From contig JBGTLG010000016.1 in the NCBI GenBank assembly GCA_041744215.1, positions 64,001 to 128,000 on the forward strand: DNA of 64,000 bases, written 5' to 3'. The position numbers and the translations under genes were made by a program. Every line of letters starts with the position of its first letter. Positions within the stretch are counted from its first letter, which is position 1. This DNA comes from Fimbriimonadales bacterium (GTDB taxonomy: Bacteria > Armatimonadota > Fimbriimonadia > Fimbriimonadales > ATM1). Below are positions 1 to 64,000 of this stretch, piece after piece. The notes under the pieces were generated by a model. The model was not told the origin of the DNA. It did not search any database and saw only the letters and a program-made list of their open reading frames with translations.

Positions 1-4
1 CGCA

Positions 5-526
5 ATGTTGCTTGCCGTCTTCGCTGCGGCTGCGGCACCTACTCTCACACCCGAAAAAGAAGGAAAGAAATTGCAAATTGAAGTAAAGATCGCCGACCGG
101 GGTCGGATACTGTTCGAATTCTATCCAGATAAAGCACCGAAGACCGTTGAGCAAATCGTCGGCCTGGCCAAGGAAGGATTTTATGACGGACAAGTTATCC
201 ATCGAGTTGAGAATTGGGTCGTCCAGTGGGGTGATCCGAAGACAAAGGACACCGAGAAACGGCAAGACTGGGGTACCGGCGGCAGCGGCAAACCACTGCC
301 TTTCGAAACCAATGACATTGAAATGACGCGGGGCGTACTTGCCATGGCCTCCACGGGAGAACGCAAAGGCGGAGACTCGCAGATGTTCATCCTGAAGAAG
401 GATGCGGACTGGCTACAGGGAAAATACTGCGCGTTTGGCCGCGTTGTTGAGGGGATCGAGATCGTTGATGCGATTCAGCAAGGCGATAAGATCGAGTCAA
501 TGAAGCAAGTCGTCCCCACGGACTAA
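5..526 (+). CDS. cyclophilin-type peptidyl-prolyl cis-trans isomerase
   Basis: APKTV, GFYDGQVIHRVENWVVQWGDP, GTGGSG, SQMFI and YCAFGRVVEG cyclophilin motifs; hydrophobic N-terminus; start may lie upstream of the window. Confidence 0.93.
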   Translation: MLLAVFAAAAAPTLTPEKEGKKLQIEVKIADRGRILFEFYPDKAPKTVEQIVGLAKEGFYDGQVIHRVENWVVQWGDPKTKDTEKRQDWGTGGSGKPLPFETNDIEMTRGVLAMASTGERKGGDSQMFILKKDADWLQGKYCAFGRVVEGIEIVDAIQQGDKIESMKQVVPTD

Positions 527-1407
527 GCTCGCGTTGCGACGTCAATAAGGGCGAATGCAAACACGCCCATCGACACATAACCGTTGAGGGTGAAGAACGC
601 CATGTTGAGACTGCTAAGATCGTCGGGCTTCACCAGAGTCTGCTCGTAGGTGAGGAGCGCAGCAGCGAGTGCGCATCCAATAAAGTAGAGCCATCCTGCG
701 CCGACTGCCATGCCTGCACCCACCAAGGACAAGACCGCGCACACGTGCAGCAACCGACTGGTTCGTATGGCGATGATCCTGCCGAAACGCGCTGGGATGC
801 TCTTCAGCCCGAAATCACGGTCAAACACGTCGTCCTGGAGCGAGTAGAGAATATCGAAGCCTGCAGTCCAACACGCGACCGCGAGGATCCAAAGCGATGG
901 CGACCAATCGAAGCTGCCGGTCACAGCGACCCATGCTCCTGCCGGAGCCAAGCCAAGCGAGAGTCCGAGTACAAAGTGGCAGAGCCAAGTAAACCTCTTA
1001 GTGTAAGAGTAGCCAAGCATAACAATCAATGGAATTGGCGACAGAACAAAAGCCAGGGGATTCAACAGTGCCGCAGCAGTAAGATAGAGTGCGCAGGACA
1101 TTACGAAGAAAGTCAGCGCACTTCTAAGTGCCAGCCGGCCACTCGGCAGGTGCCTGCTTGCAGTTCGTGGGTTTCGCGCATCTATGTCCCTATCAACGAT
1201 CCTATTGAACGCCATCGCCGCGCTGCGTGCGCTCACCATGGCCAGCACGATCAACAAGAACACGCGCAAACCCGGCCATCCACCGGCCGCGTACATCATC
1301 CCAATCAAGGCGAATGGAAGTGCGAAGATCGAATGCTCGACCTTGATCATCTCGAGGTAGTTGCGGGTTGCGGATTCTCTACTTTCCGCCGGCACTTGTG
1401 ATGACAC
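523..1407 (-). CDS. UbiA-family polyprenyltransferase (MqnP-like)
   Basis: MIKVEHSIFALPFA, NRIVDRDIDARNPRT, YSYTKRFT and GFDILYSLQD motifs; multiple TM segments; start estimated at GTG 1407 (ORF is open to 1476). Confidence 0.88.
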   Translation of the reverse strand: MSSQVPAESRESATRNYLEMIKVEHSIFALPFALIGMMYAAGGWPGLRVFLLIVLAMVSARSAAMAFNRIVDRDIDARNPRTASRHLPSGRLALRSALTFFVMSCALYLTAAALLNPLAFVLSPIPLIVMLGYSYTKRFTWLCHFVLGLSLGLAPAGAWVAVTGSFDWSPSLWILAVACWTAGFDILYSLQDDVFDRDFGLKSIPARFGRIIAIRTSRLLHVCAVLSLVGAGMAVGAGWLYFIGCALAAALLTYEQTLVKPDDLSSLNMAFFTLNGYVSMGVFAFALIDVATRA

Positions 1408-1513
1408 TTTTCTGGGGTTCCCAATGGTAGCCGACCGGGTGCCCTGAAGTCTGCTGCCGGGCCCAAACCCTGGCATAATCGTGTTGGCTTCGTGACCCTC
1501 TCGACCTAAAGTG

Positions 1514-1669
1514 ATGAACTATCTCGTGCTTTGCGCCTCTGTTCCAACAGACGACGACCTTTCGTGGTTTTGGGTACCCGCTATCGCCGCGATCGCGTTC
1601 TTCGTAGGCGCCTACCTCCTATGGGTTGTGTTTAAGCGGATGATGCGGGAAGACCCTCCCCGAGACTAA
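1514..1669 (+). CDS. small single-pass membrane protein (51 aa)
   Basis: Manual translation MNYLVLCASVPTDDDLSWFWVPAIAAIAFFVGAYLLWVVFKRMMREDPPRD; acidic stretch, TM helix, then KR; fills an intergenic gap and ends just before a terminator hairpin. Confidence 0.6.
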   Translation: MNYLVLCASVPTDDDLSWFWVPAIAAIAFFVGAYLLWVVFKRMMREDPPRD

Positions 1670-1685
1670 GGCACAAAATGTAAAG

Positions 1686-1709
1686 GGCCGCCGGTTTTCA
1701 CCGACGGCC
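1686..1709 (-). terminator. intrinsic terminator downstream of PEP-CTERM gene 1
   Basis: Minus strand GGCCGTCGGT-GAAA-ACCGGCGGCC followed by CTTTACATTTT. Confidence 0.7.
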
Positions 1710-1739
1710 ACGAGAGCGTTGAGTAGCGAGGTTCCTTTC

Positions 1740-2378
1740 TTACCGCTTTCGCCGACGAGCTGCAAGTGCTGCGAGTCCGAGGCCGATGACTGCGAGAGTC
1801 GCGGGCTCCGGCACAGCGTTCTGCTCGACGATTCCGAGCGCGGCCACACTGTTCGAGGGCAGCGTCTGTCCGCTAATATCAAGGAAGAAGCTTTTCTTCA
1901 CTTTGTACCGAGTAACGGTCTGAGAAAGGTTGATTGTGGTCGTGAATGCAAACGCGCCGTCTTGGCCACCTGCGTATCCTGAGCCCAAGAATTCTCCGGA
2001 TGCACTGCCAAGAGATTTATTCCCTGTGGTCTCAACAACCTCGCTCCAAGCGATTCGGCCCCTGTCCATCACGAAACCTGTGATTACCATCCCGATGTCG
2101 GCTACAGGGAAGCCGTTGGTTGCGTCAACCTCGTACAGAATCGTCACGATTGCCGCCGCGTTCGCACTGCCATCCCCGACAATTGTCGGCACCGCGCCGA
2201 GGTCGAAATCGATCTTGCTGTTCAAAGGTCCACTAACAAACCAAGGAATCGCGGAGCTTGCGCCGGTCGGCGCAAAGGCCACGTTCGCCGTGATGACGTT
2301 GTAGACAAAGTTCGAATGTCCGAGGGAGGCCAGAAGGGTGATACCCGCCAGGACTCCGATTTTGGAAAGGTTCTTCAT
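1740..2378 (-). CDS. PEP-CTERM sorting domain protein 1
   Basis: Signal peptide; C-terminus VPEPATLAVIGLGLAALAARRRKR; GAGGAG RBS upstream. Confidence 0.92.
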   Translation of the reverse strand: MKNLSKIGVLAGITLLASLGHSNFVYNVITANVAFAPTGASSAIPWFVSGPLNSKIDFDLGAVPTIVGDGSANAAAIVTILYEVDATNGFPVADIGMVITGFVMDRGRIAWSEVVETTGNKSLGSASGEFLGSGYAGGQDGAFAFTTTINLSQTVTRYKVKKSFFLDISGQTLPSNSVAALGIVEQNAVPEPATLAVIGLGLAALAARRRKR

Positions 2379-2658
2379 AATTGCTCTCCTCGTTCTCCTT
2401 TATGATTTTTACTGAAGCAAAGTTGCCTCAATGATGCCAATAGTACCGGTCTCGGCCTTCCGAGCCCACAGTACTTCCATATTGTTCTTTCAATCGTACC
2501 AGAAGCAGCTTCCCCCTTCCACCCGGGCTTGAGGTAGCTGCTTGCTTACCGTATTATACGGGACCTACAGCCAAATGGATCGCCTAAGCGGCGTAGTTTT
2601 TACTAGTTTCGGGGCTAAATTTTGTCGCCCTGGCGCCATGGGTATCCTTACAAGGTCA

Positions 2659-3318
2659 ATGGATCCAAGAGATATCATCGTGAGGCGGGCGGCCCAAGAA
2701 CTCAAAGACGGCATGTACGTGAACTTAGGCATTGGGATGCCGACCCTCGTCGCCAACCACATTCCGCCTGGGGTCGAGGTGACCCTGCAATCGGAGAATG
2801 GGCTACTCGGAATCGGTCCCTTTCCGACCGAAGATGAGGTAGACGCTGACCTCATAAACGCTGGGAAGCAGACAGTTTCGGCCCTCCCAGGCTCCAGCTT
2901 CTTCAGTAGCGCAGACTCGTTCGCGATGATCAGGGGCGGGCATATTGACCTCAGCATCCTCGGTGGCATGGAGGTGAGCGAAAACGGCGACCTGGCGAAC
3001 TACATGATCCCCGGGAAGATGGTCAAGGGGATGGGCGGGGCGATGGACCTCGTCGCCAGCACAAACCACGTGGTGGTCATCCAAACGCACACGGCAAAGG
3101 ACGGGTCGCCAAAGATCCTGAAGAGCTGCGACCTTCCTCTCACTGGTCGCCGAGTTGTTAACCGAATCATTACCGAAAAAGCGGTTTTCGATGTGAAACC
3201 AGAGGGAGGACTCATCCTGATTGAGCATGCGCCAGGCGTGACCGTGGAGGAGATTCGCAGTTCTACTGGCTGCCCGTTCGAAGTCGCCTCCGACCTCAAA
3301 GAAATGTCCCTCGCCTAA
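2659..3318 (+). CDS. scoB: 3-oxoacid CoA-transferase subunit B
   Basis: [15 protein letters not shown] (catalytic Glu), [11 protein letters not shown] and [10 protein letters not shown]; start taken at MDPRDII. Confidence 0.9.
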
Positions 3319-3324
3319 ACCCGG

Positions 3325-5514
3325 CTACTCACCGCGGGCGAGAGCGCCGACCACATTGGAGTAATCGTCCGTCCACAGCCTGCCTGGCCTATTCTCCATG
3401 AGTTGCATCCAGGCCACGATCCGGCCGAGTGGCGCTAATGCCTCAGGCGTCGCACCCATGACCACCCACGTCGACTGCGTTTTGCCTTCCTCGCGGAGGG
3501 TGTCTGATACGTTTGAATCCTGGAAGACTCGCGCCTGGAGCGAAAGGGCATTTGCAGCCCGTGCGAGAGGATCCCTCAAGTCGAGATACCGGTTCGAAAT
3601 GTGGAAGGCGAGGACGCCGCCCTCCCGCAACTTACTAAGGTACATTCGGATAGCTTCGACCGTGAGCAGGTGAGTCGGTATAGCATCCGAGCTGAAAGCA
3701 TCGAGGACAAGAAGATCATAGCTGGCGTCGGGCTCCTTCGCCAAGGTGAGTCGCGCGTCTCCTACGACCATCCGAACGTCTGCGCGCGAGTCTCGTAGAA
3801 ATGTGAACTTGCCCGAGTCACGCGCTATCTCAATCACGATCGGATCTATCTCAAAGAAGGTAAATCGGTCACCGGGCCTACCGTACGCGGCGAGGGCTCC
3901 AACACCGAGGCCGACAAGGCCCACGTCGCTAAGCTTGCCTCCGGCTTGGAACGACTGAAAGAGGTTCCCCATCGGGCCGGTCGGGTGGTAGTACGTGAGT
4001 GGGATATGTCGCTTCTCTAAAATCAAGCTCTGGCGTCCATGAATGGTGTTTCCGTGCAAAAGCGCTCGAGTCTCAGTGGGCTCGTCGACGATCCGGTGTA
4101 CGCCGAAGAAACTGCGTTGGACCGAGGTCACTCTCCCTGCGATTGAAGTGTTGAGTGTGAGCGAGACGATGAGGATGGCACCGATCGACAGTGCGTAGCG
4201 CGCGGGTTTCTCAAAACTCAGGAACGCCGCGAGGATGGGCACGCCTAACATTACGATGTTTCGAGTGGGGCCCGGCGCAATTCCTACTCTCTCTGACACC
4301 AGATAGGCCACCACCGCGACGCAGGCAACACCAATCGCATAAGCAGCGTCCCTGCCGATGCTTCCTTGCCTACTTGACAAAGAAGCTCGGAAAAGAAGCG
4401 CGGCAATGATTGCGATCGGATATTCTGCGACGTTTGCGAAGAGCGCAGGCGCCAGCAACGCATTGAAGGCGCCGCCTATCACACCTCCAAGCGATAGATA
4501 CAAGTAGAACTCCGTTAGGTTCCCCGCATCCGGTCGGCTTTCAGCGAGCCTTGAATGACAAAACAGTGCTGCAAGAGTAAAGAAAGCAATGTGCGCGAAA
4601 CTCGTCACGAGGATGGGATCACTCACACCCAAGGAAACGAGCAACGCCATCGCGACCGCCGCCAAGCCAGTCGCCCGCCCGAGAGACGCCGACTTGAAGA
4701 GCGGCTTGCTTCGAAACGCGACAACATACGTGAGTAGAAACAGTGCTAGCGGAATCACCCAGAGCAACGGCACCGCAGCGATGTTGGCAGTCAAGAAAGA
4801 CGTTACGCCAAGCAGCAGGCTGGTGGGCACTGCGGCGAGCGCAACCCAGCCGAGTCGTTGCGTCGCTGTAATCTGTTGAGTTGATTGCTCACGTGGCGCA
4901 CTCAATTCCGCCACGTTTCCAGCCCTCCACATCAAGATAGCCGCGAAGCCCATCAGCGCGACTAAGGCGAAGAACCCATAGCGCCAGAGCGTTCGCTGCT
5001 CATCGAGCGCCAACGCCGGTTCGACGACCAGCGGGTAAGCCAGCAAGGCGACGAAGCTCCCAAAGTTGCTCGCGGCATAAAGAAAATAAGGGTCCGCAGC
5101 GTGCTGGTGCCGAGTCGCTGCAAACCACCGCTGCACGAGCGGCGCACCGGCCGAACATGCGAAGAAAGGCGCACCAACGACGACCAGAAGTAACAGCAGG
5201 AGTGCAGCCTGCACTGGCAGGCCAGATTCGGACGGGTCGTAAGACTCTGGCATCTGCACCAGGAAGAGCGCAGCTGCTCCGAGGATGAATAGGTGGAGAA
5301 GCGCCTGCTTCCGCGGGCCTAGCAACCTCGTCGAGAGGTGGGCGTATGCGTATCCCGCCAGCAGAACTGCCTGAAAGAACACCAGGGACGTATTCCAAAC
5401 AGCTGGCGCGCCACCGAAGCTCGGCAAAATCATTTTTGCGATCATCGGCTGAACCATGAAGAGAAGAGCCGAGCCGAGAAGAATCGCGCAGGTGTAGGTG
5501 GCGAGAACGATCAC
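3325..5514 (-). CDS. fused multi-TM / spermidine synthase-like SAM-binding protein
   Basis: About 12 TM segments, then HGNTIHG, VGLGVGAL, FFEIDP, GDARL, VLDAFSSD and WTDDYSN. Confidence 0.85.
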   Translation of the reverse strand: MIVLATYTCAILLGSALLFMVQPMIAKMILPSFGGAPAVWNTSLVFFQAVLLAGYAYAHLSTRLLGPRKQALLHLFILGAAALFLVQMPESYDPSESGLPVQAALLLLLLVVVGAPFFACSAGAPLVQRWFAATRHQHAADPYFLYAASNFGSFVALLAYPLVVEPALALDEQRTLWRYGFFALVALMGFAAILMWRAGNVAELSAPREQSTQQITATQRLGWVALAAVPTSLLLGVTSFLTANIAAVPLLWVIPLALFLLTYVVAFRSKPLFKSASLGRATGLAAVAMALLVSLGVSDPILVTSFAHIAFFTLAALFCHSRLAESRPDAGNLTEFYLYLSLGGVIGGAFNALLAPALFANVAEYPIAIIAALLFRASLSSRQGSIGRDAAYAIGVACVAVVAYLVSERVGIAPGPTRNIVMLGVPILAAFLSFEKPARYALSIGAILIVSLTLNTSIAGRVTSVQRSFFGVHRIVDEPTETRALLHGNTIHGRQSLILEKRHIPLTYYHPTGPMGNLFQSFQAGGKLSDVGLVGLGVGALAAYGRPGDRFTFFEIDPIVIEIARDSGKFTFLRDSRADVRMVVGDARLTLAKEPDASYDLLVLDAFSSDAIPTHLLTVEAIRMYLSKLREGGVLAFHISNRYLDLRDPLARAANALSLQARVFQDSNVSDTLREEGKTQSTWVVMGATPEALAPLGRIVAWMQLMENRPGRLWTDDYSNVVGALARGE

Positions 5515-5569
5515 GGGCCAGATAGTGTGGCACGCGTCAAAAGAGCGACGCCCTCACGAGGCGTCAGCG

Positions 5570-6085
5570 CTAAGGCGAGTATTCGATCCGAATCTCCACT
5601 TGGGTGGTATTGCCGAGTCGCATTGCGACAATCGTGTAGTGCTCGTTGAGGCTCTCGCCTTCGAGGGTCGAGGTCGGACCCACGGCTGCTTCGCCGATCA
5701 CCTTGTTGACCCGGGGTCTGTAGAAATCGATGACGTCGTCTGGTCTGTCGGGAGTCTCGAACACAAGGACTCGGACCACGCCTTTCGTTTCGTCTGAGAC
5801 TTTCTTCGCCCCTGGATACGTTGGCAAACCGTGCTTAGGGTCTACGGGCGCGGGGAGTTCGCCGACCGTGGTGGGTGGTTTCTCCTGGTCGCTGCCAACC
5901 CCATGAGGGGCGCCATCAATGCCCTCAGTCACCACCTTCGGCGGCTCGGCCTCGATTTCGATTGTGCGCTCCGGCGGTCCGCTGCATCCTGCAATGGCCA
6001 GCCAAGCGATCAGCCCGCAACCGTTTACTCCGAGGCGAGTCCGCCTCGAAGAATGATCGCTGTGGTCTCTCGCTATCTGGCGCAT
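5570..6085 (-). CDS. hypothetical lipoprotein
   Basis: Lipobox IAGC; Pro-rich linker; domain GLPTYPGA...FETPDRPDDVIDFY similar to the neighbouring gene. Confidence 0.7.
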   Translation of the reverse strand: MRQIARDHSDHSSRRTRLGVNGCGLIAWLAIAGCSGPPERTIEIEAEPPKVVTEGIDGAPHGVGSDQEKPPTTVGELPAPVDPKHGLPTYPGAKKVSDETKGVVRVLVFETPDRPDDVIDFYRPRVNKVIGEAAVGPTSTLEGESLNEHYTIVAMRLGNTTQVEIRIEYSP

Positions 6086-6193
6086 TCTCGCGTTTTCTCC
6101 AGTTCCTGCCGCGAGCGGCTAGGAAGCTTAAAACGCACGCCGAACGCTAAGAGTTTCGCTGCCGGCACAACCGGGACAAGAAAGCTTGAGGCT

Positions 6194-6718
6194 CTACTTC
6201 TTCTTTCGCAGGTTGGTGATCGTAATGGTTGTTGACTTTTCTGCCTTGGTGACCATCACTGTTGTGACTCGACCTCCGCTGTCCCAGTTACCAAAGAAGC
6301 TGTCTCCGGACACAACGGTTCCCGTCGGCTTACCCAGCTTAGATTCGTAGAACGCCTTGACTTTGTCTGGCGAGTCCGATGTCTCTCGAACACTGACTAC
6401 GTTCTCTCCTTCATCCGTTTGCATCGACATGCTTCCAGCCAGCTCTTTTGAATCGGGATAGAACGGCACGCCAAGCTGAGCTTCTGATACCATTCCAACC
6501 CCACCTGCCGCGACCTTGCCATCTGGACCCTGAATCTCGAAGTTGCCGGATTCGTCAAACTTCATCTTCGCGTCGCCATCCGCGGTTTTTACGTCGACAG
6601 ACTTTCCGTCAGCAGCGACGTTGACCTGATTGCCTTTGTCGTCGATGTAAACGGATTTCTTGTCGCAGCCCACCGCAAGCACGATAGCGATTGATAGCAG
6701 CCAAACATAGTTCTTCAT
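6194..6718 (-). CDS. hypothetical lipoprotein
   Basis: Signal peptide II with AVGC; domain GVPFYPDS...RETSDSPDKVKAFY; start overlaps the pgk stop. Confidence 0.8.
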   Translation of the reverse strand: MKNYVWLLSIAIVLAVGCDKKSVYIDDKGNQVNVAADGKSVDVKTADGDAKMKFDESGNFEIQGPDGKVAAGGVGMVSEAQLGVPFYPDSKELAGSMSMQTDEGENVVSVRETSDSPDKVKAFYESKLGKPTGTVVSGDSFFGNWDSGGRVTTVMVTKAEKSTTITITNLRKKK

Positions 6719-7917
6719 TTCAATGCTCCTTCTGTTTGAATCTCCCGTCTGTCTTGCAACACGGCGATGCCGGGCAAGTTCTTGCCTTCCATAAATTCTA
6801 AACTCGCTCCGCCGCCAGTGCTTACATGGCTCATGGCACTAGCAAGTCCCATGCGTTCAACCGCCGCTGCCGTGTCTCCTCCGCCTACGACACTTGTGCA
6901 TGCAGATTCCGCAAGCGCCTTTGCAACTGCTTCAGTTCCCATAGCAAACGCTGGTATCTCACTCACACCCATGGGGCCATTCCATACAACGGTTCCGGCG
7001 TTTAGAATCACTTCTCTAAACGCGCGAGCAGATTCTGTCCCAATGTCCAGCCCCAATTGATCGTGAGGAATTGAGTCCCTATCTACGACTGATCCAGATG
7101 CATCTGCACTGACTTCGGTCGCAACGACAACATCCGATGGCAAAAGAATCTTCGGATCCTCCGAAACAGAGCGCGCAAAGTCCAAGCTCTCTGCATCGAG
7201 TATCGATTTTCCGATCTCGAGCCCCATCGCCCTGTAGAACGTGAACATCATGCCGCCACCGATCAAGAGGCGATCCACTTTCGGCAGAAGCTGTTCGATG
7301 ACGCCGATCTTATCCTTCACTTTGGCGCCACCCAAGATTGCGACGAAGGGTCGAGACGGGTCTTCTAAGGCATTTCCTAGATACTCGATTTCTTTCTCCA
7401 TCAGTAACCCCGCGACGCTGGGTAGATAATGCCCGATTCCTTCCGTGCTTGCATGCGCTCGATGTGCACTACCAAATGCGTCATTGACAAAAAGGTCCGC
7501 GAGAGACGCCAGTTTCTTCGCGAAGACCGGATCGTTTTCCGTCTCTTCTGGATGGAAACGTACGTTTTCCAGCAACATGACGTCACCGCGTTCCAGTGCC
7601 ATCGCCATCAGACTTGCCTCGGGACCAATGCAGTCGGGCGCAAGCGGGACTTCCTTCCCCAACAGTTGCCCCAGCCGTTCCGCAATTGGCGCAAGCGACC
7701 ACTTTGAATCGCGCCCCTTAGGCCTTCCCAGGTGGCTCGCCAAGATGACCTTTGCCCCCGCACCAGTTAAGGCACGTATCGTTGAGAGCGATTCGACAAT
7801 CCTTCGATCATCGACTACCCGACCGGAGTCGTCTTGCGGAACATTGAAATCCGCGCGGACAAATACCCGGCGAGACCCAACGTCAACATCTCGAATGGTC
7901 CGCTTTACGAGCCGCAC
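6715..7917 (-). CDS. pgk: phosphoglycerate kinase
   Basis: RADFNVP, ASHLGRP, LLENVRF, NDAFGSAHRAH, WNGPMG and STGGGASLE. Confidence 0.98.
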   Translation of the reverse strand: MRLVKRTIRDVDVGSRRVFVRADFNVPQDDSGRVVDDRRIVESLSTIRALTGAGAKVILASHLGRPKGRDSKWSLAPIAERLGQLLGKEVPLAPDCIGPEASLMAMALERGDVMLLENVRFHPEETENDPVFAKKLASLADLFVNDAFGSAHRAHASTEGIGHYLPSVAGLLMEKEIEYLGNALEDPSRPFVAILGGAKVKDKIGVIEQLLPKVDRLLIGGGMMFTFYRAMGLEIGKSILDAESLDFARSVSEDPKILLPSDVVVATEVSADASGSVVDRDSIPHDQLGLDIGTESARAFREVILNAGTVVWNGPMGVSEIPAFAMGTEAVAKALAESACTSVVGGGDTAAAVERMGLASAMSHVSTGGGASLEFMEGKNLPGIAVLQDRREIQTEGALK

Positions 7918-7927
7918 GGTCAGGATT

Positions 7928-8482
7928 CTACCGTCCCGGCCTCGCCCATGAGCGGAGCTCCGCGGCGAGGCGTTTAGAATAGACGAGGTTTCCGAGCATA
8001 GTTAGCTTCTCGCGCGGCTCTACCTGAAGGCGCACACGCTTCCCGTCAACTTCTGCTTCAACAAGGACCCATCTGCCGAGCAACAAGAGGGAGTTCATAT
8101 TCGCCCCGAAACGAATCGACCGAATCGCGGACCGAGGCAGCTCATGGTTTAAGGTGTCGCCGAAGAACTCCAAGCGGTCGGAATGAAGGATCAGCCAGCC
8201 GACGTCCTCATGAGTGTGTATTGCTGCCTTTCGCTTTGGGCGCGCAAAGCCAACAAAAAATGTCCGATCCCCAGACCCAGGTCGATCTGCGAGGAGCTTT
8301 CCAAGCATCTCCCGACGCAAGGTCTTGTTTTGAAACAGCGAGAAGAAGTTTATCGCAAGCCAGAGTACAACCGGGATCGACACCCAAACGTAGAAAGCTA
8401 GATCTGATTTGCCAGCCTGACTCAGAGAGACCGCGACCGCTGGGAGCGGCGCGACAAAGAGCAGGGGCACGAGATTCGACAT
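7928..8482 (-). CDS. hypothetical membrane protein
   Basis: 184-aa ORF with two N-terminal hydrophobic segments, in operon-like spacing. Confidence 0.65.
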   Translation of the reverse strand: MSNLVPLLFVAPLPAVAVSLSQAGKSDLAFYVWVSIPVVLWLAINFFSLFQNKTLRREMLGKLLADRPGSGDRTFFVGFARPKRKAAIHTHEDVGWLILHSDRLEFFGDTLNHELPRSAIRSIRFGANMNSLLLLGRWVLVEAEVDGKRVRLQVEPREKLTMLGNLVYSKRLAAELRSWARPGR

Positions 8483-8514
8483 CCATTGCCTAAAGTCTGA
8501 CCAAACTCGATTCT

Positions 8515-9078
8515 TCAGAGCTTCATCCCCAACGTCGCCTGCAACAGATTTACACCTCCATTAGAACCGCCGGTTCCAGCGTTGCTGATGTGAATCCATC
8601 GGATGCCGATGCGCGGCGAGCCTTCGATCGTGTGCAGGTACATCCCTGCACCAGCAAACGAGGCGAAGTTGGCTCTTGTAGAGATATCACCTGTTAACTG
8701 ATCCGCGAGAAAGACTCCAGAGCCAAACTCCATGTAAGGCGAATACTCCTCGCCGTTCGAGTACGTGAGTCGCATTCCGAAACTCAGCCAGCCTGCCAGA
8801 AAATTGCTGCCATCGCGACCATATACATCAGTCAAGATTACTTTTGCTCCTGCGACTTCATCGATTTGCACTTGCTTCCACTTTGCGAACTTGGCCAACC
8901 TTGCGGGCCAAGCTAACTCGAAGCCAAAAGTTGAGCCGCGTCGGTACTCGTTTGTACCGAGCGTGATGATTGATGTGCCGTAAGACACATCAGCGGACCA
9001 GGTTGGGGGATTGAAGTTCTGCGCAATCGCGGAGCTGCAACAAAGGGACAAGCCCAGGAACCATTTTCTCATATTCAA
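8515..9078 (-). CDS. PagL-like acyloxyacyl hydrolase / lipid A deacylase beta-barrel protein
   Basis: Signal peptide; amphipathic beta strands; C-terminal RWIHISNAG...NGGVN (H-x-S-N motif). Confidence 0.75.
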   Translation of the reverse strand: MNMRKWFLGLSLCCSSAIAQNFNPPTWSADVSYGTSIITLGTNEYRRGSTFGFELAWPARLAKFAKWKQVQIDEVAGAKVILTDVYGRDGSNFLAGWLSFGMRLTYSNGEEYSPYMEFGSGVFLADQLTGDISTRANFASFAGAGMYLHTIEGSPRIGIRWIHISNAGTGGSNGGVNLLQATLGMKL

Positions 9079-9080
9079 AT

Positions 9081-10043
9081 CTACTGTGCCATCACTTCCG
9101 CAAGAAGCAATCTCTCAGGGTCAACTTCGCGCGGAGTCGATAACACAACATCCAAGCGCTCTGCGACGAGCCTCTTTCCAACGAGTCCAATTGTATGGCA
9201 TTCACAGCCGGCCATTGCCGCCTTGACCGCTTCTGCACCCATACGCGTAGCGAGGACGCGATCCAATGCTGTCGGGCTGCCGCCTCGCTGCATGTGGCCC
9301 AACACCAAGCAGCGCACCTCGTAGCCAGTTTCGCGATGCAAGTATTCTTGCACCGAGGACGCAGTCGCGGCACCTTCCGCCGTAACGATGATGCTTGATC
9401 GCTTTCCTTTTGCGACACCGGCGCGGAGCGTATCGCAGATCCCGGGAAGGTCGAACGGGAGTTCTGGGATCAAGATCGCTTCCGCACCACCGGCGAGTCC
9501 AGCCTCCAAGGCGATAAAGCCACTCCTCCTGCCCATGACCTCGATCACGAACACTCGATCGTGCGAATAAGCGGTGTCCCGAATCTTGTCAATTGCCTCA
9601 ACAGCGGTGTTCACTGCCGTATCGAAGCCGATGCTCAGATCGCTGCACGGGATGTCATTATCGATCGAGCCTGGCAATCCGATGACCCGAGTGCCGTGTT
9701 CGTTGTGCAGTGCCATTGCTCCGGCGAGCGATCCATCGCCGCCCACAACGACCAGCCAGTGGACTCCGGCGTCGCGTAGAACTGAAGCCGCCTTCGATCG
9801 ACCGTCCGGTTCCATAAACCTCGGGCTCCTGCCGCTCCTAAGCATCGTGCCGCCCCGGCCGATGATGCCACCGACGTCGACCGATTTCATTTGATAGAGG
9901 TCACCATCAATCAGGCCATCGAAACCGTTCCTGACGCCATAGACTTCGAGCCCGCGACCCAGGCTGGTCCGAACAACGGCGCGGATCGAGGCGTTCATCC
10001 CGGGCGAATCGCCACCGCTTGTCAATATCGCCAACCGATCCAT
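9081..10043 (-). CDS. pfkA: ATP-dependent 6-phosphofructokinase
   Basis: LTSGGDSPGMN, GGDGS, SIDND, EVMGR and LGHMQRGG. Confidence 0.97.
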   Translation of the reverse strand: MDRLAILTSGGDSPGMNASIRAVVRTSLGRGLEVYGVRNGFDGLIDGDLYQMKSVDVGGIIGRGGTMLRSGRSPRFMEPDGRSKAASVLRDAGVHWLVVVGGDGSLAGAMALHNEHGTRVIGLPGSIDNDIPCSDLSIGFDTAVNTAVEAIDKIRDTAYSHDRVFVIEVMGRRSGFIALEAGLAGGAEAILIPELPFDLPGICDTLRAGVAKGKRSSIIVTAEGAATASSVQEYLHRETGYEVRCLVLGHMQRGGSPTALDRVLATRMGAEAVKAAMAGCECHTIGLVGKRLVAERLDVVLSTPREVDPERLLLAEVMAQ

Positions 10044-10186
10044 ACCTCCGCGCATTATGGCGAACGCGATGGCCGAGGAGGCGCGGCTTCAGGCTGGCTG
10101 TAGGCAATAAGCATTCTGCTCTAGGTCAGGAGGGCGGCGAAAGTCAACTAACTCATGGCGAACCCGCTGGCTTGACCTGAGCCGCG

Positions 10187-10507
10187 TTACAGGAAGAGTA
10201 CGAGGATCCCGGCGATGTTTGCAACGATTGCCAGCGAGCCGAGGACTATCCCTGCGATGGCGTGGCCCCTCCCAACCAGAGCAGGAATTCGTTTGACTCT
10301 CTGCAATCCAAGTACACCGAAGATAAGCGCTGTTGGGCCGAGCACGAGGCCCAGGCAGGGAATCAGCGAAAAGACGCCGACGTAGTAGGCGGTCAAAGCC
10401 CACGGATTCTTGGTGGGGATCAGTTGCTCGAAGCCTGTAGCCTGCCCATGTTTGGGTGGGCCCTGCTCGGGCGGTTGAGACCAATCGGGTTGGTTACCGT
10501 TCGCCAT
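10187..10507 (-). CDS. DUF4190-like membrane protein
   Basis: Pro/Gln-rich N-terminus, IPTKNPWALTAYYVG and GRGHAIAGIVLG; start taken at MANGNQP. Confidence 0.75.
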   Translation of the reverse strand: MANGNQPDWSQPPEQGPPKHGQATGFEQLIPTKNPWALTAYYVGVFSLIPCLGLVLGPTALIFGVLGLQRVKRIPALVGRGHAIAGIVLGSLAIVANIAGILVLFL

Positions 10508-10615
10508 GGCAGCAATTATGGCGGACTGATTTAGACAACCCGACCGCGGGACCTTCTCACAAACGTCCCTCGGTCGCTTGGTCGGTGCTAGCAGTGGAGT
10601 ACCATTCGGAGTCAG

Positions 10616-11755
10616 ATGGCATTCTTCGCCCCGCAAGCGACCGTTCTTTCGGTCGTATCTCACGTTCGCCCTGCGTTCCGAGAATCAACGCTTCAATCTG
10701 CGGTGGATATCGCGCGCGAGTCGGGCGTCGATTCGATCCCGGTTGTGGCGGGCGGATTTCTTGTTGGCTCGGTTGCCCTGGCGGACCTGACGGCTGCTCT
10801 TCTCAGCGGAGCTTCGCCGCTCGATTCGGTCGAGACGATCATGCGGGAGCCGATGGTCGTGCTACCGAATGTCACTGTTGATCACGCAACCGAGGCGCTC
10901 AGAGCCGTTCGCGCTCAGACGCTCCTCGTTGCGGACACAGATGGTCGCTACGTCGGCGCGGTTCATGCGCTAGCGCTGTTTGGCCGAGCGGCGATTCCGG
11001 CGAGTCCAGGCCTGGTAGGCGGCATGGCGACTCCTGTGGGCGTGTACCTTACGAACGGCGAAGTCAGCGGAGGCGCAAAACCGAGCGCGCTTGTGATCAC
11101 CGGAGCGATGCTATTCATCACGTACTTCTTTGGAATCGCGGCGACGTACGGCGGTTTGCTCGTGGCTGAGAGCACGATGGGGACGCCTTTGATGGAGAAT
11201 GCGTTCAACGCGGTTGGTTGGCCCGGCGCAGTTTTTCAACTCGCCCCAGTCTTGGTGTTTCTCTTGCTGATTCGCCTCTCGCCGATTTCAGGAACTCATG
11301 CTGCGGAGCACATGGTTGTTCATGCGATCGAGCGCCGGGAGCCACTTGTCTACGAAGTCGTGTCTCGGATGCCGAGGGTGCACCCCCGATGCGGTACAAA
11401 CATCGCAGTCGGCGCGATGATGTTCATGGTACTTCTTGATTTCAGTTGGCGCTTTTTGGGCCAGATGGGGCCTTTGTTTGCGCTCGCGCTGACGGTGCTG
11501 ACTTGGCGTTCGATTGGCGGCGTAGTTCAGTACTTTGTAACGACGAAGCCGCCAAATCGAAGACAGGTGGAAGGCGCAATCGCGGCAGCAAACGAACTCC
11601 TCGAAAACTATCGAAACAGCGCACGCCTTTCGCCGAGTTTTTGGAGGCGGTTGGCCAAGAGCGGCTTGCCGTTTGTTTTGGCCGGCGCAATCGCAACTAG
11701 CTCGATTGCGTTGACGATCCTACACTTCATCGGTACGCCGATTCCGATCTGGTGA
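10616..11755 (+). CDS. CBS-pair + DUF1385 membrane protein
   Basis: N-terminal CBS-like repeats; GGMA..GV, HAAEHMVVHAIE, RVHPRCGTN and QYFVTTKPP typical of DUF1385. Confidence 0.78.
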   Translation: MAFFAPQATVLSVVSHVRPAFRESTLQSAVDIARESGVDSIPVVAGGFLVGSVALADLTAALLSGASPLDSVETIMREPMVVLPNVTVDHATEALRAVRAQTLLVADTDGRYVGAVHALALFGRAAIPASPGLVGGMATPVGVYLTNGEVSGGAKPSALVITGAMLFITYFFGIAATYGGLLVAESTMGTPLMENAFNAVGWPGAVFQLAPVLVFLLLIRLSPISGTHAAEHMVVHAIERREPLVYEVVSRMPRVHPRCGTNIAVGAMMFMVLLDFSWRFLGQMGPLFALALTVLTWRSIGGVVQYFVTTKPPNRRQVEGAIAAANELLENYRNSARLSPSFWRRLAKSGLPFVLAGAIATSSIALTILHFIGTPIPIW

Positions 11756-11758
11756 TCG

Positions 11759-12811
11759 TCAGCCGACCCGGATTGCCGCTTCTCCGGCGACCACTCGGCC
11801 GATACAAGCGAACCCTTCTATTGGCACTTTGCTGAAGATTGCCAGCCCACCGCTTGTCTGCGGATCTACAATGACTTCTTGAAGCCACGCCTGTACGGAA
11901 TTGGAAAAGGTGAGGTTGTCGCCAAGGTGCGCGCGTGTCTTCTTTGATCCGGCTGTGAGATTCTTGCGTTCGATCAGCGCTTGAACCCGGGGCAGAAGTG
12001 GGAGTGCTGCAGAGTCGATCTCGATTGCTACACCGCTCGATCGCGCGACATTGAATAGATGCCCCGCCAAGCCGAACCCTGTAATGTCGGTCGCACATTT
12101 TGCTCCGGCAAAAAGCGCTTTTTCCGAGGCATCGCGGTTGAGGTGCGCCATCCACGCTATAGCGACCCCGATGGGGGAGTCTTCGATCACTTTTGCGCCC
12201 GACGGCATAGCGACAGCATCTTCGACGAGCGAATCAAAGGCGAACTCATCGTCCCACTTCGCCGCACTTGTTATGACTCCCGTGCCGAGTGGCTTCGACA
12301 GATAGATCTTGTCACCCGGCTCTGCGCCCGCGTTGTGGAGCATCTGTGCCGGGTCGACAAGGCCCGTGACGGAGCAGCCGAACTTAGGCATGGGATCTTC
12401 GACACTATGTCCGCCGACGATGACCGCACCCGATTCGATCACCTTGTCCGACATGCCTTGCAGAATCCGGGCCCAAACCTCCGCTGGCGCCATCGAAGGA
12501 TCGAAACAGCAGATGTTCATCGCTGTAATCGGCCTGCCGCCCATGGCGTAGACGTCGCTCAACGCATTTGCCGCAGCGATTTGACCGTAAGAGTAAGGAT
12601 CATCGACAATTGGCGTGAAGAAGTCCATCGTTTGGACAAGCGCGTGTCGTTCTGTCACGCGAAAAACTCCCGCGTCGTCGTGAGTATCGAATCCGACGAG
12701 CAGGTCAGGATGAGAGCTACGCGGCAAAGCCGCAAGAACTTCCGCCAACTGCGAAAGGCCCAGCTTGCTCGCTCAACCAGCGCAATCGACGAGTTTTGTG
12801 AGTCGCGTCAC
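11759..12811 (-). CDS. selD: selenide, water dikinase (selenophosphate synthetase), Sec-containing
   Basis: DDAGV, QTMDFFTPIVDDP, ANALSDVYAMGG, GGHS, DITGFGLAGH and DPQTSGGL; upstream in-frame MTRLTKLVDCAG(TGA)ASKLG with TGA at 12773-12775. Confidence 0.95.
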
Positions 12812-12830
12812 AGAGAGAGCATACCGACTG

Positions 12831-12862
12831 CAAGAAAGGCGGGGGCCTTTGATGGCCCCCGC
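12831..12862 (-). terminator. intrinsic terminator of candidate sRNA
   Basis: Perfect 9-bp stem GCGGGGGCC-ATCAAA-GGCCCCCGC followed by CTTTCTT. Confidence 0.75.
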
Positions 12863-12908
12863 AGTGGTCCTCTCCTCCTCCGGCTTTGGCCGGGGAGAGG
12901 CTTTCGCC
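12831..12908 (-). ncRNA. candidate small regulatory RNA (~80 nt), unassigned family
   Basis: Bounded by a consensus promoter and a terminator; internal hairpin CCTCTCC-CCGGC-CAAA-GCCGG-AGGA-GGAGAGG. Confidence 0.5.
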
Positions 12909-12914
12909 ATGTCC

Positions 12915-12943
12915 AATATATACGAATTCGAGGGCGGAGTCAA
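12915..12943 (-). promoter_or_regulatory. sigma70-type promoter
   Basis: TTGACT-17 nt-TATATT on the minus strand with an upstream A-tract. Confidence 0.75.
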
Positions 12944-12981
12944 CAAGTTTTTTACTGAATTTGTGAAATGTTAGCAATACA

Positions 12982-13755
12982 CTATCCCGGCTTCGCCGCT
13001 GACCACACAAAAGCCTGCCCGGTTAGTTCGGCAGATGCGAATCCGTCCAGCACCTGCGACCGGAAAGCGACGCGATTAGCTTCGCCCATCCTGGCGTACA
13101 GAGTCGACAACGGGCCAGCAAGGGACACGACCTGGTCGAATGCCTGTTCGGTAGGCAAGTCGGAATAGTAGGGGACGGCGATTTCGACAGCCGAGACGTC
13201 AACGTATCCTGCTCGTGCGAGCAGGTCACGGACTTCGTCGGCATTCGAGAGGCGGAAAGCGCCCGGATCGTTCGGTTGCGGCAAATTGAGGCCGAGCATT
13301 TCGATGGCAAGTTTTGTCGGAGGGCCAACCCAGAGATTTCTTTCAGGTGGCCCCCACGTCGAGAAGACAAGATGGCCACCAGGTTTTATGGCGCGAATCG
13401 ACTGCTCTAGCGCCGTGGGGACGTCGGCTGCAAAGATCAGCCCGAATCGAGACACGAGCGCGTCGAAGGCGCCGTCTCGGAAAGGAAGCGGGTGGAATGA
13501 GCCCAGTACGGCGCAGCCGTGCGCCGCGATCATGTCTTCTGCGATGTCGAGCCCGACTACGCGCCACGCAGGCGGGTGAGACAAGGAGCCTGCGCCACAG
13601 CCGAGGTCTGCAAGAAGGCCGCCAGTATCTCCGAGCGCGCTATTTATCGCAATCGTAATCGGTTTGAACCATGTCTCGACTTCGTCTGCGCCGACACGCC
13701 ACTTGTCCGCGACGTGCTCCCAAATGCGCTTTTGCTTGGCTTCCTGTTCTTTCAT
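12982..13755 (-). CDS. class I SAM-dependent methyltransferase
   Basis: ADLGCGAG, VVGLDIA, LPFRDGAFD, SRFGLIF and IKPGG; ATGA overlap with the ROK gene. Confidence 0.88.
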   Translation of the reverse strand: MKEQEAKQKRIWEHVADKWRVGADEVETWFKPITIAINSALGDTGGLLADLGCGAGSLSHPPAWRVVGLDIAEDMIAAHGCAVLGSFHPLPFRDGAFDALVSRFGLIFAADVPTALEQSIRAIKPGGHLVFSTWGPPERNLWVGPPTKLAIEMLGLNLPQPNDPGAFRLSNADEVRDLLARAGYVDVSAVEIAVPYYSDLPTEQAFDQVVSLAGPLSTLYARMGEANRVAFRSQVLDGFASAELTGQAFVWSAAKPG

Positions 13756-14729
13756 TCGACAGCTTCCCAAGCAATCACAGTCGCCCCGAGGAGGCCAGCA
13801 TCTTCAAGTTTGTCAGCGACAACTACTTTACAGTCCGGCCACAATGTCGGAATCGCATTCCTTTTCGCGACATCGATCGCGTTCGCCAGGAAATGCTGTT
13901 GCGCCTTCGCGATTTGTCCCGCGATCGCAAGGATCTCGACAGCGAAACCATTTATCAGGTTTCCAATAAGGACTCCTAGGTACTCTCCCGTTTCCTCCCA
14001 AAACTCGATCGCCCCTTTGTGACCTTCGTCGGCAAAGTCAGCGAGTACTTTCGGAGTCAGCACAATGTCTTCTGGAATTCTTGGCATCGCACGACGAAGC
14101 ATGCCGTTAGTTCCGAGATAAGCTTCTACACATCCTCTTGCGCCGCACGAGCACTCCGCGCCGTCCTTTTCGATCACGAGATGTCCGAACTCGACGCCGC
14201 CTCCGTTTCCGCCAACGAGCATTGTCGGCCTGGAGAGCCCGCCGGACACACATGCAGGCGTGAGCACCACGCCGGTGCCAACCCCTGTTCCGAGTGTGAT
14301 TAGTGCGAGCCCTTTTGCGATGCCTTTTCCGGAGCCATACCAATACTCTCCAAGAGCCGCGACGTTCGCGTCGTTGCCCATCACCACAGGAGTCCCAAGG
14401 CTGTCTCGGATTGGGCCAACCAGATCGACGTCGCGATAGCAACGGAACTCGCCGGCGACTATTTCGCCGAAGTTAGGCGCCCATCTTACAAGATCACCGT
14501 CGATGTGACCTGGGACGGCTAAGCCAACTGCGGCGAGGTGCCGCTGGCCCTTTGCTTGGAGGATAGCTCCGATCGTCGCGTCGATCGTTTTCTGGCTGCC
14601 TTCTTGGGCCCGGGACGCGGCCTCCACCCTCGGCCCAGCCGGCCTCCCAGTTTCATCGAACGCTGCTGCCCGCACATTTGTGCCCCCCAAATCAACGCCG
14701 ACAACGACCGAATCAGTCACTCGGGACAT
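13752..14729 (-). CDS. ROK family sugar kinase (glucokinase-like)
   Basis: GVDLGGT, NDANVAALGE, TLGTGVG, EFGH and CSCGARGCVE. Confidence 0.93.
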   Translation of the reverse strand: MSRVTDSVVVGVDLGGTNVRAAAFDETGRPAGPRVEAASRAQEGSQKTIDATIGAILQAKGQRHLAAVGLAVPGHIDGDLVRWAPNFGEIVAGEFRCYRDVDLVGPIRDSLGTPVVMGNDANVAALGEYWYGSGKGIAKGLALITLGTGVGTGVVLTPACVSGGLSRPTMLVGGNGGGVEFGHLVIEKDGAECSCGARGCVEAYLGTNGMLRRAMPRIPEDIVLTPKVLADFADEGHKGAIEFWEETGEYLGVLIGNLINGFAVEILAIAGQIAKAQQHFLANAIDVAKRNAIPTLWPDCKVVVADKLEDAGLLGATVIAWEAVE

Positions 14730-14749
14730 TTTATCGTAAACAATGGGCC

Positions 14750-15694
14750 ATGGCTTTGCCGTCTGGTCCGCTCAAGCAGATCGCGCTCGACTCGGGGTTC
14801 GACCTCGCTGGCGTGTGCCCTGCAGTAGAACCGGCGCACTTCGACGCTTACCTTGAATGGATTGCCCGCGGAATGTATGCGGGTATGGACTGGATGGCGC
14901 GATCGCGAGAGGCGCGCGGGTCGCCCACGAGTCTGCTGGAGGGGTGCAGGTCAGTGCTCGCTGTGGGTCTGAACTATGCGCAGGAGAACGAGGTAACCCG
15001 ATGTGATGGTTCTCTGAAAGTCGCGAAGTACGCGTGGGGGCGCGATTATCATAAGGTTCTGAGATCGAAGTTAAAGCGGGTCGTTCGCAATTTGGAGGTG
15101 CAATATCCGGGGATTCGGTCTCGGATATGTGTGGATTCTGCGCCGATTTTGGAACGGGAGTACGCGTGGCTCGCTGGGATCGGGTGGTATGGAAAGAACT
15201 CGTGCGTGATCAACACCGAGCGGGGGAGTTGGTTCTTTATCGGGTTGCTTCTGCTAGATCAAGAGTTCGAGAGCGACACACCGGCAAGCGGCGGGTGTGG
15301 CACTTGCAGCGCCTGCATCGACGCTTGTCCTACAGGGGCGTTAGTCGTGCGCGAGGATTCACCAGTCGCGTTCGTCGATTCAAGCAGGTGCATCAGCTAC
15401 CTAACGATTGAGCATAAAGGTGAGTTTAGTGAGTTGGAGTCCACCATGCTGAACGGTTGGGTGTTTGGTTGCGATGTTTGCCAAGACGTTTGTCCGTTCA
15501 ATCGCGCCCGTCTTCACCACCCTTTGCGTGCGAAAGCAACGACGGAGAAAGACTTTGCTCCGAGGCCACAGAATATATCGCCCGACGCCGACTTCCTGTC
15601 AAAAGCGAGCGAAGAAGAGTTTGTGGATTTGTACAAAGGTTCCGCGCTGATGCGCGCTGGGGTTAAGCGCATGAAGAGGAATCTTCTGAGGTGA
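14750..15694 (+). CDS. queG: epoxyqueuosine reductase
   Basis: YAWGRDYH, VDSAPILER, GWYGKN, CGTCSACIDACPTGA, CISYLTIE and GCDVCQDVCPFN. Confidence 0.95.
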   Translation: MALPSGPLKQIALDSGFDLAGVCPAVEPAHFDAYLEWIARGMYAGMDWMARSREARGSPTSLLEGCRSVLAVGLNYAQENEVTRCDGSLKVAKYAWGRDYHKVLRSKLKRVVRNLEVQYPGIRSRICVDSAPILEREYAWLAGIGWYGKNSCVINTERGSWFFIGLLLLDQEFESDTPASGGCGTCSACIDACPTGALVVREDSPVAFVDSSRCISYLTIEHKGEFSELESTMLNGWVFGCDVCQDVCPFNRARLHHPLRAKATTEKDFAPRPQNISPDADFLSKASEEEFVDLYKGSALMRAGVKRMKRNLLR

Positions 15695-16468
15695 CTACCA
15701 CTTTTCCTCTCCGATTCCCTCGACTCCTCCGAGCTGTAAATCGAGTTCTGTGCGAGTTTCGATTTTCGCGATCTCGCCATCACGTACGTAGACTATGCGG
15801 TCAGATACATCGAGCATTTTGAGGTCATGCGTGGCGGAGATGATGGTTACTCCCCGGTCTTCGTTCAGCATGCGGAGCAGATCGATGATTTCTTTCCCAG
15901 TTTTGAGATCGAGGTTTCCGGTCGGTTCGTCGGCGAGGATGATTGCGGGATCATTTGCGAGTGCTCGGGCGATCGCGACTCGCTGCTGCTGACCACCGGA
16001 CAACTCCGTCGGCCTATGATGGAGTCGGTCGCCGAGTCCGACAGAGGCGAGCAACTCGACACCCTTCTCGTCAGCGTCATCTGCGCTTAGTCCGGCGAAG
16101 AGCATCGGGAGCGTGACGTTTTCGAGTGCTGTTCGAACCTGAATCAGATTAAACGTTTGAAAGATGTATCCAATCGTTCTGTTGCGCAGGTATGCAAGCT
16201 CAGGCGGCGATAGCTGGGCGATGTCGACTTCGTTTATGTAGACGCTGCCTCCAGTCGGCTTGTCGAGTCCTCCGACCATATTGAACAGCGTGCTCTTACC
16301 GCTTCCGCTCGGTCCCATGATACTGACGTATTCGCCTCGCTGCACATCCAGCGAAACCCCACGCAGCGCATGTACTACTTCGTCACCGAGATGGTAGAGC
16401 TTTTGTACGTCGCGCGTACGTACTATAAGCTCGGATTCGAAGGCGGGGTTTGCGGCGATGGGCTTCAC
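15695..16468 (-). CDS. ABC transporter ATP-binding protein (LolD/MacB type)
   Basis: GPSGSGKST, LSGGQQQRVAIARAL, ADEPTGNLD and ATHD. Confidence 0.95.
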   Translation of the reverse strand: MKPIAANPAFESELIVRTRDVQKLYHLGDEVVHALRGVSLDVQRGEYVSIMGPSGSGKSTLFNMVGGLDKPTGGSVYINEVDIAQLSPPELAYLRNRTIGYIFQTFNLIQVRTALENVTLPMLFAGLSADDADEKGVELLASVGLGDRLHHRPTELSGGQQQRVAIARALANDPAIILADEPTGNLDLKTGKEIIDLLRMLNEDRGVTIISATHDLKMLDVSDRIVYVRDGEIAKIETRTELDLQLGGVEGIGEEKW

Positions 16469-17047
16469 CTAAACCTCAACTCTCAGCGCCGCGGCTGCGG
16501 GCATTCTCGCTGCCTGGATAGCGGGCAGGATTGCGGCGAGGATGGTGATCAAGGATCCAATTGCCACCGCGGTGCCGACAATCGGGGCCCAGGCAGCGCC
16601 AAGCAGCCCCAATGAGTTTGTGCCATCGGTGACGAAGCGGACGCATACCATCACAAGTACGCCAAGGACTGCGCCGACCGCGGACGACATGACCCCAATC
16701 AGGAGCGCTTCCAAAAAGAAAACCTTAACGATGAATGAGTTTGTCGCGCCCAGACATTTGAACGTTCCGATTTCCTTGTATCGTTCTGTGACACTCATTA
16801 GCATCGCATTCGTGATACCGACGAGGCACATCAACAACGAAAGGAACACCAGCCAGCTAAGTTTGGCTGCGCTTTCTTCAGAGTGGGGATCCCCGGCTGC
16901 CAATGCAAGGCTCGTTCGCACGCTTGCGTAGAAGGCGATTCCCAAAAGTACGCCGATTGCGGTCGCGAACTGCCGCGACAGTCGCATGCGAATACTTTTT
17001 ATCGCTTGCTTGAGGGCAACAGCTAGAGGCGGGTCCTTTTGCTTCAT
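16469..17047 (-). CDS. FtsX/MacB-like ABC permease (short, 4 TM)
   Basis: ITNAMLMSVTERYKEIGTFKCLGA...EALL and PA.QAARM.AA.ALR; no large periplasmic loop. Confidence 0.88.
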   Translation of the reverse strand: MKQKDPPLAVALKQAIKSIRMRLSRQFATAIGVLLGIAFYASVRTSLALAAGDPHSEESAAKLSWLVFLSLLMCLVGITNAMLMSVTERYKEIGTFKCLGATNSFIVKVFFLEALLIGVMSSAVGAVLGVLVMVCVRFVTDGTNSLGLLGAAWAPIVGTAVAIGSLITILAAILPAIQAARMPAAAALRVEV

Positions 17048-17427
17048 TTCTTCGGCACCTCGAGAGCAATGTACTTTCGCTTCATGAGTGTCTCCAAGAA
17101 TGCAAGGAGCGACGCTTCTGCCTCTACCTTAGTGAGCTTGTACTCCCTCTGCAAAGCCTCAACAATTCCCTGTACTGATCGTTTTCCATCGCAGAGATTC
17201 CAGACGAAAGCGCCTACTTGCTCAAGCTCCACTTGCTTGTCATCCGGTACGACTTTGCCCACCGTTCTTCCAAGAAAGCCGCGCTGAGTTACCGGTACGA
17301 ACAGCATGATACACCCGTCATCTGAGGATTCGAAGCGAATCGCAGGGTTGCGAATCGGGCGTGCGCGGCGAATGTCGGAGCGATTCGCCCGAGGCTGTTT
17401 GCGAAAGTTCAGTCGAAGAAGTCCCAT
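17044..17427 (-). CDS. PqqD family / RRE peptide-binding protein
   Basis: ELEQVGAFVWNLCDGKRSVQGIVEALQREY...EASLLAFLETLMKRKYI PqqD-like pattern. Confidence 0.82.
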   Translation of the reverse strand: MGLLRLNFRKQPRANRSDIRRARPIRNPAIRFESSDDGCIMLFVPVTQRGFLGRTVGKVVPDDKQVELEQVGAFVWNLCDGKRSVQGIVEALQREYKLTKVEAEASLLAFLETLMKRKYIALEVPKK

Positions 17428-18194
17428 TGTGGCGCGTGAGCCCTTGAGTGTACTGCGTTGATGACCAAGAGTTGGTTTCGCTCTTGATCATGCATCACCA
17501 GTGCGGTTCTTCGTCCCTTGTTTAGGCGAATTCCATCTTTGCCAACCTCGCAGTCGGCCTTGATGCCGGTCGCGGCGACTGCCCAGCCGCAAAAGTCGTG
17601 CTTTGCGAGCAGCTGCGAGGCGAACGCCCACCGATCGACCGTGAACTTCTCCAGCCGACGCTTGAATACAAGCGTCGTTCGCCCACTGAGGAGCTTGAAC
17701 GAGGACAACTGGAGGTTGGCGGGCAGCCAAACCGAGACGCCGAGAATGCTCCAGGGGATTGGGCTTCCCGTGTGACACTCGACGGAATCTACTAGTTCGC
17801 GCGCCTCTCGCTTGAAGCTGTCACCGCTTCTCCCCGATCGCTCGACAAACATGACCCTCCTGGCCTCGGGCTCGAACCACATTCGCCCATATCCTTTCGC
17901 GCCTGCGTGCCACTCATAGTCCACCGCCCCCGACTCGAGAATGTCGATATTGGAGCGAAAAGCCTGCCGGCTCCGCTTTGCCGTTCTTTCGATTTGCGAG
18001 AAGTAGGCCAGCACCCGTCGATTGATTCCGGTCACGGGCTTTGAGGCTTTCCAGCGGACTTGAATGACAGCTTCCCTCTCGCCTTCGAGGCGTACATAGC
18101 CTTCTCTTTGGGTGCCCGAAAGCACAGCAGGGCGCCATTCGCCCCCGACAGGAAGAGAGAAACCTTGCCAGGCAAAACGGTCGCCCAGGTTCAA
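17409..18194 (-). CDS. hypothetical protein
   Basis: 261-aa ORF coupled to the PqqD gene; internal duplication-like FAWQGFSLPV / PWSILGVSVWLP; no recognised catalytic motif. Confidence 0.75.
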   Translation of the reverse strand: MNLGDRFAWQGFSLPVGGEWRPAVLSGTQREGYVRLEGEREAVIQVRWKASKPVTGINRRVLAYFSQIERTAKRSRQAFRSNIDILESGAVDYEWHAGAKGYGRMWFEPEARRVMFVERSGRSGDSFKREARELVDSVECHTGSPIPWSILGVSVWLPANLQLSSFKLLSGRTTLVFKRRLEKFTVDRWAFASQLLAKHDFCGWAVAATGIKADCEVGKDGIRLNKGRRTALVMHDQERNQLLVINAVHSRAHAPQWDFFD

Positions 18195-18203
18195 ATTACG
18201 GCT

Positions 18204-18437
18204 CTAAGCGGACTTTTCGTCTTCGTCTAGCCCGCGTGAGGACTCGGCTTTTGCAGCTTCCATGGTCCGTTTACCTTCCTCGACTCCGCGCTGGAACTCG
18301 CCCATCCCTTTGCCAAGGCCGCGCATCAGCTGCGGGATCTTTGCGCCTCCGAAAAGCAAGAGAATGATGATGCCAATGATCATCAGTTCATTGGTGCTCA
18401 GAAATGCCAACGTCGAGTTTAGGAGTTCCATAATCAT
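18204..18437 (-). CDS. tatA: twin-arginine translocase TatA/E
   Basis: ELMIIGIIILLLFGGAKIPQLMRGLGKGMGEFQRG. Confidence 0.93.
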   Translation of the reverse strand: MIMELLNSTLAFLSTNELMIIGIIILLLFGGAKIPQLMRGLGKGMGEFQRGVEEGKRTMEAAKAESSRGLDEDEKSA

Positions 18438-18521
18438 CGGCCTACCCCCAATTATACGCCCGTTCCGGCAAAAACTACAGGGAAGGGCCGCCATGGGCTG
18501 TTTCGCGGCTAAAATCTGCGG

Positions 18522-19838
18522 GTGGCTGAGCAAAAGTTGAGGAACCTCCCGAGCGTGGCAAATCTTCTTGCCGCGCCTGAGCTTGCCTCCGTGCCTCATC
18601 TTGTCGCAGTTGCGGCTGCTCGCGAGGCCGTAGCCACCGCCCGGAGGAATGGGACCGCCGGTGAGTCCGTTCTGGCGGAGGCGGTCGAACTCGCACGGAG
18701 GTACATGGCACCAGCCTATCGCCCCGTAATCAACTGCTCCGGCACGATCCTCAACACTGGGCTGGGTAGGGCGCGTCTCGCCCCAGACGCGGTCGCTGCA
18801 ATGGCAGCTGCTGCAAGCTCTCACTCTATTCTCGAACTGGACATGGGGTCGGGGCGGCGCGGAGACAGGCAAGAAGGTTTGCGATCGCTGATCATTCGCC
18901 TCACCGGAGCCGAGTCCGCTCTCGTTGTGAATAATAACGCTGGGGCAGTTCTCCTAACGATCAACACCTTGGCAACAGGCAAGAAAGTTCTTCTATCCCG
19001 AGGCCAGAGCGTGGAGATCGGCGGCGCATTTCGGATGCCAGATGTTGTCAAGGCTTCGGGCGCGATTCTGGTTGACGTGGGTACGACAAACAAGACGAAA
19101 GTCTCTGACTACGAGGCCGCATTCGATTCCGAGTGCGCGGTTCTGCTTCGATGCCACCCAAGCAACTTCAAAATCTCCGGATTCGTTGCAGAGCCGACAG
19201 CGGAAGACTTGGCGGGGTGCGCGAAGAAACTGAAGATTACGATGGTAGACGACGTTGGAAGCGGCAGTCTCATCGACACGGCACAATTCGGGCTGCCTCA
19301 TGAACAGACAGTTAGAGAGGCACTAGGAGCCGGCGCACACATCGTTACTGCCAGCGGGGACAAGCTACTCGGCGGTCCGCAGGCAGGACTCATCATCGGC
19401 AAGTCGAAACTCATTGCCAAGATCGCCAAGAACCCGCTGGCACGTGCCCTACGGATTGATAAAGTCACGGCGGCAGGTCTGGAAGCAACGCTGCGACTTT
19501 ATTGGGAAGGCCGAGCATTGGAGATCCCCACAATTCGCTACCTGTCGCGCACATCCGACGAGGTCAAAGTTCTGGGAGACCGACTGGCGAAACAACTTAA
19601 TGCTACTGCCGAACCAAGCATGTGCGAACCAGGAGGTGGTTCCTTACCCGGAGTGCAGATACCATCGTGGCGCGTCACGATTCGCGGGAACGCAAATGAA
19701 ATCGCAACGCGGTTCCGGACGATGCCGATCCCTGTAATCGGCTACATCGAATCCGGAGCGTTCAGGTTAGACCTTCGATGCGTCGACGAAGACGAGCTTG
19801 ATACCATCGCACGACAAGCTGCCGAGGTTTTTTCTTGA
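18522..19838 (+). CDS. selA: L-seryl-tRNA(Sec) selenium transferase
   Basis: RPVINCSGTILNTGLGRA, VVNNNAGAV, SRGQSVEIGGAFRMPD, HPSNF, SGDKLLGGPQAG and RALRIDK. Confidence 0.96.
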   Translation: MAEQKLRNLPSVANLLAAPELASVPHLVAVAAAREAVATARRNGTAGESVLAEAVELARRYMAPAYRPVINCSGTILNTGLGRARLAPDAVAAMAAAASSHSILELDMGSGRRGDRQEGLRSLIIRLTGAESALVVNNNAGAVLLTINTLATGKKVLLSRGQSVEIGGAFRMPDVVKASGAILVDVGTTNKTKVSDYEAAFDSECAVLLRCHPSNFKISGFVAEPTAEDLAGCAKKLKITMVDDVGSGSLIDTAQFGLPHEQTVREALGAGAHIVTASGDKLLGGPQAGLIIGKSKLIAKIAKNPLARALRIDKVTAAGLEATLRLYWEGRALEIPTIRYLSRTSDEVKVLGDRLAKQLNATAEPSMCEPGGGSLPGVQIPSWRVTIRGNANEIATRFRTMPIPVIGYIESGAFRLDLRCVDEDELDTIARQAAEVFS

Positions 19839-20413
19839 GAGACAAAGCGCTTGCGATATTCAGGGATAAGTTGTCTGAACTCGAGCGACACAATCCATGG
19901 CGTAAAGGCCACGGTGAACGCGTCGCCTCCCATGCCGTTGCGACGGCGCACAAGTTGGGTTTTGACGACGAGCAGCTCTTTGCGATTCGCATTGCCTCGG
20001 CGCTACACGATTATGGGAAGCTCAGGATAGCGGTCGATGTTCTTGAATCGCCTGATGCCATCGAGACTAGTCAGCTTGTCGAGATCCGTGGATGGGTAGT
20101 CGGTGTCGGTGCAGAGCTGGCGAGAGAAGTTGGGATCGAGGCGATCGATTCTTGCATCTCCTGCCAGTACGAACGTTTTGACGGGTTGGGATTTCCGGGT
20201 ACCTCAAAGGGGAAGCGGCTTCCTGTCGCAGCGCAGACTATCGCTGTCTGTACTGCGTTTGACGTAATGACGCATATCCAACCCTGGAAGCGTGCAAAAT
20301 CCGAAGAGGATGCGCTCGCAGAGTTGAATCGCAACTCAGGTACCCAGTTCGACCCTGCCGTTGTTGCGGCGTTCTCTTTGGTTCAGCCTCTCATAACTCC
20401 GGTGGAGCTTTAG
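19835..20413 (+). CDS. HD-GYP domain protein (partly degenerate)
   Basis: HGERVA, LHDYGK, QYERFDGLGFP and GTQFDPAVV. Confidence 0.85.
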   Translation: MRDKALAIFRDKLSELERHNPWRKGHGERVASHAVATAHKLGFDDEQLFAIRIASALHDYGKLRIAVDVLESPDAIETSQLVEIRGWVVGVGAELAREVGIEAIDSCISCQYERFDGLGFPGTSKGKRLPVAAQTIAVCTAFDVMTHIQPWKRAKSEEDALAELNRNSGTQFDPAVVAAFSLVQPLITPVEL

Positions 20414-20417
20414 GTCA

Positions 20418-21215
20418 GTGTTCTCCGAATCTTTCAGCGAAGCATGGCGAATGCGCTACGGTTCGGATCCACCGATCGAGGCACCCGATCTTTCAGCGGC
20501 GCTTCGCCATCGAAGCGTTCGCTCATTCTCTCGCACGCCGATCGACGAATCGACGGTCGCAACGCTAGTGGCAGCTGCGCAATCTGCAGCAACGAGCAGC
20601 AATCTTCAGCTGTGGTCATTGATTAGCGTGCATGAGCCAGAGCGAAGGGATGCGATCGCAAAGCTCTGCGCGGATCAGGATCAGGTCCGTGATGCCGCGT
20701 GGTTCTTCGCCTTCATCGCCGACCACTATCGGCTCCGTAAAGCCGCTCTCAACTCTGGCGAGAATCCACTGGGTCTTGATTACTTAGAGTTCTTTACTAT
20801 GTCAGTGATCGATGCCTCGATCGCAGCAGAGCGAATGGTATGCGCAGCCGAGAGTCTCGGCATGGGAATCTGTTACATTGGAGCGCTACGCAACAATCCA
20901 GCTGCCGTCGCTGACTTACTTGGTCTGCCCCCAGGAACGTTTGGAGTGTTCGGCTTATGTCTTGGGTGGCCAGACGAAGAAGCCCGACCGGAAATCAAAC
21001 CCAGACTCGCGCAACAAAGCCTGTGGTTTCGCGAACGTTACAACCCAGACGTAACCGTAGGCGATTACGATGCGCGGATGCAGTCGTTCTACGAATCGCA
21101 GGGCATGAGTACGAACTTCTCTTGGTCCTCCCGATCGGGACGACGGACAAACGCGCTGACGGGACGCGAGGTCCTCAAAGAGTGGCTCGAAGGGCAGGGG
21201 TTCAATCTCCGTTAG
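20418..21215 (+). CDS. NfsA/FRP-like NADPH-dependent nitroreductase
   Basis: HRSVRSF, AATSSNLQ, AAESLGMGICYIGALRN and KPRL. Confidence 0.92.
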   Translation: MFSESFSEAWRMRYGSDPPIEAPDLSAALRHRSVRSFSRTPIDESTVATLVAAAQSAATSSNLQLWSLISVHEPERRDAIAKLCADQDQVRDAAWFFAFIADHYRLRKAALNSGENPLGLDYLEFFTMSVIDASIAAERMVCAAESLGMGICYIGALRNNPAAVADLLGLPPGTFGVFGLCLGWPDEEARPEIKPRLAQQSLWFRERYNPDVTVGDYDARMQSFYESQGMSTNFSWSSRSGRRTNALTGREVLKEWLEGQGFNLR

Positions 21216-21724
21216 CGTCGCTTATAGTTCACCCGAACGACAACCGAATCGGCGCGCCGAACGAAAGGTGGCAGATCGGGGAACACCGCCTGGTCGCCTT
21301 GACCGTTAAACTCTGGAAAGGCTGCTTCCTTTAGAATCAGCACTTGTAGCTTTGCGCCGGTGTGCTCCCAAACGCCACCGCGCGTTATCGGAGGTTGCAT
21401 GGAAGGATCCACACGTTCGAGCTCCAGCTTTGCTATCTCGACGATTTTGTCAAACGCAACTTGAACAGTGAACACCTCCCAATAGGCGATCGGCGAGTCA
21501 CCGTCGATTGGTGGCGCAACCCGCGCAGGTATTGCACCACCGAGAAACTCGAATGAGATTCTGTCGACGCCAGTTCGTTGAAAAAGCACCTCGCGCCGGT
21601 CTTTTATTCTCGCCGTCTCCTTGAAAACCCAAACGACGCCCCCAAGTGTGAGCAGCGTAAAAAACACGGCGCACCCGAGCACGAGCTTTCGCCCACTAAG
21701 CCCCGGTTTGTCCATTACTTTCAT
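21212..21724 (-). CDS. hypothetical membrane-anchored protein
   Basis: N-terminal TM segment; ATGA overlap with the XdhC gene stop. Confidence 0.65.
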   Translation of the reverse strand: MKVMDKPGLSGRKLVLGCAVFFTLLTLGGVVWVFKETARIKDRREVLFQRTGVDRISFEFLGGAIPARVAPPIDGDSPIAYWEVFTVQVAFDKIVEIAKLELERVDPSMQPPITRGGVWEHTGAKLQVLILKEAAFPEFNGQGDQAVFPDLPPFVRRADSVVVRVNYKRR

Positions 21725-22725
21725 GTCTGTTTCACTTTTTGTCCACAGCGCGCGAGGATCGGGCCTCGTTTGGCTGCCCGCACCTGAATCCACTCTGCCG
21801 CTATGCTTATCGCAATCTCTTCGACCGTTTCTGCACCTATGTCCACGCCCATGGGTGAAAGTACATTAGCGAACTCTTCGTCTGTACATACTCCCTCTTC
21901 GATCAATCCTTTTCGAACCATTTCGCGCTTGCGCTTGCTCCCGATCATGCCCAAGTAAGCGCGATCTTTGTGAATCAGCTCCCGGATCACACGAGCGTCG
22001 TTGCGATGACCGCGTGTCACCAAACACAGGTAAGTGTCTTGATCGCTAACGAAGTCTCGCGCATACACTTCCGGTTTTTGGCAGATGCGGTGGTGTGCAA
22101 ACATCATCCTCGTCTCATTCACGAACTCAGGCCGATCATCGATGACCGTCACTTCGAACCCAAGATCTGCTCCTATTCGGCAGAGTTCTCTGCCAATGTG
22201 TCCCCCGCCGAAGACAACGAGCTTCTCCGGCGGCAGGCTTGGCTCGACGAAGCAACGTTCTTCGAGCGCTTCGCGTCGGTGCGCGATTGCTTTCAGAACG
22301 ATTGGGTCTGCGGACTCACTCTCCTGAATGAAGTTTGCGTGGCCGCTCTCTAAGTCATAGACGATCGCCCCACGCGAGGTCTGATCTGTCGCGACGCGAA
22401 AGGCGTCCGCATATGAGCCTGGATCAGGAAGCAGAAGCACTTGCACTCGGCCTCCACAGATCAAACCATCATCCCAACCAAAATCGTCATCAAGCTGGAA
22501 TTCGCGAATCAAGTGCTTGCGCGTCGCCAAAGCCTCGAGTCCAAGCCGTCGACACTCCATTTCAAGGCAGCCGCCTCCGATGGTGCCGACAATCCTTCCG
22601 TCCGGCAGAAAAATCCCCTTCGCACCCGGAACCTGCGGCGCGCTGCCGCTTTTGGCGACAACTACCGCGAGGCAGAAGGACGCGCCTTCGTCGTGGAGCT
22701 TTACCGCTTCTTGAAGAATTGACAT
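21721..22725 (-). CDS. XdhC/CoxI family molybdo-hydroxylase accessory protein
   Basis: GSAPQVPGA, GTIGGGCLE, GLICGG, FGGGHI, VTRGH, YLGMIGS and AETVEEIAISIAAE. Confidence 0.9.
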   Translation of the reverse strand: MSILQEAVKLHDEGASFCLAVVVAKSGSAPQVPGAKGIFLPDGRIVGTIGGGCLEMECRRLGLEALATRKHLIREFQLDDDFGWDDGLICGGRVQVLLLPDPGSYADAFRVATDQTSRGAIVYDLESGHANFIQESESADPIVLKAIAHRREALEERCFVEPSLPPEKLVVFGGGHIGRELCRIGADLGFEVTVIDDRPEFVNETRMMFAHHRICQKPEVYARDFVSDQDTYLCLVTRGHRNDARVIRELIHKDRAYLGMIGSKRKREMVRKGLIEEGVCTDEEFANVLSPMGVDIGAETVEEIAISIAAEWIQVRAAKRGPILARCGQKVKQT

Positions 22726-22742
22726 GTGTTAGTACTGATACG

Positions 22743-24551
22743 TTACCGGACAGCTTCCATCACCCGAATAGCGACGCGATGATTCCCAAAGGGCGGCATG
22801 AGATAAAGTCCTTGCGCAACCTCCCGCAACTTCGCAGCGAACTCTTGTGCGACCCCGATCCCGACTTCTTGCGCGGTCTCATCTGGCGCATTCGCCATTT
22901 TGCTTCGAAGCCAATCGGGAACTTCGATCCCCGGAACTTCGTTGTGCATGAACTCTGCGTGTCGACTTGAGCGCAGTGGCAACACCCCGATTAGAATTGG
23001 CAGGCCCACTCTGGCTGCGTGTTCTGTTGCGAACTCCAGGTGTCGATCTTCGAAGAGCGGCTGCGTATAGATGAGGTGCGCTCCCGCCTCCACCTTACGT
23101 GAGAGCCGATCGACTTCGAATGGCAAATCTTGCGCTGCCGGGTTGAAGGCGACTGCAATGGTGAATGCGCACTTCTTTCCCAGCGTGTTGCCCGCCATGT
23201 CTCGGCCCTCATTGAATCTGGCCAGCACGCGCACAAGGCCGATCGAGTCGATGTCGAACACGCTCGTTGCGCTGGGAAAATCGCCGATATTCGCGGGATC
23301 ACCCGTGACGGGAAGGACGTTTCGTATGCCAAGGGCGTGCGCGCCAAGCATGTCGCTTTGCAGTGCGAGCAGGTTTCTGTCTCGACAAGCGACATGCATC
23401 ATCACTTCGATACCCACCTCGTTTTGAATGATTGAAGAGATCGACACAGGACTCATTCGCAAGCGAGCCCGTGCGCCATCGCTTATATCGATAAGATCAC
23501 ATCCTGCCGCGTGAAGCGCCTTCGCACCTCCAAGCACCTTGGAGGTGTCTAATCCCCGAGGCAGATCTAGTTCGACAGTCGTTACGAACTTACCAGCAAA
23601 AAGTTTGGCCCGAAGCGCGCTAGGCTCGCAGTCTTCGAGAGGCGCTTTGTCTGCGGCTTCCCTGGCGCGGACATGCGATCGTTTTCGAGGAGCCCGATCG
23701 GCGAGCGCATCTCGAAGGCCGCCGATATGTTGAGAGGCAACGCCGCAACACCCACCGATGAGATTGCAGCCCGCCTCAGCGAGGCGCGCCGCCGCTTTGC
23801 CGAAGTACTCGGGTGTCACATCATAGATGGGTGATTTCTTAACCAGCTGAGGCATCCCTGGCGTTGGCATCGCAAGTATTGGAACATCCCCCGCTTCGCT
23901 CATCCATCGAACGATGTCGTACATTCGTTGGGGACCGACGACGCAGTTTGCGCCTACCACGTCCGCGCCCCACTCGATCATCATTCTCGCGACTCTTAAT
24001 GGAAATCCCTCTGCTAACGTCTCACCATCTTCTATGAAGCTCTTTGAGGCGATCACCGGGAGACTTGTTACGGACTTCGTTGCCCGGATGGCGATCTCCA
24101 ATTCTTGAAGGTCACTGAACGACTCAAGAATGATCGCATCCGCGCCACCCTCCGCGAGAGCTTTCGCTTGGACCAAGAACTGATGTTCGGCGTCAAGCAG
24201 ATCAACAGGTCCCAGCGGCGCAAGTGGTTTGCCGCAGGGGCTAATCGCGCCGAGGACAAAGCGGTCGCCTGCGGCTGCGCGAGCGATTTTGATTCCAGCA
24301 AGACACACCTCTGCCGGATCCGCGTCGCTTCCATGCAACCTAAGACGGACCTGATTCGCCCAAAAAGTGTTTGTCTCGATTGCGTCAGCACCTGCATCCA
24401 AGAACTCTTTGTGAACCTTATGCACAAGTTCGGGCGCCTCGATGTTCGCAAGCGAATATGGCATTCGCTGGAAGCCGAGGTCAGACAAACGCGATCCCAT
24501 CGCACCGTCGATGATGAGGATTCGTTCTCGAAGAGCGTCGAGAAGTTGCAT
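22743..24551 (-). CDS. yitJ: bifunctional homocysteine S-methyltransferase / methylenetetrahydrofolate reductase
   Basis: IIDGAMG, ETNTF, GANC and IGGCCG, followed by an MTHFR domain (VELDLP, HVACRDRN, TGDP, TQP, LMPPF). Confidence 0.92.
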   Translation of the reverse strand: MQLLDALRERILIIDGAMGSRLSDLGFQRMPYSLANIEAPELVHKVHKEFLDAGADAIETNTFWANQVRLRLHGSDADPAEVCLAGIKIARAAAGDRFVLGAISPCGKPLAPLGPVDLLDAEHQFLVQAKALAEGGADAIILESFSDLQELEIAIRATKSVTSLPVIASKSFIEDGETLAEGFPLRVARMMIEWGADVVGANCVVGPQRMYDIVRWMSEAGDVPILAMPTPGMPQLVKKSPIYDVTPEYFGKAAARLAEAGCNLIGGCCGVASQHIGGLRDALADRAPRKRSHVRAREAADKAPLEDCEPSALRAKLFAGKFVTTVELDLPRGLDTSKVLGGAKALHAAGCDLIDISDGARARLRMSPVSISSIIQNEVGIEVMMHVACRDRNLLALQSDMLGAHALGIRNVLPVTGDPANIGDFPSATSVFDIDSIGLVRVLARFNEGRDMAGNTLGKKCAFTIAVAFNPAAQDLPFEVDRLSRKVEAGAHLIYTQPLFEDRHLEFATEHAARVGLPILIGVLPLRSSRHAEFMHNEVPGIEVPDWLRSKMANAPDETAQEVGIGVAQEFAAKLREVAQGLYLMPPFGNHRVAIRVMEAVR

Positions 24552-24749
24552 CGGGAGTGTGATTATGGCGGATGCAGGGCCAGCGGGTCAGCGAACGGCG
24601 ATCTCCTGACCCCCAGACGATGAGGATCTTTCACAGTGCAAGTTCGCTTCACAGTTGAGAGCAGTCGCTTCGAGGCTCCCCCTGGCCTCGACTTGTGTTG
24701 CTCACCAGGACCAACTCACTAGAATCTTAAACCAGATATCATAGATGCT

Positions 24750-25481
24750 GTGCCGCCACTGCAGAAGATATCGACTCACGAACCCGTCTCTCAACTCCGT
24801 CGTGTGAAGATCGTTGAAGCTGGCGAGTCGCTCGTCGACTACCACGATGCTTGTCCAGAGTTGGTGCGCGACGCACCCGTTTGGGTTTACACCCGCGAGT
24901 CGCTACTCCGGAAGTCTGTTGCGGAAAAACTTGCTGTCGCCGCGCGCAGTTTGCCTAAAGGGTATCGATTGCTTGTGCTGGAGGGTTGGCGTCCAATTCA
25001 CATTCAGCGTCGCATGTGGCTTGGCGCATATCGCCGATGGCAGGAGAAGCATCCAGACTGGTCGCACGCGGCGCTCAAGAGATTGACGAATCGCTTCACT
25101 GCGCCGTTGGATGCGAAAGTCCCTCCGCCTCACACAACCGGCGCAGCAATTGATTTGCGACTCGGTGATGAACGTGGGCAGCCGCTCGACATGCGTTCAC
25201 CATTCGGTTCGTTTGATAAGCACATGTTTCCGTTCGATGCGAGAGGCCTCAGCGCGACATCTCAAAAGCACCGCATGATTTTGAAAGAAGCGATGGAGAG
25301 CGTCGGCATTACTAACTATCCCAGCGAGTATTGGCATTGGAGTTACGGAGATCAAGGATGGGCTTATCGCGGCGGACACCCCCATGCGCTGTACGGGCAG
25401 ATCGAGCCTGCCGGCTACAAACCGAAGCCAGACGATGACAACGAAGAACCGCTCGTTTGGACTGCTGACGACACCTGGTGA
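24750..25481 (+). CDS. D-Ala-D-Ala dipeptidase (VanX/DdpX, M15 family)
   Basis: EGWRP, PPHTTGAAIDL and NYPSEYWHWSYGD. Confidence 0.9.
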   Translation: MPPLQKISTHEPVSQLRRVKIVEAGESLVDYHDACPELVRDAPVWVYTRESLLRKSVAEKLAVAARSLPKGYRLLVLEGWRPIHIQRRMWLGAYRRWQEKHPDWSHAALKRLTNRFTAPLDAKVPPPHTTGAAIDLRLGDERGQPLDMRSPFGSFDKHMFPFDARGLSATSQKHRMILKEAMESVGITNYPSEYWHWSYGDQGWAYRGGHPHALYGQIEPAGYKPKPDDDNEEPLVWTADDTW

Positions 25482-25592
25482 AGCGGGTCAAGGCCGTCAA
25501 TGCAAGAGAATTGATCGCCACCTTCCGTCGTTCGTGATCTCAAAGCACCTTGTCGCCCACATCCAATCGAGGGTGGCGAGTAGACTCAGCGA

Positions 25593-26120
25593 ATGAGCTT
25601 TGGATGGGAAGGTGAGAAAGTTAGGCTTGTTCCAATAGATCGCGAGCGGCACATGGAAAACTGCTATCAATGGCTAAACGATCCGGAAGTTACGCAGTTC
25701 TTGAAGATAGGAGACTTCCCTTTGTCGAGATTAGCGGAGCGTGACTTCTTCGACAGGATGGAAAAGTGCTCGGAAACCGATGTTGTTTTTGCGATCGAGA
25801 CGTTGGACGGGGATCACATTGGAATGAGTGGTCTTCATGGGATTTCGTTTCGACACAGTCGCGCCATGACAGGCACGTTCATCGGAGACAAAACGTTTTG
25901 GAACAAGGGCTTTGGCACTGACGCAGCGATTGCCCGCACGAAGTATGCCTTCGAGGTGTTGGGGTTGCGACTTCTTTGGAGCGGAGTCTATGGATCGAAT
26001 GAGCGGTCGATTGCTATGTTAAAGCGCGCAGGATATCGGGAGATTGGCCGAATCCCTGGATACTGGTGGAAACGCGGGAAGTGGGAGGACGAAGTGCTGA
26101 TGGTCGCGGAGAGACCATAA
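25593..26120 (+). CDS. GNAT N-acetyltransferase (RimJ/RimL type)
   Basis: WLNDPEV, FWNKGFGT, YAFEVLGL and NERSI. Confidence 0.9.
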   Translation: MSFGWEGEKVRLVPIDRERHMENCYQWLNDPEVTQFLKIGDFPLSRLAERDFFDRMEKCSETDVVFAIETLDGDHIGMSGLHGISFRHSRAMTGTFIGDKTFWNKGFGTDAAIARTKYAFEVLGLRLLWSGVYGSNERSIAMLKRAGYREIGRIPGYWWKRGKWEDEVLMVAERP

Positions 26121-26144
26121 CTCAAGCCTAACCGTCTTTAGAGC

Positions 26145-26579
26145 ATGATCACGAACTATGCGCACGACATCATCGCGGCGGCTTACTTTGGGTTCTTCGG
26201 CATCCTTTTCTTGCAGTCAGGCTTCGACAAGCTTTTAGATCGAAAAGGAAATCTCGAGTGGATGGAGCCTCATTTTGAGAAGAGTCCGTTTCGGGGGAAG
26301 GTTGCTGGACTATTGACCGCTTTAACGTTGTTAGAGTTGGCGACGTGTGTCATGTCGTTCGTTTCGATTTTTCTCGTGTTCTTCGCAAAAGGGCCTGACG
26401 CGATCACGTTGACGCTCGCGCTGATCCTGGGGACGCTGCTGTCGTTGTTTGGCGGTCAGCGGTTTGCGAAGGACTATGCAGGGGCTGGGACGTTGACGGC
26501 GTACTTTGCCGTCGCGTTAATCGGGGCCGCTTGGATCGTCGGTCCGGTGCTGGGCTACATCCTTTCCAGAAACTCGTGA
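26145..26579 (+). CDS. DoxX-like membrane protein
   Basis: LFLQSGFDK..D.KGNLEW..HF and FGGQRFAKDYAGA; 4 TM segments. Confidence 0.78.
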   Translation: MITNYAHDIIAAAYFGFFGILFLQSGFDKLLDRKGNLEWMEPHFEKSPFRGKVAGLLTALTLLELATCVMSFVSIFLVFFAKGPDAITLTLALILGTLLSLFGGQRFAKDYAGAGTLTAYFAVALIGAAWIVGPVLGYILSRNS

Positions 26580-26610
26580 ATAGTATAGGTCTGTCCGGGT
26601 AACATCACGT

Positions 26611-28086
26611 ATGGCCGTGCTTCAAGAGCGACTTAGCTTCGACGACGTTCTCCTCTTACCCAAGCGCACCGAGGTGATGCCCCACCAGGTTGACACTTCA
26701 ACCGAGCTTTTGCCGGGCGTCCGGCTTAACCTTCCATTTGTGTCGAGTCCTATGGACACTGTCACAGAGGCGCGGATGGCGATTGCGATGGCTCGTGAGG
26801 GCGGCGTCGGCGTGCTCCATCGCAACCTCGGAATCGACGATCAAGCCATCATGGTCGACCGCGTGAAGCGGAGCGAGCACGGTGTTATCACTAACCCCGT
26901 CAGCCTGCTCCCAAATCAAACGATCCAAGAGGCGCTGGCTGTGATGGAGCGGTACCACATCAGCGGGGTTCCGATAACGGACGAAAGCGGCAAGCTCGTG
27001 GGCATCTTGACTAACCGGGACATTCGGTTTGAGACAGAGTTCAACAAACCGATTCGTGATCGGATGACGTCGGACAAACTCGTTACCGGCCCGGTTGGTA
27101 CAACTCTCGAGCTCGCGGAAAAGAAGCTCCAGGAACATCGAATCGAAAAGCTACCGCTCGTCGATGACGACGGAAACTTGCGCGGGCTAATCACCATCAA
27201 AGACATCCTAAAAATCAAGCAGTTTCCAAATGCGACGAAGGACGCGAAGGGACGGCTTTGCGTTGGCGCGGCGATTGGCGCGATTCGCGAGCCGTACGAA
27301 CGAGCGAAAGCGCTGCTGGAGGCCGGTGTCGATTTCGTTGTGATTGATGCAGCTCATGGGCATAGCCGGGGCGTGATGGATTGCGTCAAGATGTTGAAAG
27401 AGAGATTGCCGGACCTGCGCGTGGTCGCAGGAAACGTAGTTGATCGCAGCGGCGTTTGCGAACTCGCATCGCTGGGAGCCGACTGTCTGCGGATTGGGAT
27501 AGGCGCGGGTTCCATTTGCACTACGCGTGTCGTTGCTGGTGTCGGCGTGCCGCAACTCTCTGCGGTCATGGAATGCGCAGATGCAGCTGGCGAGCTCGGG
27601 ATCCCCACGATTGCGGACGGCGGTGTTAGGACAAGCGGAGACATTGTCAAGTCGCTGGCAGCGGGATCGAGCGCGGTAATGATGGGCAACATGTTCGCGG
27701 GGTGCGACGAGAGCCCTGGGGAAATCGAGATGTATCGGAACCGCGCCTACAAGGTCTACCGGGGCATGGGTTCGATTGGGGCAATGCGGCTGGGGAGCAG
27801 CGACCGGTACTTCGCAATCAAGGAGACTGGCACGATGGTGCCGGAAGGAGTGGAGGGGCGCGTTCCCTACAAAGGGCCACTACACGAAATCATCGCTCAG
27901 CTTGGAGGCGGGTTGCGCTCTGGTATGGGCTACGTTGGAGCTGAGTCGCTTTCGGCGCTCCGCGAACGTGCTGAATTCATCAAGATCACCAACGCTGGCT
28001 TGCGAGAGTCTCACCCGCACGATGTTTGGATTACTAAGGAACCGCCGAACTACACCAGCCCGTCGTTTGGCAGCGACACCGAGTAG
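26611..28086 (+). CDS. guaB: IMP dehydrogenase
   Basis: [19 protein letters not shown] pair, [17 protein letters not shown] and PEGVEG. Confidence 0.98.
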
Positions 28087-28131
28087 CGAGATTTGATTTC
28101 TCGACTTGACCGAATGGTGCCTAGATCACGA

Positions 28132-28170
28132 AAAACTGTGCGCGAGCACTGATTGCTCGCGCACAGTTTT
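28132..28170. terminator. bidirectional intrinsic terminator
   Basis: AAAACTGTGCGCGAGCA-CTGAT-TGCTCGCGCACAGTTTT perfect inverted repeat between convergent genes. Confidence 0.9.
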
Positions 28171-28186
28171 ATCTTCTTACAGCGTA

Positions 28187-28797
28187 CTAGGAGTTGCGGC
28201 GACGTCGCGCGGCCAGCGCTGCGAGACCGAGGCCGACCACAGCGAGTGTCGCGGGCTCGGGTACCACCTCGTAGTGGACGTTGCCAGCGAATGTGCGCTG
28301 CTCAAATCTCGTTCCGCCGAACGCGACGGTGCTCACGCGAGAAACATTGCTGAACAATCGCAAGTCAGCATTCTCCCAAAGCTCTTGAGGAGGGTTTGCC
28401 GCAGTGCCGGTGTACCTAATGCCTCCTGTCGCAGTTGCTTGAAGGTAGACACCCTTTACTTGCCCGGCGGTCAACTCGAGCTGTGTCGTAAGCACGAGGG
28501 GATCGAGAACAAACGTTCCCTGACGCGTGCCCACCACAGTCTGAGTTAAGGTCCACCCAGCGCTGCTTCCATCGAAGCCGACGTAGGATCCTGGTCTCGT
28601 CCAAACTTCGACATTGACGGTCGTACCGATCATGCCAGTGTAGGCAACGTCGAACTGAGTCACGTACAGATCCATGGTAAGGGCCGTGAGGTCCATGAAT
28701 ATTCCGCCGCTCCCGTTGTTCGGCGGTGCGGTTGACAGAATCCCCGCAGCACCCACCCCTACAAGAGCAGCAGCAACCCAGCAAAATACTTCCTCAT
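28187..28797 (-). CDS. PEP-CTERM sorting domain protein 2 (1-nt frameshift in the signal peptide; pseudogene or sequence error)
   Basis: C-terminus VPEPATLAVVGLGLAALAARRRRNS; ATG at 28797 reads MRKYFAG then LLLLL-stop, while the main frame carries VAAALVGVGAAG. Confidence 0.8.
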
Positions 28798-28950
28798 GTT
28801 ATCCATCCATAGTGTGCTTCAGTTTCGATTGGCAAGCGCCAACGCAGTCAAGAGACACCGACTCATTTGGCCGTGCCAACCGTTCTGGTCGGCTTCGGAT
28901 CTAAAACTGGTATTTATGCTGGGCACCTCGAATGAGCCAGAATTGATCTC

Positions 28951-30624
28951 ATGAGCCGAACTCTCATGCTCGCCGTATGCCTAATCCCCCTCCACGCCGT
29001 CGCCCAGGATGGATTGAGGGACGTGATCGATACACATCGGGCTGATCTTGGGATTCTGCGCCGCGCGACAGTCGCGTTAACCGACTCCCGAGACGACCGC
29101 TTTCGACAGCATTATGAATCGAAACTGGACGAACTGCGAAGGATGGATTTTGCGCGGCTGTCGCACGACGCTCAGGTCGATTACGTATTGCTTCGCAATC
29201 ACATCGAGGCGGAGATACGCCAGATCGAGATCGGGAAGTTGCGCTTACAGGAGCAATCTGAGTATCTGCCATTTATGCACACAATCCTCGACATGGAGCT
29301 TTCTCGGAAACGATTGGACGATGTCGACGCGCCGAGGCGAGCCCGAGAATTGAACGACCTTGCGTATGCGATCAAAGAAGCTCAGGGTGCAGTTGAGAGC
29401 GGCAGACGCCCGAGCAAGACACTCGCGAATCGGATTGTTGGAACTCTCCAAACTCTGCGGGGAGTCTTGCGATCGTGGTACACGTTTTATGATGGCTACG
29501 ATCCAATTGTGACCTGGTGGTGCGCTGAACCTTACAAGGCCTGTGACGTTGCCATCGAAGAGTACATCAACTACCTACGCACGCGAGTGGTTGCGGCGGA
29601 CAACAGAACGATCATCGGTGACCCGATCGGCCGCGCAGCACTTCTCAGCGAATTGCGATCTGAGATGATTCCTTACACGCCGGAGGAGTTGGTCCAAATC
29701 GCAAACAAGGAGTTTGCTTGGTGCGAAGCGGAGATGATCAAGGCATCGCGCGAAATGGGTTTTGGCGACGATTGGAAAGCCGCGCTCGAAAAAGTAAAGA
29801 ACGATCATGTCGAGCCTGGCAAGCAGCCCGAGATCATTCGATTTCTCGCTTTAGAGGCAATCGAGTATCTGGAAAAGCACGACCTAGTTACCATCCCGCC
29901 GTTGGCAAAGGAGACGTGGCGGATGGAGATGATGACGCCGCAGCAACAGCTGGTGTCTCCATTCTTCCTCGGCGGTGAGACGATTCAGGTAGCGTTCCCG
30001 ACTAGCACGATGTCGCACGAAGCGAAGGAGATGAGTATGAGAGGCAACAACATTCACTTCGCGCGCGCGACGGTTCATCACGAACTGATTCCCGGGCATC
30101 ACCTGCAAGGCTTTATGGCGCAAAGATATCGCAGTTATCGAAGCTTGTTTTCAACTCCATTTTTTGGCGAAGGGTGGGCACTGTACTGGGAAATGCTGTT
30201 GTGGGATCACGGCTTTCAGAATTCTGCGGAGAATCGTGTCGGGATGCTCTTTTGGAGAATGCACCGATGCGCGAGGATCATATTCTCGTTAGGTTTTCAC
30301 TTAGGAACGATGACGCCGCAGGAGTGCATCGACTTCTTGGTCGATCGGGTCGGGCATGAACGAGCCAACGCGGAGGCGGAGGTTCGGCGTTCGTTCGCAG
30401 GAAACTACGGTCCGCTGTATCAAGCTGCCTACTTGCTGGGCGGGTTGCAGCTGCGAGAAATCCACCGTGAGCTGGTGATCAGTGGCAAGATGACGAACCG
30501 AGAGTTTCACGATGCGGTGTTGCGCCTTGGTTCGATTCCCGTCGACATGATCCGTGTGAGCCTGACGAATGCGCCGCTGACACGCGATTATCAGAGCAAC
30601 TGGCGCTTCTATCCCGGCATCTGA
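28951..30624 (+). CDS. DUF885 family secreted protein
   Basis: Signal peptide; HHELIPGHHLQ, EGWALYWE, R.ARII and YQAAYLLG. Confidence 0.87.
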   Translation: MSRTLMLAVCLIPLHAVAQDGLRDVIDTHRADLGILRRATVALTDSRDDRFRQHYESKLDELRRMDFARLSHDAQVDYVLLRNHIEAEIRQIEIGKLRLQEQSEYLPFMHTILDMELSRKRLDDVDAPRRARELNDLAYAIKEAQGAVESGRRPSKTLANRIVGTLQTLRGVLRSWYTFYDGYDPIVTWWCAEPYKACDVAIEEYINYLRTRVVAADNRTIIGDPIGRAALLSELRSEMIPYTPEELVQIANKEFAWCEAEMIKASREMGFGDDWKAALEKVKNDHVEPGKQPEIIRFLALEAIEYLEKHDLVTIPPLAKETWRMEMMTPQQQLVSPFFLGGETIQVAFPTSTMSHEAKEMSMRGNNIHFARATVHHELIPGHHLQGFMAQRYRSYRSLFSTPFFGEGWALYWEMLLWDHGFQNSAENRVGMLFWRMHRCARIIFSLGFHLGTMTPQECIDFLVDRVGHERANAEAEVRRSFAGNYGPLYQAAYLLGGLQLREIHRELVISGKMTNREFHDAVLRLGSIPVDMIRVSLTNAPLTRDYQSNWRFYPGI

Positions 30625-32126
30625 TGCGTTAGATCGCTTGCGTCGAGATTTGCGTACAGCTCAAGGGCCTCCGCACTTGGGCGTCGGCGGTGACGCCTCG
30701 CCTCGTCGTAGGTCATGACCGGATTCTTGTGCTCTATGTCAAGCGCTGCGAGAACTAGATCGAAGAACTGGGTGTTTTCAGTTAGCCCGGCGCAAAGTTC
30801 TGACGACGGACCTAGTGCAGTTACGAGAACGTGCTCGTTCGTATGGTTGCCGCTTGTGAAAACCACCTTAGTGTGGTTCCCTAGAACCATCGCAAGCGTA
30901 GTGTTGAGACCAGATGCGAAGTTGGCCAGCTTGAACGGCGATCTCCCGCCAGCAGCCTCAGCGACTGCTTCCGCTTCCTCGCCAGTAAGCTCAATGTCAA
31001 GGCGTTTCTTGATCGCATCCTTCACCTGAGATCCGGTGGGAGTACGACTAATCTCAGCGAAAATGGCATCGTAGGTTCCCTTCATTCTCACGACCGACTC
31101 GAGCCCCGCTGTGCTGTCACCATATCCTGATCCTGCACCGTTCAGCGACGGACCGCCGCAGGCATGATCGGCCGTGATGACCAATAATGTCTCCTCATCT
31201 TCTAGCGCGAAGTCGACAGCTACTTTCATCGCGTCCTCAAACTCAATTTGATCATAGACCATCGCCGCAAGGTCCGTTGCATGCCCGCCGTGATCTACGC
31301 GACCCCCTTCTATCTGCAAAACGAACCCATTGCTCGATCCCTTGAGTTGCGCGAGTGCCTTCTTCGTCATATCTGCGAGCGTAGGAACAGTTTCCTCCAG
31401 CACTACAGAGTTGAGGCGATCGATTGTATAGGGTAGGTGCGAGTCACCAAAAATGCCGAGAAGTCTGCCGGACGCTGCGCTCATCTCTGCCTTGTTCTTT
31501 GCGAGTGTGTAGCCCTTCTTTTGAAACTCCGAGTAAACGTCTTTTTTATCTTGCCGCTTGTCCGGGTTAAAGAAGCGATCACCTCCTCCCATAAGCACAT
31601 CGATTCCGCTCGCAAGGTACTTCTCTGCGATCAGTCCTTCTAAGTTTCTATCTTCGCAATTCACTGCAAAGCCTGCCGGAGTCGCATGCGTGAGCCGCGT
31701 CGTTGTGACGAGTCCCGTTTTGATGCTTCGCTCAGTCGCCAATTGAAACAGAGTTCGAAGTTCAGTTCCGTCAGGAAACATATTGAGCTGACCGTTCCAG
31801 ATTCGGCGTCCGCTGCCCCACGCCGAACTTGCCGCGGCGGAGTCTGTGACAATGGAGTTCAGGGAACGTGTATCCTGCAAACCGTTCACAGCGCACGGCT
31901 CGTCCATTAGTGAAGACCAGTACGAGTGCTTGCCGTCGCGAATCTGGCGAAAGTGGTCGGTCATAGCCATGACCTGCAAAGGCATACCATCGACGACGCA
32001 GAAGATGACGTTTTTCGGCCGGGCGGTTTTCCGTGAGATCGCTCTTAGCGGTGAAGAGAGGCCCAATGTCAGGCCTGCCGCGGCGAGTCCTCCAGCTCCG
32101 ATGATCTCTCTACGGGTGAGCTTCAT
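30609..32126 (-). CDS. alkaline phosphatase (PhoA family), Tat-exported
   Basis: TRREII Tat motif; NVIFCVVDGM, VTDSAAA, THATPAGF, EGGRVDHGGH and TADH. Confidence 0.93.
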   Translation of the reverse strand: MKLTRREIIGAGGLAAAGLTLGLSSPLRAISRKTARPKNVIFCVVDGMPLQVMAMTDHFRQIRDGKHSYWSSLMDEPCAVNGLQDTRSLNSIVTDSAAASSAWGSGRRIWNGQLNMFPDGTELRTLFQLATERSIKTGLVTTTRLTHATPAGFAVNCEDRNLEGLIAEKYLASGIDVLMGGGDRFFNPDKRQDKKDVYSEFQKKGYTLAKNKAEMSAASGRLLGIFGDSHLPYTIDRLNSVVLEETVPTLADMTKKALAQLKGSSNGFVLQIEGGRVDHGGHATDLAAMVYDQIEFEDAMKVAVDFALEDEETLLVITADHACGGPSLNGAGSGYGDSTAGLESVVRMKGTYDAIFAEISRTPTGSQVKDAIKKRLDIELTGEEAEAVAEAAGGRSPFKLANFASGLNTTLAMVLGNHTKVVFTSGNHTNEHVLVTALGPSSELCAGLTENTQFFDLVLAALDIEHKNPVMTYDEARRHRRRPSAEALELYANLDASDLTHQMPG

Positions 32127-32161
32127 GTTTCGAGGCTACCCTGACTAACATTATGGGATGA

Positions 32162-32332
32162 TTAATCGGCCGGTTCCTCTTTCGCGTCCTTTTTGCGGCG
32201 CCTCCGCACTGCTTCGCGGAGGAGGTACTCGAGCTGTCCGTTGACGCTCCGGAATTCCTCCTCCGCCATTCTTCGGATCTCTTCATAGAGCTCCGGAGAC
32301 AGCCTTAGGAGCACCGGTTTCTTTTCGGGCAT
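32162..32332 (-). CDS. Arc/ribbon-helix-helix DNA-binding protein (56 aa)
   Basis: Manual translation [48 protein letters not shown]...; directly abuts the SPFH stop; not in the ORF track. Confidence 0.88.
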
Positions 32333-33211
32333 TTAGCCGTAGAGTGTCCCTGTGTTTAGAACGGGTTGAGCTGCGTGTTCACTGCAAAGCACAACCATCA
32401 GATTCGAGACCATCGCGGCCTTGCGTTCTTCGTCGAGTTTGATCACGCCTTCTTTCTCCATTCTTTCGAGAGCCATCTCGACCATTCCGACTGCGCCATC
32501 CACAATTCTGGTTCTCGCAGATATCACGGCGGCTGCCTGCTGTCTTCGAAGCATCACGCTGGCGATTTCCGGTGCGTAGGCAAGGTGCGACAATCGAGCC
32601 TCTATGATTCGGACACCCGCGAGTTTCAGTCTCTCTTGCAACTCCGTTTGCAAGTGCTCGCTGACCTCTTCGGTGTTGCGTCGCAAGCTGAGTGAATCAT
32701 CTTCGGCATCGTATGGGTATGAGCCAGCCGAGTGTCGGACTGCCGACTCACTTTGCATCGCGACGTAGTCTTCGTAGTTGTCGACTTCGAATGACGCGTC
32801 ATAGGTGTCAACGACTTGCCAGACAATGATCGCAGCGATCTCAATGGGATTCCCGACGAGGTCATTCACCTTCAGCTGTTCGCCATTTAGGCTTCGCGCC
32901 CTGAGTGAAACGCCTCGCTTCGTCATGAACGGGTTAGTGAAGTGCCAACCCGATTTCTTGACCGTGCCTTTGTAGTTTCCAAACAGGAGCAACACCTTGC
33001 TGCCATTCGGTTCCACGATGAAGTACCCGCCGAACATGATGGAAGCGACTAGGAGGACGATCATCGACCAGGTCATCTTCCACCCATCGATTGAGTCTTC
33101 CCCGCCCCGGACCGCTTCCCAAAACAGCCAGCCGCAAAGCACCCAGAGACCGCAATGGGCCAAGAACATGAGCAGTCCCGGGGCCACCCGGATCGTTTTT
33201 TCGTGTTTCAT
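32333..33211 (-). CDS. SPFH/band 7 domain protein
   Basis: 2 TM segments, KVNDLVGNPIEIAA, QSESAVR, LAYAPEIA..ML.RQQA and QPVLNTGTLY. Confidence 0.92.
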   Translation of the reverse strand: MKHEKTIRVAPGLLMFLAHCGLWVLCGWLFWEAVRGGEDSIDGWKMTWSMIVLLVASIMFGGYFIVEPNGSKVLLLFGNYKGTVKKSGWHFTNPFMTKRGVSLRARSLNGEQLKVNDLVGNPIEIAAIIVWQVVDTYDASFEVDNYEDYVAMQSESAVRHSAGSYPYDAEDDSLSLRRNTEEVSEHLQTELQERLKLAGVRIIEARLSHLAYAPEIASVMLRRQQAAAVISARTRIVDGAVGMVEMALERMEKEGVIKLDEERKAAMVSNLMVVLCSEHAAQPVLNTGTLYG

Positions 33212-33222
33212 TCAATCTCCTC

Positions 33223-33252
33223 TTATATCAGACTGATATCATTACGATACCA
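33223..33252. promoter_or_regulatory. putative RHH operator array (3 x TGATATCA-like boxes, 11-bp period)
   Basis: TTATATCA-gac-TGATATCA-tta-CGATACCA immediately upstream of the SPFH RBS. Confidence 0.6.
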
Positions 33253-33333
33253 CATCAACATCGGTTGCGGACTTCGGCACACTTTCAAGCAGGATTGCGG
33301 GGTGTAAAGGAAGAAACTGAACCGCCAACGCCC

Positions 33334-35682
33334 ATGCTCACCTCCACTCTCGCAACCATCGCACTCATAGCCCCTCTGGTCCAGGATGCACCGCCGCGGA
33401 CACCAACCCAACAGCGCGGACCGAGGCCGTACGAAGAAGTCGTGACGAAGGATGCCCTGAGCCAGCCGGGGGTCTTTAAGATTCATCAGATAGGAGACCG
33501 CTGGCTCTGGGAGATTCCGTCTGCGGAGCTTGGAAAGGACTTCCTGCTAACCGTGGAGGTGAAGCAGACACCTGCGGGCGGTTACGGCGGCACGTCTGCG
33601 GGAGACCGGGTAGTTCGGTGGGAGCGACGTGACGACAAGATCCTTCTTCGTGTGATTAACTACTCGATCCGCTCAGCGACCGATGGGGCGATACGCATCG
33701 GAGTTGACGCCGCTAATGTCCCTCCGATTGCTCAGGTCTTCGACGTGCAAGCGAACGGACCTAACGAATCTGCTGTCATTGATGTTTCGCGCTACTTCGT
33801 TTCGGATCCGGCGGAGTTCGCAGTTCGACAGACTCTGGGTGTCGGCAATCTCGACGCGAACCGTTCGTTCATCGACCGGATGAAGACGTTTCCCACAAAC
33901 GTCAATGTTCAGTCCACCCTCACGTTCACGCAGGGACAGGCGCCAGCTACCCCGCAAGGCTTCGGCGGGCGTGGCGCCTCCCTACCCAGCAATACAGCAG
34001 TCGTGCTTTACAGCATGGTTCGGCTGCCTGACGAGCCTATGATGGGGAGATTGTTCGACGGTCGCGTCGGCTATTTCAGCATTCGATTTCGTGACTACGG
34101 CACCGATGAACATCGCGCAGCAGATCGAAGGTTCATCACGCGGTATCGATTGGAGAAGAAAGACCCTGGCGCCACTCTCTCGGAACCCGTTAAACCAATC
34201 ACCTATTACATGAGCCGAGAGATTCCGGAAAAGTGGCGTCCGTACGTGAAGAAGGGCGTCGAGGATTGGCAGGTCGCCTATGAACAGGCTGGATTTCGGA
34301 ACGCGATCATTTGCGTCGAAGCACCTGACGATCCCGATTGGGATCCGGAAGACGCGCGGTTCTCGGTGATTCGATGGGCGCCCTCCCAAACAGAGAATGC
34401 GATGGGGCCGCACGTGAACGACCCCCGAAGCGGCGAAATCATCTCTGCCCACATCATCATGTGGCACAACATCCTGAATCTGCTAACAAAATGGTACTTC
34501 GCGCAGGCTTCGGCAGTAGATCCGCAGGCACAGAGCCTTCCCTTTCCTGATGAGCTTATGGGTGAGCTAGTTCGTTATGTTGTCGCACACGAGGTTGGCC
34601 ACACGCTTGGATTGCAGCACAACTTCAAAGCTTCGTCGTCCTATTCGATCGCCCAACTCCGAAGCAAAGAGTTCACCGAGAAGTATGGTAACGAAGCGAG
34701 CATCATGGATTATGGTCGTTTCAATTACGTAGCGCAGCCAGGCGATGGTGCACGGCTGATCCCGATGATAGGACCTTACGACAAGTTTGCGATCGAATGG
34801 GGCTATAAGCCGATTCCTGACGCAAGCAACCCGGCGGATGAGAAGCGAGCTCTTGATGAGATGGCTGCGCGGCAAGTTAACGATCCGATGCTTCGGTTTG
34901 GTGGTGGGCCGGATGATCCAAGCTCGCAAACTGAGGACTTGGGGGATGATCCGATCGAGGCAACGCGCCTCGGAATTTTGAATCTTGAGCGAACAATGGG
35001 ATTCCTCATTTCTGCCACTACGAAGTTCGGTGAAGACTACACCGACCTAAACGAACAGCACAACAACATCTGGGGTCAGTACCGATTGATGATTGGTCAC
35101 GTTACAACTCTTGTGGGCGGGTCTGTAATGATCAACTGGCATGCTGGACGTGGTGGTGCCGTTTACAACCCGGTGCCGCGTGAGAGGCAAAAGGCGGCAG
35201 TTCAGTTTCTAATCGAAAGGTGTTTCAATATTCCCCAGGGCTTGATCCGCCCAGACGTTGCGCAACTCCTCCAGCCGAGCGGCGTAGCCGACCGAGTGCT
35301 TCAGTCGCAGACCTTCGCGCTAAGCCGCCTGTTGCAATCGGCGCGGCTAAGTCGAATGATCGAGTGGGAAGCGACGCTCAGCTCGGGGGTGTATCCGGTG
35401 GCAGAGTTGTACTCTGACTTGCGTGCCGGAATCTGGACGGAACTGTCTCAAGCGGAACCTACGGTCGACATGTTCAGGAGGAACCTGCAGCGAGCTCACG
35501 TGCTGGCGTTGACAGCGAAACTAGCGGAGACTGGGAGTCATGTGCGTGCGATAAGTTTTGCCGAACTGCGGCATCTGCTGGGAATGATCATTGGCGCATC
35601 TCCGCGAGTTATCGACTCCCCTACTCGGATCCATCTTCTCGACATGGCACGATTGATCGAAGAGTCGCTGACGATTCGTTAA
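33334..35682 (+). CDS. secreted zinc-dependent metalloprotease (Met-zincin, DUF5117/DUF4953 type)
   Basis: HEVGHTLGLQHNF, SIMDY Met-turn, DPRSGEI and GPYDKFAIEWGY. Confidence 0.92.
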   Translation: MLTSTLATIALIAPLVQDAPPRTPTQQRGPRPYEEVVTKDALSQPGVFKIHQIGDRWLWEIPSAELGKDFLLTVEVKQTPAGGYGGTSAGDRVVRWERRDDKILLRVINYSIRSATDGAIRIGVDAANVPPIAQVFDVQANGPNESAVIDVSRYFVSDPAEFAVRQTLGVGNLDANRSFIDRMKTFPTNVNVQSTLTFTQGQAPATPQGFGGRGASLPSNTAVVLYSMVRLPDEPMMGRLFDGRVGYFSIRFRDYGTDEHRAADRRFITRYRLEKKDPGATLSEPVKPITYYMSREIPEKWRPYVKKGVEDWQVAYEQAGFRNAIICVEAPDDPDWDPEDARFSVIRWAPSQTENAMGPHVNDPRSGEIISAHIIMWHNILNLLTKWYFAQASAVDPQAQSLPFPDELMGELVRYVVAHEVGHTLGLQHNFKASSSYSIAQLRSKEFTEKYGNEASIMDYGRFNYVAQPGDGARLIPMIGPYDKFAIEWGYKPIPDASNPADEKRALDEMAARQVNDPMLRFGGGPDDPSSQTEDLGDDPIEATRLGILNLERTMGFLISATTKFGEDYTDLNEQHNNIWGQYRLMIGHVTTLVGGSVMINWHAGRGGAVYNPVPRERQKAAVQFLIERCFNIPQGLIRPDVAQLLQPSGVADRVLQSQTFALSRLLQSARLSRMIEWEATLSSGVYPVAELYSDLRAGIWTELSQAEPTVDMFRRNLQRAHVLALTAKLAETGSHVRAISFAELRHLLGMIIGASPRVIDSPTRIHLLDMARLIEESLTIR

Positions 35683-35704
35683 CAAGCAGGGGCTCTGGGG
35701 GCTC

Positions 35705-36595
35705 GTGTCGAACTCCAAGAGCATGCCCCATCTTGGATTTGTTGGCCTAGGAGTTATGGGTTCGCCGATGGCGGGCCACCTTCTTCGCGCAGGTCACGCT
35801 GTCGTTGTTTGGAATCGAAGTCCGTCACGAGCCGAGCCACTTGTCAAGCTCGGCGCTTCGGTCGCTTCCTCGCCGAGTGAACTGATCGCTTCCTGTGGCG
35901 TTGTTTTCTTGTGCGTTTCGCGCACCGAAGATGTTGAAGCGGTCATCGAGCAGCTTCTTGGCGCAGCAAAGCCCAACACGACGTTTGTCGACCACTCGAC
36001 AATCAGCCCAGCGGCGGCGAAAGCGATCGCTGCCCGACTGGAAGGACTTGGACATCGTTTCATCGATGCGCCTGTAACAGGTGGGGAGAAGGGAGCGATT
36101 GAGGGGACTCTCACCGTCTTTTGCGGCGGACGAAAAGACGACTTTGAGTTTGTCAGGCCCATGCTGGAAGCCTACGGAAAAAACGTTCGGCTCGTTGGCG
36201 ATCACGGATGCGGACAATTGATGAAGATGGCAAATCAAATCTCCGTTGCGTTGTCCGTGCTGGCAATGTCTGAATGTCTCGTCTTCGCCGAGAAAGCAGG
36301 ATTAGACATCGGCGAGTGTATCGAACTAATCGGCTCGGGAGCTGGAGGCAGTTGGTCTATGACGAACTACGCGCCGAAAGTGATTGCACGTGATTGGACT
36401 CCCGGCTTCGCGGTCTCACTTCAACAAAAAGATCTTCGGTACGCGCTTGATGCGGCGCGCGATGTAGGCGCATCGCTGCCTGGTACCGCGTTGGTGCATC
36501 AGCTGTTTGCTGCGCTCGAGAACTCGGGCAGAGGAGGCGATGCGACGCCCGCACTCTTCGAGATTATAGAAGGGCTGTCCGGTGGACAGACCTAG
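35705..36595 (+). CDS. NAD(P)-dependent beta-hydroxyacid dehydrogenase (GarR/MmsB family)
   Basis: GFVGLGVMGSPMA, DAPVTGG, KMANQ and KDL. Confidence 0.92.
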   Translation: MSNSKSMPHLGFVGLGVMGSPMAGHLLRAGHAVVVWNRSPSRAEPLVKLGASVASSPSELIASCGVVFLCVSRTEDVEAVIEQLLGAAKPNTTFVDHSTISPAAAKAIAARLEGLGHRFIDAPVTGGEKGAIEGTLTVFCGGRKDDFEFVRPMLEAYGKNVRLVGDHGCGQLMKMANQISVALSVLAMSECLVFAEKAGLDIGECIELIGSGAGGSWSMTNYAPKVIARDWTPGFAVSLQQKDLRYALDAARDVGASLPGTALVHQLFAALENSGRGGDATPALFEIIEGLSGGQT

Positions 36596-38090
36596 CGGGT
36601 TAGCTGTCGAAATGCGCAACATCACCAAGCGCTTCGGCTCGGTGATCGCGAACGACGGGGTCGACTTGTCTGTTGCGAAGGGGACAATCCATGGCATCGT
36701 CGGCGAGAACGGCGCAGGTAAGTCGACACTTATGCGAATCCTGTATGGAATGTATCGTGCAGATGTTGGTGAAGTGATTGTCGATGGGGTTCACCGAGTT
36801 TTTCGTACACCTCAAGAAGCAATCTCAGCCGGTGTCGGCATGGTTAGTCAGCATTACTCGATCATCCCGGAGCTCTCCTGCATCGACAACTTGATCCTGG
36901 GTTTCGAAGGCGGTCCGATCCTTGATCGCACAACAGCAATCGAGAGGGCAACGAAACTGGCATCCTCGCTGGGCTTCGCATTCGACTGGTTCGCTGAAGC
37001 AAGATCGCTGAGCCCAGCTGCAGCACAAAAACTTGAAATCACGAAGCTGCTCTGGAGAAGTGCAAGCATTCTGATTCTGGATGAACCCACAGCGATGCTT
37101 TCTCCTGATGATGGCGACAGGCTCTTCCGCAACTTGCTTCAGCTCGCTGATTCTGGCAGGACTGTCTTGCTTGTTACGCATCGTCTGGCAGAGGTTATGG
37201 AGTACTGCACTCGCGTCACTGTGCTGCGAAACGGAAAGTTAGTTGCCGAAACGGAAGTCACCTCAATCAGTTCTCATGAACTTGCCAGTTTGATGGTAGG
37301 AGATGAACAGGTGGATGAGTACACGTCGCCCGCGCGAGTCGGTCGAATCTGTCTATCGCTCAGTGATTTTTCGGCCGATGGCGACCGCAGCAACTTGGCC
37401 GTCAATCAAGCATCGTTGGATCTGCGTGAGGGCGAAGTGGTGGGTTTTGCAGGAGTTGATGGAAACGGACAAAAGGAGCTCGTCGAAGCACTACTCGGCA
37501 TTCGATCTTTTCGAGGAGCCGCAAACCTGCTCGGCAGACCTTTGGGTCAGCTGTCGACGGCAGAGCGGCTCGCCGGAGGTACTGCGGTCGTGCCCGAAGA
37601 TCGCCATGCGCAAGGCGTGATCGATGATTGGCCGATCGCGGATAACGCGATTCTTGGGTTGCATCGTTTGAAACCAGTCTCGACGGGTTGGGTGATCGAT
37701 CAATCCGCGAAGAGTGCCGCGATAAGCGAAATCGTCACTCGATTCAACACAAAGATCTCAACACTGAATGCACCAATCAGCAGCTTAAGTGGTGGAAACC
37801 AGCAGAGGTTTGTCGTGGCAAGGTCGCTGCAAAGCGAGCCGAAGCTCTTGATCGCATTCCAACCAACGCGGGGCTTGGACATACGCGGGTCGATCGACGT
37901 TTACCGTGAGATACGCCGTCGTTGTCAATTGGGAATGTGTGCGATCGTTGTTTCGTTCGACCTCGATGAACTGATCGAGCATTGCGACCGCATCCTCGTA
38001 ATGTTTGATGGCCGAATCTCGGAGCCGCCTCCGGGCGCAACGACGGATCGGCATGCGATTGGAAGGATGATGGTGGGCTTGTCACCGTGA
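36582..38090 (+). CDS. nucleoside/sugar ABC transporter ATP-binding protein
   Basis: GENGAGKST, LDEPT, GVDGNGQ, PEDR and LSGGNQQ; two-domain CUT2 type. Confidence 0.93.
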   Translation: MDRPSGLAVEMRNITKRFGSVIANDGVDLSVAKGTIHGIVGENGAGKSTLMRILYGMYRADVGEVIVDGVHRVFRTPQEAISAGVGMVSQHYSIIPELSCIDNLILGFEGGPILDRTTAIERATKLASSLGFAFDWFAEARSLSPAAAQKLEITKLLWRSASILILDEPTAMLSPDDGDRLFRNLLQLADSGRTVLLVTHRLAEVMEYCTRVTVLRNGKLVAETEVTSISSHELASLMVGDEQVDEYTSPARVGRICLSLSDFSADGDRSNLAVNQASLDLREGEVVGFAGVDGNGQKELVEALLGIRSFRGAANLLGRPLGQLSTAERLAGGTAVVPEDRHAQGVIDDWPIADNAILGLHRLKPVSTGWVIDQSAKSAAISEIVTRFNTKISTLNAPISSLSGGNQQRFVVARSLQSEPKLLIAFQPTRGLDIRGSIDVYREIRRRCQLGMCAIVVSFDLDELIEHCDRILVMFDGRISEPPPGATTDRHAIGRMMVGLSP

Positions 38091-39115
38091 CCCGCTTTGC
38101 GCTCGTTGTCTCTGCGTGTCTCGGACTCCTTGCAATACTTCTCAATTTGGCGGGCGCATCCGGCGTCGACGTGACGAGAAGTTTTGCCGAAGGTGTCAGC
38201 GGCTACAGTTTCGACAGGTCTGAATTTGTTGGCTTTGGACCCATTTCCGAGATATTGCGGCGTATGGCGCCCCTTGTGATAACCGGCTTGGCAGTCTTTA
38301 TCGCTCTCCAAGCTGGACTGTTCAACATAGGGGCCGAGGGACAGCTGAAGGTCGGAGGACTCGCAGCGGTTTCGGTCGCCCTATACAGCGGCACGCCAGG
38401 GCCAGCGGGGATAGTGTTCGCACTTCTCGCAGGAAGCCTGGCGGGGATGCTTTGGGCGATACCCGCTGGTGCGATCAAGACTTGGCGCGGAGGCCATGAA
38501 GTCATCACGACCATCATGCTGAACAACATCGCCGTGCACTTCGCCACCTTTCTTATCGCGGGCCCACTTCGCAAGCCTGGTTCGGCGGAACCTGCTACCG
38601 ACTATGTGTCTGATTCGCTGCGGATGCTGCCGATCGGGGATTCTGGCCGCACCATTACTGTGTATCCGTCACTGGTTGTCGGGATTGTGCTTTGTGCGGC
38701 AGCGACGTGGTGGCTCTACAGGACGCCGACGGGATTTGAATTGCGGGCGAGCGGTGCGAACCCGATCGCCTCGCTGTTCGCTGGCATCAGCGTAAGGAAG
38801 TTTGCATTTTGGAGCATGGCCGCAAGCGGAGGGATCGCCGGTTTGGCAGGTGGATTGCATCTGCTCGGTCAAGAAGGTCGCTTTGCCGACGGCTTTTCCC
38901 CCGGTTTCGGATTCGACAGTCTTGGCGTCGCACTCTTAGCAGGCAGATCGCCACTTGGGATCGTCCCAGCTGCGATGCTCTTCGCGGCGATCGATCAGGG
39001 GGCGTTACGCGCGCAGGTTGCTACGGGACTGCCGAAAGAGATCAGCTCGGTGATGCAGGGACTGGTGATCTTGGTGGTCGCGATCCTGCGCTACCGAAGG
39101 AGCTACGCACAATGA
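38087..39115 (+). CDS. nucleoside ABC transporter permease 1
   Basis: GLFNIGAEGQ, HEVITTIMLN and GFELRASG.N. Confidence 0.9.
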   Translation: MTRFALVVSACLGLLAILLNLAGASGVDVTRSFAEGVSGYSFDRSEFVGFGPISEILRRMAPLVITGLAVFIALQAGLFNIGAEGQLKVGGLAAVSVALYSGTPGPAGIVFALLAGSLAGMLWAIPAGAIKTWRGGHEVITTIMLNNIAVHFATFLIAGPLRKPGSAEPATDYVSDSLRMLPIGDSGRTITVYPSLVVGIVLCAAATWWLYRTPTGFELRASGANPIASLFAGISVRKFAFWSMAASGGIAGLAGGLHLLGQEGRFADGFSPGFGFDSLGVALLAGRSPLGIVPAAMLFAAIDQGALRAQVATGLPKEISSVMQGLVILVVAILRYRRSYAQ

Positions 39116-39963
39116 ACGAGTTTGTCGATCTTGTGCTTGCAACAGCGCGACTAGGAGGTCCACTAGCGCTCGCCGCGATGGGCGGCCTCCTTTCTGAACG
39201 AAGTGGAGTCGTCAACATTGCGCTCGAAGGAGCAATGCTCGCTTCGGCCTGCGCCTGCGGAATGGTGAGCGCGTCAACCGGAAATCCAATACTGGGAGTT
39301 GGCGCAGGCGTTATCGCGGGCGTACTCGTATGCATGCTGCATGCGTTGGCTGTGCTGGGATTCCGCATCGATCACATCGTCAGCGGAATTGCTGCGAACG
39401 CCGTCGCGTTTGGTGTTACTGGCTTTGCAATCAAGGTTGCGAGCCAGCGGGGAGTGGAGCAACACTTCTCGCCGCTGCCACAGTTCACTTTCATTGCTAC
39501 AGCGGTGCTTCTGCCTGTGATGATCGCATATGGTTTGCAAGTCACTCGTGCCGGACTGAGGCTCAACGCCGTTGGAAACGACGATCGCAAATCTGCTGAA
39601 ATGGGAGTTGATCCGATTCGGGTACGGCTCTTTGCTTTGATCGGTTGTGGACTATTGACGGGGCTGGCGGGAGCAATGCTGGTGTCACAGCCACAACAGT
39701 TCACAGCAAACATGACAGCAGGCAAAGGCTTCATCGCGCTTGCTGCACTGATACTTGGTGGATGGCGACCGATTCCCGCCATGCTTGCGGCATTCGCGTT
39801 CGGACTATTCGACGCACTGCAAATCCGCCTTCAAGGCACGCCGATTCTCGGCGTGCAGTTGCCTTCGCAATTTTGGGCATCGCTTCCATACGCTCTGACC
39901 CTGATTGCGTTGGCCGGTCTGCTCGGCAAGTCAAAGCCGCCAGCAGCCCTTGGCCGCAGATGA
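39112..39963 (+). CDS. nucleoside ABC transporter permease 2
   Basis: SERSGVVNIALEG, GKGFIALAALILGGW, LPY and PPAALG. Confidence 0.9.
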   Translation: MNEFVDLVLATARLGGPLALAAMGGLLSERSGVVNIALEGAMLASACACGMVSASTGNPILGVGAGVIAGVLVCMLHALAVLGFRIDHIVSGIAANAVAFGVTGFAIKVASQRGVEQHFSPLPQFTFIATAVLLPVMIAYGLQVTRAGLRLNAVGNDDRKSAEMGVDPIRVRLFALIGCGLLTGLAGAMLVSQPQQFTANMTAGKGFIALAALILGGWRPIPAMLAAFAFGLFDALQIRLQGTPILGVQLPSQFWASLPYALTLIALAGLLGKSKPPAALGRR

Positions 39964-39966
39964 TGG

Positions 39967-40353
39967 CTACGCACCTGCGACAGCTATGGCTTCAATCTCG
40001 ACCAGCGCATCCTTTGGCAGTCGCGACACCTCGACCGTCGACCGTGCCGGCGGCTCCGAGCCCACCATTTCGCTGTAGATGTCGTTGACTCTGCCAAAGT
40101 CATTGAGATCCTTGAGAAAGATGGTCGTTTTGACGATGTTCGCGCCCGACATTCCCGCGGAATCAAGAAGCGCGAAAATGTTGAGGAGCGTCTGACGGGT
40201 CTGGGACTCAATGTCGATACCCGCCATGCTGCCGTCCGAGCGCATGCCTATTTGGCCGCTCATGAAGAACAGCTTTCCGTGGACGAACACCCCGTGGCTG
40301 TAGGGTCCGATCGGGGCCGGTATACGACTCGTGTTATGTATGTGGCGTTCCAT
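39967..40353 (-). CDS. ridA: RidA/YjgF family reactive-intermediate deaminase
   Basis: PAPIGPYS, SGQI, VKTTIFL and PPARSTVEVSRLPKDALVEIEAIA. Confidence 0.92.
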   Translation of the reverse strand: MERHIHNTSRIPAPIGPYSHGVFVHGKLFFMSGQIGMRSDGSMAGIDIESQTRQTLLNIFALLDSAGMSGANIVKTTIFLKDLNDFGRVNDIYSEMVGSEPPARSTVEVSRLPKDALVEIEAIAVAGA

Positions 40354-40444
40354 GTAATCATTCCTCTCCAGAGATACTGAATCCCCTCCATTGTACAGGC
40401 GAAATCCGAAAATCGCACCGGACTCCTGACGGTAAACTCGCTTT

Positions 40445-41002
40445 GTGTTCAAAAATTCTGACGTTTCGAAGGTCAGAGAGGCCCAGGACTTGTTCCTCCA
40501 GGAATGGGGGCGGATGAGCAGCAGCTGGGGAATCAACCGGACGATGGCTCAGATCCACGCTCTGCTGTTTGTTACCGGCGAGCCGCACACCATGGACGAG
40601 ATCTGCGGGCGTCTGCATATCAGCCGGGGTAACGCGAGCATGAACCTAAGGGGTCTCATGGACTGGGGAGTGATCAGGCGGTTTAGGAAGGCTGGCGAGA
40701 GACATGACACGTACGTTAGCGACACCGAGGCCCTCACAATGGTCGCACGCGTGCTCAGGGAACGAAAGCGCCGCGAACTAGACCCGACCGTCGACGCGTT
40801 GCAGTCTTGCCTTCAGATGCTTCCTGACTCGGGCGCGGCTACGTTTCGATCACGGGTGACCGGCCTACTCGAGGTGTTTGAGATGCTCGACATAGTCTTC
40901 AAGTACGCGTTACAGACGGACGAGCGACTTGGGGAGATTGTTAAGCACAGAAAAGACATCGCGACACTGCTTGAAAACGTTCAGCCCATCGCAGAATCCT
41001 AA
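40445..41002 (+). CDS. GbsR/MarR family transcriptional regulator
   Basis: WGRMSSSWGINRTMAQIHALL, ISRGNASMNLR.L.DWG and ERKRRELDP. Confidence 0.88.
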   Translation: MFKNSDVSKVREAQDLFLQEWGRMSSSWGINRTMAQIHALLFVTGEPHTMDEICGRLHISRGNASMNLRGLMDWGVIRRFRKAGERHDTYVSDTEALTMVARVLRERKRRELDPTVDALQSCLQMLPDSGAATFRSRVTGLLEVFEMLDIVFKYALQTDERLGEIVKHRKDIATLLENVQPIAES

Positions 41003-41047
41003 ACTGAATCGTCTCGCCAGAGCTTTGTTGGGCGTACAATAAGTGTT

Positions 41048-41380
41048 GTGAGTTACTCCGCGCGCTCAAGAATCCTTAGCCGGCTGGCAGCAGCGATCGT
41101 GTGCCTACTCTTTGCTGCGCTCTTGGGCATTCGGCTTCCAGTTCTTTCGTTGGTCCTTGCCATTGCTGCGATCAGTTTTGGCTATCAGGCGTTCAAAGAA
41201 TGGCGGCCGAGGAGTGACCCTTACGATCTCAAACTGCTTCAGGTAATCCATGAGGAAGAGGAACTGCGAAGTGTTCGCGTCCCCGACGAGACAGGAGACA
41301 ATGTCCTTTGTCCAAGGTGCGGTGAGGTTTACACGAGCGCTTTGCCAATGTGTCCCACTTGCCGGCACACCTGCAACTAA
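41048..41380 (+). CDS. membrane protein with C-terminal zinc ribbon
   Basis: 2 TM segments, then CPRC...CPTC. Confidence 0.7.
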   Translation: MSYSARSRILSRLAAAIVCLLFAALLGIRLPVLSLVLAIAAISFGYQAFKEWRPRSDPYDLKLLQVIHEEEELRSVRVPDETGDNVLCPRCGEVYTSALPMCPTCRHTCN

Positions 41381-41955
41381 CTGCCGCCGATCCACTCAAG
41401 CGCGGCCGATAGCCTACCATCAAAATGTTGTTCCTGGCGCACAATGCCGATCCCGCTTTGGAACCAAGTTCGTAGTTCGAGTTTTGAATCGCGAAACGTC
41501 AAAGTGATAACTGAGAGCAAACAGTCGCGTTCTGCGCCAGCGAGATTGATCCTGTCTCGTTTTTGCGATCCTGTCGCTTGCGCAGCCGCATGTGCGCCTC
41601 GGCTCGATGTGCGGCCCTTCCATTGCCACGTGGCTTCGATTTCATTCGGTTTGAGTATCGCGATCGGCGGCTCAAACCTCATTGCCGAGAAATCAGATAC
41701 GAGGAGCTGACCGCCCGACCATGCCATTCGACTTTCGCCGCTGTTGCCTTCAATCTTCCATCCAGTTGTCAGGCCGACCCGCACTCGCTCGATGACGCGA
41801 AGCCGCGCTACCGAACTTCCAGCGGGTGTGGAAACGAGGTACTTCCACTCCCTGTTCTCCTCTAGCGGGAAGTATGCATCGCCAGAGCCACATCCAAAAC
41901 AAAGCGCGAGGAGGCCGGTTAGGATACTTCCTCGCGCATTGCTGGGCCGTTTCAT
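41377..41955 (-). CDS. hypothetical lipoprotein
   Basis: Lipobox-like CFGC; YFPL...W.Y and WF..GIGIVR beta-rich pattern. Confidence 0.7.
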   Translation of the reverse strand: MKRPSNARGSILTGLLALCFGCGSGDAYFPLEENREWKYLVSTPAGSSVARLRVIERVRVGLTTGWKIEGNSGESRMAWSGGQLLVSDFSAMRFEPPIAILKPNEIEATWQWKGRTSSRGAHAAAQATGSQKRDRINLAGAERDCLLSVITLTFRDSKLELRTWFQSGIGIVRQEQHFDGRLSAALEWIGGS

Positions 41956-41973
41956 GTGGCCTTACTTCTGACT

Positions 41974-42483
41974 TTACTTGGCGGGTGTTTCCGCTGACGA
42001 CTCTCCCGCCTCAGGCGCGGATCGCGGCGCAGGCCGTGGAGCCTCGCGATCGTACTGACGATCAAACCTGCGCGGCGGTCGTCCTTCTCCTCGATAGCCT
42101 CTTTCAGGGTGAGCAATCTCAAGCGACACAAAAGGCATGAGCGCCATTTCCCGCGCGCGGCGGATCGCCCTCGAGATCATTCGCTGCTGCTTGGCGGTGT
42201 TCCCCGTTTGTCGCGAGCCAACGATTTTTCCTTGCTCATTGATGAAGCGCTTGAGGAGTCCCGTGTCTTTGTAGTCGACGGACTCGATCTTGTTGAGGGT
42301 TAGGAAGCTGACCTTCCGGCGGCGCTTTGGCCTTGGTCTGCCCTCCTTGCCATAGGGAGATGCTCCCCTGTCGTCATGCGGCGCTGCGCCCGTTCGAGGC
42401 TTGTACTCTCGTGCGGGACCCTCGGGTTTCGGCGCGGCGGGCGCCTTGTCCGCCTGCGCTGGAGTGGTCTGTTCTTCGCTCAT
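41974..42483 (-). CDS. rpsR: 30S ribosomal protein S18 with long extensions
   Basis: [41 protein letters not shown]. Confidence 0.93.
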
Positions 42484-42536
42484 AGTGATATTGTCGCCGG
42501 TTCCCGGCGGACGGTGATTATGGCACGGAAGGCATC

Positions 42537-43811
42537 TCAGGGGAAGATTCCGCGGGTGATCGTTGCGTCCGCGACTCTCTTGACCCCAATAATGTACGCG
42601 GCTGTACGCATGTTCGTCTTGTGCTGAAGCATCGATTGCAAAACGTTGTGGAAGCTGTTGCGCATGAGTCTCTCGAGTTTGTTGTTTACCTCGTTCTCTT
42701 CCCAGAAAAACGCTTGCAGATCCTGCACCCACTCGAAGTAGCTGACAATGACTCCTCCAGCGTTTGCAAGAATGTCGGGAACAACCATGACGTTTCTGTC
42801 ACTCAACATATCATCCGCTTCGGGTGTGGTCGGGCCGTTTGCTCCTTCGACAATCAACCTCGCTCGAATCTTCTCAGCGTTTCCTGTATGGATTTGCTCC
42901 GCGGTAGCAGCAGGAATCAAGACATCACAATCAAGTTCGAGGAGTTCGGAATTCGAAACGTACTCGCAATCGCTAAACTCACGAATACCGCCTTCGCGAT
43001 GGGAATATCGTTGAGTCAGGGTTTGAATCGGCAAGCCATTTGCGTTGTATATGCCACCGGCTGCGTCGGAGACCGCGACTACTTTCGCACCAGCTTCTTC
43101 AGCGAGTCTCGCCGCGATGCTGCCGACATTGCCAAATCCTTGCACGATAACGCGAGATCCTGCCAAATTGAATCCTAAGAACTTGCACGCCTCGTGTGCT
43201 GCGACGATGCATCCGCGACCTGTAGCTTCGACACGGCCAAGCGAACCGCCCAGCGGAACGGGCTTACCAGTTACGACGCCTGTGGCAGTCGAGCCCATTT
43301 GCATGGAGTATGTGTCCATGAACCACGCCATTACTTGAGCGTTCGTACCCATGTCGGGTGCAGGGATGTCCGTACTCGGACCGACGATGACACTAATCTC
43401 CGAAGCAAACCGCCGTGTTAGTTTTTCAAGTTCGCGCTTGCTTAGTCTTTTGATATCGACTTTGACCGCGCCTTTCGCTCCGCCATAGGGGATATCAGCT
43501 ACGGCGCACTTCCACGTCATCCACATCGCGAGCGCAGTGGTCTCGTCAAGATCCACGTCCGGGTGGTATCGGATCCCGCCCTTTGTCGGCCCGCGGCTGA
43601 GATTATGTTGGACGCGATACCCCTCGTAGACTTCGACGTGACCGTTGTCCATTACAACTGGGAAGTTGACGATAAGCTGTCTCTTGGGGGTTGCGAGGAC
43701 TCTGTGAAGTCCCTCGTCAAGATCGAGGTATCTGGCCGCTACAGCTAGCTGCTGCTTGGCCATTTCGAGGATGGTAGGTTGCTCTGCAGTATGCGTTGGC
43801 GATGCGGCCAT
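42537..43811 (-). CDS. gdhA: Glu/Leu/Phe/Val dehydrogenase (glutamate dehydrogenase)
   Basis: [44 protein letters not shown] and SYFEWVQ. Confidence 0.95.
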
Positions 43812-43833
43812 TCAAATCTCCTGACGCCCGATG

Positions 43834-44325
43834 TCAGACCCGAGCGGCGGTGCCTGCAACCCGCTGGTACAGCAGGTGGATCGGGATCGCGATTACTCCG
43901 TTGTATATCGCGGCACCTATTGTATCTGCTACGTGAGCCCCAATGCCCGGCAATGTGTCGATAAACGGTATGACGAACAGGTAGACGGCCCCCGATAGCA
44001 GGGTGCAGAGGAAAGCAACGATCGAGAGGTTGAAGGGACCTTTGTCGAGGTAGGAGGCCGAGATTCTCGCTCCAACGATGCAGGCGACCATTCGGCTGAT
44101 GGTGAAGGCGGCCATCGCCTGATTGAGTATCGCGCCCGTGAAGAGTCCGGCGGCGAACCCCGTGGCTGCGGCTGCGTCTTGGGAGCGCTCTAGCGACAGC
44201 ACGATTGCCACGACCAACAAGAAGTCTGGCACGCCCCATCCGATCGCTATGCGGTGGGCTACGGCCTGTTGGAGCGCTCCTGCCGCGACAAGCCAAACGA
44301 GGGTAGACAGCACCGCCCGCATCAT
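43834..44325 (-). CDS. mreD: rod shape-determining protein MreD
   Basis: Hydrophobic protein with PDFLL and GF.AGL; follows mreC. Confidence 0.82.
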   Translation of the reverse strand: MMRAVLSTLVWLVAAGALQQAVAHRIAIGWGVPDFLLVVAIVLSLERSQDAAAATGFAAGLFTGAILNQAMAAFTISRMVACIVGARISASYLDKGPFNLSIVAFLCTLLSGAVYLFVIPFIDTLPGIGAHVADTIGAAIYNGVIAIPIHLLYQRVAGTAARV

Positions 44326-45110
44326 TTCGACAGCACCACCACTTCTCTGAGAGCCGTGGCTTGGAAGAACGGCTGAACGATAGCTTTCCGCACTCCGAAG
44401 TCTCGGTCAAGCCAGACACTCGAAACGATGCCAATCCGGAGCGCTGCCGGATAGATGGCAGAAACGCCGGATGTCAACAGGAGGTCGTTTGATTTGACTT
44501 CTGCTTCCTCGACGAACACTTCCAGAAGCAGGGTTGCAGTTCCATTGCCCCTGACGATGCCGAGGGCTTCTGTCGAACCTCCGCCGACGCTTGCCCCGAC
44601 ACTCGAGTTTGGATGTGTGAGCAGGTTGACGTACGAAGAGCGCGGACTCACCTCAACAACTTGGCCTACGAGCCCCTGTGGCACGAGCACGGGATCGCCA
44701 GGTGCCACACCTGATTGCGAGCCAACGTTTAGCAGCACGCGTTGGTTTTGAAAGTCGAGACCAATTACTCGCGCTATCACGTTCTTCCGGTCTTTCTGCA
44801 CAGGCATCTTCAGTAGCGATTGTAAGCGCGTGTTCTTCTCTCGCTCTTCTTTTAGTAACGATTCGAGCGAGTACACCCGCGCTGCATCGGCCTGCAATCT
44901 GAGGATCTCGCGCTTGAGCGATGGCGCGCGTGTTATGCCCCCAATGAAGTCACCTGTCCAGTCAAGAGTTGCCGCTATGGGTGTCTGGACAACTTGAACA
45001 AGCCCCTTAGCGGAACGCGTGACAATGTCCATTCCACCGGACGCCTTAGCACGGGATTGCATGACGTTAAGGACAACGGCAAGCAAGACCAGCATTGCCG
45101 GAACGATCAA
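44322..45110 (-). CDS. mreC: rod shape-determining protein MreC
   Basis: TM + coiled coil, ARVIG, GLVGQV and LLTSG...YPA..RIG.V. Confidence 0.92.
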   Translation of the reverse strand: MIVPAMLVLLAVVLNVMQSRAKASGGMDIVTRSAKGLVQVVQTPIAATLDWTGDFIGGITRAPSLKREILRLQADAARVYSLESLLKEEREKNTRLQSLLKMPVQKDRKNVIARVIGLDFQNQRVLLNVGSQSGVAPGDPVLVPQGLVGQVVEVSPRSSYVNLLTHPNSSVGASVGGGSTEALGIVRGNGTATLLLEVFVEEAEVKSNDLLLTSGVSAIYPAALRIGIVSSVWLDRDFGVRKAIVQPFFQATALREVVVLSK

Positions 45111-45124
45111 ACTAGCTCTTCGCT

Positions 45125-46192
45125 CTAATCCTTGTATGCCTGTACCAAGACCTTTCTAAGCTGAGGGTTTCGTTGGATTTCTTGCATGACGCGTCCCGTC
45201 CCGATCACGACGCAGCTCAGAGGGTCGTGCGCGATCACGACGGGGATGCCGGTTTCGTCCGCGATAAGTCGATCAAGTCCGCGCAGCAGCGCGCCGCCGC
45301 CAGCAAGAACGATGCCACGGTGAATGATGTCAGCCGCAAGCTCAGGAGGCGTGGACTCTAGTGTCAACTTGACCGCCTCAACAATAGAGTTGAGTTGATC
45401 TTGAATGGCGATTCGCACATCCTCACTTGAGAGGATTGCGCTTCGCGGAAGACCGGTGATCAAGTCGCGGCCACGAACTTCGACTGTCAATTCTTCTTCG
45501 ATCGGATACGCAGAGCCAACCTCGATTTTTGCGCGCTCCGCGCTGCGCTCACCGATGTACAGGTTATATGCCCTTCTTACGTAGTTGAGGATTGCAGCGT
45601 CGATTGCGTCTCCTGCGACGCGCACAGACCGCGAGTTAACAATTCCTGCGAGAGAGATGATTGCTACTTCGGTTGTTCCGCCGCCTATGTCAACGACCAT
45701 CGAACCCGTCGGTTCGACGACGGGCAATCCGGCTCCGATTGCCGCCGCCATTGGTTCTTCGATGACGAATGCCTGCGCGGCACCCGCACGCCGACACGCT
45801 TCGATTACTGCACGTTGTTCAACTTCTGTGACGCCGCTGGGCACTCCGACAACAACACGGTGGAAAGCGAACTTACGTTTTTGCGATTTTCCAATGAAGT
45901 AGCGGAGCATCGCTTGCGTTTGGTCGTAGTCCGCGATAACACCGTCCTTGAGCGGACGGATGGCGGAAATCGACGCGGGGGTTCTCCCGAGCATTCGCTG
46001 GGCGTCTTCGCCCACCGCTAAAACGGTTCCGGTTTCGTTGTCAACGGCGACGACACTCGGCTCACGAAGTACGATGCCCCTTTCTTCCGCGTACACGAGC
46101 GTGTTTGCGGTTCCGAGGTCGATCCCGAGGTCCTCTCGCAGCCCCTCCCAGAACAGGGCTTTGAGCTTCGCTACTGCAGATGCGAGAGTCAC
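45125..46192 (-). CDS. mreB: rod shape-determining protein MreB
   Basis: [35 protein letters not shown] and DIGGGTTE. Confidence 0.97.
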
Positions 46193-46455
46193 TCCTCTTC
46201 CGGCCCCACATCGCCGCTTGCGAGTCGCTTTGCTAAGGTTTCTTGGGAGATTGCGCTAAGAATCACTTGCTGGCCTTGAGTGAAGATGACGCACTTTGTC
46301 CTTCGACCTTGCGTGGCGTCGATCAGCTTGTCCGAGTTTCGAAGCCCCTGAATCAAACGGCGAACTGGCGCCGAATCACTGCTGATGAGGGCTGTAATCT
46401 GGCTGGTCGCCACATAGTTATAGAATCCGACATTGATAACCGGCGGCATCGGCAT
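46189..46455 (-). CDS. RemA/DUF370 family protein
   Basis: [26 protein letters not shown] and [11 protein letters not shown]. Confidence 0.88.
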
Positions 46456-46539
46456 CTGTTTGAAATCCTCCCAAAATCGGCGAAAAGCCTTGTTTTTCTC
46501 CGATTATGGCACGGGCGTCGATGCGAGTGACGCTCCCTT

Positions 46540-47763
46540 TTACCTGCCGAATCGCTTTCGAGTGACGATGCTACCCCTCGTTGACAGCGCAAGGGGATCC
46601 CCACGGACTTCCAGGAGACTCGCCCCCTGATAGTAGGCACCCAAGATTTCTTGATACGTTTGTCCGGCTTTTGCTCTGCCGATTGCGCCGTACTGGCACA
46701 TCCCGACCCCGTGACCCCATCCGCGGCCCGCAAACTGCCAGCCATTGGGCACGCGGCCAACGTTGAACCACGTACTTCGCAATCGATCAATTCCCAGAAT
46801 CCACCGCAGGTCGTTTGCCTTGATGGCCGCTTCCCCGTGAGTTCCGATGATCCGGACCGTCGCCGCTCGTCCGGTAGTCGTCTTCTGAGCGATCTCCACG
46901 TCGACGACGCTTCCGAGACTATATCCACCGGCACGGAGGAGTGCCTCAAACTCAGCCGAGGTGTAGTCTGCAGTCCATGCCATGTACCGAGAGCCTTCGG
47001 CATAGGGCCTCCCGCTAGGGTCGACGTCTGCAAAGCTCGTCAAGTAGGGGACTGGCGAGCCGCCCCAAACCTCGTGGCAGTTCTCTGTCTGTCCACCACT
47101 AATCGCACCGTAGATGGCGTTGACCACAGCCCCGCCATACACCAGAACCTGCCCTCGCGTCGCCTGAACAGCTGCAGTTGACCGCGGATCTTCCTTTTCG
47201 GTGCCGAAGTAAGCCTGAGTTCGAACGGTGTCGTCAACGTCATAGGGCTGGTCTTTGAAGTGGCCTATCTTTCGAACGGTGTAGGATCTCGCTGCAACTG
47301 CCTGAGCTTTCATGGCCTCGGGCGGTGAGGAGGGAGAAATCTCACAAGGGAGGACGCCCTGGAGATAGTCCTCCAGAGGAATCTCGTTCACGGCAGCAAG
47401 ATTGCCACCCAAGTTCGATAGGTGCAACCATCCTCGATAACGACGATTCTGCTTAGCTCCGCTGAGCCTCAGGACAGAAGTTTCGGCGGCGAAGTAGACC
47501 GCTGGGATTGTGGCGCCAGCAACCCGAATCTCGCCCGATCCGGCCGCGGTTACTGTAACCACCGAACGCGGCTGATAGACGCCGAGTCGTTGGTGCGTCT
47601 GTCCGTGATATGCAGCGAATTGAGATTCGGAGCTAATCGTGAATCGGTCGGAGGCGCCATGGCTGACCAATCCGACCCGGACGACGTACATAGGCTGCGC
47701 CGCCGCGAACTGGAGAAGGCCCGTCGCTAGAACGGCACCGACGGCAAATCGAAGAACTCTCAT
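46540..47763 (-). CDS. SpoIID/LytB domain lytic transglycosylase
   Basis: Signal peptide; YRG.L, LEDYLQGVLPCE, KAQAVAARSY and G.GWGHGVGMCQYGA. Confidence 0.92.
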   Translation of the reverse strand: MRVLRFAVGAVLATGLLQFAAAQPMYVVRVGLVSHGASDRFTISSESQFAAYHGQTHQRLGVYQPRSVVTVTAAGSGEIRVAGATIPAVYFAAETSVLRLSGAKQNRRYRGWLHLSNLGGNLAAVNEIPLEDYLQGVLPCEISPSSPPEAMKAQAVAARSYTVRKIGHFKDQPYDVDDTVRTQAYFGTEKEDPRSTAAVQATRGQVLVYGGAVVNAIYGAISGGQTENCHEVWGGSPVPYLTSFADVDPSGRPYAEGSRYMAWTADYTSAEFEALLRAGGYSLGSVVDVEIAQKTTTGRAATVRIIGTHGEAAIKANDLRWILGIDRLRSTWFNVGRVPNGWQFAGRGWGHGVGMCQYGAIGRAKAGQTYQEILGAYYQGASLLEVRGDPLALSTRGSIVTRKRFGR

Positions 47764-47830
47764 AAGACTGACCCGACAGCGCGCGCGGGAATCACCCTAC
47801 ACGAAACTATCGGCGCGAACCGCAGAGACC

Positions 47831-48148
47831 TTAGCCGCCGCCTGACAGACCCATCGCCATCGGGCCCTCGCGACCTGCGGATGGGCCGCCGCCGCCACCA
47901 CCGCCGACTGCTCCACCGCCGATCAGTTGTCCTCCGGCCCCCGAAGCCGCTTCTTCGGGCTCGCCTTTTGTCTCGATGAGCCTTGGGGTGACTGCTTGCG
48001 CATTGAGTGCTGCGCGCACCGGCTCCTCGGGGACCGGAGCCGGGATCGGCTCCTTCCTCATGAAGAAGAAGATTCCGACAGCTATGAGACCGACGACGGC
48101 CGCTCCGACGATCACAGGCAGGTCATTGCTACTTTCTGGTTGGGCCAT
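47831..48148 (-). CDS. hypothetical single-pass membrane protein, Gly-rich tail
   Basis: TM segment followed by RK; GGGAGA RBS upstream. Confidence 0.65.
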   Translation of the reverse strand: MAQPESSNDLPVIVGAAVVGLIAVGIFFFMRKEPIPAPVPEEPVRAALNAQAVTPRLIETKGEPEEAASGAGGQLIGGGAVGGGGGGGPSAGREGPMAMGLSGGG

Positions 48149-48314
48149 AGATTTTCTCCCTTAGCTCGAGGTTACCCAGTCTAAGACGGATTCAGATCGT
48201 TAAGTGTCACACAGGAACGGTCCAGTTTGCAAGGCCTGCGCGGTCTGCGCGCTCCTGGCGGTGGACTTTGCCACGAGATTTTGATCTTCTAGCAGCGCGT
48301 ATTGATCAGGGAGA

Positions 48315-49859
48315 TTAGTGGCGGAAGTGACGTACGCCAGTCAACACCATAGTGAGGCCAAGGGCATCTGCCGCGGCTATAACCTCCGCATCCTTCTTTG
48401 AGCCGCCGGGCTGGACAATAGCAGCGATGCCCGCGGCTGCCGCAGTCTCTATGCTGTCTGCGAACGGGAAAAATGCGTCGCTCGCCAACACGGCTCCTTT
48501 GGCGTCCGAGCCGGCCTGCTCCAGAGCCAAGCGCACAGACTGCACTCTGTTCATCTGACCCGCTCCTGCTCCAAGCATTCCACCCGGTCCACCGACCACG
48601 ATTGCGTTGGACTTTACGTGCTTCGCAACGACCCACATCGCCTTCAGAGCTGCCGTCTGCTCCGCAGTCGGCTGGACCGTCGTAACAATGCGCCACTCGG
48701 TGGGATCGTCAACATCAGCGTCCTGTATCAATGCTCCGCCGCGCAGTCCGCGCACTGATCGGTAGGGTCCGGACGTCACGGCTCCGGCGACAAGGATGCG
48801 CACGTCTTGCCCCCAACCCGCGCGCGAGCGAAAAGCCTCTAGCGCTTCATCCGTGATAGATGCGCACAAGACGACCTCAAAGTAGTTGCCCTTAGCGATC
48901 ATCGCTTCAGCGAGTTCTAGGTCGAGTTCTCCAGCGACAGCGACGATTCCTCCGAAAGCTGAGATCGAGTCGGTGTCGCGCGCACGTGTGAATGCGTCAA
49001 CAAGTGACGCACTCCAGGCGGCGCCACACGGATTCCCATGCTTCACAATAACCAGGGGACGCAAACGCTCCGGGAATGATCTCTGAAGGTCGCAAACCAA
49101 TTCCCACGCAGCTTCCACGTCGAGAATGTTGTTGTACGAGAGCTCTTTGCCCCAAATCTGCTCTGCGCCGACCACGCCACTCTTCTCGAATGGCTGCACG
49201 GCAAGCAGCGCGCGCTGATGCGGGTTCTCACCATATCGCAGCGACGACTTCACGCGATAACCTAGAGTGATCGTACTCTCGGAAGACGTGGGACGTTCAC
49301 GACTCAGGTACTCGGCAATCATCGAATCATAGAAAGCAGTGTGGGCAAACGCCTTTGCTCGCAGATCCTCTCGCAGCTCGTCCCCGTTTGAATCGATCGC
49401 ATTGAGAACTGCATCGTAGTCTGATGGATCCACAACCACGAATACGCGTTCCGCGTTCTTTGCTGCTGCGCGAATCATTGCGGGCCCACCGATGTCAATG
49501 TTCTCGATCACTTCGCTACGTGGTGCGCCTCGACGCACTGTATCTTCGAATGGATAGAGATTAACCGCAAGGATTTCGATAGGGCGGATGCCGAGTTGTT
49601 CCATCTCTTCGCTGTGCCGCGGGATCTCAGGAACTCCCAGTAATCCCCCATGTACCTTAGGATGCAAGGTTTTGACACGACCGTCGAGAATTTCTGGGAA
49701 ACCGGTGTAGTAACTGACACCTGTAACGGTGACCCCGTTTTCCTCAAGGTGTTTCGCCGTATTGCCGGTGCTAATGATCACGAATCCTCGGTCGGTCAGC
49801 CCGCGCGCAAACTCAACAACGCCACTCTTGTCAGTGACCGAAATCAATGCGTACTTCAT
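48315..49859 (-). CDS. purH: bifunctional AICAR transformylase / IMP cyclohydrolase
   Basis: ALISVTDK, GRVKTLHP, IDIGGP, LRYGENPHQ, KHGNPCG, ASDAFFPF and RHFRH. Confidence 0.98.
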   Translation of the reverse strand: MKYALISVTDKSGVVEFARGLTDRGFVIISTGNTAKHLEENGVTVTGVSYYTGFPEILDGRVKTLHPKVHGGLLGVPEIPRHSEEMEQLGIRPIEILAVNLYPFEDTVRRGAPRSEVIENIDIGGPAMIRAAAKNAERVFVVVDPSDYDAVLNAIDSNGDELREDLRAKAFAHTAFYDSMIAEYLSRERPTSSESTITLGYRVKSSLRYGENPHQRALLAVQPFEKSGVVGAEQIWGKELSYNNILDVEAAWELVCDLQRSFPERLRPLVIVKHGNPCGAAWSASLVDAFTRARDTDSISAFGGIVAVAGELDLELAEAMIAKGNYFEVVLCASITDEALEAFRSRAGWGQDVRILVAGAVTSGPYRSVRGLRGGALIQDADVDDPTEWRIVTTVQPTAEQTAALKAMWVVAKHVKSNAIVVGGPGGMLGAGAGQMNRVQSVRLALEQAGSDAKGAVLASDAFFPFADSIETAAAAGIAAIVQPGGSKKDAEVIAAADALGLTMVLTGVRHFRH

Positions 49860-50389
49860 GTCGATTCCTTCTGAATGCGCGCGAGAATGCGCTCAAGATA
49901 CACGACCTGTTTGCTCAGCGGGACTTTCGAAAAGGGCGGTACGTGTACGAACCCTGACCGCACATCAGGCCATCTCGTCGCAACCCGAAAGTAAAGGTAG
50001 TTGCACAAGAAGCCGCCCGCGTTTCGAGAAGGTTTCCACGACTGTGTCGCATGGTTCCACCCTTCGAAGAGCAATCCAGCAACAGCGTCGGGCGCATCGG
50101 GGTCAATCATATCTGGGCCGTAAGCGACGCCCTCGACGTCGGGTTTGGAGCTGATAACGTTGCGCGCGATCCTTTCAACTCGAAGTTTGTTAGAACGCCC
50201 CGCGACGCCGAGCATCAGCACCCGATCAACGCCCGCGCGAGGCCGCGATGCGAACTTATCTGCTGCCGCGAACGATACTGGCAGGACGACCACGCCATTC
50301 CCGAGGACCTCGCGAGCAAGGACTTGGCTGGGGTTCTCTTTGAATCTGCCGAATGGCCCGAATGCCGTGACAAGCAGTCGGCCCATCAC
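49856..50389 (-). CDS. pyroglutamyl-peptidase I (C15) family protein
   Basis: LVTAFGPF...NPS, ERIARN, AGGFLCN and GFVHVP (E-C-H triad). Confidence 0.88.
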   Translation of the reverse strand: MMGRLLVTAFGPFGRFKENPSQVLAREVLGNGVVVLPVSFAAADKFASRPRAGVDRVLMLGVAGRSNKLRVERIARNVISSKPDVEGVAYGPDMIDPDAPDAVAGLLFEGWNHATQSWKPSRNAGGFLCNYLYFRVATRWPDVRSGFVHVPPFSKVPLSKQVVYLERILARIQKEST

Positions 50390-51942
50390 CCTACTTGATC
50401 GCCTCGCTCACCGGGCGCAACGCCGACCGGCTGTTTAACTTTGATCGTGACCTTTCCGGTTACGGGCCGGTTGTCATCATCGAAAACCGTCAGCGTGAAC
50501 GTGACTGTTTGTCGGGGGAAGATTGTTGCAGTTCCTTTCTGAATGTCGAAGTCGTTGACGGACGGCTCAATCTGAGCACGCGCGACGTTGGAGATAGACC
50601 ATTCGAGGGTAACTGGCGTGTCCGGTTCAATCTCACGATCGCCGAGTGGTTCGCCAAGGATCGTTGCCCGGAACATCGAAATCTGAGCTTTGCTGATTGC
50701 TTCTACGGTAAGTGGAGCAGATCTTTGCGCCGCTTGACCAGACTTGTTGAACACCATCAGGGTGACGTCGAACCTCCCCTCATTCGGCGCGGTGAACTTG
50801 AACGTGTCGATGTTCAGCGGAAGCGTAAAATTGAACGGCTGCAAAATGATGCGATCTGCGTGCTGCACTTTGTAAGTGACGGTGACGGTGGCCCCAGGGA
50901 CTACTTTGGCGGGCGATACGCTCAGCGCGTCGATGACTGGCAACGGCTCTTGTTCTGGAATGCGCGCAATCACTTCAAGCGGTTTGTATTGTGCGCTCCT
51001 CCGGTTGTCATCATTGTAAGCGGTGATGCTAAATGAAATTGTCGCATCTACAGGAACTTCGATTTCTCCAGTTGGCGGCGCAGAAAACGTTCTCCCATCG
51101 CTAGCTTCGATTTCGACCCGCGTCGCATGTTCCGTTTCCCACGCGAGTTTGACCGACTCTCCCGACAGGAGTTCGTATTTGTGCGCATGGAACGACTTGA
51201 TGTATGGATCTTGTGGGCGATTCAGATACCAGATTGTGCCGAGCATTATGAGAATAAGAAAGATCGCGAGAAAGCCTGGCGATACAGTTGCTTTTCTATC
51301 AATCTGGGCTTGCGCGTTGCTGGAGACATGTGGATTGTCGACTCCTCTCGCAGATACTGTGAAGCCGAACAGTCGAGGCGTTCCGATGAGAGGAAAGTGA
51401 GAAGGCTGTACCGCAAGGCGAACTTGCTTTTGTTGTCCTGGCGCGAGTGCTACGCGCTCTTGGGCGAACTGATACGTGCAGCCGTCTTCTGGATCGTCGG
51501 CGAAGAGCTGGAGATTAAGTTCTTCGTTGCCGAGATTGATTGCTGTTACGGTGTAAGGGGCTTGCTTTGAGAAAGCGCTTGCGCTCTCCCGACGCGGCTC
51601 GACTTCGATGCTTACCAAACTGAAAGGCTCAATCTCCAGGACGCCTTGCGCCTCTTCGGCTTGACCAGTTTCAAGAGAACGTACCTTGATTAGGAAAGGG
51701 TAACTCCCCGCCTTGCTTTCCGCAGACCTCGGGGGTTTGATCAGCGCCTTCTGCTGCTTTTCCTCCCCAGGCCCCAGCGTGAACGAAGCGACGGGTATAG
51801 CGACCCACTCCGCATCGAGACCTTCAATCTCGATCTCGTATCGATCGGCGGCCTCGCCGGTGTTAGTGATCGACACGACCAGCGTAGCGGCATTGCCGGG
51901 CTCAACGTGCAGGACATCCTTGGACAGGCTAACCTCGAACAT
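50386..51942 (-). CDS. bitopic membrane protein with Ig-like domains on both sides
   Basis: Two N-terminal beta-sandwich-like domains (TNTG..D.Y, NLGN), a central TM segment and three C-terminal Ig-like repeats. Confidence 0.75.
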   Translation of the reverse strand: MFEVSLSKDVLHVEPGNAATLVVSITNTGEAADRYEIEIEGLDAEWVAIPVASFTLGPGEEKQQKALIKPPRSAESKAGSYPFLIKVRSLETGQAEEAQGVLEIEPFSLVSIEVEPRRESASAFSKQAPYTVTAINLGNEELNLQLFADDPEDGCTYQFAQERVALAPGQQKQVRLAVQPSHFPLIGTPRLFGFTVSARGVDNPHVSSNAQAQIDRKATVSPGFLAIFLILIMLGTIWYLNRPQDPYIKSFHAHKYELLSGESVKLAWETEHATRVEIEASDGRTFSAPPTGEIEVPVDATISFSITAYNDDNRRSAQYKPLEVIARIPEQEPLPVIDALSVSPAKVVPGATVTVTYKVQHADRIILQPFNFTLPLNIDTFKFTAPNEGRFDVTLMVFNKSGQAAQRSAPLTVEAISKAQISMFRATILGEPLGDREIEPDTPVTLEWSISNVARAQIEPSVNDFDIQKGTATIFPRQTVTFTLTVFDDDNRPVTGKVTIKVKQPVGVAPGERGDQVG

Positions 51943-52037
51943 CTGACGAGATTATAACCGGGCGGCCGATAGCTCCCGCTTTCGAGACGGAGATCGAAGA
52001 TTTTCGCTCAAACTTCCCGCCTGTCAATCAGGGCAGT

Positions 52038-52613
52038 TCAGATGGCGCACCCAAGCTCAACAATTTTGGGCGCACCAGCGAAATCGACCTTTGGGGGATC
52101 GACCTTGAGGTAGGAGGAGATCACGCCTACTGATTCTCGCAGGAATCCCTCAGAGTAGCCCGTCCAGGCTTTCGACACTTTGCCATCTGGAGCGATCAGG
52201 ACGGCAGACGGCGAGTTGGTGATCTTGTAGGCATCAATGACTTCGTAATCTGGATCGCAAACTATAGGAAATGCCAGTTTGTGCGCCTTGTTCCACTCGA
52301 GGAACCCTCTTTTGTCGTCGCTAACGATTCCTACCACCGTCACAGCTCCCGGCTTGAAGGCCTTGCTGATCCGGTCGTAATACTTGGTTGCTTCGTTGGC
52401 GACAGGACAGGTGGTGCTAATGAAGTAGAGATACACAGGCCCCTTTTTGAGCGCTTCGTTGAGTTCAAATCGGGTTAGGTCAACTGCTGGCGCGTTAACA
52501 GCCGGAGCGGCTCTCCCAACAAGACTGTTCTGCCCGAGTGCGGCAAGCGCGGCGACGGTCATCGATGCACCAAGGAGAAGGAGCGCGGCGAGGGTAGCGA
52601 GTTTGGTTGGCAT
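52038..52613 (-). CDS. exported redoxin (AhpC/TSA-like thioredoxin fold)
   Basis: Signal peptide; VGRAAP, TTCPV, FPIVCDP and C-terminal GCAI. Confidence 0.82.
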   Translation of the reverse strand: MPTKLATLAALLLLGASMTVAALAALGQNSLVGRAAPAVNAPAVDLTRFELNEALKKGPVYLYFISTTCPVANEATKYYDRISKAFKPGAVTVVGIVSDDKRGFLEWNKAHKLAFPIVCDPDYEVIDAYKITNSPSAVLIAPDGKVSKAWTGYSEGFLRESVGVISSYLKVDPPKVDFAGAPKIVELGCAI

Positions 52614-52672
52614 TGCTAAGGTTGATTATACGGCTGAAGAGGGCGAATGGCTCCGAGGTAGATTGACGGCCC

Positions 52673-53662
52673 ATGCGAATCGGCATCATCGGCGCGGGCA
52701 TTTCTGGTTTGGCTGCGGCTCAGAGACTGAAGCCCGCAGGTCACGAGCCCGTCGTCTTCGAGGCTGCGGCCACAGTCGGTGGTCGCGCTGCAACAGAAGA
52801 AGTAGCTGGCTGCATCGTTGACACCGGACTCCAGGCATACACGCCCAGAGGGATGTCGATCGAGCAGGCGATTCTCCATGACTTCCCTTCGCCTGACCTG
52901 ACGCGGATTGAGAAGCCGATTTACATCTTATCGCACGGTAGGCCAGGACCGGGCGCGCCTGAGAAGGTCGCGGTCCCTCGGTTCACTTACCGGACAGGGG
53001 CGAGAACTTTCCCTGCGCTCCTATCGGACGGGGTAGAGGTTCGCCTCAACTCGCCTGTGGAGGGCCTCACAAAAGAAGGCGGACTGTACCAGGTGGATGG
53101 GGAGTCGTTTGACGGGCTTATTCTCACACCGCCGCTTGGAGAGGTAGGCAGACTCCTGGGAACCTTGGGGAAATCGCGAAACACGGGGAACGCCAGTTAC
53201 CGACCGTGCTTGTCAGTGGTGCTGGTTTACGAGGAGGAGCTTCCTCCCGTGCCTTACTCTGCATTGCTCTCTGACGATCGGATGTCTCCTGTGCTGTGGT
53301 TGGGTTTGGAAACGGAGAAAAGCACTGGTCGCGCCCCGGTTGGATGGACGGTGCTCGTAGCGCAGTTGGGGCCGTTGTATAGCAGACAGCATCTGGAGAG
53401 TAGCGAGCAGTCGATCGTTCCCGTCGCGACGAGCCTCGCCGCCCGACTCTTTGGGCCCAGGTTCGCGGCTCCTGCGGCTACTTACGTTCGCCGTTGGGTC
53501 GAATCACAGCCTGAGCGCGTTGCGCTATTCGGCAGCGTAAACCCAGGCAAAGAATTGGTAGTGGTTGCTGGGGATGGAACCCTGGCCGGCCGCGCTGAGA
53601 GCGCATACGAGTCTGGCATGATGGCTGCGGACAGGTTGATCGAAGCCGCAAACCCCGTGTGA
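52673..53662 (+). CDS. FAD-dependent oxidoreductase (renalase-like)
   Basis: IIGAGISGL, FE...GGRAAT, DTGLQ and AGD...GRAESAYESG. Confidence 0.87.
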   Translation: MRIGIIGAGISGLAAAQRLKPAGHEPVVFEAAATVGGRAATEEVAGCIVDTGLQAYTPRGMSIEQAILHDFPSPDLTRIEKPIYILSHGRPGPGAPEKVAVPRFTYRTGARTFPALLSDGVEVRLNSPVEGLTKEGGLYQVDGESFDGLILTPPLGEVGRLLGTLGKSRNTGNASYRPCLSVVLVYEEELPPVPYSALLSDDRMSPVLWLGLETEKSTGRAPVGWTVLVAQLGPLYSRQHLESSEQSIVPVATSLAARLFGPRFAAPAATYVRRWVESQPERVALFGSVNPGKELVVVAGDGTLAGRAESAYESGMMAADRLIEAANPV

Positions 53663-53692
53663 GAACGCCTCGGTGGGGTCCGCGCGTCTAAA

Positions 53693-55276
53693 ATGATTGA
53701 CGTGCTTCTCCTCACCCTAACACTTGCGGTCCAACAGGCCGTGGGCCCACATCTGCCTGCTCGAACTGAACCTCAGATTCACGCCCTCAACGCGGAGATT
53801 CAGAGCCAACTCGCCTCCGGACAGTTTACGGAGGCGCGAGAAGTAATGGCGCGATGGCCCGGAGCGACCTTCACGTATGAGGTTGCCTATGAGCGCGGAG
53901 GAGAGCTGCCACCTAGCGCCCAGGGCGCAGGGGAAGAAGCGGCATCCGTCTGGTCGGAGGCAACAAACGGTCGGGTAAAGATCACAGAAGGATCGAAGGC
54001 GGCAGTCCGCATCGAGTTCATTGACCGCGCTCTTCCGGGAGACCCGCCTCCTGGCTGGAACGAGTCTCAAGTTGTCGCGAGAGTGCCGCTCTCGTTCGGC
54101 GAGCCTCCGCGGCCGATGCCGAGACGCTCCGTCGTTGTGGCGGTCGCTAAAGCCTTTGGCGTCGCAATGGGCCACGCGCCCTTGTCGCGGCACGGCTGGC
54201 TGATGGGAATTGATGATCGTATAGACATGGTCGCGCCGATTGGGCCAACTCCCACTGAGTTGGCGACGATCGGGAGGCTGCTTGACGTGCGTGATGAACT
54301 TGAGAAGGCCGTTGACGGGCGAATTCGGCTCACGCCAGGCATGCCAAAGCTTGTGATTGAGCCGTCAGACGTCAATCTGGGAATCGTTGACGAGGGAGCG
54401 AAACCGCGGGCCACGATCGTTCTCCGGAACGACGGCAACGCACCGATTGAGTTTGCCGTTGACGCCTCATGCAGGTGCCTGTTCCTGCAGTCGATTGCAC
54501 CCTTAGGACCGGGAGAGGTCCGTGTGATTGAGCCCGGCGCGGACACGAGCGGCTTTATGGGGAAGCACGCAAAAGAATTCCTCATTCACTCGAGCGACCC
54601 GGCTAAGCCGACTCAGTCGATTGTTTTGCGTTTCGAATCGGTGCCTGAGTACCGGGTGGTTCCCGATGCGCTTCAGCGCATCCACCTGCCTGACGACGGA
54701 CCTGGCGCGTTCGAAATCATTGTCTACTCGTTCCCGGGCAAGCCACTCAATGTGATTTCGGCGACTGCTAACCTGCCAGCGGTCACGACGCAGGTCACTC
54801 CTTTCACTGGCGAGGTCGTTGACCCTGCATTCTCGAAGGAACCAGAGCGGCGTACTGGCTACAAGGTTCGCATTGCGTTCGATCCATCGTTCCCAAGCGG
54901 GACTGCGTTTGTGAACCTGACGATCACTACAGACAGCCATCGGCGTCCCAGTCACTCGATTGTCCTGCAAACTCACAAAGGAATCGCGGCGGCACCGTCG
55001 AGCGTGTACTTTGGCGGAATCGCAGGTGACGAGAAGACCCAACGATCCATACGGATCTCTCACCCTACAGCGCGATTCAAAATCCTGGAGGCGACAACTG
55101 AAGGCGGCCCGTTCTCCATTTCTACACAGGCTGACGACTCTGACGGATTCGGGTACCGAGTCACGGTCACCTACAATGGAGGCGCGAAGGGACCGCTAGT
55201 CGGGCGAGTCATTCTGCGCACCGACCATCCGAAGTATCCGGAGATTGCTGTGCCTATCGCGGGACACACGAGATGA
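53693..55276 (+). CDS. secreted DUF1573-domain protein with degenerate zincin-like domain
   Basis: Signal peptide; LRNDGNAP..DASCRC, SSDP and tandem Ig-like repeats. Confidence 0.72.
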   Translation: MIDVLLLTLTLAVQQAVGPHLPARTEPQIHALNAEIQSQLASGQFTEAREVMARWPGATFTYEVAYERGGELPPSAQGAGEEAASVWSEATNGRVKITEGSKAAVRIEFIDRALPGDPPPGWNESQVVARVPLSFGEPPRPMPRRSVVVAVAKAFGVAMGHAPLSRHGWLMGIDDRIDMVAPIGPTPTELATIGRLLDVRDELEKAVDGRIRLTPGMPKLVIEPSDVNLGIVDEGAKPRATIVLRNDGNAPIEFAVDASCRCLFLQSIAPLGPGEVRVIEPGADTSGFMGKHAKEFLIHSSDPAKPTQSIVLRFESVPEYRVVPDALQRIHLPDDGPGAFEIIVYSFPGKPLNVISATANLPAVTTQVTPFTGEVVDPAFSKEPERRTGYKVRIAFDPSFPSGTAFVNLTITTDSHRRPSHSIVLQTHKGIAAAPSSVYFGGIAGDEKTQRSIRISHPTARFKILEATTEGGPFSISTQADDSDGFGYRVTVTYNGGAKGPLVGRVILRTDHPKYPEIAVPIAGHTR

Positions 55277-56508
55277 GGTTTGTTTTCCCGGGTGCGTGTG
55301 CTTCGATCGCGCTCCTTGGGTTTGCAGCACAACCGCCAGAAGAACCTGAGCTTCGACTGATTTTCACTGGCGATATCCGTGGTTATCTCTCTCCTTGCGG
55401 CTGCGCCAAGCCACAGATCGGAGGAGTCCTCCGCTTGGCAGGTGTGGTTCGTGCGTTGCAAAAGCAGCCAAACGCTCACTACGTTGATTTAGGAAACTGG
55501 ACGGAGTCGCGCGGACGGCAGGACGAACTCAAAGCAGACTCGCTTGCTGAGGTGTTTGCTTCGTTACGACCTGCCGTCCTCAATGTAGGACCTCTGGATG
55601 TGATTCGAGGAAGAGACGCGTTGCGCGTGCACCGAGAAGCGACTGAGCATCGGCTGAGCTCTGCGAACTTCGTGTTTCTTGATGAGCCTAATGAGCAAGA
55701 TGCCTTTGGCCAGAGGGGGCTAACAACCCTGGGGCTGATGCCTGACGCAGACGCTCTGCGGATGGGTGGTCTGCGTGCACCCGCAAGGGAAGTACTCGAC
55801 CGACACCGATCGAACCGCTCGGCAGTCGCTCTGTTCGCAGGTCCGCTGGATGAGGCGCGTTCGCTCGTAGAGCAGACCGACTTCAGCGGGTTGGTTGTCT
55901 TTTCTCAGAAGGGCGACCCAATCCGGGAGCCTGTGGAAGCCGGAAGGGCGACGCTTGTCACGGTTGGGGACAAGGGGCGCTTCGTGGGCTATATCGAGTT
56001 CAAACGGGGCGAGTGGCACAACTTCCGGCTGATCTCGTTGGGCCCGGAACACTCTGACGATGCAGCAGCTCACCGTGCATACCATGCCTATCTCCAGCGT
56101 GTTACGGCAGAGCGGCTGATCGACACGCTACCCAGGTCTGAGGGTGGCGATTTTGTTGGGTCGGCGAGCTGCGCCCCATGCCATACGCGCGAGTATGAGC
56201 TTTGGCGAGAGACCACCCATGCCTCGGCACTCAAAACACTGGAGGACACCGGAAACGATCGAGACCCCGAATGCGTTGGGTGCCATGTCGTTGGCCTCGC
56301 CTTCACCAGCGGATTTCGGGATCGGTTTTCAACGCCGGGATTAGCCGATGTCGGCTGTGAGAGCTGCCATGGCGCAGGCGGAGACCACGTCACGCGACCC
56401 TACGAGCTTTACGGGAAAGCTGGGGAGGCGTCTTGTCTGCCCTGCCACAACTCGGATCATTCGCCCGAATTTGAGTTCAAGTCCTATTGGGAGCGGATCA
56501 AGCACTAA
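55273..56508 (+). CDS. UshA-like N-terminal domain + tetraheme cytochrome c (c554-like)
   Basis: FTGDIRGYLSPCGC...GG, VDLGN; CAPCH, CVGCH, CESCH and CLPCH. Confidence 0.87.
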   Translation: MRFVFPGACASIALLGFAAQPPEEPELRLIFTGDIRGYLSPCGCAKPQIGGVLRLAGVVRALQKQPNAHYVDLGNWTESRGRQDELKADSLAEVFASLRPAVLNVGPLDVIRGRDALRVHREATEHRLSSANFVFLDEPNEQDAFGQRGLTTLGLMPDADALRMGGLRAPAREVLDRHRSNRSAVALFAGPLDEARSLVEQTDFSGLVVFSQKGDPIREPVEAGRATLVTVGDKGRFVGYIEFKRGEWHNFRLISLGPEHSDDAAAHRAYHAYLQRVTAERLIDTLPRSEGGDFVGSASCAPCHTREYELWRETTHASALKTLEDTGNDRDPECVGCHVVGLAFTSGFRDRFSTPGLADVGCESCHGAGGDHVTRPYELYGKAGEASCLPCHNSDHSPEFEFKSYWERIKH

Positions 56509-56512
56509 GGGC

Positions 56513-57256
56513 TTATCTGCGGGCGCCGACGAGGTTGGTCACCCACGATCCTTGAAGCTTGGATGTGTTGACGCCGCCGCCGCTGCGGCTCGCGTGGATA
56601 AAGATTCCGTCCCCGACGTACAGCCCTGTGTGCGTGATTCTTTGCCGCGCGCGGTCGGTGAAGTACAACCGATCGCCAGGCCGCAGATCAGCAAGGTTCG
56701 AGACCACCTGGCCGACGTGGTACTGCTCGGCAGCGGTCCTCGGCATCGAGACCCCCACCATCTTGTAAAGCTGCTGGACTAATCCGCTGCAGTCAATTCC
56801 TCGGCTAAGGTTGTTTCCGCCAAACACATAGGGAGTCCCCACGTAGTTGAATGCTTCGCGAACGCACCAGACACGCCAGTCACCACCAGGAAGCACCCGC
56901 GAGTTGGCTCCCCGACTTTGAAGGTTCGAGGTATCAACCCGAGGGGCTGCCTGCTCCGGCTGTTTGAGGCTGACTTCGTACGGCAGCCGGGTGACGGCGG
57001 CGGACTGAACGTAGCCATTCGAGCCATCGGCCATGACGATGCAAATCCACTTTTCGTCCATGCTGCGCATTGCGACATACGTGTCCTTTTGCGCGCGGTA
57101 TAGGACTCTGGAGTTGGTGGCCGGTTTCTGGTAAATCGGCGCTTCTTGGTTCAATTGACCAAGCTTGCCGATGGCGGCTCGCTCGCCCTCCTGGGCGAAG
57201 GCCCCTATGGAGGCGAGAAGAAGACTCGCGGCGATCAGTGTTCGAACCAGTTTCAT
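56513..57256 (-). CDS. NlpC/P60 peptidoglycan endopeptidase with SH3-like domain
   Basis: Signal peptide; GTPYVFGG, GIDCSG, PRTA..Q, HTGLY and FIHAS. Confidence 0.93.
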   Translation of the reverse strand: MKLVRTLIAASLLLASIGAFAQEGERAAIGKLGQLNQEAPIYQKPATNSRVLYRAQKDTYVAMRSMDEKWICIVMADGSNGYVQSAAVTRLPYEVSLKQPEQAAPRVDTSNLQSRGANSRVLPGGDWRVWCVREAFNYVGTPYVFGGNNLSRGIDCSGLVQQLYKMVGVSMPRTAAEQYHVGQVVSNLADLRPGDRLYFTDRARQRITHTGLYVGDGIFIHASRSGGGVNTSKLQGSWVTNLVGARR

Positions 57257-57382
57257 AGGCGGGTTCGGGCGAATTATGCCACAGCTTGGCTTGTTGGACG
57301 CCCAAGAGTAATGTCGGCTTTTGGGAGTAGAACGTTCAGGGCGACCGGGGCCCAGATATCAAAAACCGCCCAAAAGCAGCGC

Positions 57383-57403
57383 GTTGGCAGAAGAATTGCC
57401 AAC
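57383..57403. promoter_or_regulatory. palindromic site / sigma54-like -24/-12 element upstream of PEP-CTERM gene 3
   Basis: GTTGGCA-GAAGAAT-TGCCAAC; TGGCA-N6-TTGC with GG-N10-GC spacing. Confidence 0.5.
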
Positions 57404-57473
57404 TAAACCCGTCGACATGGCCACGATAGCGACAACCTCGCTCCGATTCGAAAAGCAACAGGAAACCTCAACA

Positions 57474-58145
57474 ATGAACCTCTGGAAACCCTCAGCCGCA
57501 GCCCTCATCGGGGCAGTCTTCGTTTCGGGCGCGCCGGCGGCCGTACTCATCGACCAGTCCCCATTTGACAACTTCGGGTTCTACTCGGACGGCGTCGCTG
57601 GACAGTTTTACGACCAACGCATGGCGGACGACTTCACGCTCGGAATAGGGGCAGAGGTCACGAAGATCGTTTGGTGGGGCAGCTCCGAGAACTTCTTTGG
57701 CCCCGCGGGGCTCGACAACTTCAGCGACTGGGTCATCCGGATCTACGAGGACAGCGCAGGCGCAGTGGGCAGCGAAGTGTTCGGAGCGACATACAGCAAG
57801 GCGAGCACGAACCCAGTTTTCACCGGATCGCTCTCCGAATCCGACGGCGAAATCTATCGCCAGGAGGCGAGCCTCTCGCTCAACCTGGACGCAGGGACGT
57901 ATTGGGTGTCGATCGGCACGATCAACGTCGTTGCAGATGACGACGCCTGGGCATGGCACGCCGCGACGGGCGTATACAACGATCGGATCGCTGGAGAGCT
58001 TGAGTTCGGAGCCGGCTACGCGACGTTTGAGGGCCTCGGCGACCTTGCGTTCCAGATCGAGGGGAACCCGGTGCCGGAGCCCGCAACCCTGCTCGCTCTC
58101 GGAGTCAGCCTCGCCGCCCTGGCGGCCCGCCGCCGGCGGAAGTAG
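57474..58145 (+). CDS. PEP-CTERM sorting domain protein 3
   Basis: Signal peptide from MNLWKPS; ADDF and LDAGTYWVSI; C-terminus VPEPATLLALGVSLAALAARRRRK. Confidence 0.92.
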   Translation: MNLWKPSAAALIGAVFVSGAPAAVLIDQSPFDNFGFYSDGVAGQFYDQRMADDFTLGIGAEVTKIVWWGSSENFFGPAGLDNFSDWVIRIYEDSAGAVGSEVFGATYSKASTNPVFTGSLSESDGEIYRQEASLSLNLDAGTYWVSIGTINVVADDDAWAWHAATGVYNDRIAGELEFGAGYATFEGLGDLAFQIEGNPVPEPATLLALGVSLAALAARRRRK

Positions 58146-58247
58146 GCCGTTCCGAAGATAGCCGCAGGCGAATCAGCCCCGAACTGTGCTCGGTTTCCTC
58201 TCCGCGCCAGGAGCGGATTCGACTGTAAAGCGAGGCTCTACGACCGA

Positions 58248-58373
58248 CCAGGAGAGTTCTACCGCTGATCCGGAAAGTTCTCCAGCTCACCTGTAGAAGT
58301 ATCCCGATGACCTGGAGAGTTCTCCAGCTCACCCGTAGAAGTATCCCGATGACCTGTAGAACTCTGCCGCCGA
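58248..58373. repeat. 21-bp degenerate tandem repeat (6 units, 42-bp higher-order unit)
   Basis: ccaggagagttctaccgctga / tccggaaagttctccagctca / cctgtagaagtatcccgatga / cctggagagttctccagctca / cccgtagaagtatcccgatga / cctgtagaactctgccgccga. Confidence 0.85.
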
Positions 58374-58449
58374 GCCGGAGGGGTTGCCCCGGCGGCAGCG
58401 TGCCCGGGTCGAGGCAGGAATCGCCAGCCCGGGCGGCGAACAGCGCTCC

Positions 58450-59496
58450 ATGATCTCGAGGCGAACACTCCTCGCGGCGGCCGCCGCGCTCCCAATCGTC
58501 GGCCGAGCGACACGCGCCATCCCCTCGTCCAGCCCGCCCATCGCCATCTCCAGCGCGAACGGGCTTGGCGCAACCCGCAAGGCCGTTGAGCTTATGGCGG
58601 ACGGGAAGGACACGGTGGAGGCGGCAGTCGAAGGCGTCGCGCTGGTTGAGGACGATCCGAACGACACAAGTGTGGGCTACGGCGGCCTTCCAAACGAGCA
58701 CGGTGTCGTTCAGCTCGACGCCAGCGTGATGCACGGGCCGACGATGCGCGCGGGTGCCGTCGGTTGTTTGGAAGGGGTCAAGAATCCGTCGCGCGTTGCG
58801 AAGCAAGTGATGGAACGCACAGATCATGTTTTGTTGGTGGGAGCGGGCGCGCTGGCATTTGCGAAGGCGATGGGTTTCCAAGAGGAGAACCTTTTGACAG
58901 AGCGCGCTCGAAGAGCTTGGCTGCGTTGGAAGACGACACTTTCGGACCAAGACGACTGGCTGTCTGATGAAGAGATTCGCATTGACTTCGATTCCATCGA
59001 ACCGCGACATGCTGACGCGATGGGGCACCGACCAACGGGGACAATCAGCTGTCTTGCATTGAATGCCCAACGCGAGATTAGCGGTTGCACAACGACGAGC
59101 GGACTCGCTTACAAACTGCCGGGTCGCGTGGGTGATTCACCGATCATCGGCGCAGGTCTGTATGTCGATGGCGAAGTCGGAGGCTGTGGTTCCACCGGCA
59201 GAGGTGAGGCCGTTTTGCAGTCATGTGGATCGCGCACTGTCGTCGAAAACATGAAGCGCGGGCTGTCGCCCGCCGATGCAATTCTCGATGTTCTCAAGCG
59301 AATCTGCGACCAAACGAAGTCACCAAGACTATTGAATCGACCGGGAAGGCCGAACTTCGATGTGAACTTCTACGCGCTGCGCGTCGATGGCGCATTCGCA
59401 GGCGGGAGAATCTATCGCGGCGGAAGATTTGCGGTGAATGACGGCGGCGAATCGAGATTGACCGACTCGGTTTACTTGTACGAAAACGCGCAGTAG
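58450..59496 (+). CDS. N(4)-(beta-N-acetylglucosaminyl)-L-asparaginase (Ntn hydrolase), Tat-exported
   Basis: SRRTLL Tat motif; SVGYGGLP, LDASVM, GTI nucleophile, TTTSG, GRVGDSPIIGAG and TGRGE. Confidence 0.92.
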   Translation: MISRRTLLAAAAALPIVGRATRAIPSSSPPIAISSANGLGATRKAVELMADGKDTVEAAVEGVALVEDDPNDTSVGYGGLPNEHGVVQLDASVMHGPTMRAGAVGCLEGVKNPSRVAKQVMERTDHVLLVGAGALAFAKAMGFQEENLLTERARRAWLRWKTTLSDQDDWLSDEEIRIDFDSIEPRHADAMGHRPTGTISCLALNAQREISGCTTTSGLAYKLPGRVGDSPIIGAGLYVDGEVGGCGSTGRGEAVLQSCGSRTVVENMKRGLSPADAILDVLKRICDQTKSPRLLNRPGRPNFDVNFYALRVDGAFAGGRIYRGGRFAVNDGGESRLTDSVYLYENAQ

Positions 59497-59500
59497 TTTG

Positions 59501-60250
59501 CTACTGACCCTGGTTCAGGCGCTTTTCCAACTCTTCCAGTTGCGCGTCAACTGAATCACCAGTTATCTGCACTTCCGTTGTCGGTTCCGATGCGAGACCG
59601 AGTCTCTTTTCGAGCGCTTGCAACTCTTCTTCTGCGGCCATGTCCATCGCGGTGTCTTCCATCTTCATGATCTTGCCTGTGATGGAGGCCTGCATCATTT
59701 CGTTTCTCGCCGCTGCTTCGGAGCGCACCTCTCGAATCTTTTCCGCTGCGCTTTCGAATGTGCCGAACTGAGCTTCGGTCGTGAATCCCTCGAGCGCTTT
59801 GTTGATGCTCGATTCGATTTGGGCTTGCTTGTATTGCGCCTTCATCGCGAGCGCTTCAGCGGTCTTCTTGCGAACTTCTTCTTCCTGGCGTCGGATGGCG
59901 AGTTTGACGACTTCAACTGTCTCATTGGCCTGGCCAAGCGACCCGCGCAGACTTTCGAGCGTGGTCAGGTAGTTGGCTCGCTCTCGGAGGAACTGCCGTG
60001 CGAGGTCTCGATTTCCTTGCTTGAGGGCTGCGGCGGCTTGGTTCTCGAGTTGGGCTGTTTTGCGCTCGTGGTCATCGACCATCGCTTGCAGGTTGTTTCG
60101 CTGGGTGATGGCCTGGACAGCCTTTTCCTTGTTTTGCTGCAGGGTCTCTTGCATATCCCTGCGCGCCTGATCCAGCATGATGTCCGGATCCTCGAGTTTG
60201 TTCATCCAGCGGTTGAAGATGGCGCGAAGCCAGTTAAAAAAGCGTCCCAT
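59501..60250 (-). CDS. pspA: PspA/IM30 family protein
   Basis: LEDPDIMLDQARRDM, A.AAL.QG..DLAR and long coiled coil. Confidence 0.9.
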   Translation of the reverse strand: MGRFFNWLRAIFNRWMNKLEDPDIMLDQARRDMQETLQQNKEKAVQAITQRNNLQAMVDDHERKTAQLENQAAAALKQGNRDLARQFLRERANYLTTLESLRGSLGQANETVEVVKLAIRRQEEEVRKKTAEALAMKAQYKQAQIESSINKALEGFTTEAQFGTFESAAEKIREVRSEAAARNEMMQASITGKIMKMEDTAMDMAAEEELQALEKRLGLASEPTTEVQITGDSVDAQLEELEKRLNQGQ

Positions 60251-60371
60251 GCGTTCTCCCGGTCGTCGGTGGCGGCATTATACTACCGTCGGCTCATGAA
60301 GCGGGGTTTCGGGGTGGGCCAGGGTTTGAGACAGACGTCTGGCGATCCGGCGGCGGGCGGTAGAATCGGGC

Positions 60372-61247
60372 GTGAAGTTTACGGCCGCAGCGGTCCAGAT
60401 CGCGCCGATCAAGGCGGACGTGTCGGCGAATCTATCGCGTATCGTGCAGGCTGTGGACCGATGCGTTGGGGAAGGCGCTGACCTGGCGGTTTTTCCGGAG
60501 ACCGCTTTGACCGGTTACTTTTTGGAGGGCGGCGTAGTCGACGCGGCCGTCTCTGCGCTGGAGTTGGCGACGATGCTCGACGTGTCCTACAAGCCCGGCC
60601 GACCCATCGATGTGGTCCTCGGTTTTTACGAGCGCGCTGACGGCAACGTTTACAATTCCGCGGCCCATCTCTTTGGCACCTCGGACGGCTGGGAGATCGC
60701 GCATGTGCACCGAAAGTTCTTCTTGCCTACCTATGGAGTGTTCGACGAGGAGCGCTTTGTCGCACGCGGACGTGACATCAGCGCCTACGACACACGCTTT
60801 GGTCGGTTCTCAATGTTGATTTGCGAAGACGTGTGGCATTCGGTTTCTGCGACCATCGCCGCGCTGAAAGGCGCGCAAGTGATCTGCGCGGTCTCGGCAT
60901 CTCCAGCTCGCGGTTTTGGCGGCGACACATTCGACAATTTGGATCACTATCGCCGCCTGCTGCGAGCCATCGCCGAAGAGCATGGCGTTTGGGTATTGAA
61001 TTCGATGCTTGTCGGCTTCGAAGGCGGAAAAGGTTTTTCTGGTGGGAGCATGTTCGTGTCGCCGAGTGGTCGAATAGCAGCGGAGGGTCCGGAACTTGAG
61101 GAGCACTTTTTGGTTTCTGAAGTTGACCTTGACGAAGTTGGCGTCGCCCGACAACGCTTTCCTTCGCTTGCAGATCTGAAGAGCGTTCTTGAAGATGTCG
61201 TCCGCGAGTTTGACGAGGTTAATCGCGAAGAATGCCAGCAGAGATAA
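60372..61247 (+). CDS. nitrilase-family hydrolase, probable glutaminase subunit of NAD synthetase
   Basis: FPE, HRKFFLPTYGVFDEERF, ICEDVW and SASP; overlaps nadE. Confidence 0.88.
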   Translation: MKFTAAAVQIAPIKADVSANLSRIVQAVDRCVGEGADLAVFPETALTGYFLEGGVVDAAVSALELATMLDVSYKPGRPIDVVLGFYERADGNVYNSAAHLFGTSDGWEIAHVHRKFFLPTYGVFDEERFVARGRDISAYDTRFGRFSMLICEDVWHSVSATIAALKGAQVICAVSASPARGFGGDTFDNLDHYRRLLRAIAEEHGVWVLNSMLVGFEGGKGFSGGSMFVSPSGRIAAEGPELEEHFLVSEVDLDEVGVARQRFPSLADLKSVLEDVVREFDEVNREECQQR

Positions 61248-62107
61248 GTTCTTTGCCAGTATACAAAGGCGGCTCGTTTGATCCGAGCTGCGACACCGCG
61301 CTGCAGCTCAACGTTTTTCTCGTCACCGACTTTCTTGTGAAGTTCCTTCGCGATGAGTGCATTCGCCGCCGCGGCATGGAGCGCGCCGTCTTGGGGTTAT
61401 CGGGAGGTGTGGACTCTGCCGTCGCCACTTACCTTTGTACGAAGGCGTTTGGGCCCAAAAACGTGCACGTGTTTCGGATGCCGTACAAACTGAGCTCCGT
61501 CGAAAGTTTGACTCATGCACAACTGGTGATCGACGATCTGGGAATCGAATCGCGTACTGTCGATATCACAGAAATGGCCGATGGCTATCTACAATTCGAG
61601 CCGGATGCGACTTCGACGCGGATTGGGAACGTTTGCGCACGATGCAGAATGATTGTGCTGTTTGATCAAAGCGCGAAGGTGGGAGGATTACCGATAGGGA
61701 CCGGGAACAAGACTGAGCGCATGTTCGGATACTACACATGGCATGCGGACGACGCGCCGCCGATCAATCCGCTTGGCGATCTTTACAAGATGCAAGTGAA
61801 TCAACTCGCGCGCCATCTTGGTGTTCCTAGTGCGATCATCGACAAGCCGCCGACCGCAGACTTGGTGAAGGGTCAAACGGATGAAGGAGACTTCGGCATC
61901 TCGTATCAAAAAGCAGATCGCATTTTGGCGCTCCTGTTGAGCGGATATGCGCCTGCAAAACTTGTCGAGTTAGGCTTTGACAAGGATGAAGTCGCGATTG
62001 TGGTTAAGAGAGTGGATTCAACGCATTGGAAACGCCGCCTGCCGACGGTCGCGATGATATCGAACAGCGCGATCGGCGAGTTTTACTTGCGGCCAGTGGA
62101 TTATTGA
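61232..62107 (+). CDS. nadE: NAD+ synthetase
   Basis: GLSGGVDSA, GN..AR.RM, GTGNKTE, DLYK and KPPTADL..GQTDE. Confidence 0.95.
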   Translation: MPAEISSLPVYKGGSFDPSCDTALQLNVFLVTDFLVKFLRDECIRRRGMERAVLGLSGGVDSAVATYLCTKAFGPKNVHVFRMPYKLSSVESLTHAQLVIDDLGIESRTVDITEMADGYLQFEPDATSTRIGNVCARCRMIVLFDQSAKVGGLPIGTGNKTERMFGYYTWHADDAPPINPLGDLYKMQVNQLARHLGVPSAIIDKPPTADLVKGQTDEGDFGISYQKADRILALLLSGYAPAKLVELGFDKDEVAIVVKRVDSTHWKRRLPTVAMISNSAIGEFYLRPVDY

Positions 62108-62129
62108 CCGGCTGGTACAATCGCGCACC

Positions 62130-64000
62130 ATGCCCCACCTAGTTCTGGAGATTGGTTGCGAAGAGTTACCGGCGCACTCTGTTAGGCGAGCCGTCGAATC
62201 GCTTGCTGCGTCCGTAGCCGACGGCTTGCGCGATGCAAAGGTGCTTGGCGATGAGTTTGAGTTGAAGACGGCTTGCACGCCCAGAAGGTTGATTGTGGGG
62301 ATCGATGGCGTTCTTGTCAAGAGGGAATCTGAAACGATTTCGAAACGCGGTCCATCGAAGACTGCTGCCTACGACGCAGATGGAAATGCGACGAAGGCGC
62401 TTGAGGGATTTTGCAAGTCCGTAGGCACTTCGGTCGAGAGCGTGACGGTCGAAGGCGATTACATTTGGGCCGCGCAAGTAACGCAAGAGCAACCGACTCG
62501 CGAGTTACTCCCTGCAATTTTGATTCAGGCTATTCAGTCGATACCTTTCGACAAGACGATGCGATGGGGTACAGGGCGTATGCGTTTTGCTCGACCGATA
62601 CGCTGGATTCTCGCTGTTTTTGATCGAAGCGTCGTCTCCTTCCAAGTTGAGTCGGTTGCGAGTGGAAGCCAATCGCAAGGGCACCGGTTCCTGTGCCCTG
62701 GCGGATTCGAGGCTAATTCGTTCGGCGAGTTGCTCGACGGACTACGAGAGCGATTTGTCGAGGCTGACCCTCTGAAGCGGGAGGCTTTGATTCGAAGGGA
62801 AGCCGCGGAGAGATCTTCACGCAGAGCGGTACTGACTGATTCCCTGGTCGACGAGAACGTCTTTCTCACGGAATGGCCCAGAGCGATCGAAGGCTCGTTT
62901 CGTGAGGAGTTTCTTTCTCTTCCCCGCACGGTTCTTGTTACTGCGATGGCGAAGCATGAAAGGTTCTTCCCGATCGAGGATGACGGTGGTGAGATCACAA
63001 ATCGTTTCATCAGCATCATGAATGCTGGGGACGAGGGTGTCGTGCGGCGCGGCAACGAATGGGTTTTGAACGCAAGATTCAATGACGCGCTGTTCTTCTT
63101 TGAAGAGGACTCGCGCACAAAGTTGGAGGAGTTCTTAGAAAAGACATCGCGGATTCTGTTCCAGGAGAAGCTGGGTTCTGTCCGTCAGCGGGCGGATCGA
63201 ATTGCATCGCTCTCGAAAGCGATCGCGGAACACGCGCGGCTATCGAATGAGCAAGTCGAAAGGTGCTTTGAAGCCGGGAGGCTGTGCAAGGCCGATTTAA
63301 GCACTGGTCTCGTGTCAGAACTGCCCGCCTTACAGGGGCAGATTGGTGGCGAGTATGCACGAAGAGAAAACTATCCAGATGCGGTTTACGAGGGAATTGC
63401 CGCCCATTACGATCCCAATCTGTCGCCAACTTCTGCGGGTGAGATCGTGGCGCTGGTGGTGATGTGCGCGGATCAAGCCGACCGGCTCGCCGGCTATCTG
63501 GGAGTTGGTGAGACCCCAAAGGGGAGCAGCGATCCCTTCGCTCTTCGCAGAGCTGCAACGATGCTCGTTCAGGCTCAGCTTGGGTGGCACGCACCCACGG
63601 GATCCATTCATGACTGGATTGAATCCGCGGCGGAACTGCTTCGAGAACAAGGCAGTTCGATCGACGATAACGCTGCCATCCTTGAACGCTTCGACGCGAT
63701 TCTCGAAGGACGATATGAGGCGCTACTTGGTGAGATTCGATATGATGCGCGCGATGCAGTGTGGGCAGCCAACCATCGGCAGCCCTCGCGTCAGTTCCTT
63801 GAGCGCGCTAGGGCAGTAGCCGAGTTATCGTCGGAAGTCGCGTTTGTTCGCACGGCCAGACGTCCGATCAACATCGTGTCTGCGGCGGCGTCCAAGGCGA
63901 TCCCATTCGATCCTGAGAAGCGGTTAGGCGATGTGGATCGTTCTTTGTTCGATCACGAAGCCGAACATAGCTTGCTGGCAGCAGCACTGGCAGTCGCTCC
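62130..64000 (+). CDS. glyS: glycine--tRNA ligase beta subunit (3'-truncated by window end)
   Basis: Manual translation MPHLVLEIGCEELPA, TPRRL, KTMRWG, FARPIRWI, GHRF, GNEWVLNARFNDA, KADL...LV.E.P.LQG and GSSDPFALRR; missing from the ORF track because it has no stop in the window. Confidence 0.95.
   Translation, partial: MPHLVLEIGCEELPAHSVRRAVESLAASVADGLRDAKVLGDEFELKTACTPRRLIVGIDGVLVKRESETISKRGPSKTAAYDADGNATKALEGFCKSVGTSVESVTVEGDYIWAAQVTQEQPTRELLPAILIQAIQSIPFDKTMRWGTGRMRFARPIRWILAVFDRSVVSFQVESVASGSQSQGHRFLCPGGFEANSFGELLDGLRERFVEADPLKREALIRREAAERSSRRAVLTDSLVDENVFLTEWPRAIEGSFREEFLSLPRTVLVTAMAKHERFFPIEDDGGEITNRFISIMNAGDEGVVRRGNEWVLNARFNDALFFFEEDSRTKLEEFLEKTSRILFQEKLGSVRQRADRIASLSKAIAEHARLSNEQVERCFEAGRLCKADLSTGLVSELPALQGQIGGEYARRENYPDAVYEGIAAHYDPNLSPTSAGEIVALVVMCADQADRLAGYLGVGETPKGSSDPFALRRAATMLVQAQLGWHAPTGSIHDWIESAAELLREQGSSIDDNAAILERFDAILEGRYEALLGEIRYDARDAVWAANHRQPSRQFLERARAVAELSSEVAFVRTARRPINIVSAAASKAIPFDPEKRLGDVDRSLFDHEAEHSLLAAALAVA

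Follow-up and report, generated by a model that had tools for sequence, protein, structure and literature searches.

A candidate small RNA gene of about 78 nt between a methyltransferase gene and selD in a Fimbriimonadales bacterium

In the stretch of DNA analysed here (the window; 64,000 nt from a Fimbriimonadales bacterium), a gap of 170 nt on the minus strand separates a class-I methyltransferase gene from selD. The methyltransferase gene (Pfam Methyltransf_11) ends with a TAG stop codon at 12984-12982, and selD, the downstream neighbour, encodes a selenophosphate synthetase with AIRS and AIRS_C domains (11759..12811, GTG start at 12811). Within the gap lie a promoter, hairpins, a terminator and a -10 box belonging to selD. 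A preliminary description had proposed an RNA unit of about 80 nt at this place; every feature claimed for that unit was recovered on the minus strand where it had been located, and the length that we predict for the RNA is ~78 nt (12831..12908).

A search for SelD homologues, with one genome taken per species, yielded 17 loci from relatives. The four nearest (L001 to L004) come from Fimbriimonadales or Armatimonadota MAGs, and their SelD proteins are 84, 63, 58 and 58% identical to that of the window. The translation of selD in the window revealed an in-frame TGA (selenocysteine) at codon 13 (12775-12773, minus strand), located in a conserved glycine-rich N-terminal motif and not mentioned in the preliminary description. 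L001, L002 and L004 share this codon; the corresponding codon of L003 is TGC (Cys). Because of the in-frame TGA, SelD is itself a selenoprotein here. The window also contains, 6 kb from selD and on the plus strand (18522-19838), a selA gene (L-seryl-tRNA selenium transferase; Pfam E = 1.5e-123), and ARAGORN found no tRNA gene, tRNA-Sec included, and no tmRNA gene in the 64-kb window.

The promoter that would drive the RNA consists of a -35 hexamer, TTGACT (12938..12943, minus strand), followed after 17 nt by a -10 hexamer, TATATT (12915..12920). Both hexamers are as first described (12943-12915), and so is the A-tract upstream of the -35. The further claim that this is the single best sigma-70 match of the window did not hold, as the promoter ties with two other sites. 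We counted three sites with at least 10/12 matches in the whole window against 2.1 ± 1.7 in 30 Markov resamples, and the region 8000-18000 had 3 promoter-like sites against 2.9 expected; the promoter match by itself is not above chance.

Transcription from this promoter should start at about 12908, 7 nt after the -10, and should stop within a U-rich tail near 12831, both ends being predictions. The 5' end of the RNA forms a mini-hairpin (GGCGAAAGCC, 12908-12899, minus strand) with a 3-bp stem and a GAAA tetraloop of the GNRA type, and shares two C residues with the next helix. This second hairpin (P1; 12869..12900, minus strand) has 7 + 5 bp, a 4-nt apical loop and a 4-nt purine bulge. Its 3' strand contains the four clustered GGA motifs that had been reported. 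A single-stranded linker, ACCACU (12863..12868), then leads to an intrinsic-terminator hairpin (12839..12862) with a 6-nt loop, whose stem has the nine base pairs originally attributed to it, all of them G-C. The U-rich tail that follows (CUUUCUU, 12831..12838) is interrupted, with 5 U in 8; it is able to base-pair with the run of purines that ends P1 on the 3' side. Such a tail behind a G+C-rich stem is the signature of an intrinsic terminator. In the region 8000-18000 we found 10 terminator-like sites against 10.8 expected, and the one at 12839..12862 was the strongest among those listed.

Folding of the window RNA (88 nt) gave -46.1 kcal/mol (z = -3.9, 1/200 shuffles as good), which is moderately better than shuffled sequences. 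Folding of the corresponding RNA in L001 gave -51.6 kcal/mol (z = -5.7, 0/200 shuffles as good). The inner stem of P1 formed with a pair probability of 0.99 and the terminator with pair probabilities of 0.90-1.0 (computed for the window sequence), and the linker was unpaired with a probability of ~0.9 in both sequences. The 3' strand of P1 is a purine repeat and allows two pairing registers of about equal weight. In the first, the mini-hairpin is open and the outer 7 pairs of P1 are formed. In the second, the mini-hairpin is closed, the helix has slipped by 3 nt, and the leftover purines pair with the U-rich tail, lengthening the terminator helix. The mini-hairpin competes in this way with the outer register of P1 and is present in about half of the ensemble. 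The window and L001 are alike in this behaviour, and pairing between tail and purines occurred in the minimum-energy folds of both, but in different registers.

The search for homologs in related genomes brought up one relative that carries the unit. In L001, a Fimbriimonadales MAG, the RNA element is found at the same place (L001 2897-2980), within a gene order that is also kept: ROK kinase, methyltransferase, RNA, selD, DUF1385/CBS. No such element was found upstream of selD in L002, L003 or L004, with only 148 nt of upstream sequence on the contig of L002. The two genomes have diverged widely: the four-fold degenerate sites of selD, 70/167 of which (42%) are identical between the window and L001, are near saturation and served as the neutral background. 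Against this background the body of the RNA (12908-12839) stood out with 59/70 identical positions (p = 3e-13). On either side the similarity was lower: 1/6 nt between the -10 and 12908 and 6/13 in the tail were identical. Conservation thus starts exactly at 12908, the expected start of a transcript from this promoter, and drops past the terminator stem.

In the promoter, the -10 hexamer is 6/6 identical in L001, the -35 reads TTGACA at the aligned place (5/6 identical), and the 17-nt spacing is the same, yet the spacer sequence is only 7/17 identical. A promoter of its own, kept independently of the flanking sequence, is what a stand-alone sRNA gene should have. Further upstream, an A/T-rich block that includes the A-tract (12944..12971, minus strand) is identical to L001 in 20/28 columns (p = 0.0015 against the 42% at four-fold sites), and the sequence flanking this block is deleted or diverged in L001. 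The block may be an UP-element-like sequence or the site of a regulator. An imperfect palindrome had also been reported at 12977-12961; it is there in the window, with 5/7 positions matching per half, but it is not conserved in L001, where its promoter-distal half falls in a missing stretch of 9 nt.

We then compared the changes between the two sequences with the predicted structure. All 21 base pairs are kept in both (P1 12/12, one of them as U-G; terminator 9/9, one of them as G-U). Only 2/42 paired nucleotides have changed, both to G-U, compared with 9/28 unpaired nucleotides (Fisher p = 0.005). Changes were concentrated in the P1 apical loop (4/4), the P1 bulge (2/4; AGGA to GAGA) and the terminator loop (2/6), whereas the first 13 nt of the RNA, and with them the mini-hairpin, are invariant and the linker is 5/6 identical (ACYACU). 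Since only two sequences carry the element, there were no compensatory double changes (0/21 pairs), the pairs showing 2 one-sided wobble changes, and a shuffle control of covariation is uninformative with n = 2. The RNA structure is thus supported by the pattern of changes, not proven by covariation. The stems are near-invariant despite saturated neutral sites, which hints at sequence-specific constraints beyond a purely structural model. Taken with the promoter, these results show purifying selection on the element, both as a promoter and as a folded RNA, and we regard its conservation in one relative as the decisive support for the RNA element.

The same comparison bears on whether the region is translated. 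An ATG at 12910 had been pointed out as being in frame with selD, which is correct, and this frame is open from 12946 to the in-frame TGA of selD at 12775-12773. It could extend SelD at its N-terminus or form a short ORF that precedes selD and is coupled to it. L001, however, has no such ATG, and its frame is interrupted by an indel of 1 nt located between terminator and selD, so that the translation-coupled read-through once suggested from this ATG falls away and the region is not coding. In addition, the changes track the RNA pairing and not codon positions, and SelD of L002-L004 begins at the aligned GTG or ATG with no extension. We give a protein-coding function practically no weight.

Further copies of the RNA were sought with a covariance model (R1) built from the two copies. 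R1 detected none beyond the window and L001 in the window plus the 17 loci (167,084 bases, both strands), and the RNA is thus not a repeat in the sequence searched. Apart from these copies, R1 gave opposite-strand matches to the terminator and, weakly, to P1 in L001 (E = 0.65), and one row with E = 4.5. Plasmids and phages gave no match to 12825-12985 by blastn in distant mode. The preliminary description had recognised no RNA family, and Rfam 15 agrees, with no match in the 64-kb window at gathering thresholds. Lowering the cutoff to E <= 10 brought up chance-level matches only, such as sX7 on the opposite strand (15.1 bits against a threshold of 55) and, in L001, ar7 (18.3 bits against a threshold of 60). 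Three intergenic gaps elsewhere in the window (21216-21720, 40537-41047 and 41956-42536; 505-581 nt) likewise had no Rfam match, and their small ORFs had no Pfam match. The segment 40400-42600, which covers the last two gaps, had no promoter-like site and one weak terminator-like site, located inside an ORF.

Downstream of the terminator, selD has a -10 region of its own (CGGTATGCT, 12818..12826, minus strand) composed of CGG and TATGCT, with the TATGCT box (12823-12818) ending 6 nt before the GTG. The box had been noted before, and the whole 9-nt block is 9/9 identical in L001, compared with 3/6 for the six nucleotides between it and the GTG. In L002 and L003, CGGTATTCT with its TATTCT box stands six nt before GTG, and L004 has TAAACT seven nt before ATG. 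A conserved -10 box at leaderless distance before selD is therefore shared by the window and L001-L004, though L002-L004 lack the RNA. We could recognise no -35 for the selD box. To see how common this arrangement is, we counted TANNNT motifs ending 5-8 nt before the first start codon, the start codons being those of the longest ORF. They were present at 12/65 ORFs, against a background of 132/5772 (2.3%) ATG, GTG or TTG triplets (p = 3e-8, computed with n = 66). Boxes of this type are found at 7917 (pgk, minus strand), 18522 (selA, plus), 26611 (IMP dehydrogenase, plus), 41048 (plus), 51942 (minus) and 60372 (plus), among others; they often have GG before them and usually lack both a -35 and a Shine-Dalgarno (SD) sequence. 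An SD-like motif was found at 17/65 ORFs of the window. These counts point to leaderless mRNAs being frequent in this organism. In Deinococcus, initiation of transcription at AUG or GUG from such promoters is well known (PMC4007540).

The conserved promoter of the RNA and the separate preservation of the selD -10, also in relatives that lack the RNA, fit the earlier proposal of an independent transcript, and on these sequence comparisons that is what the RNA unit looks like. The conserved leaderless box and the enrichment of such boxes argue against a dependence of selD on the promoter of the RNA. A second tandem arrangement was seen at 52027-51942 on the minus strand, where a consensus-like promoter of TTGACA and GAAAAT, 16 nt apart (10/12), lies ~58 nt before a gene with its ATG at 51942. 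This gene also has a leaderless-type box (TATAAT/TAATCT) just before the ATG; between the two promoters there is, by eye, a possible short hairpin with an AAAG loop, and no terminator was seen in the sequence.

The arrangement at selD also admits a reading in which the RNA is a cis-regulatory 5' leader, the strong upstream promoter being the real promoter of selD and the terminator a regulated attenuator that depends on a protein or a ligand and controls the amount of polymerase arriving at selD. The element lies directly upstream of selD on the same strand, and this linkage is conserved. Since the selD -10 lacks a recognisable -35, there is room for input from the strong upstream promoter, and since the U-tract is interrupted, some read-through into selD is possible. 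A precedent exists in E. coli, where an RNA hairpin in the 5' UTR regulates selAB (10.64898/2026.03.03.709296). Against this reading, no antiterminator alternative appeared in nascent-RNA folding or among suboptimal folds. Nascent RNA of nt 1-61 kept P1 and left the 5' strand of the terminator free in both sequences, and no alternative pairing competed with the terminator. The selD attenuator mentioned in the preliminary description is not borne out by these folds or by the high pair probability of the terminator, and in the folding model there is no switchable terminator. Both variable loops speak against a ligand pocket located there, and on a read-through transcript the GTG would have no SD in front of it. 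The -10-like box at leaderless distance in L002-L004, which have no such element, and the frequency of this signature in the window also weigh against a leader. We consider a 5' leader rather unlikely, with enough in its favour to be kept in mind.

In another reading it would be the act of transcription, and not the RNA, that matters. The promoter and the terminator, situated 8-20 bp before the -35-less promoter of selD, would tune selD either by occluding that promoter or by passing to it a polymerase that has terminated without leaving the DNA. Only 15 nt separate the end of the terminator stem from the selD -10, which is within the footprint that a polymerase would need at the selD promoter, and no features of the unit are better kept than the promoter and terminator. 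Bacterial polymerase has been shown in vitro to diffuse and re-initiate after termination (PMC6978380 and PMC6978322). However, P1, the mini-hairpin and the linker match the terminator in strength of conservation, and a pure delivery or occlusion device would need none of them. We regard this reading as improbable. An effect in cis of the RNA's transcription on the selD promoter is a minority alternative to the independent sRNA gene.

We turned to what the RNA might do. Two of the functions first put forward for it rested on P1. Pairing of its CCUCUCC strand with SD sequences (anti-SD pairing) is contradicted by the fold, in which this strand is paired in essentially the whole ensemble. A sponge of the CsrA type fared no better: there are only four GGA motifs (three in L001), all located in a helix strand or a bulge and none in a hairpin loop. 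More broadly, the RNA could titrate a protein, either as a CsrA/RsmA-type sponge acting through the GGA motifs or as a SECIS-like decoy for SelB. Four GGA motifs within 14 nt, the adjoining selD gene with selA 6 kb away, and the precedent of the SelB-binding leader of E. coli selAB (10.64898/2026.03.03.709296) make this conceivable. On the other side, the 78 nt contain one GGA cluster only, and AGGA in the bulge has become GAGA in L001. No CsrA or Hfq domain was detected by Pfam among the 81 ORFs scanned in the 64-kb window. The complete change of the P1 apical loop leaves no SelB-type loop recognition conserved, and because this loop is free to vary and the terminator separates the hairpin from the start codon, a SECIS-like SelB site is unlikely. 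A consensus fold of the region after the selD TGA in four sequences, made to compare a SECIS there with P1, was weak (-10.5 kcal/mol), and no likeness between this region and P1 was established from it. We consider titration of a protein very unlikely.

Base-pairing with selD mRNA gave no better lead. In neither of the two genomes did the RNA pair better with the initial 120 nt of selD than with shuffled targets, of which 89/200 and 69/200 were at least as good. In a ranking of 65 5' regions, by a weak method that ignores intramolecular structure, selD came 16th and selA 18th. A 7-nt match between the 5' end of the RNA and the region after the selD TGA was rejected, as it shrinks to 5 nt in L001.

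Conservation and accessibility coincide in two parts of the RNA, the GAAA loop and the linker ACYACU. Judging from the folding model, the likeliest contact surfaces would be the invariant 5' GAAA hairpin and this linker, and not the buried C-rich strand. We infer that the RNA most likely acts in trans as a regulator, through the 5' hairpin or the linker, while its close and preserved association with selD may point to a role in cis. A more specific and quite doubtful possibility is that the locus controls selenium metabolism, either by the RNA acting in trans on the mRNAs of selenoproteins or sel genes, or as a device in cis on the selD promoter. In the latter version the device would govern how active this -35-less, leaderless promoter is, in front of a gene whose own product cannot be made without selenocysteine; it might do so by occlusion or by passing on polymerase left on the DNA, with input via the block 12971-12944.

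Two observations elsewhere in the window concern other genes. A four-gene run on the minus strand (15695-18194) contains, in order, an ORF of no known family (17409-18194), a PqqD-family protein (17044-17427), an FtsX-like permease and an ABC ATPase. Proteins of the PqqD type are a frequent sign of peptide natural-product clusters. Three small proteins have a C-terminal PEP-CTERM sorting motif (1740-2378 and 28187-28756 on the minus strand, 57321-58145 on the plus strand).

Several known systems resemble the element in part. Small RNAs of the RsaE/RoxS type are trans-acting C-rich sRNAs with their own promoter and an intrinsic terminator. The candidate resembles them in its size class (~80-100 nt), in having a stand-alone sigma-70-type promoter and stem-loops ahead of a terminator, in a C-rich stretch whose sequence is complementary to purine runs of the SD type, and in being taxonomically restricted. 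It differs in that no Rfam family, the RsaE/RoxS type included, reaches threshold and in having its C-rich stretch buried in a stable helix instead of exposed in loops. With the sponges CsrB, RsmY and RsmZ it has in common clustered GGA motifs in a small RNA that is predicted to be strongly transcribed; unlike in these RNAs, none of its 3-4 GGA motifs is in a hairpin loop, all of them being in a bulge or a helix strand, and it is much shorter and has no Rfam match. The order of promoter, folded RNA, intrinsic terminator and gene on one strand recalls terminator-type attenuators and riboswitch leaders, but there is no mutually exclusive antiterminator, selD keeps a leaderless-type promoter, and the loops are variable. 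Finally, the SECIS-like SelB-binding hairpin in the 5' UTR of E. coli selAB is also a hairpin before a gene of the selenocysteine pathway. That hairpin abuts the SD and represses translation (10.64898/2026.03.03.709296), whereas P1 precedes a terminator, lies 58 nt from a start codon without an SD, and has an apical loop that is not conserved. A survey of titles and abstract openings found no RNA element upstream of selD and no sRNAs from Armatimonadota.

The reading that we prefer, with a probability of roughly 0.55, is that the element is a lineage-specific, independent gene for a small non-coding RNA of ~78 nt and that selD is transcribed separately. The sigma-70-type promoter would start transcription at ~12908, and the RNA would fold into the 5' GNRA mini-hairpin, the 12-bp hairpin and the terminator hairpin. 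Termination in the U-rich tail near 12831 would be constitutive and would yield a compact RNA. The selD gene, 20 nt further on, would not be the cargo of this transcript and would be transcribed from its own -35-less promoter into a leaderless mRNA beginning at the GTG. Because the sponge, SECIS, anti-SD and selD-pairing readings found no support, we commit only to a stand-alone, constitutively terminated sRNA. It looks like a real gene of an ordinary kind, a promoter, hairpins and a terminator, found so far in two genomes.

Should the RNA prove to be a common trans-acting sRNA whose targets are unrelated, the finding would be worth no more than a local annotation. The locus nonetheless provides a clean, testable sRNA candidate with precisely predicted ends in Armatimonadota. 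It also places a terminator 15 nt before the -10 of a gene predicted to be leaderless, whose product, a selenoprotein, makes the selenium donor for its own synthesis. This tandem layout would be a convenient place to ask how neighbouring transcription units interact and how selD is controlled.
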